Assembly (NCBI GenBank): GCA_046563655.1
Contig: CM102287.1
Span: forward strand, 7,254,001-7,318,000
Origin: Yuukianura sp. NJ FZ-2021
Taxonomy: Eukaryota
Reading direction: 5' to 3'
Length of the DNA stretch: 64,000 nt
This document shows, piece after piece, positions 1 through 64,000 of this stretch. Both the position numbers and the translations under genes were made by a program. The notes under the pieces are model-generated. The model was not told the DNA's origin. It ran no database searches and worked only from the letters and a program-made list of their open reading frames with translations. Each line of letters begins with the position of its first letter. Within the stretch, counting starts at the first letter, position 1.

Positions 1-1410
1 GGGACTGGTTCGACATGGCTAACGGCATTTGTCGTTCGATCGTTTGTAGCTGCACAACCGCATATCACCGTTGGCCATACCGTTATTGGAACGGCGCTAC
101 GATTTTTGGCTTCTAAGCAACACGAAAACGGAAAATTTGTAGAAGCTGGTCGTCTTTTAAATTCTGGCATGAAAGGGGGCGCCAATGATGACTTCTCCTT
201 GACAGCCTATGTTCTGCTGGCCTTCTTGGAAGCTACCAAATCAAAGTTGGACTATCCAATGGTCAACTTTACTTCTGTTATTGACAGGGGGCTAAAGTAT
301 GTCTCAACGGCTTCACCAAAGTCCCTTGGAACCTACTCGCTGGCCCTTGTGACCTATGTCCTTCAAGCTGCCAACAGCAACCTAAAACCAATGTTCCAAA
401 ATCAGTTGGAGAAGTTGGCAACGCAGGAGGGCAGTTTGACCTATTGGGAACCTCCAAAGCACAACAGCGCATCTCAGCAGCCTGCTTGGGAACCATCGAC
501 CAAGCCACTCGCAGTGGAAATGACAGCTTATGCCCTTTTGACCTACTTAAAAGATGGCGCTCTAGACAAAGCCATGAAGATTGGCAAGTGGCTTCTGGGT
601 CAACGAAATGCTGAAGGTGGATTTATATCTACGCAAGACACGGTAGTTGGACTCGATGCTCTAGGAAAGTTTGCATTAGCGACGTTTTCTAGCGATGTTG
701 ACATGGAAATTTCAGCAGGTCAAACCAGCTTTAAGGTCAAGAATGACAATGTTATGGTGCTTCAGGAAGCAATTCTACCGAATTCGACGACAAGTGTGAC
801 ATTTGAAGCGACGGGAAAGGGGACAGCTCTCGTCCAGCTGAGCTGGTCATACTATGTCGAAACCGCGTCTGCCAAGCCAGCGTTTGCTATCGAGGTCAAG
901 GTCAGCCAAGTCAACTTTTAACTATAGTCTGCTATTATTAGTTAGTGTAACAATTGACCACGAGATATTTTGTTTCAGGTTGCGGAAGGCCATGGCAAGG
1001 GCAACTTGAACTTGAATCTTTGCGCCAGGTATGCTCCAGCTGACGACAACAGTGGTGAGTCTAACATGGCTGTCATGGAAGTGAACCTACCGTCAGGTTA
1101 TGCGTTTGAGAGGGAGGAGCTATCGGAGGTAGAAGTTTCCCCAGGGGTCAAACGAATTGACCTTGAAGAGGGCGCCACCAGGCTCAACATATACTTTGAC
1201 TATCTGGATTCCAACAAACGTTGCGTTGAAGTTCCAGCTGACAGAGTTTTCAAAGTGGCTGATCCTGCACCATCATACGTTTCCGTGTACGACTACTACG
1301 ATCCAACGAGGCATGCGCGGGCGTTTTACACTCCACCGGGACTGTCTGCTAGCCAAATCACGTGCAGCTCAAAAGATGGCGCTTCTACAGACAACTGTGA
1401 CAACGAATAA
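1..1410 (+). CDS. TEP: Thioester-containing protein (TEP/CD109/alpha-2-macroglobulin family), 3' part; exons <1-900 and 979-1410
   Basis: Frame 1 reads GSTWLTAFV, LTAYVL, VEMTAYALL, GGFISTQDTVVGL, then SNMAVMEVNLPSGY and VYDYYDP of the receptor-binding domain. GT..AG intron at 901-978. The thioester motif would lie upstream of the window. Confidence 0.93.
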
Positions 1411-1989
1411 TTAAAAAAATACCTACTATGTCAAATTGTAGCGAAGAGTTAGCTTAGCTCAAGACTTATTCTGATTTCACTTTTATTCAATTACATTGTA
1501 CAATTATAACAATTTATGTAAATTTATTACATTTGTACATAAATCCCTTGTATCTGTACAATAAAATTATTGTCAGATGAAAAAGAGGTCACAGGTTAAC
1601 ACTCACAAATAATTGTCAAAACGGAAGCTTTTTGTGGTGTTTGAAAAATACTTTTTCGCTTGTTACAGATCAGCTCCAACGGCCAAGGTCACAAAGTAAT
1701 CATGACTCAAAGATAACTCTGTAGCAGAATACAAAACAGATACGAAGCTAAAATTAGAGAGAGAAAGCGAATGAAAACCGAACAAGGCAACGGTCACTCA
1801 CAACGCAGAGTGAATTTTTCCAGCAAAGGAAAACTTTTCGTTGTCTTTCTCCTCATCGCATCAGATGTGAAAGTTGCCTTATTCCTGTCCAGCATCAAGA
1901 AGAGAAAGTAAAAACAGAAATTGGATTTTAGAAATAGTACGTAGTATTTTAAATTCGTTTCGTCGTCTGTCATTGAGTGAAGAAAATCA

Positions 1990-3730
1990 ATGGGAAACTG
2001 GTAAACCCAAGCAATAAGAGTCATAGCTTTCAAAATTTCAATTTTCAGTTGCAGCAATTTTTATTCTTCTTTTCAGTATAAGTTGTAGTTCCTCGACTAC
2101 TACGGTTCCACCGGAAGTAGATTTGGCCTTGTCTATTCAACTGGTACTTATTCACTTGATTCGGATGTGTTAATTGCCTTTGACACAACATTTGATGTTG
2201 ACCTTGATCTTGAATTCCCACCGTTAGATTCATGCTAAAGTACTCGGATTTCTAAGTGTCAAGGACCTAAAAACATGTCGGCTCGTCAGTTGTCCTTGGA
2301 ATCACATTGCCACGCCGATCATTCACGAGCGTTCCCGACTTTCGTTTCGTATCGACGTGGGTACGTCGTCTGCCTCCTTCAACAGAAACCCATCTGTAAT
2401 CGTTTATCCAGAAGAACCGATGAATAAATGTGTCTCTGGTGGAATTGAAGCAATTCTTTCTCGTGGTAAACCACCACGTAACATCCAGAACCTAAAGTTC
2501 TGGATTGTTAACACGACATGGCCTACACACTTTCCTGAGTTCAACAACATAAATGATAGTATACTAGAACTGTGTAAATATTACTGGAATTCACTGAAGG
2601 AGTTGGAGTACATCTTGCCAGTCAATCATGGTGACTATTCGTCCTGTCACTTGGAAACTCTGAAGCGTATGCTACCAAAATTCACGGAGTTGAAGAAATT
2701 AAAACTAGTCATGACGTTTCGGCAGTATTTGCACCTCCATAAAGGCCTATTCCCTGACGAGGCAACTACAGTGGAGCAGCTCATACTACAAATCGAAACG
2801 AACTGGTTAGATGTATCCGGAGATCACGATTACTGGAACAACCCCGACCTTCTAGTTGGACGTGCTGTTGTGATTGATTTGATTTCAAAAGATTGTTCCA
2901 GACTTCCTCAAGCCTTTCCATGCCTAAGGACTTTAGTCTTCGAACGAACTGCACACCCCATCCTCGTTGGATATTTTCGGACAGCCATTTTGGAAAATGA
3001 AGCGAACCGGCCAGGCTTAAATCACTTGACGACAATTGAAATACGAAGTGATTTTGAATCTTGGAATATTTCACCAGTTTTGAATCTAAAGGCTTGGAAT
3101 CTAACGGGCCTGTCCATTGGATTTACAGAAAAACTAATCATAAAGCAGCAAAATGACGATTGGTACGAATTGATCAAGGCCTATGAAGATCTCCTGTGGA
3201 GTCAAAAGTCAACTCTGACCAATTTCACATTGAGGACAGCGTCAGTGACGGAGGATTACTTCGTTGGTCCATTGATGTCAACTGACCTCACTATTCCGAT
3301 CATGCCTCGACTTAAAACGCTTAATCTAATTCATAAATTGTCGTCACGGAACAGTGGACCACTAAGGTGCAACTTCAACTTCAAGTTTCCAACTGTTGAT
3401 GGACCTTGCAGGGAAGTCAGCGGCACTTACTTTGACTATTCAAGCCAGTTTCCAGAGCTGAACAAGTTCAGTTTCGAAGGCTACAATCCAAATCCTTGTG
3501 ACCTAGAATTCAAACAGACTTCCAGAAGTGCCTTCCAACAAATTCGGCCTGCTTTGGACATGCTCGTGCCAACGAATCAGCTTCATCCCGTCAAATGTAC
3601 AACGCTTCGCTACATTGATGCTGATTTCGAAATCGCTGTTCTGATGGAATATTTTGGAAATGTCGTCAACTTCTTCCCAAATGTCCACAACCCCATTTTT
3701 AATGCTATCAGAGCGAAAAAACCTTTGTAA
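1990..3730 (+). CDS. F-box protein with LRR-like C-terminal region; exons 1990-2000, 2077-2143, 2228-3730
   Basis: Manual splicing gives MGNCISCSSSTTTVPPEVDLALSIQLIHAKVLGFLSVKDLKTCRLVSCPWNHIA (F-box consensus), in frame with the 457-aa ORF containing LxxLxL repeats. The same exon sizes (11 nt, 67 nt) recur in the paralog. Confidence 0.8.
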
Positions 3731-4456
3731 ACAGCTATGAGCTTATTTTTATTTATATTTATTTTAAATTTATTTAGCTATTTATAGCTATTTATTTTTA
3801 TTATTTAAATATTACATTTAGTATGCTTCACACGAAAGCCAAAATCGAAGACAAATTTTAATTCTCGAGAAACAAGATGCTATGTCGCATGTGATATCCG
3901 TATCGGATCATGTCATTTCCTTAAATTGATTTTGATTGGGCGCCGTCGTTGTCTTGTTGGCACACTTAAAATTAAACCAAAGAAATGAAAATGTTGAAAT
4001 TATTGTTGTTCTTTGTGCAATTCAGTCAAAGTAACAATTTCTAAAGTAATATCAACCACAATGTTAGCTTAAATGACGTCAATCGTCATGTGCATGCTCA
4101 TCTTCTTCATTACAATTTCATATTCGGTATCAATGGAAAAAAGGTGTGTACTTGTTTTAGCTTAGATTAGCAACTTCAAATGTGAAGGTCACGGACCACA
4201 AAACCTTACTCCGCAACAGAGTACAAAAAAGATCTGAAGCTAAAATTAGAGAAAAAAAGAGAATAAACCGAAAGAGCCTAGGGTCCAACTCGGATGTATT
4301 TTTTCAGACAAGTAAGATTTTTCGGTGCCTTTCTCCGAATTTGCTGTGTAGTTTCTGTTGCTCTCAGCAGCATCATAAGAGGAGAGAGAAAGTATATTAA
4401 ACTTTACATTAAATAATTTAAACACGCCGTCGGCATCTGTCCTCAATTGATAAACA

Positions 4457-6050
4457 ATGGGAAACTGGTAAGTTATGTAAGTTAGGAAATATCATTTCAA
4501 AATTTCAATTTTCAATTCTAACAATTTTTCTTCGTTTTTCTTTTTCAGCGTGATGTGTAGTTTCTCGGCAACTACACTTCCCCCGGAAGTGGATTTGGCC
4601 TTGTCTATTCAACTGGTACTAAATGTGAAATTGTTTTGGATTTGTTAATTGCCTTTGTCGCAGCATCTGATCTGGACCATGACTTTGTTTTTCTGCCGTT
4701 AGATCCATGCCAAAGTACTCGGATTCCTGAGTGTCGAGGACCTAAAAGCATGTCGGCTCGTCAGCGGTTCTTGGAGCGACATTGCTACACCGATCTTTCA
4801 CGAACGTTCCCGACTTTCCTTCCGTATTGACACGAGGAAGCCTTCTTATGTAAAAGCTCATCCAGAAGAAGCGACAAACAAATGTGTCTCTGGTGGAATT
4901 GAAACAATTCTTTCTCGTGGTAAACCACCACGTAACATCCAGAACTTGAAGTTCTGGATAGTTAATGACGAGTATCCAGGCTATTATTTTCCTAACTTCT
5001 ACAACGTGAACGCCAGTATACTAGAGTTGTGTAAATACTACTGGAAATCACTGCAGGAGTTGGAGTACATCTTGCCAGTCAATGACGGTGGCTATTCGGC
5101 ATGTCACTTGCTAACGCTGAAGCGTATCCTACCAAAATTTTCACGGTTGAAGAAACTAAAACTAGTGATGACCTTTGGGCAGTGCTTGACTATTGATGAA
5201 GGCTTATTCCCTGACCAGCCCACTACGGTACAACAACTCATACTACAAATCGAATCTAACTGGGTAGGTCCGGCTGCATATTACTGGAGCGATCCAGACA
5301 ATCTAGTTGAATTTAGGACTGCGTTGGACATAGTTTCGAAGGATTGTGCAAACTTTCCTACAGGATTTCCATGTCTAAGGACTTTAATCTTCGAACGATC
5401 TGCCCACCCTCTCCATGTTGGATTGTTTCGGCAAGCCATTTTGGAAAATGAAGCAACTCGGTCAAACTTAAAGTACTTAACGAGAGTTGAAATACGAACT
5501 GATTATGAATCTTGGAAAGCTTCATCAGTATTGCAACTGAAGATTTGGAACCTAGCGGGCCTTTCCATTCGAATTGCAGAATCGTTCATGGAGAATCATA
5601 TAGAGAATTGGTTCGACTTGACCAAGACCGATGACAAACTTTTGTGGAAGCAAAGGTCAGCTCTGACCAGCTTCACTTTGAGAACGTCATCAGTGAGGGA
5701 AGATTTCCTTAGTCCGCTTATGCCGACTGACCTCATCATTCCGAGAATGAATCCGCTTAACCTGAATATTATTTGTAATTTGTCCCGAAGCGAAGTGGAC
5801 ACTGAAAAAGATACAACTTCAATTTTAAGTTTTCAACTGTTTGTGGGTTACTCAAGGAAGACAATGACGCTTCGACTACTCAAACCAGATTCCTGAACTA
5901 GTTGAGTTTAGAAGCCGATAGTCCAAACCCTCGTGACCTCGAATTCGAATAGACTTCCACAGAACTGCTTTTCTACAAACTCCCCCTGCGTTGGACATGC
6001 TCGTGTCAACGACTGCAGCTTCATCCTGTCAAATGTGCAACGCTTCGCTA
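4457..6050 (+). pseudogene. Tandem F-box paralog, frameshifted and interrupted at its 3' end; exons 4457-4467, 4549-4615, 4703-
   Basis: MGNCVMCSFS...IHAKVLGFLSVEDLKACRLVSGSW aligns with copy 1. After ~5780 homology continues out of frame (NFNFKF, FDYS, PNPRDLEFE-stop, HPVKCATLRY) and is cut at 6051 by an inverted-repeat element. It could still make a truncated protein ending at 5896. Confidence 0.72.
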
Positions 6051-6532
6051 CAGGAAAAAAAATTACTTTCAGTGGTTACTGGAAGTAAACCTAATCACTT
6101 TTTTTTAATAAGTAAATACCCTATGACACCTCTTGACTATGAAAAAAAAATTTTATGACTCGCTCTCAAGAATTTAGAATTTTTTACAAAACTTTGAAAA
6201 TGGGAAATTCCCCATAAGGACACATGTTAACTCTTTTTTTTTTTAAATAAAAAATCCCAGTTTTCGAAACTTTAACCAAATCTAACCTATACTCTATAAC
6301 AACATTATGCTTTTTAAAAACCTAACGTAATAAAATATAAGCAAAAACTTATTTTGAGGAAAAATTAACACGTGAGTGTTATGGGAAATTTCAATTTTCA
6401 AAAATTTATAAAAATTTCGAAATTTTTGAGACCTAGTCAAAAAGAAAATATGTTTCCATTTTCATGGGGTCATATAGGGCTGTTTGTCAAATCTGAAGAA
6501 AATACGGGTTACCCACTGAAAGTAAAGTTTTA
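6051..6532. mobile_element. Degenerate MITE/foldback element
   Basis: Imperfect inverted arms: ttactttcagtgg (~6063) vs ccactgaaagtaa (~6513), and ctctcaagaatttagaatttttacaaaactttgaaaatgggaaattccccataa vs its near reverse complement at ~6380-6432. F-box homology resumes after it. No TSD found. Confidence 0.65.
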
Positions 6533-6844
6533 CCACTCCATTTTCAATACAATCAAAAAAGCCTTTGCAAACAGCGTTCTATTTTTATTGTTCAAATATT
6601 ATATTCATAATAAATACGTTACGACAGACAAACCAAAAGGTGAATTTTATTTTTAATTCTCTGAGGGACAAGATCGCGTTTGATTTCTGTACCGGGCCAT
6701 GGCATTTTTTTAAAATTGATATTGACTGGGAGACGTCGATGTTTGGTAGGCATATTTAAAATTAAACTAAACAATGAAAACGATGAACGTGTTTTTTTTG
6801 CTCAATTTATTCAAAGTTACAATTTCTACTCCAATATCGGACAA

Positions 6845-9800
6845 ATGATGGCTCAAATGACGTCAATAAAAGAGTCATGCGCAGGCGCACTTCTTCTTGT
6901 GTCTTCTTCATTACTGTTTCACTTTACCAATTCGATGCCAATGGGAAAGAACAGAGAACACTGGAAGTTCCCAATAGTTGATTTGGAAATTACAAAACTA
7001 AGGTATGAACGAAACGCGATTCCGGACTTTGACTTCATCATGGTGGATTCTCACGTGGGACACAAATGGAGTGATCTTCCTTCTGTCAAAAGTGGACCAA
7101 AAATATGGACAGATGAAGAAATGGAGGATAAGTGTGGACCATCTCTGACTCTGCCGCTACTCAAACTAGGATATGAGCCGGCCGTTCTTTGTTTCCGGAA
7201 AGACGAACTTAGCAAAAACGATTTGTATCCGGTAAGTTTATGAATGGAAAACAAATGACCAGCACAACCGTGTTGTACCATATGTAAAATTGTCTTGTTT
7301 TAATATTGCGCAGGGATTCAGTATTGCTTTTGATGGCAAAACTTATTCGGGAGACGCCGCGTTAGAGCTGGATCGATCTTCGCAACCAGTAACTGGATAT
7401 GTCATGGGCGAAATCAATTCTAGAGTGGAAGGTTACTTCGTCAATCAGTAAGGCACCAAGACTTTCAAAAATTTTGAAATTTTTCTACAATTTAAACCCA
7501 ACAATTTTTTTGTTTGCGTTGTGTCAAAAAAGCAATTGAATTTTGGAATAACACGGAATACTCTTGAATGTGAAACATTTTTTCAGAACGTTCTACGGAA
7601 TAATCAACGTATTTTATCAAATCGGAGCGTACAACCTACACTTCCACGTGGAACCGCATCAAAATACTCATCTCGTAAGAATTTTATATGAGTCTTGGAA
7701 GATTTCGTACTTTCGAAATTCCGAATTTTAATACTACTCTTTTGTGATTCAGTACAAGCGTGGGCTGCATATCAAACCCAATGGGAAAAAAGATTCAATA
7801 ATGTTTGAGTATGTGCCGCATTCGGACATAACATTTAACGAGCTGTACCCACCAGAACCAACAACTACGACAAAACCACCCCCAACAACAACAACAACAA
7901 AAGCAACGACGACGACGACAACAACAACAACAACGACGACGACTACTACTACTACTACTACAACGACGACTACTACAACAACTCCAAAAACTACTGAACC
8001 AGCCACGGAAATGTTAATATCAACTGAATTAGTCACTGAATTTATAGTTTCAAGTCCACAACCTACGCAAATGTTAACATCTACTGAGGCAGTAACAGAA
8101 TTAATTGTGTCCAGCGAACACCCTACACAAATGTTGACTTCGACGGAAGCCGTAACAGAGCTTATTGTGTCCAGCGAACAGCCGACGCAAATGTTGACTT
8201 CAACCGAAGCAGTAACGGAGTTCATTATATCCAGCGAACAGCCGACGCAAATGTTGACTTCAACTGAAGCTGTGACGGAGTTCATTATATCCAGCGAACA
8301 GCCGACGCAAATGTTGACTTCAACTGAAGCAGTAACAGAATTCATTGTATCCAGCGAACAGCCGACGCAAATGTTGACTTCAACTGAAGCAGTAACGGAG
8401 TTCATTATATCCAGCGAACAGCCGACGCAAATGTTGACTTCAACCGAAGCAGTAACGGAGTTCATTATATCCAGCGAACAGCCGACGCAAATGTTGACTT
8501 CAACTGAAGCAGTAACGGAGTTCATTATATCCAGCGAACAGCCGACGCAAATGTTGACTTCAACTGAAGCTGTGACGGAGTTCATTATATCCAGCGAACA
8601 GCCGACGCAAATGTTGACTTCAACTGAAGCAGTAACGGAGTTCATTGTATCCAGCGAACAGCCGACGCAAATGTTGACTTCAACTGAAGCAGTAACAGAA
8701 TTCATTGTATCCAGCGAACAGCCGACGCAAATGTTGACTTCAACTGAAGCAGTAACAGAATTCATTGTATCCAGCGAACAGCCGACGCAAATGTTGACTT
8801 CAACCGAAGCAGTAACGGAATTCATTGTATCCAGCGAACAGCCGACGCAAATGTTGACTTCAACTGAAGCTGTGACGGAGTTCATTATATCCAGCGAACA
8901 GCCGACGCAAATGTTGACTTCAACTGAAGCTGTGACGGAGTTCATTATATCCAGCGAACAGCCGACGCAAATGTTGACTTCAACTGATGCCATCACGGAA
9001 TTGATTGTATCCAGCGAACAGCCGACGCAAATGTTGACTTCAACTGAAGCTGTGACGGAGTTCATTATATCCAGCGAACAGCCGACGCAAATGTTGACTT
9101 CAACTGAAGCAGTAACAGAATTCATTGTATCCAGCGAACAGCCGACGCAAATGTTGACTTCAACCGAAGCAGTAACGGAGTTCATTGTATCCAGCGAACA
9201 GCCGACGCAAATGTTGACTTCAACCGAAGCAGTAACGGAATTCATTGTATCCAGCGAACAGCCGACGCAAATGTTGACTTCAACTGAAGCAGTAACGGAG
9301 TTTATTGTATCCAGCGAACAGCCGACGCAAATGTTGACTTCGACCGAAGCAGTAACGGAGCTCATTATATCCAGCGAACAGCCGACGCAAATGTTGACTT
9401 CAACTGAAGCTGTGACGGAGTTCATTATATCCAGCGAACAGCCGACGCAAATGTTGACTTCAACTGAAGCTGTGACGGAGTTCATTATATCCAGCGAACA
9501 GCCGACGCAAATGTTGACTTCAACTGAAGCAGTAACGGAGTTTATTGTATCTAGCGAACAGCCCACGCAAATGCTGACTTCAACTGAAGCCGTGACGGAG
9601 TTTATTGTGTCAAGCGAACAGCCCACACAAATGTTGACTTCAACGGAAGCAGTAACGGAGTTTATTGTATCTAGCGAACAGCCCACGCAAATGCTGACTT
9701 CAACTGAAGCCGTGACGGAGTTTATTGTGTCAAGCGAACAGCCCACACAAATGTTGACTTCAACGGAAGCAGTAACGGAGTTCATTGTATCCAGCGAACA

Positions 9801-12800
9801 GCCGACGCAAATGTTGACTTCAACGGAAGCCGTAACGGAACTGATTGTTTCTAGCGAGCAGCCGACCGAAATCATAACCTCAACTGAAGCCACTACTGAG
9901 ATTCTCACGAGCAGCAGTGAAATGCCTCCAAGCACAGAACTCCTCAGTAGTACCACTGAACCTCCACCAAGCACAGAGCTTCTAAGCAGCACCAGCGAAT
10001 TGTATCCGACTACCGAAATCTTGAGCAGTACCAGCGAACTGCCACCAACTACCGAAATCTTGAGCAGCACCAGCGAACTGCCACCAACTACCGAAATCTT
10101 GAGCAGCACCAGCGAACTGCCACCAACTACCGAAATCTTGAGCAGCACCAGCGAACTGCCACCAACTACCGAAATCTTGAGCAGCACCAGCGAACTGCCA
10201 CCAACTACCGAAATCTTGAGCAGCACCAGCGAACTGCCACCAACTACCGAAATCTTGAGCAGCACCAGCGAACTGCCACCAACTACCGAAATCCTGAGCA
10301 GCACCAGCGAGCTGCCACCTACTACTGAAATTCTGAGTAGCACTAGCGAGCTGCCACCTACTACTGAAATTCTGAGCAGCACTAGCGAGCTGCCACCTAC
10401 TACCGAAATTCTGAGCAGCACCAGCGAACTGCCACCTACTACCGAAATCTTGAGCAGCACCAGCGAACTGCCACCAACTACCGAAATCTTGAGCAGCACC
10501 AGCGAACTGCCACCAACTACCGAAATCTTGAGCAGCACCAGTGAACTGCCACCTACTACCGAAATCCTGAGTAGCACCAGCGAGCTGCCACCTACTACTG
10601 AAATTCTGAGTAGCACTAGCGAACTGCCACCTACTACTGAAATTCTGAGCAGCACCAGCGAACTGCCACCTACTACCGAAATCTTGAGCAGCACCAGCGA
10701 ACTGCCACCTACTACCGAAATCTTGAGCAGTACCAGCGAATTGCCACCAACTACCGAAATGTTGAGCAGCACCAGCGAACTGCCACCAACTACCGAAATC
10801 TTGAGCAGCACCAGCGAACTGCCACCTACTACCGAAATCCTGAGCAGCACCAGCGAACTGCCACCTACTACCGAAATCCTGAGTAGCACCAGCGAGCTGC
10901 CACCTACTACTGAAATTCTGAGTAGCACTAGCGAGCTGCCACCTACTACTGAAATTCTGAGTAGCACTAGCGAGCTGCCACCTACTACTGAAATTCTGAG
11001 TAGCACTAGCGAACTGCCACCTACTACCGAAATCCTGAGCAGCACCAGCGAACTGCCACCCAGTACCGAACTCTTGAGCAGTACCAGTGAACGGCCTCCC
11101 AGTACTGAACTTCTGAGTAGTACAACTGAAGGTCCACCAAGCACAGAAATGTTCAGCAGTACCAGTGAAGGTCCCCGAAGTACTGAAATGTTAAGCAGCA
11201 CTAGTGAAGCACAACCTAGTACCATATTCCTTAGCAGCACCAGCGAGGCCCCCGACGTTACCCAGCTTCTAAGTAGTACGAGTGAGCTACCCGAATCAAC
11301 AGAACTGCTGACCAGTACCAACGAACCTCCAGAAATCACAGAACTACTCAGCAGCACCAGTGAATATAAATCTGGGCGGCTAAAATCAACTCCTGTAAGC
11401 CAGAATGCAACTACGCCGCCCTCTCTCGAGCAGAGAAAAAGTGGTCTATACACATCAACGCCGTTTGCGCTTCCCGACGAATACTTTGATGAGGATGATG
11501 ATCCACTTCCAAAACCTACGGTCACCAAACCGCCGGGTCTTACCAAATCCACGCGGGGAGTAAACGACCCTGATTCGGATGAACTCTTTGCGAAAACCAC
11601 ACCGGATACAAACGCTGCACCCACCAAAGCACCGGGTCGCGCCACATCCACGCGGGGAGCAAACGACCCTGATTCGGATGAACTCTTTGAAGAAACCACA
11701 CCGGGTACAAAACTTGCACCCACCAAACCACCGGGTCGCGCCACATCCACGCGGGGAGCAAACGACCCTGATTCGGATGAACTCTTTGAAGAAACCACAC
11801 CGGGTACAAAACTTGCACCCACCAAACCACCGGGTCGCGCCACATCCACGCGGGGAGCAAACGACCCTGATTCGGATGAACTCTTTGAAGAAACCACACC
11901 GGGTACAAAACTTGCACCCACCAAACCACCGGGTCGCGCCACATCCACGCGGGGAGCAAACGACCCTCGTTCGGATGAACTCTTTGAAGAAACCACACCG
12001 GGTACAAAACTTGCAAACAGCAACCCACCAGGTCGCGCCACATCCACGCGGGGAGCAAACGACCCTGATTCGGATGAACTCATTGTAGTTGTCGATGGTG
12101 ATGTGGACAATCAACAACCAGTTCCACCTAAAAATATAGAGAAGGGATCTTCGACGGAAGGTATTAGGGTGCCAGGCGATGACGAATTTCATGATGGTGA
12201 AGTTGATCCGCAGCCACGAATTCGAAAGCGTCGAGTTCCCGTCAAACTAATTTTGAAGCATCAAACCCCCGAGGAGGTCATCCCAGCTCCGCCGATATTG
12301 AACGAGTACTACTTGCGCAAGCGCAGGTCGCTTTTCTCGTCTTCCGATGAAGATAGCGAAGAAAAAAAGAAGAGAAATGAAGATATCCCAGAAGATGCCG
12401 TAAGAGAACAATGATTCTTCACAGTTTTGATAAATATACTTTTCAAATTTTGAAAAAAAAAACCTCAAGACTTTGATTTTGTTCCATAGTTGTTTGATGC
12501 TGGATTTGCTGGAAGTGGACGACAGCAAACAATATTCGACGTTAGAATGTGTGTTGCTTTTAGTATTGTGCAGTTTTGCGTATTCTTGAAACGTATTTCA
12601 ATTCGATTCGAAATTTTTATTTTTTATATTTTCGAAGGGGTGGGCTTCATACCTGCGCAATTGATGTCCTGATTGATCCGAATTTTGCGTTTAATTTTGG
12701 ATTTGATACGGATGATAAAAAGTACGCAGTAAGTCAAGTTATTCGTCAAATCTTGCGTCTCAACTGGGCTGCACGTTCTGCACCTTTACATGGCGGGAAG

Positions 12801-13777
12801 TTACGAGAATCCATTGGTTTCAAGATAACGAAAATTGTCGTACCATCGGAAAGTCTCGTGGATCCGATCTCTGATGAACGGGACTACTCCAACGTTCACT
12901 ATTGGCCGACTTATGTCCAACCGAAAGTTGCAATGAGAAAATCTTCTAAGCTTTTTAGCAAATACTTCCCAGGATCAACCGCTTGTCTTCAACTTGGATT
13001 TGTTTATAACAATTTTGCCCCGCTGTACAGCATTTCTAACAGAAGTAAGATTCACGATACGGTAATTCTGAATAGAAGAAAATTTTGTATAACAATCGGT
13101 GGCTGTTTTCTTTTTTGATATTTCAGGATCAATTTGTTCCAATGCCCAGTATGGGTTAGTTTCTGGATACTTTCACTCGCATCAAATCGGTCCATTTGAT
13201 ATTTTCCGTGGAATCATGCGTGTCGTAGGGCTGTCATTTGGAGCGGGAAATGACGATACGACTCGGTAACGCTTTAAAAAGAAGTCATTTCAAAGTTCGA
13301 ACAGGAAAATCTTAAATGTTGTGTTTTAAACTCTACGATTTCAGGAGTTGGTGTAATTCTGAGGAATATGAGTACTTGAATCCCTTTGTTCTGCATCCAG
13401 TTCAACAAATCAACGTCGGAGCAAGAACGCATAGTCGCATGATGTCGCCTTGTGCAAGTGATGCAATTGCGCAGTTTCTCACTTCCTTTCGTCCGAAATG
13501 CTTTGTTAAAGAAACTGATGAGAAGTCATTTTGTGGAAATGGTAAGCACTTGAAAATTGACACAAATTTAAAAAAGATCGCTAAAACATTTTCGTCGTTT
13601 CGTTTCGACTTTTCAGGAATCGTTGAACCAGGCGAAGACTGTGACTGTGGATCACACAGCAAGTGCCAAAGTATGCTAAAGCACTACCAGGCCCCCTGTT
13701 GTGGCGAAGGGGATACGCTCATGGGTTGCAAAAATCTTGGTCATCCTTGGAGGACGGACTGTCCTAAAGCTCCGTGA
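6845..13777 (+). CDS. Secreted ADAM10/17-like pseudo-metalloprotease with giant mucin-like insertion and truncated disintegrin domain
   Basis: Signal peptide; prodomain exons (GYVMGEINSRVEG, FHVEP); 1556-aa Thr/Ser/Pro/Glu exon; RKRR furin sites; TCAIDVLID; GSICS; degenerate zinc motif RVVGLSFGAGND; SPC; CGNGIVEPGEDCDCG; stop at 13777 with no TM segment. Exon structure around 12400-12640 is uncertain. Confidence 0.82.
7860..7983 (+). repeat. Coding poly-Thr (ACN)n tract
   Basis: Runs of aca/acg/act codons. Confidence 0.9.
8000..9900 (+). repeat. 60-bp (20-aa) coding tandem repeat QPTQMLTSTEAVTEFIVSSE, about 30 copies
   Basis: Successive 60-nt lines are nearly identical. Confidence 0.97.
9910..11360 (+). 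repeat. 39-bp (13-aa) coding tandem repeat ELPPTTEILSSTS, about 35 copies
   Basis: Unit accagcgaactgccaccaactaccgaaatcttgagcagc repeated. Confidence 0.97.
11524..12082 (+). repeat. 99-bp (33-aa) coding tandem repeat TKPPGRATSTRGANDPDSDELFEETTPGTKLAP, 5-6 copies
   Basis: gccacatccacgcgg recurs at 11641, 11740 and onward with period 99. Confidence 0.96.
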
Positions 13778-14866
13778 CCTTGACCTAGGATTTTAAATGT
13801 GAAGAGTTGAGGATTTGACATGAAAACTTGAATCAATTCACTCTGAACGAAGTTTTTACAGTAAAATGACTGAAAAAACTGACTAGTTACGCCGAATCGA
13901 CTAATGACTAAAGCCAAAAAGTGAAATACATCGCTCAATAGACGATGATGAAATATTTTCATACTATTTTCTTGTTCCTATACGTTTAATTTGTTCTTTT
14001 TATAACACTATTTAAGTGATTGTAATTCACTTTCGCATGACCTTTGTTGACCTTCAATAGGTGAGTTACTTTACTCCAATGTTAGATTCATCTGCATAAG
14101 AGTGCCTTTAGCGTCATTTTGAGTGCACAGTTCATGTGGTTTAGCATTTCAAATTTTCCCGGTGGCATTTAAAATCGCAATAAATTTGTTGTATTTGCGC
14201 ATTTGGCTCTCGGAAATAAAAAACAGAATAGAGAAAGAGCGAGATTTTTGCAACATCATTCGATTCATTCAAGTGATTTGTTCTAAAAGGTAAATTCTTT
14301 AGTGCTTGCTAACTTTCTAATTATTTTTTAAATTTATCAATCAATTGGAAGATTATTTATCAAACTCAAAAATCAACGTGTCCAGAACTATCGGATAAGA
14401 CCATTCGTGAATTAACTAACTGACTTCTGGACGGTAAAGGAATCTAACTTACTGATTTACTGTATTGTGTAACTAGTACTGGGCTTGGCAATACTCCATG
14501 TTCACAAAGCACGCAAATAGCTTAACGTAAACCTACAGCTGACTGTATTCTTTTTATTCCAACAGGCGTGTACAACATTTGATTAATAGTATCAAGTTCA
14601 CTTGACTCGGGCACTTGAAGCAGAAGCAGAGGCACTAGAACAAGGTTGTGGTTACGTGTACGTCTTCGTCGGGCCAGCAGTAATCACAGGAAACAGCAAT
14701 GGCAGCTGTTGCAACGGAGCCTCATGTGAGTCATAGCGTAGTCCAGAAATGAAATGATTGTTGAGAGATTGTTTCTTACATTGCTGTTCATTTTTAGCGT
14801 ACTGCCACAGATGAACCTGGTGGAAACGTAACTTCGACAAAAGACTCAGTTGGAGTAAAGAAGAAT

Positions 14867-16712
<1,846 letters not shown>

Positions 16713-17145
16713 GAGAGACGGACAGGATAATCTAAATTAACCGTGCACCTATAATATAATATATAAAAATCAGTTCTGTATAAAATTCTAGAACAAAAAA
16801 AAACATGAATGGTTAACGTCAATGATAGCTAACTGTTTAACATCCTAAAGGACAGGAATTAAAACCTTATAATTTATGATTCATGCGGATGAACGAACCT
16901 CAAACTTTTGAGATTTCACTCAAGTATGTCCAATTTCCAATTTTCGCAGAAAGTTGCGTAAAGTAGTTCGTCTCCTTAAACTCACCTTGCGTAATGTACA
17001 GGGGTTTAGGGATTTCACTGTGCTGAAACTAATGTGAAAATGTAAAAATTAGTTCCACTGTGTTCTCCATGGCTGACATCTTTTATTGAACCATGGCACA
17101 ATTTTCAATTTTAGAGTCACTCTCTCGCGGAAGTAGCACAGCCGT

Positions 17146-17156
17146 TATAAATAAAA
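17146..17156 (+). promoter_or_regulatory. Putative TATA box of the small secreted-protein gene
   Basis: TATAAATAAAA about 60 nt upstream of ATG 17210. Confidence 0.45.
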
Positions 17157-17209
17157 GGTGACGAAGCCCAAGTAGGGCAGTTTTCGTTTTGTACTTGTCA
17201 GTTGTCACC

Positions 17210-17804
17210 ATGTCTGTCACTTGGCTTGTGTTGCTGTGCTGTTCGTTCGCTCTTTCCTCAGCTCAACGCGAGGCTAATGTCGCAGTTACCGCGAATTCCG
17301 AGGAATCGGGATCCGATTTGCTAAGTCCCTCGGAAACAGACGACCATCATTTACGAGCCAAACGTCAAGCTTACAACCACAATCCACAGTAAACTTCAAA
17401 AATCAAAATTAGCCAAAAATTTTATAAAATATCAATTCTTTGTTATTTTTTCCTTGTCAAGACCGTACCATACTCAATACAGTCGTCAGTACCATCCGGA
17501 ACCACAACGAACTCAGTATCACCAGTCTGGCGGTGGACCGGACGGGTACGGTGGAAATGCTTATAACGAGAACTCTGGCAACGCTGCGGCGTCTGAGTAC
17601 GGTTCCGAATCCGGATCGGCGTATGGGTCACAGGGAGGTCATGAATCTGGCGACAATGGCAAAGCGCACCAAGAATCGTCATACGATGAGCCCGATGGTG
17701 GTTATCAGGCTGAAGATGACAGCGGAGACACTGATCATGACAACGATGAAGGCGGACATGAGGATACTGATGATAACGGTGGGCATGATGACGAAGATCA
17801 CTAA
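17210..17804 (+). CDS. Small secreted Gly/His/Asp-rich prepro-protein; exons 17210-17388 and 17462-17804
   Basis: Signal peptide MSVTWLVLLCCSFALSSA, acidic pro-region, RAKR|Q, in-frame GT-AG splice into the Tyr/Gly-rich then Asp/His-rich exon. Confidence 0.75.
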
Positions 17805-18297
17805 AATCCTGACTCTGAAATGCTTGAGAAGTATAACTTTAAGTTTGAATCAAGCTAACGAAAACTTATTGGCGTTAATAAAGTAGAAGTTAATTTAATA
17901 TTTCTTAAAGCTAAAGCTGGGAACTGGGAAATGCTTGGCCTTGCACAACATTGCGCCTGACTTTAAATCCTGACTTACGATTTCATAAAAATTTTAGTTC
18001 AGTTTAGTTTAGCTCAAGAGTGTATAGCGTATAACAGCATTTGTGCTAACTTTTAGCAAAATTGTACTCGTTATTTCCGGTATAATATCATTGGAATCTT
18101 AGGCGTAATGCTTAACACACCGAATAAAAAAGACTCGTCAAGAATGAAAAAGTTGGACAAATAGAAAAAGAAGGTACAAGGTGGAAATGCTGGTTTTTCA
18201 ATTTCCATTTTTTCCACGGCGGTCGTGGAGTCATCAAAAACTACTCCATGAGAATGCTGCTCGCCCATTCAAAACTTCTTCTTAGTTCGGCCATTCG

Positions 18298-21200
18298 TCA
18301 CAAGTCATCTGCGCATGAGTCTTCGTTTACCAGGAACTGGTAGATAAAGGCTTCTTTCCGACGTTCGTCCCTCTCTTTTGGCTTGGTTTGTAAATTTTGA
18401 TCATGAAGCAGAACACGTCCGAAGAGCACCGCTGTTGAACCGTGAACAGAATTCATACTTTTGTTTTGCTATGATTTGTATGCAAGATTCAGTCGTTCCT
18501 CTTACCTAACATTTTGGCATCCACTCCATTCTTATCTGAGTGAAGAAGGAGCTCTCTCAGGAAGGTGCAAATGTATACAAAAACGTTCTTATGTGCTGCG
18601 GGAAGCTGCTTCAGAAGCTGTGGAACAAAGAGACATGTTAAATCAGATTATATGACAGCACGGCTGTCTTTGTGTCACATTTTTTTTCAGTACCTGCTTG
18701 GAACTTGTGAAATTGGAAGATGCGTCCATGCATTTCGAGTGAAAGGAATACGGCACGATGGGTTCAGGAAATGAGTCTAAGAGTATCACCAACACTTCAG
18801 CTACTGAGTCAACATTTCCAGCTAAAACATAAAAAATCAATTAACGACACTTTCCGAGAAATCTGCTAATTACAAATGCCTTGATGTGCACTTACGCATT
18901 GGCGTGTTTGGAATTTCATCCAACCAATCACGAATTTGCAGAATTTCTGTCGTTAATCCAGATTGAGCAAATAGGTTTGATTTGTCCATTCCAGTCTTGT
19001 AGAGTCGGTCCACGAGGAACCACAATTCTTTGGGAATATCGTACTTCGAAATAGGCAGTTCTCCTTTTTCCTAAAAACGAACAAAATTCATTTTTGAAAA
19101 ACATTTTTTTGGCTTATTGCCAGCTAAAATGTTACACTAGACTGGCCGGCAAATCCAAAGTTTTTTTTTCCCGAAACGCAGTCCCCCCAAAAACGTTAGT
19201 TATAGTAAGAAAAAAAATCAGTAAAAATTTTGACCCGATTGGTCAACGTTTAGGGGTCGCGCAGGTCACCGAAAGTTTGACGGAAATGTGTGTAAGAGGT
19301 CAAATTTTCACTGCGCATGACCCCACCCGAGTAGCACCTCATTCGAACCGCCTTGACATACTGATTCCAAAAATATATAAATGTTGACCATTATGACCTC
19401 CCGTTGACCTGCGGATGGGGAGGGGGGTTGGGATGGGGTGCATAATCATGATCATTTTGACCCAGCAGGTCAACGAAAGGTCATAGGGGTCAACATTTAT
19501 ATATTTTTTGAATCAGTAGGTCAAGGCGGTTCGAATGAGGTGCTACTCGGGTGGGGTCATGCGCAGCGCCCTGACCATGCACCCCCACCCCAACCCCCCA
19601 CTCCCCGTCCGCAGGTCAACGGGAGGTCATAATGGTCAACATTTATATATTTTTGGAATCAGTATGTCAAGGCGGTTCGAATGAGGTGCTACTCGGGTGG
19701 GGTCATGCGCAGTGAAAATTTGACCTCTTACACACATTTCCGTCAAACTTTCGGTGACCTGCGCGACCCCTAAACGTTGACCAATCGGGTCAAAATTTTT
19801 ACTGATTTTTTTTCTTACTATAACTAACGTTTTTGGGGGGACTGCGTTTCGGGAAAAAAAAACTTTGGATTTGCCGGCCAGTCTAATGTTACACTTACCA
19901 GTTCAATGAGCTTTCCAGGAGAAATGTTTCGAATTGGCTCAGACATATTCACCAACGCTGTGATGGAACATCCAAAAACGCTTCTCTCGTAATCTCCCAC
20001 CACTGTTACGAATATGTCTTTTCCGCCTTCCAGATGAAGCACGAGAATGTCATAAAGTGAATCTTTTCCAGTGTTCAAACCCGCCGCACTACGCTTGTCC
20101 ACCATCACTTCCAGTCTAATCTCACACGATTGCTCTAAACACAAAAATCCCAAACGGATTTAGATAAAAAGTAAAAACACAAAGTGACTTTTGAATTGAA
20201 TTTTTTTTATACATAATTTCAGCAAACCTGGTTGTATAAATGCCGAAATTGGTTCAATTTGAAGCCAGTCCTTGCAGATGTAAGTATCGTTTAGCTTTTT
20301 GATGAAGTCCACTCGCACAGCATACTAAAAATTTAAAAGAAAAAATTAATACAATACAAAAGAAAATCTCTTCCAAAAACGAAATCAAAACAAGAGGAAA
20401 GCGATGACACATGAAAAAAAAAACTTGGAAATTGGATCCACCGACAGTTCAAAAAGATAATGTCAAAGGACGCCTTCAAATTGAATCATAAAAACAGAAC
20501 AAGAGCTTTTCATTGTATGAAAAGCTCTTGTTCTTTATTTTTTTATGAAAGTTCATACCTGTCCGACATTTCGAACTACAAAAGATCTCCGCACGGGTTC
20601 CAGGAATTTGACCTTTCCAAAATGAATTTCATTTCTATTGGAATGCGGGAGTAAACCGGAGCCTGGAATGTCCACAACGACTTGCGGCAGACATTTGTTC
20701 TCTTCTTTATCCAGCCATTTGAGTGCCTCTTCGTATACTTTACGGTACTTGGGTTGGTTCAACACTTTGATCTGGAAAACAAAAAGATGGAAATGTCAGA
20801 CTGCTGAAAAACAAAAGAGTTGAAGTATCATATATTTTTATTGGCAGTATTACTTTGGCTTCAAACAAAGATGCTACCGGTTTGTGATCACTCAGCTTGT
20901 ACTGGCCCACCGAAACGTAATCAGTTTGAGAAATGTTGTCGCCCCTCCATAGGACACGATCACACCACGCTGGAGATCGGTTCTTTTCACTTGAGTCCCA
21001 ATTGTCACTATTCACATCGTACTTATACGTTGGACGGAATTTGATTGGACCTTCCGTGAATCCGTGAAATACTTTGCCATCTTTCATTTGATCTCTGAGT
21101 TGATCGTACTTCAGTACGTCTGCGTACCGGCCACTCTTGATCATTGCTTTGGCTTGATCTGGATCCAGTGCAACAGGATTAATTCGGTAATTCATGTCTC

Positions 21201-24200
21201 CAAACCAGAAAATTTGACTAAAAAAGAACAGCAAATAATGTCAACTTAAATTAATCTCTTTTAGTGTTTCAATTTTAGCCAACAATGCAACTGACTCATG
21301 ATCTCGAATATGTGCTGGACCATCTTTGGTATTGAAAATGAGTCGACTCGAAATTTGACTGTAGTCTTGGTTCCGTCTTTGGTATTCTTCTACATGAGCA
21401 GCCAAATGACAATTGACGAAACAAACGGACGTTTCATGGATATCAAACCGAACAGCAACACCTCCTTTATTTCCCTGTAAAACCATAAGTAAACACATAA
21501 AATTCAAGATCTTTTCTTTCCATTTTCGAAAGTACTCGGAAAGTAATAAATCCAGTAAAAATCGAATCCAATTACCATTTTTCCCAAGAGTCCTGTTCCA
21601 ACATACTCTCCTGCCACGGAGTGATGGTGAATAGATTTATGGAAATCATCACGAACGAAGACAATGATCATCATTCCAACGAGTCTAACGAGCTCCAATT
21701 TTCTGTACTTTGCTCCAGGATGAAGACTCTTTTTCACTGCAACCCTGGAGAATTTCCAAAAAAAAATCCAATTAATCTAACATTCATTCATGCATTTTTT
21801 CGGAAACTGATTTTTCAAAAATTTCTTGCAAATCTTTGAATTTTTGAGGTTCCCATGAATGAGCAAGTAAAAGATGAATATTATTGAAGTGAGCCACATA
21901 CGTACAGCCATTCTTTCTCCCTGGGGCTGTCACTAAAAAGAAAAGCTTCTTTGGACAAATCCAGTTCCTGGAATCCAACAGCATAGATATGCGGTGGTTC
22001 TGTATCTCTGACAAGCCAGTCTCTGAGACAAATACTGCCAGGACTCTGGCCATTTACATTCCAAGTAGCCACGTAGACCTTGATTCCTTGTAGATCCGTG
22101 TACGAGTCTTTCTTGGTGTCGAGAATATTTCGAAGTAGCAGTTCGCGCCCAGCGACGGAAGTAATCGTCGTTGGCAAATTTGCAGTTCCAACGCCCCCAG
22201 GCACCAAATTCTCTTCATCCTCGTCACTCTGTGAAAAATTCACAAAAAGAAAAATGGAATTAGTTACGAAGAATACCTGAGGGTAGCACAAAATTTCCGT
22301 AATCTGAATCAGCACAATTGAATTAACTATGGCACAAGCATCTCAGCACCAGGGCTACCACTGCCAAGGAACTGTAAGACACACGTCGCTTCAAATCTTC
22401 GAACCACATCCCATTTCTTTAGTCTTTTTCACAATAGACCAAAATTTTATAGAAGCCAAAAAAGCCTTTTAGCATAACAAAAGCTTTGCAAATTTCAAAC
22501 CAGCAGCAGTCGTCTCTTCCGAGGCGAATTGGATCTGCATCTCCATTTACTACAAGGCGAAGGCATTCCACACAAATTTTTAGCAGAACAACAAAACAAC
22601 TCAGCACGCCACGTTAATTTTGTGAATTCTGCTGGTATTTTTTTTATTTTTGAAGTAATAAGTTTTACGTTCCGCTTTTTACAGCGTTGTAAAAACAAGC
22701 CAAGCCGATTTCAAAAAGCAAAAAAAGGAAGCGTCATGCCAATTTTTCAAGGCAAAGCTTTGCAGAATTTTAGAATTTTCTTCATCTCACGTCCTCCTGC
22801 CCGAAAAATGTGATCCAACGTTTCAGTCTATAAAATTATTACGTCTCTTGAGCCATAGTCACCGCAAGACATGCATGCATAACCTTCTTTATAAAGCAAA
22901 AGCATGTTTCATTCATTGCTCGCAGCAAAACGCAAAACACTTCAAAAAGGGATCTAAATATTCGCAGAGTGTGACAAATTGTCATGTCGAGAGAGAAAGC
23001 ACGAACGTCGTTACATTCAATCGAGCAGTATATAGGAAGCACCCTCTTCTATTTTTATGACAGTTCTGCACACTAGTCCTGGCACGATCAAGATTCCATT
23101 AGTCAACTTTCCCATTCTTCTTCCAGTTCCAGTTCCGTTCACTTCCAAAATTGAAAAGCGAACTCATACGACACTTGACACAGTTCTGGAGAAACTTCCA
23201 GTTCTGAAGAGCCTTCCACTTGTTCTTCCAGGATTTCATACGCACCTTCTACTCAATAGATTTTACAACTTCCAGCTCAGCACACTTCAAAGTCCAACCA
23301 ACTACAAAAACATGACACGACGCCACCATTCTCTCAAAATTAACTTCATTTTCAATAGATTTGGAATTTAAACGTAAACTTACGCTCTCATCTGATCCGG
23401 ACACTGTCGTAAAATGATGTTTGTTCACCAGAAATGGATTGATGTCGGGTTGACTAGCAGCTGAATTAGGATCCTCCATTAGAAGGTTTCTGTAGTAATT
23501 TAGCCAAGAAAAACTTTCACCAGTAGAATCCTCGTGCTGTGTTGCATCTGAAAGAAGACGAGGACACGTAATCACCAAAACTGAACAAACTTCAATCACC
23601 ACTAAAAGTAAATTCATAGTAACACCAACATTTTTGACGTAACCAACCACACTGAACACAAAAGGCAAACTACAAACCGCATGACACGGACATGGATTGG
23701 AGAAAAAAAGAACAAACTTCTTCTCTAGCCTCTTTTTGCACAGAATGCCAAACACTTTGGATATAAAGTTCTTCTGCTGTTGGTGCTGGACTGAATAGCT
23801 CAGGCGAAAAAATTAACAAACCAGAGCCCCAAAAAAAAGTTTGCCAAAGGGAGGCGGATTTCTCAATCCAAAGCTTTAAACTTTAGTGTGTTAACGCACA
23901 AAGTGCAAAAAAATTAATTATTCGTGTATCCCAGGAGAGCTTTGTTCCACATTTTGCCAAAACTGAAACTGAAAACTCATAACACGAAAGGCACACGGTT
24001 AACATTAAACTTTTAGCTTCTTTTTCTATTACTATGCGTAAAAATTAATGATCCGTAAAAAACTTACAAGAGGCGGCCCGGAACACTTCGTCTATAAAAT
24101 TTTGTGACAAGTTTCCACAGGCGAGTCTAACAAATTGTGGTTTCATAAGTCCACTTTTTATCAAGACACAAACTTCTGACTCATCTTGTCCATTGTCCAT

Positions 24201-24413
24201 CCCTAAAAGTACAAAAAATAGAACAAAAAAACAGTTTTTAACAATGTTCATTAATCATTTACGGCTCCAAAAAACTCCCACGCCATAAACGCCGGGACGC
24301 TGATTCAGTCTGTATCTCATTTTGAAGCAGCTTAAACCTAAGTACGCTTTTATCAGGTTAACGAGCAAAACGGAGCTACTGTGACGACAAAACGCTTCAA
24401 GTGTGACGCTCAT
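18298..24413 (-). CDS. OCRL: OCRL/INPP5B type II inositol polyphosphate 5-phosphatase (PH, 5-phosphatase, ASH, RhoGAP-like); 5' exons uncertain
   Basis: [47 protein letters not shown] domain [14 protein letters not shown]; RhoGAP-like [16 protein letters not shown]; ends [20 protein letters not shown] with no CaaX box. Confidence 0.93.
19138..19885. mobile_element. Non-autonomous foldback/MITE element with ~305-bp near-perfect TIRs and a 9-bp TSD (Mutator-like)
   Basis: Termini TAGACTGGCCGGCAAATCC and GGATTTGCCGGCCAGTCTA. ATGTTACAC lies directly on both flanks (19129-19137 and 19886-19894). Confidence 0.93.
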
Positions 24414-24872
24414 CCTAGAGTGAAGTACTACCGCCAAAATCGCTGCATAATACGTGTGCCCATGAACTTTAAGATTTTGCAAATATTTGCCTATATTGCG
24501 TAATAGTTTGCCAAATCGATTTCGAAATCACAAAGCCATTTCGCTATATCCTCAATATTTTATCGAATATCAATGACGAGCGACAGGGGAGACATGCGGA
24601 ACAAGATAAACGACAAAACTCATTTTTCTAGACAGGTTTTTTCGGTTTCTGCGTTTTTTTGATTTTCATAAACATACTGAAAACACTCATGGCAGAAGTA
24701 ATAATTCAGACTCATCAGTCAAGAAGACGCCGGATATGACAGTCGCAGTCCCATGTACGACTCACTTTGACAAATGGGAACATTTTTCAGGTTGCTTTCA
24801 CTTTCAAATCTACTTTCACTAAATCAATACCGGCCTTACACCTAAGCGAGGCGTGTCTATCTGCCCCCTCTG

Positions 24873-25221
24873 ATGTCCATATTTCCAGCTAAAACCGGTG
24901 CTCTGCATGTGAAAGTTCCCACAGTCACAGTTCATGAGCCTTCAGGGACGAAGAAAGCTTTTAAAGCGTGCAAAACTTTAAGGGAACCCCTGCAGCAGAG
25001 GGGTTCTGGACTTTCATGGACGGGTACTTACGGACAGATGATGGACAATACAATGAAAACAATGCAAGGTTATCTACTGAAATGAGATGTTATAACAAAG
25101 TTCCTACAGCAACGAAATAGTTTTCCTTTAACAGGTTTGGCCATAAGTCCTGTTTACGAAAAATCCCGCCTCGAACAATTTTTTCCGTCAATCCCATTTG
25201 ATTACATTGCCATAGAGGAAG
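24873..25221 (+). other. Possible exons of a small unannotated gene divergent from OCRL
   Basis: Open exon-like segments joined by a GT-AG intron in frame (..MKTMQ|GLAISPVYEKSRLEQFFPSIPFDYIAIEE|). No recognisable domain and no clear start. Confidence 0.3.
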
Positions 25222-28200
25222 GTACGGTGAACCAAGTTTTGCTACCTTTTTTAACAAAACTTAAAAAGTTCTATCTAGTTATTGCCTAACCTGTTGAAGA
25301 AAAAACTATTTTCTTGTTTACGAACCTTGTGTTAAATAGATGTTATCCATGCCTTGTTTACAAGTATCCGTCCAATTATGTCCCGTCACGGAGCAATAGC
25401 TGTGACCACGAATGCGGAATCCCATCAAAGTTTCTCACTAGCCATAACCAGTATCGCTTTTAAATGAGAAATTAATGAAATTCGTGTCCTAGAATCTTTA
25501 GTCTTTTTAGTCTCGCCGAGTTCTAGTCTTTTACTCACCGAGTTTTAGTCTCAGGCGCACCAAATTTTAGTCTTTTAATTAAGCTCACCGAGTTCACAGC
25601 TGAAGGAACTCCCACTGATGGGGATGAGATTCACCAGGTCAATATCTTCCGCAGATCGAATCGGTGGTCGCCCATCACAAACCAATATCACAAACTCCCG
25701 CGTGTCAGGCGACACATTTCCAGTCGTCTCATTTCGCCCCTTACTCCGATCCACGTTTCTATAATTTTTCTGGAGACGATCCTCCGCCTGGATTCGATCC
25801 TCCGTCCAAACTCCATGTTCCACCAGCGCCAGAATTCTAAATTTATTCTCCAGAGTGCACTCCACCACGTACACAATTTCATCCAGAACGAACGAGAGAG
25901 AGTAAAACGGTTAAGGAAAATAGTCATTTCTCGGTTTAACTTCAACACACGCGTAACATAAGCAGAAAGGAAAGTGCACGGCATAATATAAACAGGAATT
26001 AGGCAGAACCGTAGCATGTGGAAAGCAATAAACAAAGAAAGCATAGGGGAAATCTCGAAATTTGAATAAAACGAGTGCTGCGTGGAGAAAGTCAAAGGAA
26101 AGATTCTAATTTCTCTTTGGATGGAGTAATTATCCAGATTACTTTTCCACTAGACTTCTACTCAAGTGGTTCCGTAAATGAGAATCCAATTGCTTCAATT
26201 ACTTCGTTTTACAAAACCTAACTTAAAAACCTAGCCAGAAAACTAAACTTAGAAAACCTTTGAAACTGAAACGGATTAAAAGCCTATAACTCCTTTCTGC
26301 CTTCTTTCCAACAAACCTAGATTTAGTTTTTACAAAACCAAGGTTTCCTTCCACGGATTTCAAAAGAAAAGAAGCTCAACTGTCTAGCGAAATCATTCTC
26401 CAGTGAGGTCAAGAGTTTCTAATACAAACTTTCTATTTAAGTTTACACTTTAGTTTTTATTGTATCTAACCTAGCCTTGCTTTAACAATTCAACTTCAAA
26501 GATTCACCCTAACAAACTTTTTCCCGCCTAACCTATTCTATTTACACGCTTAGCTTACTCCTGCAACAAACTTTCTCGTGTTGTCTTTAGTTGTTTCCAG
26601 TGTTATTCATTACACTTTCACTTTCTCTAACCTATAGCTTTCCTTCCTAACTTCAAGCTTCAGAAAGAAAACAAATCAGAGAAAACATTCAAAAGCAGCC
26701 TAGGCTACTTCAACTCTCAGGACTCTTGATTTATAATCAAGAGTTCTAATTCAATTAAGGAGCCTTACACAAAACCACTCCATTACGTTACGCTTGTACA
26801 GAAGCCAAAAACCTAACTTCAGAGCAGCAACCTACCGTGGTAACAAATTTTCAAAAAGAAAAGTCAGAGGTCAAAGGTCGTCACTAGTGAAACCTTAATT
26901 GATGAATCTCGAATCCAATTTGGAAATCTACAGGAAGAGGAGGAGGGTGTCTCAGTTGATGGCTTTCTATTTGCTTTCACTTTCATTTTTCAATCACACT
27001 CTCCCTTGCCTCCACCAGCAGCAGCTCATCTAACCTAAACCAACGTTAGATTTCTCTCTAAAACCCTAACTTTTTTCTATTTTCTAACTTTCCTCTAAAA
27101 ACTCATTCCAAGATGGTAAGAAATTGGACAAAAAAGTAATCTTTGTTGAAGAGAGCTTTAAATAACCCGGTTTATCTCCTACTTTCGATCATCACGATTC
27201 ACGAACCACTAGAATGGAACTTGAGGGAATCCCATAGTCAATTCTACAAAATCCAGAAAAGTTGGAGAAAGTAAAGTACTATGCCCATGTTCCCATGTCC
27301 AGAATTTTATTACTCTAGATATTGGAATGAACTTTCTCTTTTCCTACTACACTGGAAGTAGAGTTCCTCAAAGTCAAAATGTTACTCTCAGAGATTCAAT
27401 GGCGGTTCAAAAGCATCTTGTTCCTCCATACACTTCAACTTCTGCTTTTTACAAAACCTAACACACTTTCGTAAAATGGGACTGGAATAAAATAACATGG
27501 AACAGACAAAACTCAAAAACTTTTTAAATGAATTCCATCTCCTCTCATCCTTGCTGCTGCTTCCGTCCTAGAAGAGGCACTTGAAGAAACCTAAAAAGTT
27601 AAAAAAGCTTCAAAAACTTTACTTTTTTGTCCTTTCTGTCCTTCCTACAATTTCAAATCTCTTCAAATTTTATGTTCCAAACATGTCAAGAATTGGAGAC
27701 AAAGTTACTAAAAGTATAACAATGTCCTCTAATTTACACTTCCAACTAAAAGTTACACCAAAAATCTTCTTTTGGGAACAAAATCAAATGCTTCTCCCAC
27801 GCAACTTCTACCACCACATCATTTGAAATACTAAAACTTAACAAACTAATTCCAACTCCAAACTTTCTTTTAGTCTATAAACTTTCTCGACGCTCATAAT
27901 CCAACTTTTGTAAGAAAACAAGCGAATCATCCCTTTTTAGCAAAGTTCCTTCCAATCAAAAACAAAAACAATCAAAACTTGCTAATCTTCAATCTCCAGA
28001 AACCTAAAGTAAATTTCTAAATTTCGACATTTGGTTGTTTCAAAACTATTCAAACCAAAACTCGCTAACAGTAAAAAAAAAAAACAGAAACAGAAGTAGG
28101 ACTTCTGAAGGCAAACCTATAAAAAATGCAGAGAAAGGACAAAATTGCAATAAAATTGAAACTACGAATTTAACAATTTTTTTGTGTTCCGCCATTGTGC

Positions 28201-29851
28201 AACCAGAAGCATAACCAACACTACAGTTCTGCAACCCCAAGCATGAAATTGGCAAAGCCAAAAATAAAACCTAAGTTAACGTGTCGTATGCTGCAGGATA
28301 TCGAATTGACGTCATCCCCGTCTGCAACCAAATCTTGTACAATTAGTTTGTAGTCCAGCGGCATTTCCTCGTAGTATAACGTTTCTAGCTTCTTCCTCCT
28401 ACGATCTGTTTTCCACGCGTGCCAAATATCCTGAAAAAAAAACCCAAAATGTTAAATATAGTCCAAAAAGTCAATAACAACCTTTGTTAATTAACTTCTC
28501 ACTTCAAAATATTACACTTTACTTCCTTAAGTACAAAACACAACTAAACTTTTCCTTTAATTTGCAATTAGTAAAATAGGCATAACCATCAACCAGTGTT
28601 GAAAGTTACAATCAACAACTCATTTCATCTCCATTTACTCTGCCTCATACACCCAACTTCATCAAATTTTCAACACGTCAAAGTTGATTATGGATCATTA
28701 TGGCACTTTAAGCCTTTCCTGACTTTGCCTAGTCTCCGTACCCTCAATTGACTAAAATTGTTTGCTTTCGTACAATTCCTAAATTACAAAATTAATGGAG
28801 TTCCTCAAAGTTAGAATCCTCAAACGCAAATCATGAAGTTAGTAACCCGGTTAAACCATTTTCTCAGTCTAACTTAAATTTTTGCCTCTTTTCTAAAATA
28901 TAAATGAGACTTGAAGGAGTAAAAGCTTGTACTAAAAGGAAAATGATCCCGCGATTTTGCAAAACACTTAACTCTCATTACTAAAACAATACTTTCGCCA
29001 GTCACTTTCTGTCGAGTTAGGCTTTCTGCATGCAGAATTCATTCTATCCATAAAACAATGTCGACGCCCTTATGTTAGGTTAAGAAATCGACTAAGTTGC
29101 AGAAAGAAAAAATTTATTGATTTGAGTATTGGGTTAAAAATCGTATACATAAAAATTGGGCATTCCAAATAACACGTTCATCTCTGCAGTGCAGTAGAGG
29201 AAAAAATAATTTATTTCACTTTCTCTTACTTTCTCTTTCTCTTTTTCTCTCCCGTGATTCTTGTATTGTGTGGGAGTAAGTCGGTGAAGTGGAAGGTTAG
29301 AATTCCAACCTAACCGTTAAGGTTAGGCTGGAGAAAGACTGCGCATTAAAGACAACCCAGTTCCAATCAGCAGTGTAACCTCCCGTGCTCTGTTCCAGGG
29401 ACAACTCTAGCCTACTTTCTCCCTAACTTAACCATTCCAGAAGTTCCTCCTTCCGTATTACCTCCCTGGAACTTAACACCAGCCAAGTCCCATCCCTCAA
29501 CAAATTTCAGTTTTCCACAAGAAGATATAAAGGACACTTTGGAAGGAACGCCAAGGGCAGTAGGCTTCAGTCCAAAAGTAAGGCTCAGGGGTGGAACAGT
29601 GCCTCACTTTCTCCAGCTTTCTTCCAGGAAAGCATTCTTCCAGGAAGCTTTTCGTACTTTATCACCTTACCAAAACCACTCACTGTCCATTAAGTGTCAC
29701 ATTACTGCTGATCCCCATCTCTAAAGTAAACCGGATCAACTCCAGGAAACAACTAAATCAACCCAGTCACCTCCAGTACAGCTCCATTTCAATGTAATAG
29801 GGCTTCAGTATCATCAATTCAGCAGCCGAAATTCCGAAAAATCGGTCACTT

Positions 29852-30407
29852 CAGGCTTGCACCACAAGTTCGGTGTGCATGCAAGGGGTCTCGGTCACGC
29901 TAGTCTGGCGGAAGAAAGGAGAACTACTTGTTATCAGCAATGATAAGGGTCTTCTCCTCGAAGCAGTGCACAGTGGCATACGTGGCTTGTTTTTGTGGAC
30001 AAATTTTAAGAGTTTATTTTTTGTTAAAATGTTATACATTTTATACATTATAAAGTTATTCATTAAATAATTTGAGTTAAATATGTTTCATTAATTAGCA
30101 TAAGGTGATTTTAGACTGTAAGTGAGTTTTTCAAACATAAATACCTTAAGTTATGGGTGTTTACCAACGGACCACCTTATGCTAATTAGTGAAATATATT
30201 TAACTTAAATTATTTAATGAATAACTTTATAATGTATAAAATGTATAACATTTTAACATAAAATAAACTCTTAAAATTTGTCCACAAAAACAAGCCATGT
30301 ATGCCACTGTGCACTGCTTCGAGGAAAAGACTTTTATCATTGCTGATAACGCGTAGTTCTCCTTTCTTCCGCCATTGCATGCACACCGAACTTGTGGTGC
30401 AAGCCTG
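29852..30407. mobile_element. hAT-type MITE with ~235-255-bp TIRs and an 8-bp TSD
   Basis: Termini CAGGCTTGCACCAC and GTGGTGCAAGCCTG. GGTCACTT lies on both flanks (29844-29851 and 30408-30415). Confidence 0.92.
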
Positions 30408-30946
30408 GGTCACTTCACGTGTCAGCACAGTGATTGAGTGATTCGAAACGCAATTTGTCACAGTAGTTTGGAAAATTTATCTTTTTCACAAAACACAAAC
30501 GAACTTCACCTAACTGCCAAGCCACCTTCAGTTTCAGTCGTCGTGTTCTGCACTTTTTCTTTCAAACGGCGTCTACACTCGACATTCAACAATTTTTGGT
30601 CAATCGAATCCCATTCTGATGGAAAAAAAAATCCAGTTGGAGTTTGAATTTTGAAAAATTCAGTCCATTCAATTTTAGTTCCAAAAGTCAGTCCAATTTC
30701 GTACAGATTTATGACACGCGTGGTACAAGTGCGGATTTTGTGCTGATCAAATAGAAATTGAATTTGAAGGTTCAAAAGTAGTGCCGATAAAGTTCATTCC
30801 CGGTGCCCGAAGGCTTTCAAAAGAAAGGAAAAGTGGTTATTCAATTTGCCAAAATTCTCCAAAATTTTGAAATATTTCAAAAAAGAAGAATGCTAAAAGT
30901 CTTTCAAAATTGGGAAGTAAAGTGAGCAACAAAGTGGACCTACGGT

Positions 30947-33900
30947 ATGGAATCACCCAACTACTATCCAAACTGTGATACAAGTATTTGGCTACGAACT
31001 GCAAAAGATGAAATTAAGAAACCCATTGAAGGGAAAGTTACTTACGGTAAAAAAATATGTTATTTTCACTTCACTTTTCAAAATTCAGCCTAACCTGTTA
31101 AAACAAAATCACTTCTTAAACGCCACTGCTTATTTCCACGCGAAAAACGCCGACTTTCTAGAAAAAAATTAAAGTTTTGCAGAATGTCCCTCTTTCGCTA
31201 CTGAAAGATTAACAAAATTATTCATATGTTTCAAAACCATTTTTAAAAGAACCAAAAAAAACTGTAAGCTTGCTTTATAAAACACATGAAAAACTAGCCG
31301 TAATTTTTGTTTTTTTTTTCATAAAAAGGGAAAGTTCCAGCCTGGCTAAAAGGAAAACTAATCAGAAATGGTCCAGGAGGGCCCGATGCCTATGGCAAGG
31401 GCACTTGCAAGCATCTCTTCGATGGTCCTGGTAAGTGTTAATTAACTAATTGGATTAGTTAATTGACTTTTAAAAAAACACAGGCCAATCGCTAGAACTC
31501 AAAAAACCGAAAATTTCAAAACTTCCGCTAAAACCAGGGGAAAAAAACAGTTACAAACCGAATTATGTAGATAGCACCAGAAAAATTTGCTTTCTTTCCT
31601 GTAGGCCTGCTTCACAAATTTGACATTTCCAATGAAAAAGTGTTCTACACCAATCGTTACGTCAGAACAAGAGCCTACACACGGAACATAACTTCAAGAC
31701 GCCTAATTTTAAGTGAGTTTGGTACTTTTGCTACACCGGATCCATGTCGTCGAATTTTCTCACGGTAAGAACAACATCTCTTCTTTCAACACGCAAAATC
31801 AATCATAAGTAAAACAAATGACTTTCTTCGTTCCTTTCAACAACTTTCTGCTCCCTCGGAGCCCTTAAGTTCAAAACTGAGCACCTTTTTTTTTCAAAAT
31901 TCATCATCTTTTTCTCAAAATTCACCAGTTTTTCAAAATATTCCAGCGTCTCCGCCCTGTTCAACTGCCAACTTGAAAAATTGATGACAGATACGGCCAA
32001 TATCAGTATTCATCCATTTGGAGACGAGGTCTACACTTTGTCAGAAACTCCATTTGCTCACAGAATTGACCTCGACACGCTCAAGACAGTCAGCACGGTA
32101 AGGAAATCCAACTTCCTTTGGTTCAATTTCACAAAAAGTAACTTCGTTAGTTCCTTTAGTACGTCAAGGGAGAACCGGAAAAGTAAATGAAACTCCCAGC
32201 ACATCCTGTCTTCATTTAATTGACAACGCGAAGGAACTTTCTCTTTTCTCTTTTCAGATCAACGTCCACGACCATTTCGGAATAATCAATCATACGTCAC
32301 ATCCTCACATCGACAGTTCACAAGGGAAAGTGTACAACTTGGGTCAAAAGTTAAGTCCATGGTATGGTCCACACTACATCATAGCAGAAATGTCCAGCAT
32401 CTCTGACACTACTCCGGTGACCTCTGACCCTGACGTTTCCAGCAGTCCCTGGTCAACTGCCCGTGAAGTTGCTAAAATCCCATCAAGATGGCCGCTGAGC
32501 CTGAGCCTCTGCTATATGCATTCCTTTAGCCTTACGCCCAAGTACTTTATACTCGTAGAACAGCCCATGTCAATCTCTCTCTTGCGAATTCCATACAATT
32601 TGGTATGGGGTGAAAAGCCGATTTCAGCGTCCCTCCAGTTTCTTCCAGAAGAAGACACGATTTTCCATGTCATTGGAAGAGGAGAGGAGGGAAAGGAGTT
32701 CAAAAGGAAGTTCAGATCTCCCGCATTCTTCTTTCTTCATACTATCAATGCCTTTGAGCAGTTTGAAGATGGGAAGGAGATCGTTACTGTAGATGTCTGT
32801 ACGTACAAGGATCCTAAAATGATCGAGTGCCTCTACATAGATGCTCTCAAGGTAAAGTTAACCTAACAACCTACCCTTAACCTAATATTAGGCTAGTCTT
32901 CTAGAACAGATTCTTAGCTTCTCAGTTTCTGCGGTTAGGTTTACTCACCACACTGACCTCTCTTGGGATCCCAAAAGTTACAAATGCCTCCAAGGTCTTA
33001 GGTTGAGCAAATAAGAATCTCCGAAATCCCCGAATCTCGGTTCTTTTGGATTCAATTTAGTTTTTGAAAACAAAGTTTCCTGAACTACACAAGACAAGAA
33101 CGAAGAATCTGAATCAAAGTTTCATTGTTTTGTGTAGGATGCTCAATCCAATCCAGACTTTGCTACAATGTTCCGGGCAAGACCAAAACGATTTCGGATG
33201 GAAATTTCACATGAGGAGACGCCGGAGTCTCCGTTCATCCCATTGGCCGAAACTGAACTGATTGTTGACATTGGCTGTGAAACGCCGCAGATCAACTACG
33301 ACAAGTACAACGGCCTGCCCTACACATACTTCTATGCCATTTCATCCGATGTGGACTGTGCAAATCCTGGAACTGTAAGAAAAATTCAATCCCTAAAGCC
33401 AACATGAGCTCAACCGAAAAAAAGTTTTGGAAATTGTCGATTTTTATCAAATTTTCAAAAATTTAGTTGATCAAGGTCAACACGGCCACAAAGACTGTCC
33501 AAACCTGGAGCGTGGCAATGGGGTAAGAGCGCATCAAAAAACGTACTTTTTCATATCCGATTTTTCAAACTCTCCAAATTGTTTTTCAAACTCTCCGAAT
33601 TTTTCTTAAACCTAATCTCGTTAACTTTTCTTTCTTAGCTACCCAAGCGAGCCAATTTTCTGTCCTACTCCAAACTCCAAAGTAAGCAACACGCTTCCTA
33701 CTTTCACTTTTTAGTTTTAGTTTTTAAAAGAAGAACAAACTGAGGCGGAAGTTGTGTTAATTGACAGGATGAAGATGATGGGATCATTTTGTCTGCCATT
33801 CTCTACGGTGGAGAACTGACAGCGGGGCCTAATTCTCTGAGCCTGGTAATTTTGAGTGCTAAGAAATTGGAACTCCTTGCCAAAGTAGACTTTGAAACAA

Positions 33901-34070
33901 ACTCGGTGATACCAAAATGTCTTCACGGTTGGTTTTTTCCTGAAAAGAAGTCTAGTTTAGCCCATCAAGTACAGACTACTACTGCAGTGTCGTCGTCATC
34001 GACAGGAGCAGCGTCGTCAGCGTCTGGGAGGAAAGCTAAAACCGCAGAGACAAAAGGAAGTTCGCCCTGA
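30947..34070 (+). CDS. ninaB: Carotenoid isomerooxygenase (RPE65/BCO family), multi-exon
   Basis: YYPNCDTSIWLR, LIRNGPG, HLFDG, EFGTFATPDPC, four iron-binding His contexts (SHPH, YMHSF, FLHTIN, CLHGWF), ETPQINY, YPSEPIF, EDDG. Confidence 0.92.
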
Positions 34071-35698
34071 AAATCCGATTATAATTTTCCCCACAGCTTC
34101 ATTTCCGTCTCTATTGAAACTGAAAGAAGCGCTAGCCGCTGCTACCACAAAGAAACTATAGCTTTCTATACGAATTAATTTTGCAGTCGTCGTCGGATAG
34201 AACCAGTCGAATTTAGTCCAAGCCCAGAGTTAAGGATTAGAAAGTGTAGCCTCTGCATTTTAAATACCTGCTGGAGCCGAATTCGTTTTCCTAATCCCAA
34301 ATTTTAGCGGTCTACGGTTCTTTGCAAAAGAAAAACAGTGAAAAAGCTTTTTTAACGTGACCGAACTTAAAAACTCGCAAGTCAAAATCGATCCAGACAT
34401 TGGATGCAGCAGTTACTTAAGTTTTTGGCTAATTTTACATATCAAAGGCTTCGGAGCTGCGATTTACGAATTATGTGGCAAGAGTGACCGGTCCTGCCTG
34501 AACGCTTCCCAGTTCCCTGCTAATGTTAACTAACTAATCTAATCGGTGAACTTGGACCGTACCTGTGTGGATTTGTCCTGCTACGTCCTACGTCCATTCC
34601 ATTTAAAAGTGTTAATTGATCCTCCAAACCTATATCGTGTGGTACATGTACTCAAAGCAATAAGAATAATAAAAATTATAGAAAAATGAATTTATAAACC
34701 AACTTTTCTTAAGTTAAGAACCTTAGTTAGCAGGAAGCCAAAGATTTCCAGCGTCAAGCACCCGAAGCACCACTACGCATTACAAAATGGTGAAAGTATT
34801 CGAATATTTCAGGCTCGAAATCCTCCAGGGACTGCGAGACTGCGACTGGTACTTATTTACAACTAATAAATTGATTGGCTATGTGCTGCTAAAGATAAAC
34901 GCTGTTTAAAATTAATTTCCGTATCTCTCACGCACGTACACAATCTAACTTCAGATCTGATCCTGAACCTCCATTCTTCCTCATGAATCCTCCACTTCAA
35001 TCATCATTTGCTTCTGCTTTTACCGTTTAGACAGGAAAGATGTTTTAAAATTAAGAACATTCAATATTCAATTTGCTATTTTACACTTACGGACTTTGTT
35101 GAGTTTTTTAGAGTATTGCTGGCGATGATGAAGACTTGAGTACTAATGTCACTGGTGTTAATCTCAATTCTCACAGCAGATGCATGTTGGATTTTACTGC
35201 AAAAAAGAAAAAATTATGATCTTGCTTTAATTGATTATTAATTAAAAGTTACCCAGCGAATTGACTGATCTGATTACCTACTTTTTGGGAATCTTGCGCA
35301 CAGAAAACAATATTTTTACTCAAAGTGTCTCTCTCATCTGATCGAATCCAACCAACTCACAAGTCCAAACATAAAAATCAAACATTTCCTGCCAAACTTA
35401 CTGACACTTACAGCTAAAAACCGGAAGTGTGATGTGCTGATTGAAGGATTGAACTCAACTTTAATACTGTTCTGAGAGTCAGATTCTTCAACATGTGGTG
35501 TTTTTAAGTGTTTATATAATAGAAACGCCTCCCTCCAATTGATTTCTCTTTCAAAGTAGCGCCAACCACATAACAGTACCAGTACCAGACACAGGGTGCT
35601 CCTTGTTGCCACCGTTGGAAGTTAAGTTAAGTGTATTTTACAATTATAAAATCTCACTTCCACTTTCAATTCATTAGTTGACTACTCGTAAATCAGAG

Positions 35699-36478
35699 AT
35701 GTTGTCATCTCTTGTCAAAGAACATCAAGCCAAAACCCAAGGACTCAAGGATGAACAAGAACGGAAGAAAAAAGAGGCACTGGCTGCTGCCAACGGATTG
35801 ACACAAGGGATCGTTGACCACTTGAACGTTGGGTAAGTTAGATCAATTACTAATTAACACCAACATTGATTAGTAACCAGATTTGGTTGTCAACTTCCTG
35901 GAAAACTCTAATTGAAATTTGAAGGCAAAAACAGGTGAGAAAAGGAGGTGAAGTTTTTGGTTATTGATTTTTTTTTAAAATTCAAATCTCATCTGTTTCG
36001 CGCTCACAACACAAAAGACGCTTGGTCATAACCGCGTTTTTTGAATCGAAGAAAGTTATGACGTTTTCTAATCGATTTGTAAAAGGTATTAATTTGGATT
36101 AATAAAAGTAATAATTAAAACGGTTTTGGTTTTTCCAGTGTGGCTCAAGCTTACGTAAATGAGAAACGATTGGATGCTGAAATGCGAACTCTTACTACAA
36201 ATGCTGCTCTATTTACGAAACAAACACAACAATGGGTCACGTTAATCGAAAACTTCAATACAGCGCTAAAAGAGCTCGGTCATGTGCAAAGTTGGGCCAA
36301 ATCAATTGAAAACGATGTCAAAATCATTACGTCTTCTCTGGAATATGTCTACAAGGGTAAGTCCGTGTCGCTTGATACCCTTGTTTTTCGTCTAAATGCT
36401 GATTCCTGAAATTGAAATCACTTTTTAGCTTCACAAGATCAGGGATCCAGTTCTGGAAGCGGGACGACTACGGGTTAA
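35699..36478 (+). CDS. BLOC1S1: BLOC-1 subunit 1 (GCN5L1); exons 35699-35832, 36139-36356, 36429-36478
   Basis: MLSSLVKEHQAK..IVDHLNVGVAQAYVNEKRLDAE..NFNTALKELGHVQSWAKSIENDV..LEYVYK. Confidence 0.95.
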
Positions 36479-36631
36479 AACTGAAAGGCGCTGGAACAAA
36501 TACTTTCAGATTCCGCAGCAAGCAGCTAATTTTGTTAATTTATTTTGAAACTACGGTCAGTCAATTTTGGATGTTAGACTCTTAACCAGATAATTTAGAA
36601 TTGATACAGTAAAGATCAAGGCAGTTCAATT

Positions 36632-39600
36632 TCAAGTTTGTGCTGCTGATGGACGCGGTAGAATCGTCGATACTTTAGGCATTGCTGATGGACGCGGCAT
36701 AGTCGTCGATACTTTAGTCATTGCTGATGGACGTGGCATGAACGTCGATACTTTAGCCATTTCTGATGGACGTGGCATGGACGTCGATACTTTGCTGATT
36801 GCTGATGGACGTGGCAGAGTTGTAGATACTTTACTTGACATCGGACGTCGAATCTTCTCTTCTTGAAGTCGCTTCCAGCAGCAGCGTACGATCTGTGTAT
36901 CGGGTGCTAAGCGAAATGGTTTTGACCCGTCAGACTCCGTGTACCGGTTAATTTGGTATTCAATTAAGGTTTCATAGCCCAACACGTCGGAACACAATTC
37001 CTGCAAATCACGGGAATTGGTTAAAACTTCAGAAATTCATCTTAGGTAAGCTAATTTTCTTACGATTGACAATGCATTTGTATTTGTAGTCATGATGCCA
37101 ATGAACTTTTTGTCTTTCCCAATCCGGATCAATTCTTCCTCGACGTAGGTCATCAGCGGCACATTGTCAGCTTCCGTCACCAGTTCGTGTGTGCCCATCA
37201 TGAAGCTGTGGATGATCTTCTTCCTTCCCTTGGGCAACTTTAACCTAGTGTTGAACATTAGGTTAATATACCGTAACTTGACTTAAATTTAGATTACATA
37301 AGGTCATTACTTCGATGGAGCTTCAACAAAATCCAGAAAGTCCAGGACAGTTTGGATACCGGGAGCTGCCGGAACTCCTTTCGGTTCATCGTAGAGATCA
37401 AAGTTCAGCGCAACCGCAACTGCCTTCTTGTCTTCTCTCCGGCGGACAATAAAGCTGAAAGTAAAAACATTCTTTAAATACTTGTATTATTTAATTTTAT
37501 AGCTGTATAATTTTTATAATTATATGTTTTGTAGTTGATCTGAAGCTAAAATGGTTACCTCAACCCCTTCTTCTGGAGTGTCGGATACAAAGCACGCATG
37601 AGTTCCTTGAAGTCCTGATGTGACGCATTCGTGTACACTTCCAAGTCACCTTTTCGTGAGAAACTGTCGGCAATTATTCTGAAAAACAAAAAGTTATAAT
37701 AATCCAGTTTTCAATTTTTTCAAAATTATTTTTTCAAAATTTTTAGAAAATGGACAGCTAGTGGAGCTCTTTGACGGAAAGACTTACGCAGTTGCTTCAA
37801 TTTCGTGCATACTGGCGAGGAATTCGGAGTAGTACTTGTGATGATGCTTGAGTGCACCAGTGTTGATCGTCGCTCCAGGCTTGTTGTGCACAGTCGACAC
37901 AATTCTGGGAAGCATGTCTTTGAGGCTTTTGGCAGAAACGAACTCGTCCAAGCCTAAAAGCGTCCAATCAGGATTGAAGAAATTAAAAATCTGAAATTTC
38001 CGAACTCAGGCGCTGATTCTCAAAATTTTATGCCAGGAGGAGGAAGTTTAAAATTCAAAGTTACCAATATGAAACTTCTTCAGACGAAGTCTTGTGACGA
38101 CTGCGACGGAATTGAGCGACGTTCCACCGAGGTTGAAGAAAGATTCATCAAAGTTGTCAATGATGTCGGATGGATGAAGGTGAGTGACGTCGGAAATTGC
38201 TTGCACAAGTACTTTTGCTTGTTCCTCCAACTCTGGTGGCAAGTGGAGTTTACTCCAAGGATCCACACAGATTTCTGTTCGAAATCAAATTTTGAAAAAT
38301 TATACTTTTGATTTTTTGAATTTCCGATTTTCCAATAATTTTGAACAGATGATTTCGGATGCTTACGGTCAGCGTCAACCACTTTGCGTCGCTCGGTTTC
38401 AAAATGAGCCAAAAGTTTTTGGCGATCGATCTTTCCATTGAGGAGCAGCGGAACTTCTGAGATCAATTTGACCTCTGGAATTTCAAATGTTTTAAGAGTA
38501 TTCTTCAGCATTGACGCAATTTCAGCTTCGGTGACCTCAGGCTTTGCAGGAATTATGAATGCAACAATAACCTAGATTTTGAAGTTTTAGCTTTTTATAA
38601 AATTTTGAAATCTTTCTTTTTGATTTCCAGGTCCAAGTGCTCACTTGATCTTCTTTGTCAGGATTGAAGCAAAGAACAACTGCTTTGCTAATCAAATTCG
38701 CTTGACTGTTGAGAATCCCTTCAATTTCGGTAAGGTCAACACGATGACCTCTGACCTTGACTTGTGTATCGTTTCGACCTTCAAAAAACAAGGCTCTACG
38801 TCCATATTTGGTTCCGATCCGAACGAAGTCTCCGGTTTTGTACAAGCGATTGAAACCTGGAATCCAAACGAATCAGTCAAATTTCAGTTTTTTGAAGAAA
38901 AAAAATTCAATCATTAGCCTCATTTTTTTCGGATTTTGAAACAAGTTTCAGAAAAGCCGAAGTTTACCGAGCGTATTCGTAAATGGATTGTCCAGAAACT
39001 TGTCCGAGGTTTGCAAGCCGACATATCCAGAAGACAAATTGTATCCAGCGACATACAATTCTCCAGTTTGGCCTTCCGGAGTCACCTCCATGTTGTCATT
39101 TAGAACGTATAGAACAGTGTTAAATATTGGACCACCTGAAATGTCAAAGGTCAGGATCAAATTTTGAAAAGCAAGGTACAAATTACTAAAAATCCAAAAC
39201 TTAAATGATTTTTTTTCTTATCCAACCAATTGCAACGTTGGATTTATCCACTTTCTTGTTCAGATCTTCAGCGGATGTGAACACTTCGTATGCCACATCA
39301 CCCATATCTTCCGTGCTTCCATAAAAATTGCACAGCGTTGCATTTGGAAATTCTCTGAAAAAATCTTCCGCCAGCTCCCGATGAAGCGTTTCACTACTGC
39401 AGATCCAAAATTTGATGCTGTCCAGCTTCTCTCGCCCTTTCCCAGCTTCATCGTCATCAAGCAAGCGCAGAGCACCCAGAAGAGCTTGAAGCAGCGATGG
39501 AACCACAAGGATTCTTGTAATCTGCGCAGCATGGATGCTTCTAATGAAGAAATTTGGATTAGTCACAACGTGTCTTGAAAAGATGTGGATCCCAATTCCA

Positions 39601-40558
39601 CGCAAAAGCGGTCCAAAAATTTCAGGAATTGAGTCAACAAAGGTGAAAGCCGTTTTGGCACAGCATTTGTCCGTTTCTTCATAAGGAAACGTCGCCCACT
39701 GCCAGTACAATCGGTTCATGATGGTACTGAAATTTCAAAACCAAAACTAAAATTTTCAACTTTTTTTTTCAAGAATCGTATTGGTTGCTGGAAATCGGAA
39801 TCGCTGGAAACGACAAAAAGCGTCACATTAAATCTTACCTGTGTTTCAAACGAACTCCTTTGGGCGCTCCGCTGCTTCCACTTGTATAAAAAATGACAGC
39901 AACTCGGTCAGCCAGCGATTTGACCTTGGACGGAAACGGAAGTACCCGTGTTGCTTCAATTTCCTTCGACCTGTTCACAAGGTCATCGTATGTCGCCACC
40001 TCTGTTAGGTCCGTCACCGCTCCAAACTTTGACACCGTGGATGACAAGGCATCTGAGATGACCATGATCGGTCTACAACTTGTGACCATACTAACGACTC
40101 TGTTTTCTGGATATGTGTGGTCAATCGGAACATAGGCTGCGCCTAACTTATGAATTGCAAACATGGAGAAGATCAAGGCTTCGGATGGCGGGAGACATAA
40201 GGCAATGACCCAGTCACCATTTGGATTGTAGTTTCTAAGGTCCTTTTCCTTAGCAAAGGCTTTGATTGCTAAAGCCAACTTGGTTGATATCTTGTCCAAG
40301 TCCCAGAAGGTCGTTGACCTCTCGTCGTCAATGAGCGCCACTTTTGATTGGACGGAGAACTCTGTGACGTAGGTCCGGAAGTACTCCATGGTAGATGCAT
40401 TTCCTGGGTAAGACTCCAGTTTTCCTTGCATGATGCAACTCAATTTGCCTGATATGTTAATTAACCCAATTAATTCAAATTCAATGTAAAAGGTCAAAGG
40501 TCAACTCGTTTTTACATTGTCCACGACATCCGTCCGGCATCCTTGGAAGAAGCGACAT
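36632..40558 (-). CDS. ebony: Ebony-like single-module NRPS, copy 1 (adenylation, thiolation, aaNAT-like C-terminal domain)
   Basis: [49 protein letters not shown], carrier motif [24 protein letters not shown]. Confidence 0.92.
36640..36838 (-). repeat. 39-bp (13-aa) coding tandem repeat xKVSTxMPRPSAx, 5 copies, in the ebony copy 1 tail
   Basis: ttgctgatggacg...gtcgatacttt repeated five times. Confidence 0.9.
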
Positions 40559-40858
40559 GACGATCTGTCCCGCTCCAGAATTTAGTCAACTGAAAATTTA
40601 GAGATTCTGCTTTTCTTCAACGCCGCTCTTCACATCTCTAATACGAAAAATCCTAAAATTTTGAAAATCTAAAATCCAAAAATGCAAACCAGAAGAAACA
40701 CGTTTTGGTAAATCCAGAGTTGCTATGGAAATAATTCAATAATTTTGAAAATGAAACTTGTTTTTCTAGTCCGTTTTTTCTCAAATTTTGATCATTCTGT
40801 TTCTGACAGTCGAGCAGTCAAGAACTCTCCACCATTTTGTGCATTCCGTGTCCAGAGA

Positions 40859-41900
40859 ATGGCCCGTCAACAAAACCTGAATCGTTTCGAGTCACCAGTC
40901 GCCTGGGGCATTCTGTTCCCCACATTCTACAGCCTTTTCGCCAAGTTGAGGTGCGTTTTGGCCGATTGCCCGCCGACGGACAAAGTCTGGCTCAACTTGT
41001 TGTTTATTCCGTTCTGGATTATAACAATCTACTGCTTCGTTCCAACGGCAACTTTGTTTGTCCAATGGTTCTACTGGACCGTTTGCCGTCTCTGGCCATA
41101 TCGTGCGGCTCGTCCGAGATGGTACAGGGCCACAGGAATATCGCTTTGCGAGGTAAGCTGTACACAATTCTGCAGAGGTCATTGACCTCCAGGGTCATTC
41201 ATTTCAAAGGTCATTGACCTCCGGGGTCATTCATATCAAAGGTCATTGACCTCTGACTCTTTTGTTTCTAGGGGATGATTGGAGCAATGACTGGCACTGT
41301 GGTGTACTGGCTACTTGAATCCTGGCAACAACGAAGTCTATGCATGGCACAGCATGCTTGTAAAACTGACAACGGATATGCTGAATACTTGTTTCTGTTT
41401 CTGGAGAAATATGGCTTCGACGTAAAGTTTGAACTTTTAACGCTAAAAATTTTTGGATTTTAATTTTTTGAAATTTTGATTTTAGTTATGTCGGGGTCAA
41501 GGAGTGTGTTTTGATTTGGTGCGCAACGTCCATTGGCCGATGATTGCTGGATTGGCTTTCTTGTTCAATTGGCTCATCGAATCAAAGCTGTTTCCCAAGG
41601 TAAGCAGTCCAAAAATTTGAAATTTTCCGCTGCAGCATTTTTTTTGAAAATGTTGTTTTTCAACAGGATAGTTGTAGCAGCGGAAGTGGACCACGGAATG
41701 ACCCACCGCCAGCTCCAGCTCCAGCTCCACCTTCAGCTTCACCTCCACCTCCAGCTCCAGCACCGGGCTTTCAACACATTCATGATGCGATCCAAAAAAC
41801 TGTGCGTGAGAATATGACAAAATTCGTTCGAACCTTGTGCTCAGAAGAACAGGCAAAGAGGATTCTGGACGCCGCCTTTAGCAATCAGCAGTGCAATTAA
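40859..41900 (+). CDS. Orphan multi-pass membrane protein with Pro-rich C-terminal region; exons 40859-41152, 41272-41421, 41486-41599, 41667-41900
   Basis: Four exons splice in frame through canonical GT-AG sites. Several hydrophobic segments (VWLNLLFIPFWIITIYCFV, GMIGAMTGTVVYWLL, WPMIAGLAFLFNWLI) and a PPPAPAPAP tract. Confidence 0.72.
41176..41252. promoter_or_regulatory. Three perfect IR1 palindromes AGGTCA-T-TGACCT (ecdysone-response-element consensus) in a 32-bp tandem repeat
   Basis: Copies at 41176-41188, 41208-41220 and 41240-41252, with extra GGGTCA half sites between them. Confidence 0.6.
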
Positions 41901-42238
41901 TTGTTCATTTCTACTACATACGAAGTGTAATTTAACTTGTTATGTTCATCAAAGTGAATCAAAAATTCAATAGTTACAAAAAATTATATACTAATTACTA
42001 GTCAATTACTAAATGAATTAGCAAACTGAAAATAAATCATGATCATCGTTGTGTCAAATTGTGAAACTGCGGTGAATTTCTTTTCTTTCGACAATCTTTT
42101 TTTTAGATTTCGGTGAGTTACTTTTATGACTTTTGTCCAAGATTATAGTTGTAAAGATGGTGCTAGATTAACTATAAGTTTTTGTGTTAAGTCAAATTTT
42201 TGTAAAGTTAGGTTAAGATTAACTTCACCTAATTCTGC

Positions 42239-45200
42239 TTAATTTGAGGTGGGAAAGGGTGGGGCAGTTTGTGTTTCCAGTTTTTTCCAACAGCAATTGA
42301 CTACTTGTGAGTCGGGAGCCAGTTTAAACGGCTTAGATCCATCCGGAGCTTCGTATTGGTTCACTTGGCACTCCACTAAAGTCTCATATCCAAGAAGTTC
42401 TGAACAGATTTGCTTGAAAAAAGACAAAATCATCGTAAAACTGAAAATTTTGATTTCAAAATGTTGTTATTTTCAAAATTCAAACTGGACAATGCTATAC
42501 CATGGTCAGTGGATTTGTGTTCGAGGTCATGACTCCCAGGAATCCTTTGGTTTTGCCAATCCTTGTGTTTTCCTGTTCCATGAAAGTGACAAGGGGAACG
42601 TTCTCTGCCACAGGAACGCTTTCATGCGTTCCCATCATAAACGAATGCAGAATTTTGTTCCTTCCTTTCGGCAATTTATCACTAAATTATGAAAAAATTG
42701 TAAGAATTGGAGTTTTTAAGGAAAATTGTGCTAAGGTTCAGTAAATCTGGTTACCGTTGTCGACTTTCAAAAGAGTCCAAGAAGGTCAGAACAGTGTGGA
42801 TCCCTGGAGGAGCAACAACGTCTTCCGGTTCATCGTAAAGGTCAAAGTTCAAGGCCGTGGCGACTGCTTTGTTGTCTGATTTCCGACGAACGATGAAGCT
42901 AAACATTTCGGGCATTTTTTAGTTATTGTTAACTTAACTTGAAATGGTTCTGACACAAGTGACCTTTGACCTCACCTGAGTCCTTTTTCCAACAAAATTG
43001 GAAACAGCGTTGTAATAAATCCCTTAAAATCTTGAAAAGTTGCGTTTGTATATACTTCCAAGTCACCTTTTCTCGAGAAACTGTAGCCAATGATCCTAAA
43101 ATTCAGAACAATTCAACAATTTTTTTAAACCAAAAATTTTGTACCCATAAGCTCCCGAATGCAGGAATGCAGGATGTATTCTTTAAAAAGCTAATAGGAA
43201 TTCAGCATATTTATGAATTTTTTTAAATTCTTACGAGCTTGCTTCCTCAACGTCACTTTCCTTTAGAAACTCGGCATAATACGGTTTCAAAGTTTCCGAA
43301 TCTTGCCGAACCTCGTTTACGGAATTACGGGAAGACGAAGAACGAATTTTCGAAACCATTTCTCGCAGCGATCCTGCAGTGACAAACTCGTCGAGCCCTA
43401 GAAACAAAAATTTCTAGTGTAGCTATTTGGACCTCTTTGTCTTTGTTGACTTTGTTGTAACTTTTCTCAACAGTCGCATCTGTTGCAACAGTTGAGTCAG
43501 TCTGAACTCGGGGACGAAATTTCGAGTAACTAATATACTAAACTGCTAGAGTTACCGATATGAAAATTCTTCGCTCGGAGTTTGGTTACAACTGTGACGG
43601 AATTGAGCGAAGTTCCGCCGAGATTGAAGAATGAATCGCCAAGTCCTTCGGCAACGTGCCGTTCCGGCACATACGTCACTTCGGAAATGGCTTTCACCAA
43701 AGCTCGTGCTCGTTCGGTAAGTTCCGGTGGAATGTCCGTGAAAGTCATCTCAGATCCAGCTTTAGAAGTAGTTTTTGGAAAATATGAAATTCAAATTTTT
43801 ATTTTGGTTAACAAAATTAGAAGCAAATTCAATTACCACTTTGATTTGTGTGACGTTCTGCTTCAAAGGTGGACAACAGTCGCTGACGATCTACTTTTCC
43901 GTTTACGAGTAACGGAACTTCGGAAATTACTTTCACTTCGGGAACTTCATAAGACCTCAACGTTGCTTTCGCTCTGGTCAAAACTTCTTCAGCAGTTACT
44001 TGCTTTGTAGCGGGAACAACAAATGCAACTAAGGCCTGCATTCAAACGGCCAAAGGTCAAGGTCAAGTTGTTGTCTTACTCCAGGCATTATAAGTCAGCT
44101 TACTTGATCTTCTTTTCCAGCATTGTAGCAAAGCACATACGCTCTGCTGATCAATTCCGATTGGCTGTTCAGAACAGCTTCAATTTCGTTTATGTCAACT
44201 TTTTGCCCCCGAACTTTGACCTGGGAGTCACTTCGGCCTTCGTAGAGAAGCGTCTGTCGTCCATTACTTGTGAAAACACGGACAAAGTCTCCAGTTTTGA
44301 AAAGAGTAGTGAATCCTAATAAAACATTTTCACAATTCAAATAAGCTTGAATTCAAAATTTTATTTGTAAAATCAAAAATTTTGACTAGCCAGTTTCGGT
44401 TGAGAACAAATTTGGAAGAAATTTGTCGCCATTTGCAATTGCGACGTACCCCGAACACAAATTTCTTCCAGCAACGTACAATTCTCCAATTTCTCCAAAC
44501 GGCACTGCCTTCAACTCTTCATCCAAAATGTACAAGATCGTATTGAAAATCGGGGATCCTAAAATCACAAAAGTTTGCAAAGTTGCAGTAAATTTGCAAA
44601 ATCTGCTGAAAACGCTTACCTATCGGAACACGGATCCCATCGACTTGCTTCTTCACATCTTCAGCACTACTGAACGTTTCAACTGTCACATCCGCCATGA
44701 TTTCCGTACTGCCGTAGAAGTTGGCCAAAGTTTTGTCTCCATTTGGAAACTGAATGAAGAAATCATCCAGAAGATCTTTCTGCAGTGTTTCGCCACTGCA
44801 CACCCACAGTCTAATGCTGTCCAACTTCCCGCTTCCTTGAACTTCATCTGACCTCAAGAGGTCAAGTGTGGACAGCAACGCTCTTAACAAGGATGGTACT
44901 AGAACGAGTCGAGTTATTCCAGCAGCATGGAGGTTTTTAATTAACAAGCTAGGATTAGACACAATTAGTTTCGAAAAAATTTGGATTGAGAAGCCACGCA
45001 GAAGCGGTCCGAAAATTTCGGCTACGGAGTCCACAAATGTCAAGGCCGTTTTGAAACAGCATTTTTCATCTTCAGCAAACGGAAAAGTTTCCCATTGCCA
45101 GGAAAGTCGGTTCATAATAGCACTGGAAAATACATAATGCTAAGGAAATTTTGGAATAAGATTAGGTAATTAGGTTGGTCAACCTAAAGTTAGTTTGCTG

Positions 45201-45813
45201 ACCTGTGCTTGAGACGGACACCTTTAGGAATTCCACTACTTCCGCTAGTATACAACACAATCGCGACTCTATCAGCTAAACACTTTGCTTCTGATGGAAG
45301 TGGCAGTACGTCTTTGATGGTTTCAAATTTTAGCGCTCGGGTCAAAAGGTCATCGAAAGTGACCACCTCCGTTTGGTCTCTAACGACATCAAATTTTGAA
45401 ACAGTCGATGGAACAGCATCAGAGATGACCAAAACTGGTTTGCAACTGGTGATCATACTGATGACACGATTTTCAGGAAAGGTGTTGTCTATTGGTACAT
45501 AGGCAGCACCTAACTTATGAATTGCAAAAATTGAAAAGATGACATTTTGAGATGGTGGAAGGCAGAGGGCAATGACCCAGTCGTTGTCAGGATTCTGATT
45601 TTTCAGATTCTTCTCTTGAATTAATTCGTAAATAGCCAAAGCAAGACGCGTCGAGGTCAAATCCAGAGTTTCAAAAGAAATTTTTGTTTGTTCAAAACCA
45701 ATGGCCACTTTGTTTTTAATTTCTGGGAATTTTAACAAATTTTGCTGAAAATAGTCTGTAGTTGAAACAGTTTCTGGAAATTCAGCATTCCGTCCTCGAA
45801 GAATGGATTCCAT
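42239..45813 (-). CDS. ebony: Ebony-like single-module NRPS, copy 2
   Basis: [67 protein letters not shown]. Most intron positions match copy 1. Confidence 0.93.
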
Positions 45814-46610
45814 TTTTTATCAAAGTTGAAATGCAATATTTAACGAAAAATTGTATTGGACTGCCCCTTCTTAAATCAGGAAACTGATTTGTGCCAATAA
45901 ATTGATCAACTGAAGTCAAAATTCGCAATTCTGTTTGATTTTCTGCTTTATTCCTCTCCATGGAGAATGAATGAAGCCGTAGCCGGTTTAGGACGCACAG
46001 ACGAACAGGAATTGTATGACGTATGACATTTGTATAGCGTATGACGAATAAATTCAACAGAATTTTCGCAATTGAAAAACAGAGGAAATGGAAGAACCAC
46101 AACGTTTTCGTTTTTTCCTGTTGGAAAATGCTTTCTTCCAAGAAATTTTCCAAAGGAAGTTCAATTTTCTATATGCTTAGAAACCAAGACTGAAAAGTTA
46201 AACTAGCCAAAAAAGTTGAAAATAGTACTTATTTAATAAATTATTCGGGCTTTTTGATTTGTGGGAGTTTATAGTCCATTTTCATTTCTAAACCTAAACA
46301 GCTTAACTCTGAATGTGAAACAAAACTTAATCAAACGCCGAGAAAAGCAAAGGGAAATGGCCGAATTTGCTCCGTAGTAACTTGCCTCAACCTAAAATAA
46401 CTTTTAATCAACGTTGTGATGTAGAGAACGTTACATAACTCCATCCGTCATCCCAAAAGTTTTGTCATAAAATCAAACATCATGTTACATTAATTGAGAA
46501 AAATCCATGAACCCGATAGGCAGTGACAAAATTTTCATTAAAATACTACTGTCGGTTCCTATTTCAAATTCTAAAGCTGAATTTTCATTGTCCAGGTTGA
46601 AATTTTTGTT

Positions 46611-48674
46611 TTAGCCCAGTCGTTGGTATCCTGTTGTTCCGTAGGACGTAGTCTGTGGAGCCTTCTCACTCGTCAACTGAATTCCGACATTAGTTGCTGG
46701 AATTCTGGCCAAAATGCGCAGAACTTCGTCTGGTGACTTTTCAGCCAATTGTTTAGCGCTCAACGGAAACGATGGCCCTAACGGAAAGTTTTCGTCAGAG
46801 AAGATCCATTCTTCAGCTTGTGGCAAATGGTTGCCCACAATCACTTCAATCTCGCGCCGAATCACATCGCAAAAATCGTCAAGAGGCTAAAAACAGAAAT
46901 TTTGGTTGAAGTTAGTTAGAATTCTTGTACCCAACAATAGCTACAAGACCTACTGTCAAATTTATAACGGCTACATGAAAATTGTATGTTCACCAGATCA
47001 TTGTCGTCGTATCCAAACGGATTTTCAATTTCTTGTCCAATTGCGAGAATGCCGAGGAGGCAGAATGCGCCGAGGACGAGTACTGGGACAGTGTACCATC
47101 CGAGGTCGTTCACAATTTGATACGGAATGGACAAGATGTAGAGCCAAACACTTTGTTGCAAATGGACGGAGTAGGCCAATGGAATTGGAGTGCGAAGGAT
47201 TCGCTCGAAGTTGCACAAAACATCAACCAGATTGCTCAGTGCTAGTCAGAAATTAGTTTAGTTACTATTTTATTTTATTTTACATTTTAAATTGCCTTTG
47301 CAATCTTTTTGAACTTCACGGTTAAAAAACTTTTGATTGTTTAAAACCTTACAGCCTTTGATAGCGTTGAGAGCCCATGGTTGTGCCAGTTTGTTTTCGT
47401 CCAAGTAGTTGATGTAGGACAAGTAGTAGTATGAGATTTCTAATTAAAATTTAAAAAATCAATGCATTTAGATATCCTTGTTTTTATCTTTCGATAAACT
47501 TGAGATATTTAGGTTCAATGTTTTTGGGATAATCTAAAAATGTTAAACTTATATTTTTATAAGAACTTTTTATTTTATAAGAACCTAATTTTTATTAAAG
47601 CTATGTAGTTAGGAGTATCGTGTTAAAGCACAATTTTAGGAAAATATTGACATACCGATTGGAATATTTGTAGGAGTGGCCATGTCAAATGCCTTCTTTC
47701 CTTTTTTGAGTTCCTCGGTGTGCTTGACTTGAACGTCCAGTGGCACATTTGAACTTGGCGTGTTGAACCGAGGAAGATGGCGAATCAGATCCTTCAACTG
47801 AAAACACCAAAACGAATAATTTTCCACTCCACTTTTATAATTAACTTACAAATATAAAATTATATACTTCCTGCTTGAAAAAGTAGAACACTTACGTCGG
47901 GATAGTCATAGCCATATTCATCTCTGAGGTAATGTTTGACGGACACAACAAAAGCCAGACTGAGGTTGAGGGCCGACCGGCGTTCTACGAGGGCCTTGGA
48001 TGTCAACTGCTCTTGCCCCGCTGCAGTCGTGTTCACTCCGAGCCAAATTGCTCGCGTCATTTTTCGAACGTCCTGAATCATTTCCGTCCATAGTTTTCTG
48101 CCTTCCCAGTACCTATAAGATGAAAGAAACATCGAAAAATCGCAAAAACCATTGTGTTTGGGTGGTTTTGTCTATCAATGTCAAACTTTGACATTCAAAT
48201 TAAAATGTACCAGAACCGGAATTATCTTACACAAGAGTTGAACCGGTACACGGTTACTGTGCAATGTGCATACTCCTGGGTTTACTTAAAATCAACAAAT
48301 TTCGTGGAGTGCATGCAAAGGCGCCTGAATAATGTTATTTAATATAGGAAAAGTTGAGTAATTCTTAGATAATGTTTGGATTACTTCGATTTTTCTATTA
48401 ATTAATTAGTTCAACAAGAAATTTCTATACAAATGACATGGATTACTCACCTATCATAGGCGTTGTTAGTACGAAAAGCCAGTAGAAGTGAAACGACCAT
48501 TCCAAGAATACTGATCAGCGTCTGTGGAAAATTCATTTTGAGCGCTGGAACGTAGATATCTAAAGCGACAATTCCAGCAGAATAAATTCCCAACAGCACA
48601 ATTTGCCACCATATTGCCGGCAGTACAGTTCCACGTATTCGAACCCACCAAAAATTACTGGCCCAGAAGCCCAT
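46611..48674 (-). CDS. Bestrophin-like anion channel of the bacterial/fungal UPF0187 (YneE/VCCN1) type, multi-exon
   Basis: LLLAFRTNNAYDRYWEGRKLW, VKHYLR, NIP, ERILRTPIPLAYSVHL, IGQEIENPFGYDDNDLPLDDFC. Confidence 0.9.
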
Positions 48675-50055
48675 GTTCCTCTGCCAAAAATTTTACAACA
48701 AACAATCGATCACTAGCAATTTTAGAACAATAAATTGCTAGAAATTTCCAATCAATCGATTACAAATGTTAGAAGAATCGATTGTGATTACAATCATTCC
48801 CAACTTCAGACTGAACGCACAAAATTTGGGACGATGATGCGAAAGAACAAGTGAAAAAAGAAATGGCTTGATAGTTTTGAATTCAGTCAAACAAAGTTTG
48901 GAATGAAAATTAGTGCTAGAGGGGTTTAACCTCTTGGATTTTGTAAGAAACCGGATTTTTAGGAAGGATCATGAAAACAAAACACTTACATTGGTGTTCA
49001 TCATGCAAAGATTCAGCAAGTTGTTCTCTCAAAAAATTGTTGATTATAAAAACAAGTTTTTCAAAAGGTGATTTTTATGAAGCAGGAGATGAACTTTTGT
49101 TAAGGTGAGGCCAAGAGCATGCAAGTGACCTCTTCAGAATTCAGTAATTTCCAAGCACATGCGTCCAGATTTCCATCGTTAAGTTATAAAATCAGTCCTA
49201 AAATATTGCAAATTCATTACAAAAGAAAAGCATCGTAAAAATCAATTTCTCCGCCAGAAGCTTCAGATTAAGCACTTTCTCTTCGGCCTAAGTCTACTTT
49301 AAATTCGTTTTTAGAAATTTTGAAAAGCATTTTGAAAATATTTACAGCATAATTAGCGAATTATGAGTATAATCTCTAACCTGTCACTCCATTGCAATGC
49401 AAAGGGGAGGAATTGGCTGGAATTGAGTGCACCATGTAGAATCTCAAAGACGTGCTAACCGGTTTCGGTGAAAAGTGGATTGGCAAGTAACTACCGCTAG
49501 TTCCTAAATTAAATTAATAAGACCATTACTATTTAATTATTGCACATTATCAGAATTTGGACTATAAAAATCCAGTTAGTAAATTAACTTCGGTAAGAAT
49601 GACCCGATTTGTGGTTGTTCTCTGGTCAAAGCTACTTCTGCGGTTAACAATCTCCATAATTCCACAATTTCAATTTTGATACACAAAACACAAGGCTTGT
49701 TTCGCATTCAATATTTAAGAATCATAAATGGTCCAAGGCATGATTTATAAACTTTTTCTGTTCCACTGACCCCAGAGAAATCGTCACAGTCAAAGGTCAA
49801 AAATTTCCAGAGAAAAAACAAAACTTTGCGTTTTGCAACATGAACAGGAGCACGTCGGTGGCAAGCTGTCGCGTCTATCCGTTTGTTTTACAATGCGAAA
49901 TTTTTAATCCAGAATAATTTTTGAGATTTTAAAATGTGTTGCTGAAGTAGAAGCTCCATCTTCACTAAAATTCTGTTTCGATTTGTCACATTCCTGTCTT
50001 TTGTGATGGCAAGTCAAACTCGAACTTTGGGTAGATTTCATTTGTAGCGTTCACT

Positions 50056-53000
50056 TTATTTGTCTGAATTTGGATTGGCATCGCCTTGAGGTGGTTGAAG
50101 TGTGGCAGGCTTTAGGATTTTGTGGAAAGACGACATTGTGAGTGTCCCTGGTGCCAAATGAAATGGACGAACTCCGCTTTCCGCATACTCGTTCACTACA
50201 AAGTCGTCCAGTAACGTAAACTCATAAACGTCTAAAAGAAGATCCTAAAATCACAAAAAAAGCATCAATTAAAGCTGCGAAAAGCAACAGACTTATGCTA
50301 TCATAATTCTACACAGTAGTTAAGCTAAATGATTCGTTTCAGTACGACTTCAGTTAGAATTAAGCTTAGTTATGAGAAGTCTAACCCGAATAAGTTGATT
50401 TGACGATGCCAGGAAGAAACTTTTGAATCCATCTGACTGAGCACGCGCAAGCATTTCGTTAATCAAAAGCACGATTACTCGGACGTTTTCTGCAGGACTT
50501 AGTAACACACTGGTAGCCATCATGAAGCACTCGTAAACCTCGTTAGCCGCTTCTTGAATTGCAAGTTTCTCCCTGTCCAAAAAAGTCAAAATTCATTAGG
50601 ACTCTCATTTTTTTTTAATTTGAGTAAGAATATTTAAATACAAAGTAATGAGAAAAGCAGAAATTTTTGGAGCTTACAAAACTTGTCCTTTCACTTCATG
50701 TCCAAATTCGACAACGTACTTGAGTGTTCCAAGTGCAGCATCGGTACCCAAATCGGTGAAAAAATCATAAGAAAGTGACGCTCCGACTACTTTAGAATCC
50801 TGATTCCGGATTACAGCGATACTCATTTGCTGTTCAAGAATTTTGTCCCAGTTGGCATTCAAATATGAAGTAAATTGTTCTTCAGAAACCATCGCAATTT
50901 TCTCGACATCGCCATGTCTTGCGTATGTCGTTGAGAGCAATCTAATAGAAAGTGGAATGATTTGGAGTTTATGATTATTTTTTAAAAGTTACAAAAAGTT
51001 GTTTGAACAAAATTGACAACTTACTGGACAACTTCACGTTGATGTTTGGCTTCCATGTACTTTGGAGAGTACAACTTCTTAGCTCTGGAATCCGCTACCA
51101 GCATTTGTAATGGCGATGCAGCAACAGCATCTGTTTTGACTTGGTTCGATTTCCGGAAATTTTGAAGCGTTCTCCGATTTTCCATTAGATTGATCAAATC
51201 CTCTAAATTTTCAGCTCCAATGAAATCTTGAATTGCTGCAAAGACAAAAAAAAGTTTGTTTTTCGTTTTTTTTAATCAAACATCCTCGGATTATGAAAAC
51301 GAAAACTTACAGATTGGATATCCCTTTTTGTTTAAATAAAGCACAACGCAAATGCTGTTGCATGAAGTTCCACCGAGAGCGTAAAAAGACAGATCCAAAG
51401 ATTTGATTGACAATTTGATCGGAATTGAACAAAATTTATATAAAGCTTCCAAAAGAATTTTTCCAGCTTCTGCGGCTTCTCGATTTTTCATTTTCAGCTT
51501 TCCCCAGTCGTCAAATCCTAAAAATCCAAAGTGATCCAATTCATCCAAACGATTCCAAGTGAAAAACTGAAATTCAAATCTACAAAATTTTCAAAATTTG
51601 AATCTTACCACTCTCACGTCCTTGTAGATAGTCGTTCAAAAGTCGATGTCTGTCTAGTCGTCCATTTGCAAGAACTGGAAATGCTTCCACCACTCGAATT
51701 GTCGGAATCATGAAGTTTGGAACCTTTTCTTGCAAATATTGGGACACTTCGGCGTTTGTGAGTTTGGAAATCCAATCTGGTTTTGGTAACACAAAAGCCA
51801 AGACGGCCTGAAAATTCAATAGTAATGAAAACAATGTCAAATTGAATTTGTACTCTAAATATCAGTGTTACCTGGTCAGCTTTTCCTGGATGAAAGATGA
51901 AAATGTTGACATGGTCCACCCCTTCGTGCGCCTTGAGTATGCTTTTGATATCCTCAATCACAAATTCATATCCTATAGAAACAAAAACTCAAAGTTCAAA
52001 CCCAAAATTTTTGTGAATTTTTGTTTTTCGAAAAACGTATAAGCAAGGCTACCGTTGTGCCGCAAGAAGGAGTCGCCCCGACCTTCCAGCAGAAGCCGAA
52101 ACTGTTTGTCTGCACAAACTACGTAACGACCATAGTCGCCCGTCAAAAATAAGCGGGAGTACTCTATATTCAAAAATATAACGACATAAAAATCGTAACA
52201 TATTTTCAACAATAAATCAATTTATAGCTTTTTAAGTACTTTGGGCACTGTCGTATGGATTGTTGATGAAACTGAAATCTTTGGTTTTCTTGTCCATGTA
52301 GCTCATAGCCAGTGGCATTCCAGCGACACAAATTTGTCCTTGCTCGAAATTGATGGCTAATTCTCGATTGACATTCATGATGTAAACTTTTGTGTTGTCC
52401 ATGACTTGACCTAAAGCAAGCCAAAAAAAAGTTATGAGTTTGGTGATATTTGACATGAAAAGATTATTCTTTTAGATTTTAAGTTTTACCGAGCACGATG
52501 TGACCAGCGACGTAACGTCGTTTAACTTCCTCAAAGCTTTTGAATCGCTCACAGACTACATCTCCGGATAGCTCCGTGTAGCCGTACATCGTCGCAAGCG
52601 TTTTTCCATCTGCCGGGAAAGCACTGAAAAACCGACGTGCCAACTCGTAGCTGACGACTTCTCCTTTGCATGCCACAAATTTCAAAACTTTCAAACGCAT
52701 CCTCGATTCATCTCGGCCAATCACCCGACATTCGTTGAGAAACTTTCCAAGTGCAACGCAGCTCAGACTGATTCGAAAGATTCTGTCTGCTTCCAACTTT
52801 TCAATCAAAGTGTGCATATTGTTCATGTCTTGAGTAGTGTAAACGTGGAGCGTCACTCCTCGCAGAAGCGGTGCAAATATTTGATGAACTGATTCCACAA
52901 AGGTCGCGGGAACATTGAGACAGCAGTTTCCTTTTTTCGTATAAGGAGCATACTTCCATGTCCAAGCGATCCGATTGATAATTGACTTGTGTGAAAGTCG

Positions 53001-53838
53001 TACTCCGCGTGGGACGCTGTGGAATCCGGTGGTTGCGATGATCACGGCTGGTCGTTCATTGGCTCTCGTTTCTGAAGGAAGATTTAAAACCTCCATGACT
53101 TTGTCCCTTGGATTGGCTGGAATGTCAACTTCGGGATTGCTTCCGGATTGCTGGATAGCCTTCCACATTTCTTCGATTGTAACAAAGTATGGGACGGCAG
53201 CGTCTCCATCGTTTTTCGGAACAGGTTTGGATGCTTCGTGAATCACAATCGTTGGACGAAAACTTTTCAGGATTTGAAGAATGACGCCGGAAGGATCTGA
53301 AAACAAAAACAGAATCGTATCGTGCTGCTAGGACAAGTTATACTAGATAGTCCGAGATACTTACAGTTTGGATCCAGTGGGAGGTAAGTGCCGCCAATTT
53401 TCAAAATGGCGAAGATGAGCACAATTAGCTTCTCAGAAGGCGGAAGACACAAGCAGATCAGAAGATCATCATCGGGGTTACGTATGACGATGGGATTTCC
53501 TAAACGTTCTATGAGCTGATTTGCAATGACTGTTGACAAAGTGTGAAACTGTCCAAAAGTCAATTTTTGAGTGTAAAAGCAAACAGCATCCTTGGAGGCT
53601 ACAATTTTCTTGCGTCGAAGCTCATTATGAAACAGAGTCGTGAGTGTTTCGTCCAGTCCTGGAATGTCCCGTTCCGGTCCAGATAAAATTCCAGGTTCTT
53701 GTTCTGTTGTTTCCAAAAAAACATTTAAATCAAATCAAAGAATCAAAGAAAAAATAAAAAGCAAATCATAAGTCCAATTCCAATACTCAAGCGTCTCAAC
53801 TCACCTTCCACACAGCATTCTGCACAACAGCAACTCAT
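50056..53838 (-). CDS. Highly diverged ebony-like NRPS, copy 3, with degenerate catalytic motifs
   Basis: Same architecture (NPDDDLLICLCLPPSE, GGTYLPLDP, LFLTGD, FYALGGTSCNS, CFMMAT, AENV). Exons appear open and spliceable. Confidence 0.85.
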
Positions 53839-54716
53839 CTTCCAGGGTCAGATCAAAATTCGGGATTTTTCAAAATCTGGTATTGTTTTTCAGTATCCGG
53901 TTCGGTAGCTCAGTCCACGCTTGCGTGACTCGAATAAACAGGGACGAAAACATTCCAGCGGTGTAGCCACTGGAAACTGCCAAAAAAGTTTGATTAGTCA
54001 AAACAAGTGTTTTCATAATTTTCATAAATCCAATTTTGACAAGAAAAGCTTTTTTTTTGTAGCCCACCGGATTTTTTTTTCTACAAAATTTTGCACTGTG
54101 GTTGTTTTCTTATTTTTTTGGTTCTCATGGAATCAAATAAATTTTGTAAACAAACTAACTTATCAGCGTATTTTGACCCAAAAATTGACGTACCGATTGA
54201 ATTTTTGCCTCAAAATGCCTCACCCTCTAGTGACAAACCCAATGACAATTAGCGTTCTTGAAGACTTGGTCTTCGACATTTTCTTGCGGAAATCCCCGGA
54301 AAATGCTCAGTTATGACACAAGGCTTATCCAAAGTACATCCAAATTCTTGTTGATTTCCTTGGTTGCAATAATCATAATTTGCGAATTTGTGATTTTGCA
54401 TTCATAACTGAACTTTATATTGAGAATTGGCGTCACCACTTTCGACACGCTAAATCCTTACTTGCAAAAAGGAAACTCGGTGAATTTAAACTATTCTTTG
54501 TCTTTTGTGTCTTTCTGGCCGGTCGTCAATCAAGTATATGGGTACAGTGTTCACTGTTTTATTCTTTCAACCGACTCAGTTGTCAACGGTAACGTTGTGA
54601 TTAAAGTTTGGTACAAAAAACGACCGAAATTTTTTGTTTAGAATCCGACCACTGTGTTTTGATTTCAAAATTCATTGTCCAAAATTTTTCTTGAGTGTTC
54701 CACTTAAGTTTTGAAA

Positions 54717-55341
54717 ATGTTCGGGTGTTGTGGTGACTACTTGTCATTTCCGCCCTTCCGTTACTCCGCAGTGGGGCGAATGACAGACATTGGCTGTTGT
54801 CCATGCAAACAGGATCCACCATTTGGAAATTTCTGTTCCAGCTCTCAGCTATTCCCACGGTATCAAATCATCCAATATCCTAAATCCAAAAAGTTCCAAA
54901 TTCGATAGTCTAATTCCAAAAAAATGAAATAAAATTCGGTTTTGTAATCCTTTTGGAATTAATTTCAGTCCAAAATGCTACTGTGAAGATTGGTGCACAC
55001 CGTGCGTCAGCTACCAAAGTTCCAACAACTACTACTACCTTCCATCGCCTCTGACAGGACCCCGGGGCAAGAAGTATGTCATGACCTTTTGACCTCACAG
55101 CGCTAATCACTTAAGTAGACGAATTTTCGAAAAAGTCAAAAATTGTAGTTTGGATTTTTGAATTTGAAGGTTGTACTCAATGTGTGAACCAATGATTCCT
55201 GGATATTCTGGACACATTCCAGCCTACAAGTACCACAGCGCTGGACGGACCTTTGGAGATGCAACGAGAGACATTGGAGTGGTCATTCGTCAAAGATGCT
55301 GTCGTTGTCTGCCCCTCCCGAACCGGATTTGGGAACAGTAG
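54717..55341 (+). CDS. Small Cys-rich protein with FAM166/CIMIP2-type motif; exons 54717-54859, 54969-55073, 55170-55341
   Basis: In-frame GT-AG splicing yields ~139 aa including MIPGYSGHIPAYKYHSAGRTFGDAT, which matches the PGYxGHIP...GxTFG pattern. Confidence 0.68.
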
Positions 55342-55997
55342 AATTCTTTCCAAAATGCTCGCAATGGAAATTCAAGTTTTACAAGACGTCAAAATTTCCA
55401 AATTTTCCAAACTCATTTTGAAGCTACTACATCAAATCATAATGACTTGACCTTTGACTTATCATAAATCACACAAAAATGAAAAGTAAAGTCAGAGATC
55501 AAAAGTAAGATCAGTTGCACTTTTCCAAACTTTCCTTCCTAGCGATTCCAAATCCGAATTTGTTCCAGTTTCTGTGCAATTTTGTAAGCAAATCACACAA
55601 TAATTGAAATAAAAAAGTGTTGTCCTTAGGAAAATTTCCTTGAAATGAAGAAGATTCAGGTGAAGCTTAGCTTTGAATTGTTTGGTTCCACTCACCTGCA
55701 CCTTGTTCCCTTAGGCAAATCTGAAGAATCTGAAGAGGTGCTGCTCATCGTTGTAGCTCAGAAGATACAGAGACTTAAGCCCAAGAGGTCAATTCCTCCT
55801 TCTTCCCTGCTACCAGTACCGTTAGAATTCATTTTAGTACTAGTATTGTCATTTCCACTTGTTTCGTAGTGCCTGCAAATTCAAAAGAGCAAAATTAGGT
55901 CAAAGTTCACTACAATGAAACCGGAAAGTTCGAGACGCTAGCTCTAGCTTTAAAACAATTCAAAAATAACTTAAGTGAACTCACTGTAGTTTTGGTG

Positions 55998-58900
55998 ATG
56001 GGTAAACGCAGGGGACTTCTATTCGAAACCTCCGCGGTGTTTGTTCTAAAACTATTTGTGTTAGTTGTACAAATTCTGATTCAAGCTCCACCAGCGTCAG
56101 GAACGCCGAATCATCCTCCAGTGTTTCTAGCCGGCGGCGATCTCTCCAGGTTTTCAGTCCGGGAAGACACTGCAGTTGGATCTGTAATTTACAGGTAAAA
56201 CAAAATCAACGCTAGTTTTCAAAAAACATAACCTAGCTTATGAAATTAGTCTAACATGATCTGCGTACTAAAACACAACTCAATCATCTTCGACCGTCAA
56301 GATTCTACATTGTCAATTAATTGCTTGAGTTAAAAAAGCCAAAAACATAAATTAATTAGTCAAGTAATTAAACTAAACGAAATTTAGGTTGAAGGGAAGC
56401 GACCCAGAAAATGGCGAACTCACTTTCAGCATCAGCGGTGAATATTTCCGTGTGAATCGGAAAACAGGAGACATTTCTCTCATCAAAGGTAATGAAATTG
56501 AAATTTAGCGTCTTGTGATTAGTTGTTGTTGCAAAATGCTAAAAACTTGCATTGTTTTTGTTGTTCAGCTCTTGACCGTGAGAATGAGGCTTCCATTGAT
56601 GTCATCATCAGTCTCACAGGTAACTAGAAGCATTCAAATGAAATAAGATTGTCTCTAAATTAATTATTTGATTAATTGAAATTAGACCTGTACCACACAT
56701 GTAAAGAATGGCTTTGATTTTCGTTGCAGATGACGGGAACGGTGGTGAACCGGAAACGGTTTCACTGCGCCGTGAAATCTTGGTATCCGATGTCAACGAC
56801 AATCCGCCAGTATTTGAAAATACTCCGTACAATTTCAAAGTTAGCGAAAAGACTCCCGTGGGCACAACCATTTTCTCTGCTATTGGAATCACTGATGAGG
56901 ACTTTGGTCAAAATGCTGAAATTGAGTTGACCTGTGACACGAAGAGGTCACAACTGGCTTGTGAGTTCTTTGGAGTCACAGCGGAGGCAATTGGTGAAGG
57001 AAATTATATTGGAATTGTAACACTCATAAGGCCATTGGACTATGAGAAACATTCATCTTATTCGCTCGGTCTGGTGGCAACTGATGGACAGAATAGTGTC
57101 AATGCCCTTGTGGCTGTCAATGTACTTGACGTCCAAGGTATTTTCTGAAATTACCAAATTAAAATTAAAATTGCCATACAAATTAAATGTTTTGCGAATA
57201 ATTGGCATTTTTTAGATCAATCACCTCGGTTCATTGGCGGTCCATATGTGTTCAAAGTCAAAGAAAATTCCATCGCTGGAACAAAAGTGGGAGAAATTCA
57301 AGTCCAAGATGGAGACACTGGAAATCCAAGAGACATGCAAATTAAGTTAATCGATGAAGCACAAAATGATTACTTCAGATTGAGCAACATTCGACGTGAT
57401 CCATTTGACGGTACAATTTCAGCTACGGTGGAGATTTCTGAAGAGACGTTGGACGCCGAAGAAGAATTTGTTCGAGAAAACTTAGGTAATTTCTAAATTG
57501 CTAAAATTAGTTCAATTTTCGTGGAGACATCAATGAGTTTTTCGTCTATTTTCTTCCAAATTCGTCATTCTTGACTCTTTCTAGGTGTTTACGAGCTAAC
57601 TTTGGAAGCTCGTGAATTTCCGCTGAACGCTGACGATACTGAACCCACGTTGGTGACTCGCGTCGGTGTAGCCGTCATGGTTGAAGACGTAGACGACAAT
57701 TTGCCAACATTTGAACCAGCCCAGTATCCACAAATTTTGAAAATTCCGTATCGTCCAGACGAATCCTACACATTTCCGAATTTTAAGCTTCAAGTAGAAG
57801 ATGTAGACGAAGATCCTGCTCATGCGCAGTTCCATCTTCAGTTAGACTGGACACTTCCCACTCCAGTGGACTCAGTATTTGCATTTCTGACTCCATCCAA
57901 CGCAAATCCAGTCATCCGATCCAAGAGTATTGTGACCCTAGAAGTATTGAATATTTCACTTTTAGAGCCCGGGTCAAAGTTCAACCTTGAAATTGGAGCT
58001 TACCAGAGAGATCACCTAGTATCCAAAATCAACATTCCGATGGAAGTAGAAGAAAGTGTTAGAATTTTGCCACAATTTAACTCAACTATTTTCCGAGTGT
58101 CAGTTCCAGAAGACGTGTCCAAGGGAGAAGTGATTACAACAATTTCGTTGAAGAATGGTCACCTCCTTTCCAGTGTCAACTATTCTCTAGTTGGCGTAAA
58201 TTCGGAAAAGTTTGAACTCAATTCGGATACTGGAGAGATCCGTTGCGGAATTGAAAAGTGCCTGGATTACGAAAGAGAGCGTAGTCACTTCTTTTTAGTT
58301 CGAGCAAAATCGGGAGAAAAAGTTGACGAGGAAACGTACGCTTTGTTTTACTTGGACACTCAGCCAAGGAACGACGAAAGTCCAGTGTTTGAAGAAAAAT
58401 CAGCCATTCGACGATCTGTTCCAGACGGAACAGTGACCTTTGACCCTCCATTTGTTGTTGGCGCTGTTGATTCGGATGTAAATGACCAATTGGAGTATGC
58501 AGTCACGGATCACTCCATGAATTCTTCTGGAATTTATATTCAGCCGGCCACTGGGGAGTTGAAATTGAAGAAGCGTCTCAGGTTCTACAAAAATCAAAAT
58601 TTTCAACAAAAAAATTTTTTTGTTTTTTGAAATTTTTGTGAACGTATTTTGAAATTTCAGTTGGGCTGAAGGAGGAGAGCACAAACTAACCGTAACTGCT
58701 ACAGATAAGTCCGGGAACACTGCATTCCAGTCTGTTCTGCTCATCGTTCAGCCAGTTCTGAACATTCCACCGCGGTTTCCTTCGGATGAACAACAAATCG
58801 AAATTCCTGAAACTACAGAGCAAAAATCAGTCATTTACCGGGTATCTGCGCATGATCCAGACGGACAAGACATTGCTTTGCGCTACTACATCCACTCACA

Positions 58901-61900
58901 ACCAGAAGAAGATCTGTTTACAATCGATGAGCAAACTGGAACAATTCAGTTAGGCGCTTCTGCAAAACTTGACTACGAAACGAAACAGAGGTTATATCCA
59001 CTCATCATCCGCGTTCAAGACGAAGGAAAACCGTCGGAACTGGCCAAAATGACAATCGACGTCAAAGTTAAAGATGTGAATGATGAATTTCCAAAATTTT
59101 CAACTTCAAATTACGTTGTGGAGATGAGCGAATCTTCCAAGGCGAATTACGAAATCCTCCAACTTGAAGCTTCAGACGCTGATGAAACTGCGAAACTGGA
59201 ATACACCATTTCCTGTCCTTGCAGAGCTTGGGATGCTTCTGGGTCACTAGCTACTCCTAAAGATGCACAAAAATATTTCAGTCATTTGAGGTATGCTGCA
59301 TAACATTAAGCAATTTCACGCAAAACTTCTCGAGTATTTCAAGTATTAGTTTAGTTTCTTAACCTGTCTTTTATGGTATCCAGCGTGGATCCGAAGCTTG
59401 GCAAAATTTTGCTGCTGTCACCGCTGGAGCACAAACTGACTTCAGCACTTGAATTTCAAGCCCACGTTGAAGATCGAGATGGCGAGAAACCCCAAAATGA
59501 CACTTGTAAAGAAAAAGTTCCAAGAAATCTGTAAATATCAATCATATTTTTTAACAGAATTCCTAAAAACCAATTTTTTTTGAATAGCCATTGTAACAAT
59601 TTACGTCACAGCAGCAGAAAGGCTGTTTCCGTACTTTGGCGAACCTTGGACTCCAACTAATCCTTGGATCAATCTGACCGTTCCGGAGGACATGGCCATT
59701 GGAAGTAACGTGGCAACGCTGAATGCTTGGGATTATGTAGCAGATGAAGAAATCATGACCTTTGCCCTTGTGGACGAAGACTCTGCTGAACCGTTCGGAT
59801 TAGAAGAAAACATCGTCCGGGTCACCCGCCTCCTGGATTATGAAACAAAAAAGAATTATGTAATTTCAGTGAAGGCCATTGATGCACGAGGAGGGGAATC
59901 TGTGGCCAACCTCGCAATTGTGCTCACGGATACCAATGACCATGACCCAGTTTTTTCAAAGCCAGTAAGTTTAACGCTAAACTAACCTACTAATTTAAAG
60001 CGTATATCCTTAAAGTAAATGTTCAACATTAACTTACGTTTTGCTAAACATGTTCTCTTGAAAAGGAATACAAGGGAAAAGTCGTTGAGAACTCCGTTTT
60101 CCCCACACCGCTTGTCACTGTTGAAGCCAGCGATCGTGACGACCCTGAAAACTACGGTGCAATTCGATACTCCTTGGTTGGCCCAAACAGTCATCTTTTT
60201 AGCATTGACGAATTGGCAGGAGTAGTTCAAGTCGCACCAGGAGCAGATATCGACAGAGAAACCGATTCTTCACATACAATCTTCGTGTTGGCCATGGACA
60301 CGCCTCTGGGTGGACCATTTCAACGGACAGCAATGGCAACTCTGAAAATCCAAGTCACAGGTATCAAACTACAGAAATTCAACTGTAATAAAACTTTAAA
60401 CAAGACACTGTAAAATCCAAAGTGTAATTTGTAATTGACCTTTAACCTTGCAGATGTAAACGATAACGACCCAGTTTGTCGCCAGAAAGATGAATTCCTG
60501 GTGGACGAAGATGCTCCACAAGGAACGCTGATTGGAAACATCACTTGCGTCGATCCAGATGAAGCGCCAGTGTTAGTCTACAGTCTCCGGGATGAATCCA
60601 AACTTGGTCTGTTTGGCATAAATGCCAAAACGGGAACTATCAGCGTCGCAAAATCGTTACGTGGACGAGGCAGAGCAGCACCTTATACCGTGGTTGCAGT
60701 CATAGAAGACGGAAATGACCGAAGTGTGACGACTCCCGTTGAGATCAAAGTGGCCAATACGATTCCAAATGACGGAAGGCCTTACTTTACAAACAAAGGA
60801 TTCCGGGGAGAAGTCTCAGAAGGAGCGTTTCCAGGGACGCCGGTTTTGCATATTCAAGCTTCAGATACTGACTCGTTGGACAACGGAGAAGGACGACTGG
60901 TGTATCGCTTGATGAAGCAAATCTATCCTTGTCATGAAAAACGCGAATCCAAGAGCGAAGAGGTCACACGAGTCGAGGATGTCAATTACTTCCGGTTGGA
61001 TGAGAATACTGGAATGCTGTCGTTGCAGAGTGTAGTTGATCGTGAGAAACACGACTGCCTGTCACTGATGGTCGGAGTTGATGACATGGGCGTCCCACCT
61101 AGAACAAATTCAGAATGGTTCACCATCTCTGTCCTCGGTAATCAAACAAATTAAACCAAATTCTAAAATTTTTGAAAAAAAGTTCAAAAAGAATTGTTTT
61201 TTAGATATCGATGACTCCTTGCCCACTCTTCCCAAGAACTTACGTAATGTTCACTTGGTGATCAACGAAACCGTGGAGAAAGACTCCGAAATATTCAAGT
61301 TTCGTGCCACGGATCACGACATCTACCCCAATAATAGAGTTGGCTTTGAGCTTATCGTCGGTACTGGAAGTGGCGTTGAGTACTTCAATCTTGTCCAAAT
61401 CGATAACCAAACTGCCAACTTGATGGTGACCGGTGACCTTCAAAAGCTAGAGTCTGATGAAGTGACAATGGCCATCAAATGTTTTCCGAGAGACAGAAAA
61501 GTGCCTCTTCCAGACTGCAGTTCCAAAGTTCACATCCGACTTCAAAGGGACTCTCTCACAAGTGATCGCTGGAACTTGAATAAGAAGAGCCTCGAGATGA
61601 TACTTGGCGTAGGCACGGGAGTCCCTGTGGGGAACTTGATTGGAAATGCTGACATGATGCCCATGGTTCCTATCCAAATGTCAGAACAAATGTATCATCC
61701 AAACGTCATTTCTCAATCACCGTACAATGTTACCGAGGTGGTCCGAATTGACGCAACGACTGGCGACATCTACGTCTGGGACAACTTGGAACCGTTTCAA
61801 AACGGACATCTTCGTGTAGAGCTTGACAATCCTTCTGAAAATTCTTCATCTAATGTTCCACTTATGAAGAAGAAGATGAAGATTTTCATTGCTCCGAACG

Positions 61901-62531
61901 CTGAGCTTTTGTCAACTGAAACTTCCGAGTTCCTCCGATTGGGTCGCTGGGCAGACGAAATCCAAACGTTTCTGAATCAACCTAAATCAAATTCACAAAT
62001 TAACAATGGCGTTTTTCGCCTTTTAACGTTTGACCAAAGTAATGCTCCAGAAGGAAGGACAATGTAAGAACTTTCCTTACCTCCTTTTCAAACTCCAGGT
62101 TTCAAAATTTCAAAATTTTCTGGAATTTCAGGGTTTGTTTCCAACTTTTGGAGAATGAGAACATGATGAGTCAGGAGAAATCGCTTCAAATCCTCAGCGC
62201 CCCCGACATCCAAGATATCTTTCTAAAACATTCATTTGCTGAGCAAATTCAAAAGGTCAGACCCAAATAATTCAAAAATTCAATACATTTTAGCAGTTTT
62301 TAGACGTACCTTCAAAATTTTGAAAACGTCGTTATGAAATTGTCATTTTCTTGAAAACAGGGATGTCCGCAGCGACCTCAAGGTCCAGCGAAGTTGACGC
62401 TGGCAGGATCCCCAGGGAGGTTCTGGGTAGAAACTTCGCTGGTCGGAATCGCTTCCGTAGTGGCAATCGCTACGCTCTCGTTCATTACCATTCTGTGCCT
62501 TGTGAACAGAAACAAAGTAGAAAAACTGTGA
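55998..62531 (+). CDS. Cad74A: Non-classical cadherin, Cad74A/CDH23-like, multi-exon
   Basis: Signal peptide; first repeat NHPPVF..GDLSRFSVREDTAVGS..DPE..FSISG..LDRE..VIISLTD..ETVSLRREILVSDVNDNPPVF; many DxNDN and LDYE motifs; TM segment LVGIASVVAIATLSFITILCLV. Confidence 0.85.
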
Positions 62532-63529
62532 CCTGTTTCCAAAACCTAAAATATAACAACAACAGTAATCGATTAATCAATTAAAATATTTTATGAAATA
62601 TGCATATATAGATAAAAAAAACCAAATAAGTACCGATTTTATATTTATTCAGAATAAATCCTCCTATATTTACATTTACATAATAAAGTAAATTCATCTG
62701 ATAAATTGAAATCCTGTCATAAGATTCACTACATTAATAAACTCAAGGTTAACGTTTAGGCAAAAAATGCATAACAAAATGAAGGAAGGAACAAAAAGAA
62801 ACAAGGCTTGGAGCCGAATGTTAGGACGTTAAGGGCCTAAAATTTTCCAGGAACATTGGAAAAACGGGAGAAAAAAAAGTCAAGTTTTAACATTTTCAAT
62901 ACATTTAGTACATTTAAAACAAAGGTCAAGTTGGCTAAACACTTTAAGTCTAAATATAGGGACAATTTTCTGCAAAATTTAAAATTCTAGAAATAGTTTA
63001 GTCAAATTTAATTGAGTTTACGGCGATAGAAATATTTCCGCCACGATAGCTCCCACGCTTTTTCTTCGTCTTTTCATGGCGAAACGATTTCCCTTTAGTA
63101 AACTTCAAATCCTGGTTAGCTTTTTCACCCCAACATCCTCTCGCACCTTTCTAAAAAGTACAGAAAACAGAGATTATACATCAATCGATTAATTATAAAC
63201 TTAATTAAATCTAAACAACCCAGTTGATGACAAAACCAGGAAGCTATGAATAACTCTTGGTAATGGACAACAAATGACCGGTAAAATTGAAATTGTCTCT
63301 GGAATCTTGAAACATTGCACAATTTTTACACAACGTTTTTTCAAGATTCAAGACTTTGGTATCGGCCTTAAGGGAAAGATATGTTGGTAATCGACAGTAC
63401 CAACATATGGCAAAAAGGCCCCAGAGTAATTAGTATTAAAATTAACAATGATTAGTATAACCACTTCGGTTTCGGACTTACATGAATGTCTAAAAAAGTA
63501 AAGTGCGGATTTCGATTGCCCCGGAAAAC

Positions 63530-63967
63530 TTAGTCGAAAGTGACTTTCTTATTCTGTGGTGGCGCTTCGCTATCAAACCCTCCGCTCTTCCTTGGATTCG
63601 CTCCGAACCCGCCACGTCCTCGGCCACCTCCTCCTCTTGGACCACCGCGACCACCACCACGCCCGCCGCCACGACCTCCTCCTCCACCCGACGGACAGTC
63701 AAAGCTCATGTGACCCTCTTGACCACATTTAAAGCATCCTGATCCTCTACCTCCACCGCCACCACCTCCACTTGGACATTCACGACTGATGTGGCCTTGT
63801 TCACCACATTTGAAGCAGCCTGAACCTCCTCCGGAGTTTCGGTCACCTCCTCCTCCACGGCCACCGAATCCTCCTCTTCCTCCGCGCCCACCTCGAAATC
63901 CTCCTCCTCCACCGCCAGAAGCTTCTTCGTTAGGACATTCTCGAGCAAAGTGCCCAGTTTGTTGACA
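63530..63967 (-). CDS. Last exon of an RGG-rich, CCHC zinc-knuckle protein with a nucleolin-like C-terminus (gene continues beyond the window)
   Basis: Translation not in the ORF track: [58 protein letters not shown], preceded by an AG acceptor. Confidence 0.85.
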
Positions 63968-64000
63968 CTTTAGAACACAAAACGAAGACTTTGAAGATTT

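What the first reader, a model, noticed from the sequence alone, without database searches (positions are those of the whole stretch)
46611..48674. Intron-containing fungal/bacterial-type bestrophin in an animal genome: probable horizontal transfer
Seen: FRTNNAYDRYWEGRKLW, ERILRTPIPLAY and EIENPFGYDDNDLPLD are UPF0187/YneE hallmarks, and the metazoan bestrophin RFP motif is not seen. The segment HYLRDEYGYDYPDLKDLIRHLPRFNTPSS..PTNIPIEISYY resembles my recollection of early-diverging fungal homologs. It has host-style introns and clearly animal neighbours, so contamination is unlikely. Inference: a domesticated horizontally acquired anion channel.
Basis: partly seen in the sequence, partly recalled or inferred. 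Interest (0 to 1): 0.75.

Follow-up and report, generated by a model that had tools for sequence, protein, structure and literature searches.

The report
Fungal-type bestrophin channel gene in springtail-like genome
An intact, intron-bearing ion-channel gene of the fungal bestrophin type sits among animal genes and most likely came from a Mortierella-like soil fungus, but the same gene family was already listed as horizontally acquired in a springtail genome paper of 2016.

Summary
A six-exon, 397-aa gene lies on the minus strand at 46611-48674, with five GT-AG introns and one terminal stop. It matches Pfam PF25539, Bestrophin_2 (bacterial/fungal type), but not the animal bestrophin family.

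Among named proteins, the only animal relatives are springtails (Collembola); all other close relatives are early-diverging fungi. In three trees the window protein, the springtail proteins and Mortierellomycotina proteins form one clade nested inside the fungi, with support 100. Holding the fungi together without the springtails is rejected (p-AU 0.016). A single springtail origin is not rejected (p-AU 0.48).

The gene looks domesticated. It has AT-rich introns, host-like coding composition, strong amino-acid constraint and cadherin and A2M/TEP genes on the same 64 kb.

It is not new. The Orchesella cincta genome paper lists three homologs in its HGT table and a 10-copy Bestrophin/UPF0187 family absent from ten other ecdysozoans. 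What is new here is the donor placement and the shared intron.

The parts
48451..48674 (-). Exon 1 (ATG at 48674). It encodes TM1-TM2 and the FRTNNAYD(R) motif and ends in phase 2 inside the R75 codon (AG|G).
   Evidence: PF25539 50.6 bits; hydrophobic segments 17-45 and 47-71.
48113..48450 (-). Intron 1, 338 nt, GTGAGT...TATAG. The same position and phase occur in four related intron-bearing metagenome loci.
   Evidence: shared AG|G junction in L002, L005, L032 and L050 but not L006.
47896..48112 (-). Exon 2 (YWEGRKLW ... HYLRDEYGYDYPD).
   Evidence: PF25539 43.5 bits.
47798..47895 (-). Intron 2, 98 nt, GTAAGT...TTCAG. In L002 the intron lies about 9 codons upstream instead.
   Evidence: A contig from a second study (X5 record 29) spans exon 2, intron 2 and exon 3 with different intron letters.
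47656..47797 (-). Exon 3 (LKDLIRHLPRFNTPSS ... PTNIPI). This is the eukaryote/fungus-specific insert that bacterial homologs lack.
47440..47655 (-). Intron 3, 216 nt, GTATGT...TTAG. L002 has an intron at the same place.
47353..47439 (-). Exon 4 (EISYYYLSYINYLDENKLAQPWALNAIKG).
47242..47352 (-). Intron 4, 111 nt, GTAAGG...CTAG. L002 has an intron at the same place.
46994..47241 (-). Exon 5, the most conserved part (FERILRTPIPLAY ... EIENPFGYDDNDL), covering TM3-TM4 and the acidic stretch after them.
   Evidence: PF25539 101.2 bits; matches KpBest residues 171-292 through the relatives' profile.
46887..46993 (-). Intron 5, 107 nt, GTGAAC...TTTAG. It is absent from both copies on the related locus L002.
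46611..46886 (-). Exon 6 (PLDDFCDVIRREIE ... GYQRLG, TAA at 46613-46611), a cytosolic C-terminal tail with no Pfam match.
   Evidence: The tail of the ortholog model has low confidence (pLDDT below 50 for residues 369-396).

Best explanation
This is a functional, domesticated gene for a bestrophin-fold ion channel of the fungal (Bestrophin_2/UPF0187) type. It sits in the genome of an arthropod that is most probably a springtail. Its lineage entered an ancestor of springtails by horizontal transfer from a fungus on or near the stem of Mortierellomycotina. It then acquired or kept spliceosomal introns, took on host composition and duplicated into a small family. By homology it should assemble as a pentamer with four membrane helices per subunit and a central pore. 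It most likely conducts anions (chloride, bicarbonate or small organic anions), possibly gated by calcium. Shown here: the gene model, family membership, animal context, nesting within fungi next to Mortierellomycotina, and amino-acid constraint. Inferred: the direction and single number of transfers, the pentamer, ion selectivity and gating.
For: Gene and family. The 397-aa ORF is intact with five GT-AG introns. PF25539 scores are above threshold on three exons. A profile of 12 relatives matches the solved pentameric Klebsiella bestrophin (4wd7/4wd8 and others) at about 1e-37, bestrhodopsin 7pl9 at 3e-29 and plant VCCN1 7ek1 at 6e-22. The AlphaFold model of the 82%-identical ortholog P0003 (pLDDT 72.3) finds 4wd7_A first (probability 1.00, TM-score 0.73 on the target).

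Host context. A2M/TEP domains lie at 1-1410 and cadherin repeats at 56705-62067 on the same 64 kb. The gene is single-copy in the window. CDS GC is 0.471 and GC3 0.505, inside the neighbours' GC3 range of 0.35-0.52. Introns have GC 0.279. Contigs of four DNA runs from two studies cover all 30 bins of 43500-54500, and some bridge exon-intron borders.

Distribution. With exon 5 as query, 11 of the best 120 rows are named animals, all Collembola. With P0003 as query, 6 of the best 120 (out of 1556) are named animals, again all Collembola. All other named rows are fungi, apart from one bacterial MAG row.

Phylogeny. The clade {Mortierellomycotina + Collembola + window + unnamed environmental rows} has support 100 in three analyses: FastTree with 245 rows, IQ-TREE LG+C20 PMSF with 79 rows, SH-aLRT, and IQ-TREE LG+F+G4 with ultrafast bootstrap. 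Its outgroups are Glomeromycotina, Mucoromycotina, Zoopagomycota, Dikarya and chytrids; some of these were named through. Holding 48 named fungi together against the springtail-like rows plus bacteria costs 38.97 lnL (p-AU 0.0157).

Signature. PTNIP is found in 73 of 75 Mortierellomycotina, 8 of 12 named Collembola and the window. It is found in 0 of 11 Zoopagomycota, 0 of 28 Glomeromycotina, 0 of 7 Mucoromycotina, 0 of 7 Dikarya, 0 of 5 chytrids and 0 of 1 bacterium.

Constraint. Against L001, 325 of 396 residues are identical, pN is 0.124 and pS is 0.828 (saturated).

Function by homology. A review table lists Aspergillus nidulans Best1 (AN2251) as a Ca2+-activated anion-selective channel passing citrate, propionate, benzoate and sorbate (passage read). 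The abstract of PMC4890181 describes plant VCCN1 as a voltage-dependent chloride channel (listing).

Prior record. Three O. cincta homologs are in that genome paper's HGT table, with non-metazoan scores of 255-291 against metazoan scores of 35-42.
Against: No tool names the window's species, and the window's own subclade (window, P0003, P0314, P0004, P0121, P0008) holds no named organism. 'Springtail' is therefore an inference from the nearest named relatives.

Springtail-like rows are not one clade in any free tree. They form an unresolved grade around Mortierellomycotina. This could also mean several transfers, or a transfer from animal to fungus. Monophyly is merely not rejected.

The AU rejection of 'fungi together' is moderate (p 0.0157), and the groups were named after I had seen the first tree.

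Most database hits are unnamed, and only the best 120 or 150 rows of each search were visible. Other animals lower in the lists cannot be excluded.

No RNA run is listed for the organism. The expression evidence is indirect: intronless contigs of unnamed environmental origin. L001 ends without a poly(A) run.

The immediate neighbours are divergent adenylation-domain genes of unclear origin.

Ion selectivity cannot be read from sequence. By my recollection the solved bacterial member conducts cations, not anions.
Confidence: 0.8

Rival explanations
1. Several independent transfers from related fungi into different springtail lineages, rather than one ancient transfer followed by duplication.
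For: Springtail-like rows fall into at least three or four lineages in an unresolved grade with Mortierellomycotina. The window's subclade contains no named springtail.
Against: One springtail clade costs only 1.40 lnL (p-AU 0.48). Intron 1 sits at the identical codon and phase in the window and in 4 of 5 intron-bearing relatives from different subclades. This is simplest with one integration, unless the donor gene already carried that intron.
Confidence: 0.12
2. Vertical inheritance from the common ancestor of animals and fungi, with loss in nearly all other animals.
For: Animals and fungi are sister kingdoms. A distantly related bestrophin family exists in animals (PF01062 gives a weak 20.4-bit match).
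Against: The protein is nested deep inside fungi next to one subphylum, with support 100. Placing it outside the fungi is rejected. It shares a derived motif with that subphylum only. The family is absent from ten other ecdysozoan genomes in a published ortholog table.
Confidence: 0.03
3. Transfer in the opposite direction: a springtail gene passed to the ancestor of Mortierellomycotina.
For: In the free trees Mortierellomycotina sits inside the springtail grade, with weak inner support of 84-95.
Against: The joint clade is itself nested among other fungal phyla. All 73-75 Mortierellomycotina sequences seen fall in this one clade, so it looks like their ordinary vertical copy. This scenario needs two transfers instead of one.
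Confidence: 0.03
4. Fungal contamination or a chimeric assembly.
For: Springtails graze on fungi, and the coding sequence is fungal in type.
Against: The best fungal identity is only 43-47%. There are five AT-rich introns and host-like composition. Animal genes lie on both sides in one N-free 64-kb window. Contigs of two independent studies cover the gene, its introns and its flanks.
Confidence: 0.02

Closest known systems
Orchesella cincta Bestrophin/UPF0187 family (orthomcl5020; Ocin01_08902, _08903, _15013 and others), listed as HGT in Faddeeva-Vakhrusheva et al. 2016 (PMC4987106, supplementary Tables S5 and S6)
   Same: Same Pfam family and the same Mortierellomycotina-plus-springtail clade (P0011, P0049, P0053, P0177). 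The paper already scores it as foreign and of fungal best hit.
   Different: These proteins are 39-48% identical to the window protein and lie in other subclades, so they are paralogs rather than orthologs. The paper's best hit was Rhizophagus (Glomeromycotina); here the sister group is Mortierellomycotina. The family is not mentioned in that paper's main text (0 occurrences of 'bestrophin', listing).
Mortierellomycotina Bestrophin_2 proteins (e.g. Linnemannia, Podila, Mortierella, Actinomortierella)
   Same: 43-47% identity over nearly the full length; one clade with support 100; shared TPTNIP[IV]E[LI]SYY signature.
   Different: The fungal proteins are longer (409-506 aa), with a longer loop before the PTNIP motif. 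Their gene structure could not be examined.
KpBest, the Klebsiella pneumoniae bestrophin homolog (PDB 4WD7/4WD8)
   Same: Same fold and family. It was solved as five chains.
   Different: About 24% identity. It lacks the roughly 40-residue insert of exons 2-4. It has AANDL where the window has the acidic DDNDL (alignment). By my recollection it conducts cations.
Aspergillus nidulans Best1 (AN2251)
   Same: A fungal member with measured channel activity: Ca2+-activated and anion-selective, passing organic anions (review table).
   Different: It is a Dikarya protein. Dikarya sequences fall in a separate clade from the window. No direct comparison with AN2251 itself was made.
Animal bestrophins (BEST1-4; Pfam PF01062, RFP-TM)
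   Same: Distant superfamily relation: exon 5 gives 20.4 bits to PF01062. The NPFG-acidic stretch resembles the animal calcium clasp, by my recollection only.
   Different: Below the family threshold on every exon, and no RFP motif. It is not a member.
Plant thylakoid VCCN1 (PDB 7EK1)
   Same: Same broad UPF0187-type family (6e-22); an anion channel (abstract of PMC4890181).
   Different: Much more distant. It is an organelle protein of plants.

Membership tests
Bestrophin_2 / UPF0187 (Pfam PF25539) | Score above Pfam's gathering threshold | tested here: met
   Exon 1 scores 50.6 bits, exon 2 43.5 bits and exon 5 101.2 bits against a cut-off of 27. Together they cover profile positions 14-135 and 192-273 of 288.
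Bestrophin_2 / UPF0187 (Pfam PF25539) | Bestrophin fold like the solved member KpBest | tested here: met
   Met by proxy only. The model of the 82%-identical ortholog P0003 (pLDDT 72.3) finds 4wd7_A first (E 1.3e-10, probability 1.00, TM-score 0.51 on the query and 0.73 on the target). The window's own spliced protein could not be sent to the folding tool.
Bestrophin_2 / UPF0187 (Pfam PF25539) | Pentameric assembly with a central pore | not tested
   Five copies exceed the size limit of the complex predictor. Inferred from the five-chain KpBest entries.
Bestrophin_2 / UPF0187 (Pfam PF25539) | Ion conduction | not testable with these tools
   Needs electrophysiology.
Animal bestrophin (Pfam PF01062, RFP-TM) | Score above the gathering threshold, and the RFP motif | tested here: not met
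   20.4 bits against a cut-off of 24.2 on exon 5, and nothing on the other exons. RFP is absent.
Horizontally acquired gene in an animal | Nested within a donor group with strong support; placement outside the donor group rejected | tested here: met
   Support 100 in three analyses. AU p 0.0157 against fungi held together.
Horizontally acquired gene in an animal | Absent from other animals | tested here: inconclusive
   All named animal rows among the best 120 of two searches are Collembola (11 rows, 6 rows). However, 1436 further hits and most of the 150 representatives were unseen or unnamed. Published table: 0 copies in ten other ecdysozoans.
Horizontally acquired gene in an animal | Physically joined to native genes | tested here: met
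   Cadherin and A2M/TEP genes lie on the same N-free 64-kb window. Short contigs of two studies tile the gene and its flanks. No single read or contig spanning the gene and an unambiguous animal gene was seen.
Horizontally acquired gene in an animal | Domestication: host-type introns, host composition, selective constraint, expression | tested here: met
   Five GT-AG introns with GC 0.279; GC3 0.505 within the neighbours' range; pN 0.124 against pS 0.828. Expression is shown only by proxy, through intronless environmental contigs L001, L003 and L004.

The most novel reading that the evidence does not exclude
One ancient transfer from a stem-Mortierellomycotina fungus into the common ancestor of springtails, before Symphypleona and Entomobryomorpha split, founded an animal-specific family of calcium-gated anion or organic-anion channels. 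Its first intron, at the same codon and phase in distant paralogs, was either gained before the family radiated or carried over from the fungal donor gene. The second case would be a rare instance of a fungal spliceosomal intron surviving in an animal.
Probability: 0.3. Interest if true: 0.6.

Novelty: new member of a known kind. Interest (0 to 1): 0.35.

Why it matters
Springtails are known to carry many foreign genes, and most attention has gone to enzymes for cell-wall breakdown and antibiotic synthesis. A foreign ion channel kept under constraint and multiplied (10 copies reported in O. cincta) is a different kind of acquisition, because a membrane channel has to fit into animal cell physiology. 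The sister relation to Mortierellomycotina, which are common soil fungi, gives a concrete donor hypothesis. It also provides a possible time marker for both lineages. The family can be tested directly in the laboratory springtail Folsomia candida. It is not a first discovery: the family already sits in a published HGT table.

Tried and rejected
- **Own genome:** none is held.
- **RNA evidence:** no RNA holder is listed among 5 runs, so the reads laid were DNA contigs only. No listed piece spans the whole 11-kb stretch.
- **PMSF tree with bootstraps:** the 'careful' run was tried four times (901 s) and never finished. I replaced it with LG+F+G4 and 1000 ultrafast bootstraps (read).
- **Withdrawn numbers:** one search printed wrong support values because re-rooting shifted the labels. 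Those numbers are withdrawn in favour.
- **Naming environmental relatives:** of 10 proteins looked up, only P0177 has an organism name (O. cincta).
- **Naming the host:** the protein atlas search with the A2M exon gave mixed, uninformative clusters.
- **F. candida genome paper supplements:** 0 occurrences of bestrophin, UPF0187, PF01062 or Fcan01_14539. The spreadsheet is held cut and the PDF supplement cannot be read, so this says little.
- **File 1 of the O. cincta supplements:** not searchable.
- **Literature searches:** 'bestrophin' + 'springtail' gave 0 papers. 'bestrophin' + 'Collembola' gave 1 paper, on a nematode by its title, not read. 'UPF0187' + 'horizontal gene transfer' gave 1 paper, on Salmonella by its title.
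- **dN/dS:** not computable because synonymous sites are saturated. Only pN and pS are given.
- **Pore residues:** I tried to map pore-neck residues of KpBest from memory onto the alignment. My recalled numbering did not fit the chain, so I make no claim about pore residues.
- **Pentamer prediction:** not attempted, because it exceeds the size limit.
Full report
**Observation.** On the minus strand an ATG at 48674-48672 opens a reading frame that runs through six exons to a TAA at 46613-46611.
- Exons: 48674-48451, 48112-47896, 47797-47656, 47439-47353, 47241-46994, 46886-46611.
- Introns: 338, 98, 216, 111 and 107 nt, all GT...AG with pyrimidine-rich acceptors.
- The joined CDS is 1194 nt with one terminal stop, giving 397 aa.
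- The model is confirmed independently. The spliced protein aligns residue 1-397 to residue 1-396 of database protein P0003 at 82% identity. P0003 is encoded without interruption on a 1399-nt environmental contig, L001.

**Family.**
- Pfam PF25539 (Bestrophin_2, 'Bacterial/Fungal Bestrophin protein') is matched by 3 of 6 exon pieces at 50.6, 43.5 and 101.2 bits against a cut-off of 27.
- The animal family PF01062 stays below threshold, at 20.4 against 24.2 bits.
- A profile of 12 relatives (alignment A1) matches the solved Klebsiella bestrophin homolog at about 1e-37. It matches the bestrophin part of a bestrhodopsin (7pl9) at 3e-29 and plant VCCN1 (7ek1) at 6e-22.
- That alignment leaves profile positions 132-209 unmatched. 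The eukaryotic proteins therefore carry an insert of about 40 residues, encoded by the end of exon 2 and by exons 3-4.
- An AlphaFold model of P0003 (pLDDT 72.3, pTM 0.62) finds 4wd7_A first in the PDB (probability 1.00, TM-score 0.73 on the target).
- The fold and profile results are by proxy. The spliced window protein itself cannot be handed to those tools.

**Context.**
- The window holds A2M/TEP domains (1-1410), a 5-phosphatase (20740-22342), an RPE65-type oxygenase (32102-32866), three tandem adenylation-domain genes, and cadherin repeats (56705-62067).
- The bestrophin gene lies between the second and third adenylation genes. Cadherins and A2M/TEP make the animal context.
- The adenylation genes do not help. 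The exon at 45190-45816 finds only weak matches: an insect ebony at 34%, and bacterial NRPS at 28-30%.
- The gene is single-copy in the window. Its CDS has GC 0.471 and GC3 0.505, inside the range of neighbouring coding pieces (GC3 0.35-0.52). Its introns have GC 0.279.
- Contigs of four DNA runs from two studies cover all 30 bins of 43500-54500.
  - One contig of 1234 nt spans 47892-49121.
  - A contig from the second study spans exon 2, intron 2 and exon 3, with different letters in the intron.
- No RNA run was listed.

**Relatives.**
- Exon 5 searched against longer proteins gave 176 hits, of which the best 120 were shown. The 11 named animal rows are all springtails (Folsomia candida, Orchesella cincta, O. 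dallaii, Allacma fusca). The remaining named rows are early-diverging fungi, plus one bacterial MAG row.
- The full-length ortholog P0003 gave 1556 hits at E <= 1e-10, best 120 shown. The 6 named animal rows are again all springtails; the rest are Mortierellomycotina, Umbelopsis, Zoopagomycota, Glomeromycotina, Basidiobolus and one chytrid.
- Over the full length, the window protein is 46-53% identical to the named full-length springtail proteins (39% to P0049) and 43-47% to Mortierellomycotina proteins. It is 37% identical to the one named bacterial hit.
- A profile search of 1.84 billion representatives found 9863 members at E <= 0.001.

**Phylogeny.** From 311 proteins I kept 244 that cover at least 60% of the window protein and are under 800 aa.
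- FastTree on these plus the window (245 rows, 376 columns) gives a clade with support 100. It holds 73 Mortierellomycotina, 8 named springtail rows, the window and 14 unnamed rows. Its neighbours are Glomeromycotina with Mucoromycotina, Zoopagomycota, a clade shown to be Dikarya, and a chytrid clade; the last two were named through.
- A hand-picked 79-row set was then analysed. It held 18 of 75 Mortierellomycotina, 9 named springtail rows, 8 environmental rows, other fungi and 2 bacterial rows. The partial models P0006, P0020 and P0022 were left out.
  - Under LG+C20+F+G4 (PMSF) the same 36-row clade has SH-aLRT 100 and Mortierellomycotina is monophyletic at 100.
  - Under LG+F+G4 with 1000 ultrafast bootstraps both splits have 100. 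One search's values were mislabelled by re-rooting and are withdrawn.
- Holding the 48 named fungi together against the springtail-like rows plus bacteria costs 38.97 log-likelihood units (p-AU 0.0157).
- The springtail-like rows are not one clade in any free tree. Forcing them together costs only 1.40 units (p-AU 0.48).
- A 36-row tree including the partial models shows that the window's subclade (window, P0003, P0314, P0004, P0121, P0008) holds no named species.

**Signatures.**
- In the alignment, bacteria lack the HLPxxxTPSS segment.
- The motif TPTNIP[IV]E[LI]SYY is shared by springtail and Mortierellomycotina proteins only. Other fungi have (S/G)NLPLEI-type sequences at that site.
- Counts for PTNIP:

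| Group | With PTNIP |
|---|---|
| Mortierellomycotina | 73 of 75 |
| Named springtail rows | 8 of 12 (two of the four without it are partial models) |
| Window | yes |
| Zoopagomycota | 0 of 11 |
| Glomeromycotina | 0 of 28 |
| Mucoromycotina | 0 of 7 |
| Dikarya | 0 of 7 |
| Chytrids | 0 of 5 |
| Bacteria | 0 of 1 |
| Unnamed | 19 of 185 |

**Introns and relatives' loci.** A metagenome scan returned 78 loci.
- L001, L003 and L004 carry complete uninterrupted ORFs on contigs of 1.27-1.40 kb, as spliced transcripts would. L001 ends without a poly(A) run.
- L002 (3440 nt) carries two tandem copies about 82% identical to the window protein.
  - They have introns at the window's positions 1, 3 and 4.
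  - They have no intron 5.
  - Their second intron lies about 9 codons upstream of the window's.
- Intron 1 splits the arginine codon of AYDR|YWEGR as AG|G in the window and in L002, L005, L032 and L050, but not in L006. That is the window plus 4 of 5 intron-bearing loci.
- These loci are closest to springtail proteins, not to Mortierellomycotina, and belong to different subclades. The intron is therefore old, or it came with the donor gene.

**Constraint.** Against L001, 325 of 396 residues are identical, while nucleotide identity is 0.715. pN is 0.124 and pS is 0.828, which is saturated. The protein has therefore been kept under purifying selection across a deep split.

**Literature.**
- The O. 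cincta genome paper (PMC4987106; main-text passages and supplement passages read) defines HGT by an h index, a linkage test and, for borderline cases, a tree.
- Its Table S6 lists three homologs, with best hit Rhizophagus irregularis and 'Additional phylogenetic check: no':

| Gene | Metazoan score | Non-metazoan score | h |
|---|---|---|---|
| Ocin01_08903 | 41.6 | 291 | 249.4 |
| Ocin01_15013 | 35.4 | 271 | 235.6 |
| Ocin01_08902 | 40 | 255 | 215 |

- Its Table S5 lists orthomcl5020, annotated Bestrophin/UPF0187 (IPR021134). It has 10 copies in O. cincta and 0 in ten other ecdysozoans. These are the same proteins as my P0011, P0053 and P0049.
- The paper's main text does not contain the word bestrophin (listing).
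- The F. candida genome paper reports 809 foreign genes, 32.8% of them fungal, and 330 shared with O. cincta (passages). Its held supplement gave no bestrophin hit, but it is held cut.
- No paper in the library joins 'bestrophin' with 'springtail'. One joins it with 'Collembola': a nematode paper by its title, which I did not read.

**Mechanism.**
- By homology the product should be a four-helix membrane subunit. Hydrophobic segments lie at 17-45, 47-71 and 269-296, and the ortholog model has long helices. It should assemble into a pentameric pore like KpBest.
- I commit to an anion channel. The tested fungal member (A. nidulans Best1) is reported as Ca2+-activated and anion-selective, passing organic anions. 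Plant VCCN1 is a chloride channel (abstract).
- The acidic NPFGYDDNDLPLDD stretch after the last helix corresponds to PFGTAANDLPLN in KpBest. By my recollection it resembles the calcium clasp of animal bestrophins. That is a lead, not a test.
- Selectivity, gating, tissue and role are inferred, not shown.

**Verdict.** It is sharpened to a Mortierellomycotina-like donor, and the data are compatible with a single ancient event. The kind of event and this very family are already on record for a springtail, so this is a further member of a known case.

The main open points are:
- the unnamed host species;
- the unresolved number of transfers;
- the lack of direct RNA evidence;
- the untested channel function.

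Noticed in passing
window 39201-40500 (-), 44519-45816 (-), 52479-53734 (-): Three tandem adenylation-domain (AMP-binding) genes bracket the bestrophin gene. The exon at 45190-45816 finds only weak relatives: an insect ebony at 34% and bacterial NRPS at 28-30%. Whether they are native ebony paralogs or another foreign family is open.
   Followed up: partly
window 7732-12414 (+) and 7749-12110 (-): Very long open frames run on both strands (1560 and 1453 aa) in a stretch with GC 0.53, GC skew -0.24 and AT skew +0.31. Only a sub-threshold NusG-like match was found. It looks like a large low-complexity or repetitive coding region and is unexplained.
   Followed up: no
window 53776-54500: Contig word depth rises 5- to 15-fold over the neighbouring bins in all four runs, for example X1 from about 260-360 to 1397 and then 3953. 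There are many loose ends, so this is a high-copy repeat, probably a transposable element.
   Followed up: no
window 63530-64000 (-): An open frame running off the window's end holds three zf-CCHC zinc knuckles. It may be the Gag of a retroelement or a CNBP-like gene.
   Followed up: no
window 2228-3730 (+), 4703-5896 (+): Two long open frames (500 and 397 aa) have no Pfam match.
   Followed up: no
L002 31-931 and 1744-3231: A related metagenome contig carries two tandem copies of the ortholog. The window has only one copy. Intron 5 of the window is missing from both copies, and intron 2 is displaced by about 9 codons. This points to recent intron turnover.
   Followed up: partly
P0283 (2569 aa, 10 stretches) and P0309 (2001 aa, 8 stretches): Two very long database proteins contain eight to ten matched stretches of the bestrophin profile. 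They may be tandem fusions or mis-joined tandem gene arrays. They were excluded from the trees by the length filter.
   Followed up: no

What the first reader, a model, noticed from the sequence alone, without database searches (positions are those of the whole stretch)
50056..53838. Third ebony paralog looks like a preserved pseudo-enzyme
Seen: apparently intact exons, yet the P-loop YTSGSSGxPKG is ATTGFHSVPRG, FVDS is FVES, NFYGSTE is TMYGYTE, the A8 hinge is GRGDSFLRHNG, and the catalytic Lys of NGKxDR is Arg (NGRLDR). In the C-terminal domain the conserved Glu (FLxxxE) is Lys and TNT is ASS. The carrier-domain Ser (LGGTS) is retained. Known: these motifs are needed for adenylation and amine capture. 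Inference: a non-catalytic ligand binder, regulator, or carrier loaded in trans by copies 1 and 2.
Basis: partly seen in the sequence, partly recalled or inferred. Interest (0 to 1): 0.7.

Follow-up and report, generated by a model that had tools for sequence, protein, structure and literature searches.

The report
Conserved ebony paralog with degenerate catalytic motifs
A third, intact copy of the pigment and neurotransmitter enzyme gene ebony in a springtail-like genome has lost the residues normally needed to activate its substrate yet is kept by selection, so it probably does a new, non-standard job.

Summary
Window 50056-53838 (minus strand) holds an intact 12-exon gene of 939 aa. It lies in tandem with two canonical ebony-like genes.

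All the motif readings hold:
- A3 is ATTGFHSVPRG, A4 is FVES, A5 is TMYGYTE, A8 is GRGDSFLRHNG and A10 is NGRLDR.
- The carrier GGTS serine is kept.
- In the C-terminal domain Glu is Lys and TNT is ASS. An invariant His (HSFMMG) is also Glu.

"Preserved" is supported.
- A syntenic, intact ortholog on metagenome contig L001 is 73.6% identical in protein, with saturated synonymous sites (pS 0.78, pN 0.16).
- Two more distant partial orthologs share the changes.
- The lineage groups with springtail ebony-like genes behind a long stem branch. It shares 7 intron positions with copies 1 and 2.

"Pseudo-enzyme" is plausible but unproven.
- The phosphate loop is degenerate and varies between orthologs, and both catalytic Lys are replaced.
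- The ribose and adenine contacts, the carrier domain and a re-shaped pocket (Glu, Lys) are conserved.

No RNA data could be obtained. This is a new variant of a known family, of moderate interest.

The parts
50056..53838 (-). Copy 3: divergent ebony-like gene, 12 exons, 939 aa. Exons: 53805-53838, 53365-53703, 52490-53296, 52240-52410, 52053-52163, 51872-51972, 51609-51807, 51311-51517, 51025-51235, 50678-50941, 50386-50572, 50056-50244.
   Evidence: the joined CDS is 2820 nt with no stop, and all introns are GT..AG. Pfam AMP-binding scores 67.3 bits on exon 3 (cut-off 29.9); tblastn.
53812..53838 (-). N-terminal Cys cluster MSCCCAECC, encoded by mini-exon 1. It reads MSWCCAECC in the ortholog. 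It may be an S-acylation or metal-binding site (inference).
   Evidence: blastn gives 83% nt identity between L001 2408-2460 and window 53852-53800.
53004..53036 (-). Degenerate A3 phosphate loop ATTGFHSVPRG (aa 212-222).
   Evidence: The five replaced positions vary among the 4 lineage members.
52890..52901 (-). A4 FVES (aa 257-260). The acid residue at pocket position 236 (PheA numbering) is Glu instead of the ebony Asp.
   Evidence: Glu in 4 of 4; alignment to bacterial A domains fixes the register.
52659..52670 (-). CKGE (aa 334-337). A new invariant Lys335 sits at pocket position 301, where canonical ebony has Ser (22 of 22).
   Evidence: Lys in 4 of 4 lineage members.
52572..52592 (-). 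A5 TMYGYTE (aa 360-366). Tyr and Glu are kept. The Asn, Phe, Ser and Thr positions are changed or variable in the lineage.
52135..52143 (-). A7 TGD (aa 458-460), retained.
   Evidence: Asp is kept in copy 3 and in L001.
51971..52083 (-). A8 GRGDSFLRHNG (aa 478-488), spanning the intron 51973-52052. Gly, Arg, Asp and the last Gly are kept. The motif differs between the two orthologs at one residue (S/T).
51649..51666 (-). A10 NGRLDR (aa 569-574). The catalytic Lys is Arg.
   Evidence: Arg in 2 of 2 orthologs. Lys in 592 of 594 aligned microbial A domains.
51363..51377 (-). Carrier-domain LGGTS (aa 635-639). The phosphopantetheine-attachment Ser639 is kept.
   Evidence: 8 of 10 canonical carrier-domain invariants are kept. 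Pfam PP-binding does not detect this exon.
50386..50941 (-). Core of the C-terminal Ebony-type (arylalkylamine N-acetyltransferase-like) domain, exons 10-11. Lys811 replaces Glu, Glu829 replaces His, LLINE replaces FMExE, and LASS replaces TTNT.
   Evidence: the only relevant PDB match is Ebony 6dym (E 0.25 and 0.026); 10 of 31 canonical invariants are kept.
36632..40558 (-). Copy 1: canonical ebony-like gene, 12 exons, 975 aa ([28 protein letters not shown]).
   Evidence: keeps 147 of 165 near-invariant columns. PP-binding 28.3 bits.
42239..45813 (-). Copy 2: canonical ebony-like gene, 11 exons, 892 aa, with one GC-AG intron.
   Evidence: keeps 154 of 163. PP-binding 25.4 bits.

Best explanation
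Copy 3 is an old, selectively maintained offshoot of the springtail ebony-like gene cluster. It keeps the Ebony layout: adenylation domain, carrier domain, and a C-terminal arylalkylamine-N-acetyltransferase-like domain. It can probably no longer make an acyl-adenylate by itself.

Shown:
- The gene is intact in two species and under purifying selection in every domain.
- The ATP phosphate loop is degenerate and drifts between orthologs.
- Both catalytic lysines (A3 and A10) are replaced.
- The substrate pocket has gained a lineage-invariant Glu and Lys.
- The carrier serine and most carrier-domain invariants are kept.
- Two thirds of the invariants of the amine-selecting domain are replaced, mostly by residues that are conserved within the lineage.

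Inferred:
- The adenylation domain now serves as a ligand-binding or docking module.
- The carrier arm is still phosphopantetheinylated and receives its acyl group in trans. The most obvious donors are the two canonical neighbours.
- The remodelled C-terminal domain passes that group to a different acceptor.
- The conserved N-terminal Cys cluster may tether the protein to a membrane.

My odds: maintained by selection 0.95; adenylation lost or cut by orders of magnitude 0.7; carrier still used and loaded in trans about 0.3.
For: Intact and conserved:
- The window gene has 12 exons and no defect.
- Ortholog L001 has 10 exons, 944 aa, no defect, and is identical at 688 of 935 aligned residues.
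- Upstream neighbours are shared.
- pS is 0.78 (saturated) against pN 0.16. pN/pS is 0.10-0.40 in every segment examined.

Phosphate chemistry relaxed:
- The five replaced A3 positions read AHIQ, TRTV, FLIY, SQKR and RVRR in the 4 lineage members.
- In 661 microbial A domains these positions are near-invariant. The A3 Lys is K in 602 of 605 aligned domains.
- The A10 Lys is Arg in 2 of 2 orthologs, against K in 592 of 594 aligned domains.

New constraint:
- 9 of 56 canonical invariants in the A3-A5 block are replaced by one new residue in 4 of 4 members. These include Asp259 to Glu and Ser335 to Lys.
- 45 of 72 changed columns carry the same new residue in both full orthologs.

Carrier kept:
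- 8 of 10 carrier-domain invariants are kept, and GGTS is present in 2 of 2 orthologs.
- pN/pS in this domain is 0.116.

Fold kept:
- The AF2 model of the L001 exon has pLDDT 85 and pTM 0.88.
- Its top PDB matches are NRPS A domains, with E down to 2.7e-23.

Origin by duplication within springtails:
- In the tree, springtail sequences separate from the insect and crustacean ebony plus the microbial outgroup with support 99.8/97. The lineage stem is 1.14 substitutions per site.
- 7 intron positions and phases are shared with copies 1 and 2.
- Two canonical copies lie 4-14 kb away on the same strand.
Against: - No activity, binding or expression data exist. No RNA run was listed.
- Several ATP and adenylate contacts are kept: A3 Thr213, Gly215, Pro220, Gly222; A5 Tyr362 and Glu366; A7 TGD; A8 GRxD and Gly488; A10 NG.DR.
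- The A6-A8 block is the most conserved part of the protein, at 85% identity. A mere scaffold would not obviously need that.
- Both Lys changes in the window copy are to Arg, a conservative change that might keep some activity.
- Pfam PP-binding does not detect the carrier exon of copy 3 or of L001 even at E up to 10. It does detect those of copies 1 and 2.
- Trans-loading rests only on gene neighbourhood, and it is unknown whether L001's species has canonical copies nearby.
- The roles assigned to the motifs come from recalled general knowledge of ANL enzymes. The Ebony structure paper was not readable here.
Confidence: 0.45

Rival explanations
1. Copy 3 is still an autonomous adenylating enzyme that has switched substrates. 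A re-shaped pocket (Glu259, His/Asn262, Lys335, Asp370) selects a different acid, possibly one with an extra carboxylate that pairs with Lys335. Arg stands in for the two lysines. The remodelled C-terminal domain couples the product to a new amine.
For: - The pocket residues are replaced by lineage-invariant new residues rather than drifting.
- A5 Tyr and Glu, A7 TGD and A8 GRxD are retained, and A6-A8 is the most conserved block.
- The carrier Ser is kept.
- All three domains are under purifying selection. That is what a working three-step enzyme would need.
Against: - The phosphate loop is not merely altered. It differs among the 4 orthologs at all five replaced positions, and the Lys position is Val in L001.
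- Each of the copy 3 states at A3 position 5, Gly7 and Lys, and at the A10 Lys, occurs in at most 1 of about 600 aligned A domains.
- A5 Gly and Thr are also lost in the distant orthologs, which read YAHAE and YGFAE.
Confidence: 0.27
2. Copy 3 is a purely non-catalytic partner, a scaffold, regulator or ligand sensor. It performs no acyl chemistry. The carrier serine is kept only for structural or docking reasons.
For: - Both catalytic domains have lost canonical invariants. The A domain keeps 66 of 115 and the C-terminal domain 10 of 31.
- The invariant His of HSFMMG is Glu and TTNT is LASS.
- The carrier exon falls below Pfam detection.
- The conserved N-terminal Cys cluster suggests a new localisation.
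Against: - The carrier domain is the best-kept domain, with 8 of 10 invariants including GGxS. Its pN/pS of 0.116 is among the lowest.
- The new residues in the C-terminal domain are themselves conserved: 13 of 21 changed columns are identical in both orthologs. That fits a binding site still in use.
Confidence: 0.23
3. Copy 3 is a decaying duplicate, an unprocessed pseudogene that merely looks intact.
For: - The stem branch is long (1.14 substitutions per site) and identity to copies 1 and 2 is only 28-29%.
- No expression data could be obtained.
Against: - There are no stops or frameshifts across 939 and 944 codons in two species whose synonymous sites are saturated. pS is 0.78 and pN 0.16.
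- All splice sites are canonical.
- All indels between the orthologs are in frame and lie in linkers.
- Synteny is kept.
Confidence: 0.03

Closest known systems
Ebony of Drosophila and other arthropods (beta-alanyl-bioamine nonribosomal peptide synthetase; C-terminal domain structure 6dym)
   Same: - The three-part layout is the same and the proteins align collinearly over the full length.
- Pfam finds AMP-binding.
- The only relevant PDB sequence match of exons 10 and 11 is Ebony 6dym.
- Copy 3 shares intron positions with the canonical neighbours and falls within the arthropod ebony tree.
   Different: - Identity to canonical ebony is 26-30%.
- 72 of 156 family near-invariants are changed. 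These include the A3 loop, both catalytic Lys, the Asp that in ebony sits at pocket position 236, and the His, Glu and TNT motifs of the amine-selecting domain.
- An extra N-terminal Cys-rich mini-exon is present.
Copies 1 and 2 of this window, and the Orchesella ebony-like paralogs (P0155, P0157-P0160)
   Same: - Copies 1 and 2 sit in the same cluster on the same strand.
- All belong to the springtail side of the tree.
- Springtails carry several ebony-like genes, with at least 3 distinct ones on a single Orchesella dallaii contig.
   Different: - All 5 Orchesella proteins and both window neighbours keep YTSGSSGxPKG and the A10 NGK.
- None belongs to the copy 3 lineage.
- Copies 1 and 2 keep 147 of 165 and 154 of 163 invariants, against 89 of 156 for copy 3.
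NRPS carrier domains loaded in trans, and NRPS modules with inactive adenylation domains (for example yersiniabactin HMWP1 served by the HMWP2 A domain; recalled, not from a call)
   Same: An A-like or A-less module whose carrier domain depends on another protein's adenylation domain. This is the mechanism proposed here.
   Different: Those are bacterial multimodular assembly lines with classical condensation domains. Nothing of the kind is documented for the animal Ebony family, and nothing here shows that trans-loading occurs.
ACSF4-U26/AASDH, the other animal beta-alanine-activating NRPS-like protein (mentioned in PMC10531068, passages read)
   Same: An animal single-module A-T protein with a non-condensation C-terminal part.
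   Different: It has a different C-terminal domain. Copy 3 aligns with Ebony throughout and matches 6dym. I did not compare it directly with AASDH.

Membership tests
Ebony family (A - carrier - Ebony-type C-terminal domain) | Three-domain collinear architecture with the Ebony-specific C-terminal domain | tested here: met
   Full-length alignment with 22 canonical members. Pfam AMP-binding on exons 2 and 3. 6dym is the only relevant PDB match of exon 11 (E 0.026) and a weak match of exon 10 (E 0.25).
Ebony family | Common descent with arthropod ebony | tested here: met
   IQ-TREE on 33 sequences and 561 columns: the lineage groups with springtail ebony-like genes. The split from insect and crustacean ebony plus the microbial outgroup has support 99.8/97. 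7 intron positions and phases are identical with copies 1 and 2.
Ebony family | A3 phosphate loop (Y)TSGS(S/T)GxPKG | tested here: not met
   ATTGFHSVPRG in the window, HTRGLHQVPVG in L001, ITTGISKDPRG in P0005 and QTVGYARDPRG in P0006. 22 of 22 canonical members keep it.
Ebony family | A10 catalytic Lys (NGKxDR) | tested here: not met
   Arg571 in the window and Arg in L001. Lys in 22 of 22 canonical members and in 592 of 594 aligned microbial A domains.
Ebony family | Val-Asp at pocket positions 235/236 (FVDS), taken to bind the beta-amino group (the role is recalled) | tested here: not met
   FVES in 4 of 4 lineage members. The register is fixed by alignment to bacterial A domains.
Ebony family | Carrier-domain Ser in GGxS | tested here: met
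   LGGTS in the window and in L001. 8 of 10 carrier invariants are kept. Pfam PP-binding gives no match on this exon, while copies 1 and 2 score 28.3 and 25.4 bits.
Ebony family | Invariant residues of the amine-selecting domain (FLxxxE Glu, HSFMMG His, FMExE, TTNT) | tested here: not met
   Lys811, Glu829, LLINE and LASS. 10 of 31 canonical near-invariants are kept. I could not read up their catalytic roles because the paper is not held.
Ebony family | Beta-alanyl-amine synthase activity | not testable with these tools
   Needs an enzyme assay.
ANL / AMP-binding superfamily (PF00501) fold | Profile match above the curated cut-off, and an A-core fold | tested here: met
   67.3 bits on window exon 3 and 112.5 bits on the L001 exon, against a cut-off of 29.9. 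AF2 pLDDT 85 and pTM 0.88. Foldseek top hits are NRPS A domains, E 2.7e-23, TM 0.73.
Pseudoenzyme (conserved homolog lacking catalytic residues) | Key catalytic residues replaced while the protein is under purifying selection | tested here: met
Pseudoenzyme | Demonstrated lack of the ancestral activity | not testable with these tools
   Needs ATP-PPi exchange and loading assays.
Unprocessed pseudogene | Stops, frameshifts, broken splice sites, or dN/dS near 1 | tested here: not met
   None in 939 or 944 codons. pN/pS is 0.21 with saturated pS.

The most novel reading that the evidence does not exclude
Copy 3 is the acceptor half of a split, trans-acting animal NRPS system. The canonical neighbours (copies 1 and 2) adenylate beta-alanine or a related acid and load it onto the carrier arm of copy 3. 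Copy 3's dead A domain has become the docking surface. Its remodelled acetyltransferase-like domain couples the acyl group to a new acceptor at a membrane, and the protein is held there by its palmitoylated N-terminal Cys cluster. This would be the first trans-loaded, pseudo-adenylation NRPS module described in an animal.
Probability: 0.15. Interest if true: 0.75.

Novelty: new variant of a known kind. Interest (0 to 1): 0.5.

Why it matters
Ebony is one of very few NRPS-type enzymes of animals. It controls cuticle pigmentation and hardening, and recycles histamine and dopamine.

This lineage keeps the fold, the carrier serine and a conserved but different pocket. It has shed the phosphate loop, both catalytic lysines and most invariants of the amine-selecting domain. 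It is therefore a natural experiment in how a three-step enzyme is re-purposed.

If the protein is loaded in trans, or acts as a regulator of its canonical neighbours, that would add a new way of working to animal NRPS biology. It would also give springtail chemical ecology a new candidate pathway. If it is still active, it defines an adenylation domain that works without the canonical P-loop, which would interest enzymologists.

The two full-length sequences, two partial ones and the substitution map given here make both options directly testable.

Tried and rejected
- **RNA evidence.** The look-up of sequencing runs gave an error once. On retry no RNA holder was listed, so expression and splice junctions could not be checked.
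- **Whole genome.** None is held for this window, so I could not look for further paralogs.
- **Full-length annotated orthologs.**
  - A word-index search with exon 3 against longer proteins returned only 3 multidomain microbial NRPS at 27-28% identity.
  - The exhaustive phmmer search gave 12914 hits at E up to 0.001. Among the best 150, only P0005, P0006 and P0042 are lineage members.
  - P0042 turned out to be a fragment of L001, with the same sequence and the same 6298-base contig. It is not an independent ortholog.
  - A search with the A10 exon alignment of window and L001 found no candidate. The A10 and carrier states are therefore known for only 2 species.
- **dN/dS proper.** It could not be computed because synonymous sites are saturated: pS is 0.78, so the Jukes-Cantor correction is undefined. 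I report pN/pS as an upper bound.
- **Ebony structure paper (Izore et al. 2019).** It is not held under its PMC id, DOI or PubMed id. Another paper searched for residue roles held none of the terms. The catalytic roles of the C-terminal His, Glu and TNT residues therefore remain unverified here.
- **Earlier scan notes.** Searches by sequence and by words found nothing.
- **Horizontal origin.** I considered it because springtails hold transferred NRPS genes (PMC10531068) and rejected it. The shared introns and the tree position argue for duplication of the resident ebony gene.
Full report
**What is there**

Reading the minus strand from 53838 to 50056 gives a 12-exon gene.
- Exons are 53805-53838, 53365-53703, 52490-53296, 52240-52410, 52053-52163, 51872-51972, 51609-51807, 51311-51517, 51025-51235, 50678-50941, 50386-50572 and 50056-50244.
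- The 2820-nt CDS has no stop or frameshift. All 11 introns are GT..AG and 64-141 nt long. The product is 939 aa.

Two further ebony-like genes lie downstream on the same strand.
- Copy 1 is at 36632-40558, with 12 exons and 975 aa.
- Copy 2 is at 42239-45813, with 11 exons and 892 aa, one intron being GC-AG.
- Both carry canonical motifs: YTSGSSG(A/I)PKG, FVDS, NFYGSTE, GRxDxQVKVRG, NGK(I/V)DR and FFNLGGTSL.

These gene models are mine. No RNA evidence could be obtained.

Pfam gives the following on single exons:
- AMP-binding on exon 3, 67.3 bits against a cut-off of 29.9.
- AMP-binding on exon 2, 30.1 bits.
- AMP-binding_C on exon 7, 19.7 bits, below its cut-off of 24.5.
- Nothing relevant on the other exons.

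The only relevant PDB sequence match of exons 10 and 11 is the C-terminal domain of Drosophila Ebony, 6dym (E 0.25; E 0.026). A review describes that domain as an arylalkylamine N-acetyltransferase domain recognisable only by structure (PMC10510592, one passage read).

**The observation**

I aligned copy 3 with copies 1 and 2 and with 20 arthropod ebony proteins. I picked those 20 by hand for taxonomic spread from the 120 listed: 5 Orchesella, 5 crustaceans and 10 insects.

Of 156 columns that are near-invariant in the 22 canonical sequences (at most one deviant):
- Copy 3 keeps 89.
- Its ortholog keeps 87.
- Both together keep 84.

Five canonical sequences tested the same way keep between 147 of 165 and 155 of 162.

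By domain, the number kept in both lineage members is:
- Adenylation domain: 66 of 115.
- Carrier domain: 8 of 10.
- C-terminal domain: 10 of 31.

As an outside yardstick I aligned 661 adenylation domains found in 148 microbial NRPS proteins.
- The A3 Lys is K in 602 of 605 aligned domains.
- A3 position 5 is S or T in 603 of 604.
- The A3 Gly7 is G in 601 of 605.
- The A10 Lys is K in 592 of 594.

Copy 3 and its ortholog have Arg/Val, Phe/Leu, Ser/Gln and Arg/Arg at those sites. They do keep A5 Tyr, Gly, Thr and Glu, the A7 Asp, the A8 Arg and Gly, and the A3 Thr and Gly.

- The invariant His of HSFMMG is Glu829.
- The invariant Ser of the WxCSGE strand is Lys335.
- A Cys-rich N-terminus, MSCCCAECC, is encoded by its own mini-exon.

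**Is it preserved?**

An exhaustive phmmer search of 1.84 billion representatives with exon 3 gave 12914 hits at E up to 0.001. Among the best 150, only three share 40% identity or more: P0005 (41%), P0006 (45%) and P0042 (77%). All three are exon-sized fragments from unnamed ENA and JGI contigs.

A scan of metagenome contigs with their alignment returned one locus, L001, of 6298 bases. P0042 is a piece of it.

L001 holds the whole ortholog.
- It has 10 exons at 2422-6065, all junctions GT..AG, and encodes 944 aa without defect.
- It is identical to copy 3 at 688 of 935 aligned residues.
- It lacks two of the window gene's introns.

Its upstream DNA matches the window's CNBP-like gene (63001-63827) and a small gene at 54723-55346. 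Orthology is therefore positional as well.

Between the two orthologs pS is 0.78, which is saturated, and pN is 0.16.
- pN/pS, an upper bound for omega, is 0.21 overall.
- It is 0.10 for A6-A8, 0.17 for the A subdomain, 0.12 for the carrier domain and 0.18 for the C-terminal domain.
- It is about 0.4 in the variable linker and in the A3 loop.

Simple decay is excluded.

**Where it came from**

I built an IQ-TREE tree (LG+F+R4, 33 sequences, 561 columns of the A-T region). The outgroups are six microbial A-T regions that I chose from the 148.
- The four lineage members form a clade with support 100/100.
- That clade sits on a stem of 1.14 substitutions per site. The internal branches joining the canonical ebony groups are 0.04-0.36.
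- The clade falls on the springtail side of a split that separates the window copies and the Orchesella paralogs from insect and crustacean ebony plus the outgroup, with support 99.8/97.
- Its exact sister within springtails is unresolved (33/63).
- Long-branch attraction would pull it toward the outgroup, which did not happen.

Seven of its 11 introns sit at the same alignment column and phase as introns of copies 1 and 2. Two more lie within 5-10 columns in poorly aligned linkers.

The lineage therefore arose by duplication of the resident, intron-bearing ebony gene. A burst of change followed, and then constraint.

The five Orchesella proteins examined all keep the A3 and A10 lysines, so that genus shows no annotated member of the lineage. 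The tree is consistent with it.

**What the pattern of change says**

The A3-A5 block is covered by all four lineage members. It holds 56 canonical near-invariant columns.
- 24 are kept in 4 of 4 members.
- 9 are replaced by one new residue in 4 of 4.
- 23 vary within the lineage.

All five replaced phosphate-loop positions vary: AHIQ, TRTV, FLIY, SQKR and RVRR. So do five A5 positions. The A5 Gly is Ala in P0006, and the A5 Thr is Ala in P0005 and P0006.

In contrast, pocket residues were swapped for new invariants.
- The Asp that ebony carries at pocket position 236 (PheA numbering) is Glu. The register was checked against bacterial A domains.
- The Ser at position 301 is Lys.
- The preceding Trp is Val.

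Gly330 and Asp331 stay.

In the full-length pair, 45 of the 72 changed columns carry the same new residue in both. The A7-A8 stretch LTGDYGRYV...LLLEGRGD(S/T)FLRHNGYEFVIEDIK and the NGRLDRH of A10 are almost identical in both.

An AF2 model of the contiguous L001 exon (377 aa, covering A1-A5) has pLDDT 85 and pTM 0.88. It matches NRPS A-core structures with E down to 2.7e-23 and TM about 0.7. The fold is therefore intact.

My reading has three parts:
- Selection no longer protects the ATP phosphate and Mg chemistry.
- It does protect the fold, the ribose and adenine side of the site, the hinge region and a re-shaped pocket.
- A Glu-Lys pair across the pocket could either bind a new ligand or fill the site. 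This could not be measured, because model coordinates are not exposed.

The functional roles I assign to the A3, A4, A5, A7, A8 and A10 motifs and to the pocket positions come from recalled general knowledge of ANL and NRPS adenylation domains. They do not come from a call.

**Carrier and C-terminal domains**

The carrier domain keeps GGTS in both orthologs and 8 of 10 family invariants. It is among the slowest-evolving parts of the protein.

Against this, Pfam PP-binding finds nothing on the carrier exon of copy 3 or of L001, even at E up to 10. The same exon of copies 1 and 2 scores 28.3 and 25.4 bits. Each exon covers only about 42 of the 67 profile positions.

The C-terminal domain is the most remodelled. 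The changes against Drosophila 6dym are HSFMMG to ECFMMA, FMEHE to LLINE, and FTTNTS to FLASSN. It is nevertheless 74% identical between the orthologs. I could not read the Ebony structure paper, so I cannot say which of these residues touch the amine or the pantetheine arm.

**Mechanism and odds**

Best explanation (0.45): a conserved protein that no longer adenylates by itself.
- Its A domain has become a binding or docking module.
- Its carrier arm is still used and is served in trans, most plausibly by the two canonical neighbours.
- Its C-terminal domain handles a different acceptor.
- Its N-terminal Cys cluster may tether it to a membrane.

Rivals:
- An autonomous enzyme with a new substrate (0.27). 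The conserved new pocket and the retained A5, A7 and A8 residues favour it. The drifting P-loop counts against it.
- A purely non-catalytic partner (0.23).
- A decaying pseudogene (0.03).

None of the functional steps is shown. Only conservation, descent and the residue pattern are.

**Novelty**

Two full-text searches found only one paper that discusses both Ebony and springtails, PMC10531068.
- The first search used ebony, nonribosomal peptide synthetase and atypical condensation domain.
- The second used ebony, Collembola and nonribosomal.
- The passages I read from that paper treat Ebony as a single-module outgroup and do not mention paralogs with degenerate motifs. I did not see its supplements.

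The scan's own notes held nothing similar.

I file this as a new variant of a known kind. It is a member of the Ebony family by architecture and descent, but it fails the family's catalytic-motif tests.

Noticed in passing
window 44389-44390 (minus strand, intron 3 of copy 2): Copy 2 has a GC-AG intron (donor GCTAGT) at the position where copy 1 has a GT-AG intron of the same phase. The flanking exons have the same lengths as in copy 1 (168 and 212 nt).
   Followed up: partly
window 36632-36860 (minus strand, end of copy 1): Copy 1 ends in a tail of about six repeats of a roughly 12-residue unit (KVST.MPRPSA-like). Copy 2, copy 3 and the other ebony proteins aligned lack it.
   Followed up: no
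window 54723-55346 and L001 1539-2104: A small gene between copy 3 and the cadherin gene is conserved in L001. The L001 ORF matches Pfam CMI2B-like (ciliary microtubule inner protein 2B-like, 25.7 bits against a cut-off of 21.6).
   Followed up: partly
window 55899-62067 compared with L001 920-1540: In the window a large cadherin-repeat gene on the plus strand lies between the CIMIP2B-like gene and the CNBP-like zinc-knuckle gene (63001-64000). In L001 those two genes are only about 600 bases apart. The cadherin gene is either an insertion or rearrangement in one lineage or a loss in the other.
   Followed up: no
window 7732-12414 (plus strand): A 1560-aa open frame is made almost entirely of Thr/Ser/Pro/Glu-rich tandem repeats. 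One repeat family is about 20 aa and another about 16 aa. It is mucin-like. GC content rises to 0.53 there.
   Followed up: no
window 2228-3730 and 4703-5896 (plus strand): Two neighbouring long open frames begin with nearly the same sequence and stay similar throughout. They are tandem paralogs of an F-box/leucine-rich-repeat-like protein. That name is my impression and was not tested.
   Followed up: no
P0159 (Orchesella cincta ebony-like protein): This otherwise canonical springtail paralog deviates at some core motifs: FGDA for FVDS, KVRAQR for KVRGQR, and a disturbed stretch around A6. It may be a second case of relaxed motifs, or an annotation error.
   Followed up: no
P0155/P0085/P0156, P0158, P0160 (Orchesella dallaii): At least three distinct ebony-like genes lie on one 2.3-Mb contig, at 74% and 50% identity to each other. 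Multiplication of ebony therefore seems general in springtails, whereas insects in the hit list show one gene.
   Followed up: partly
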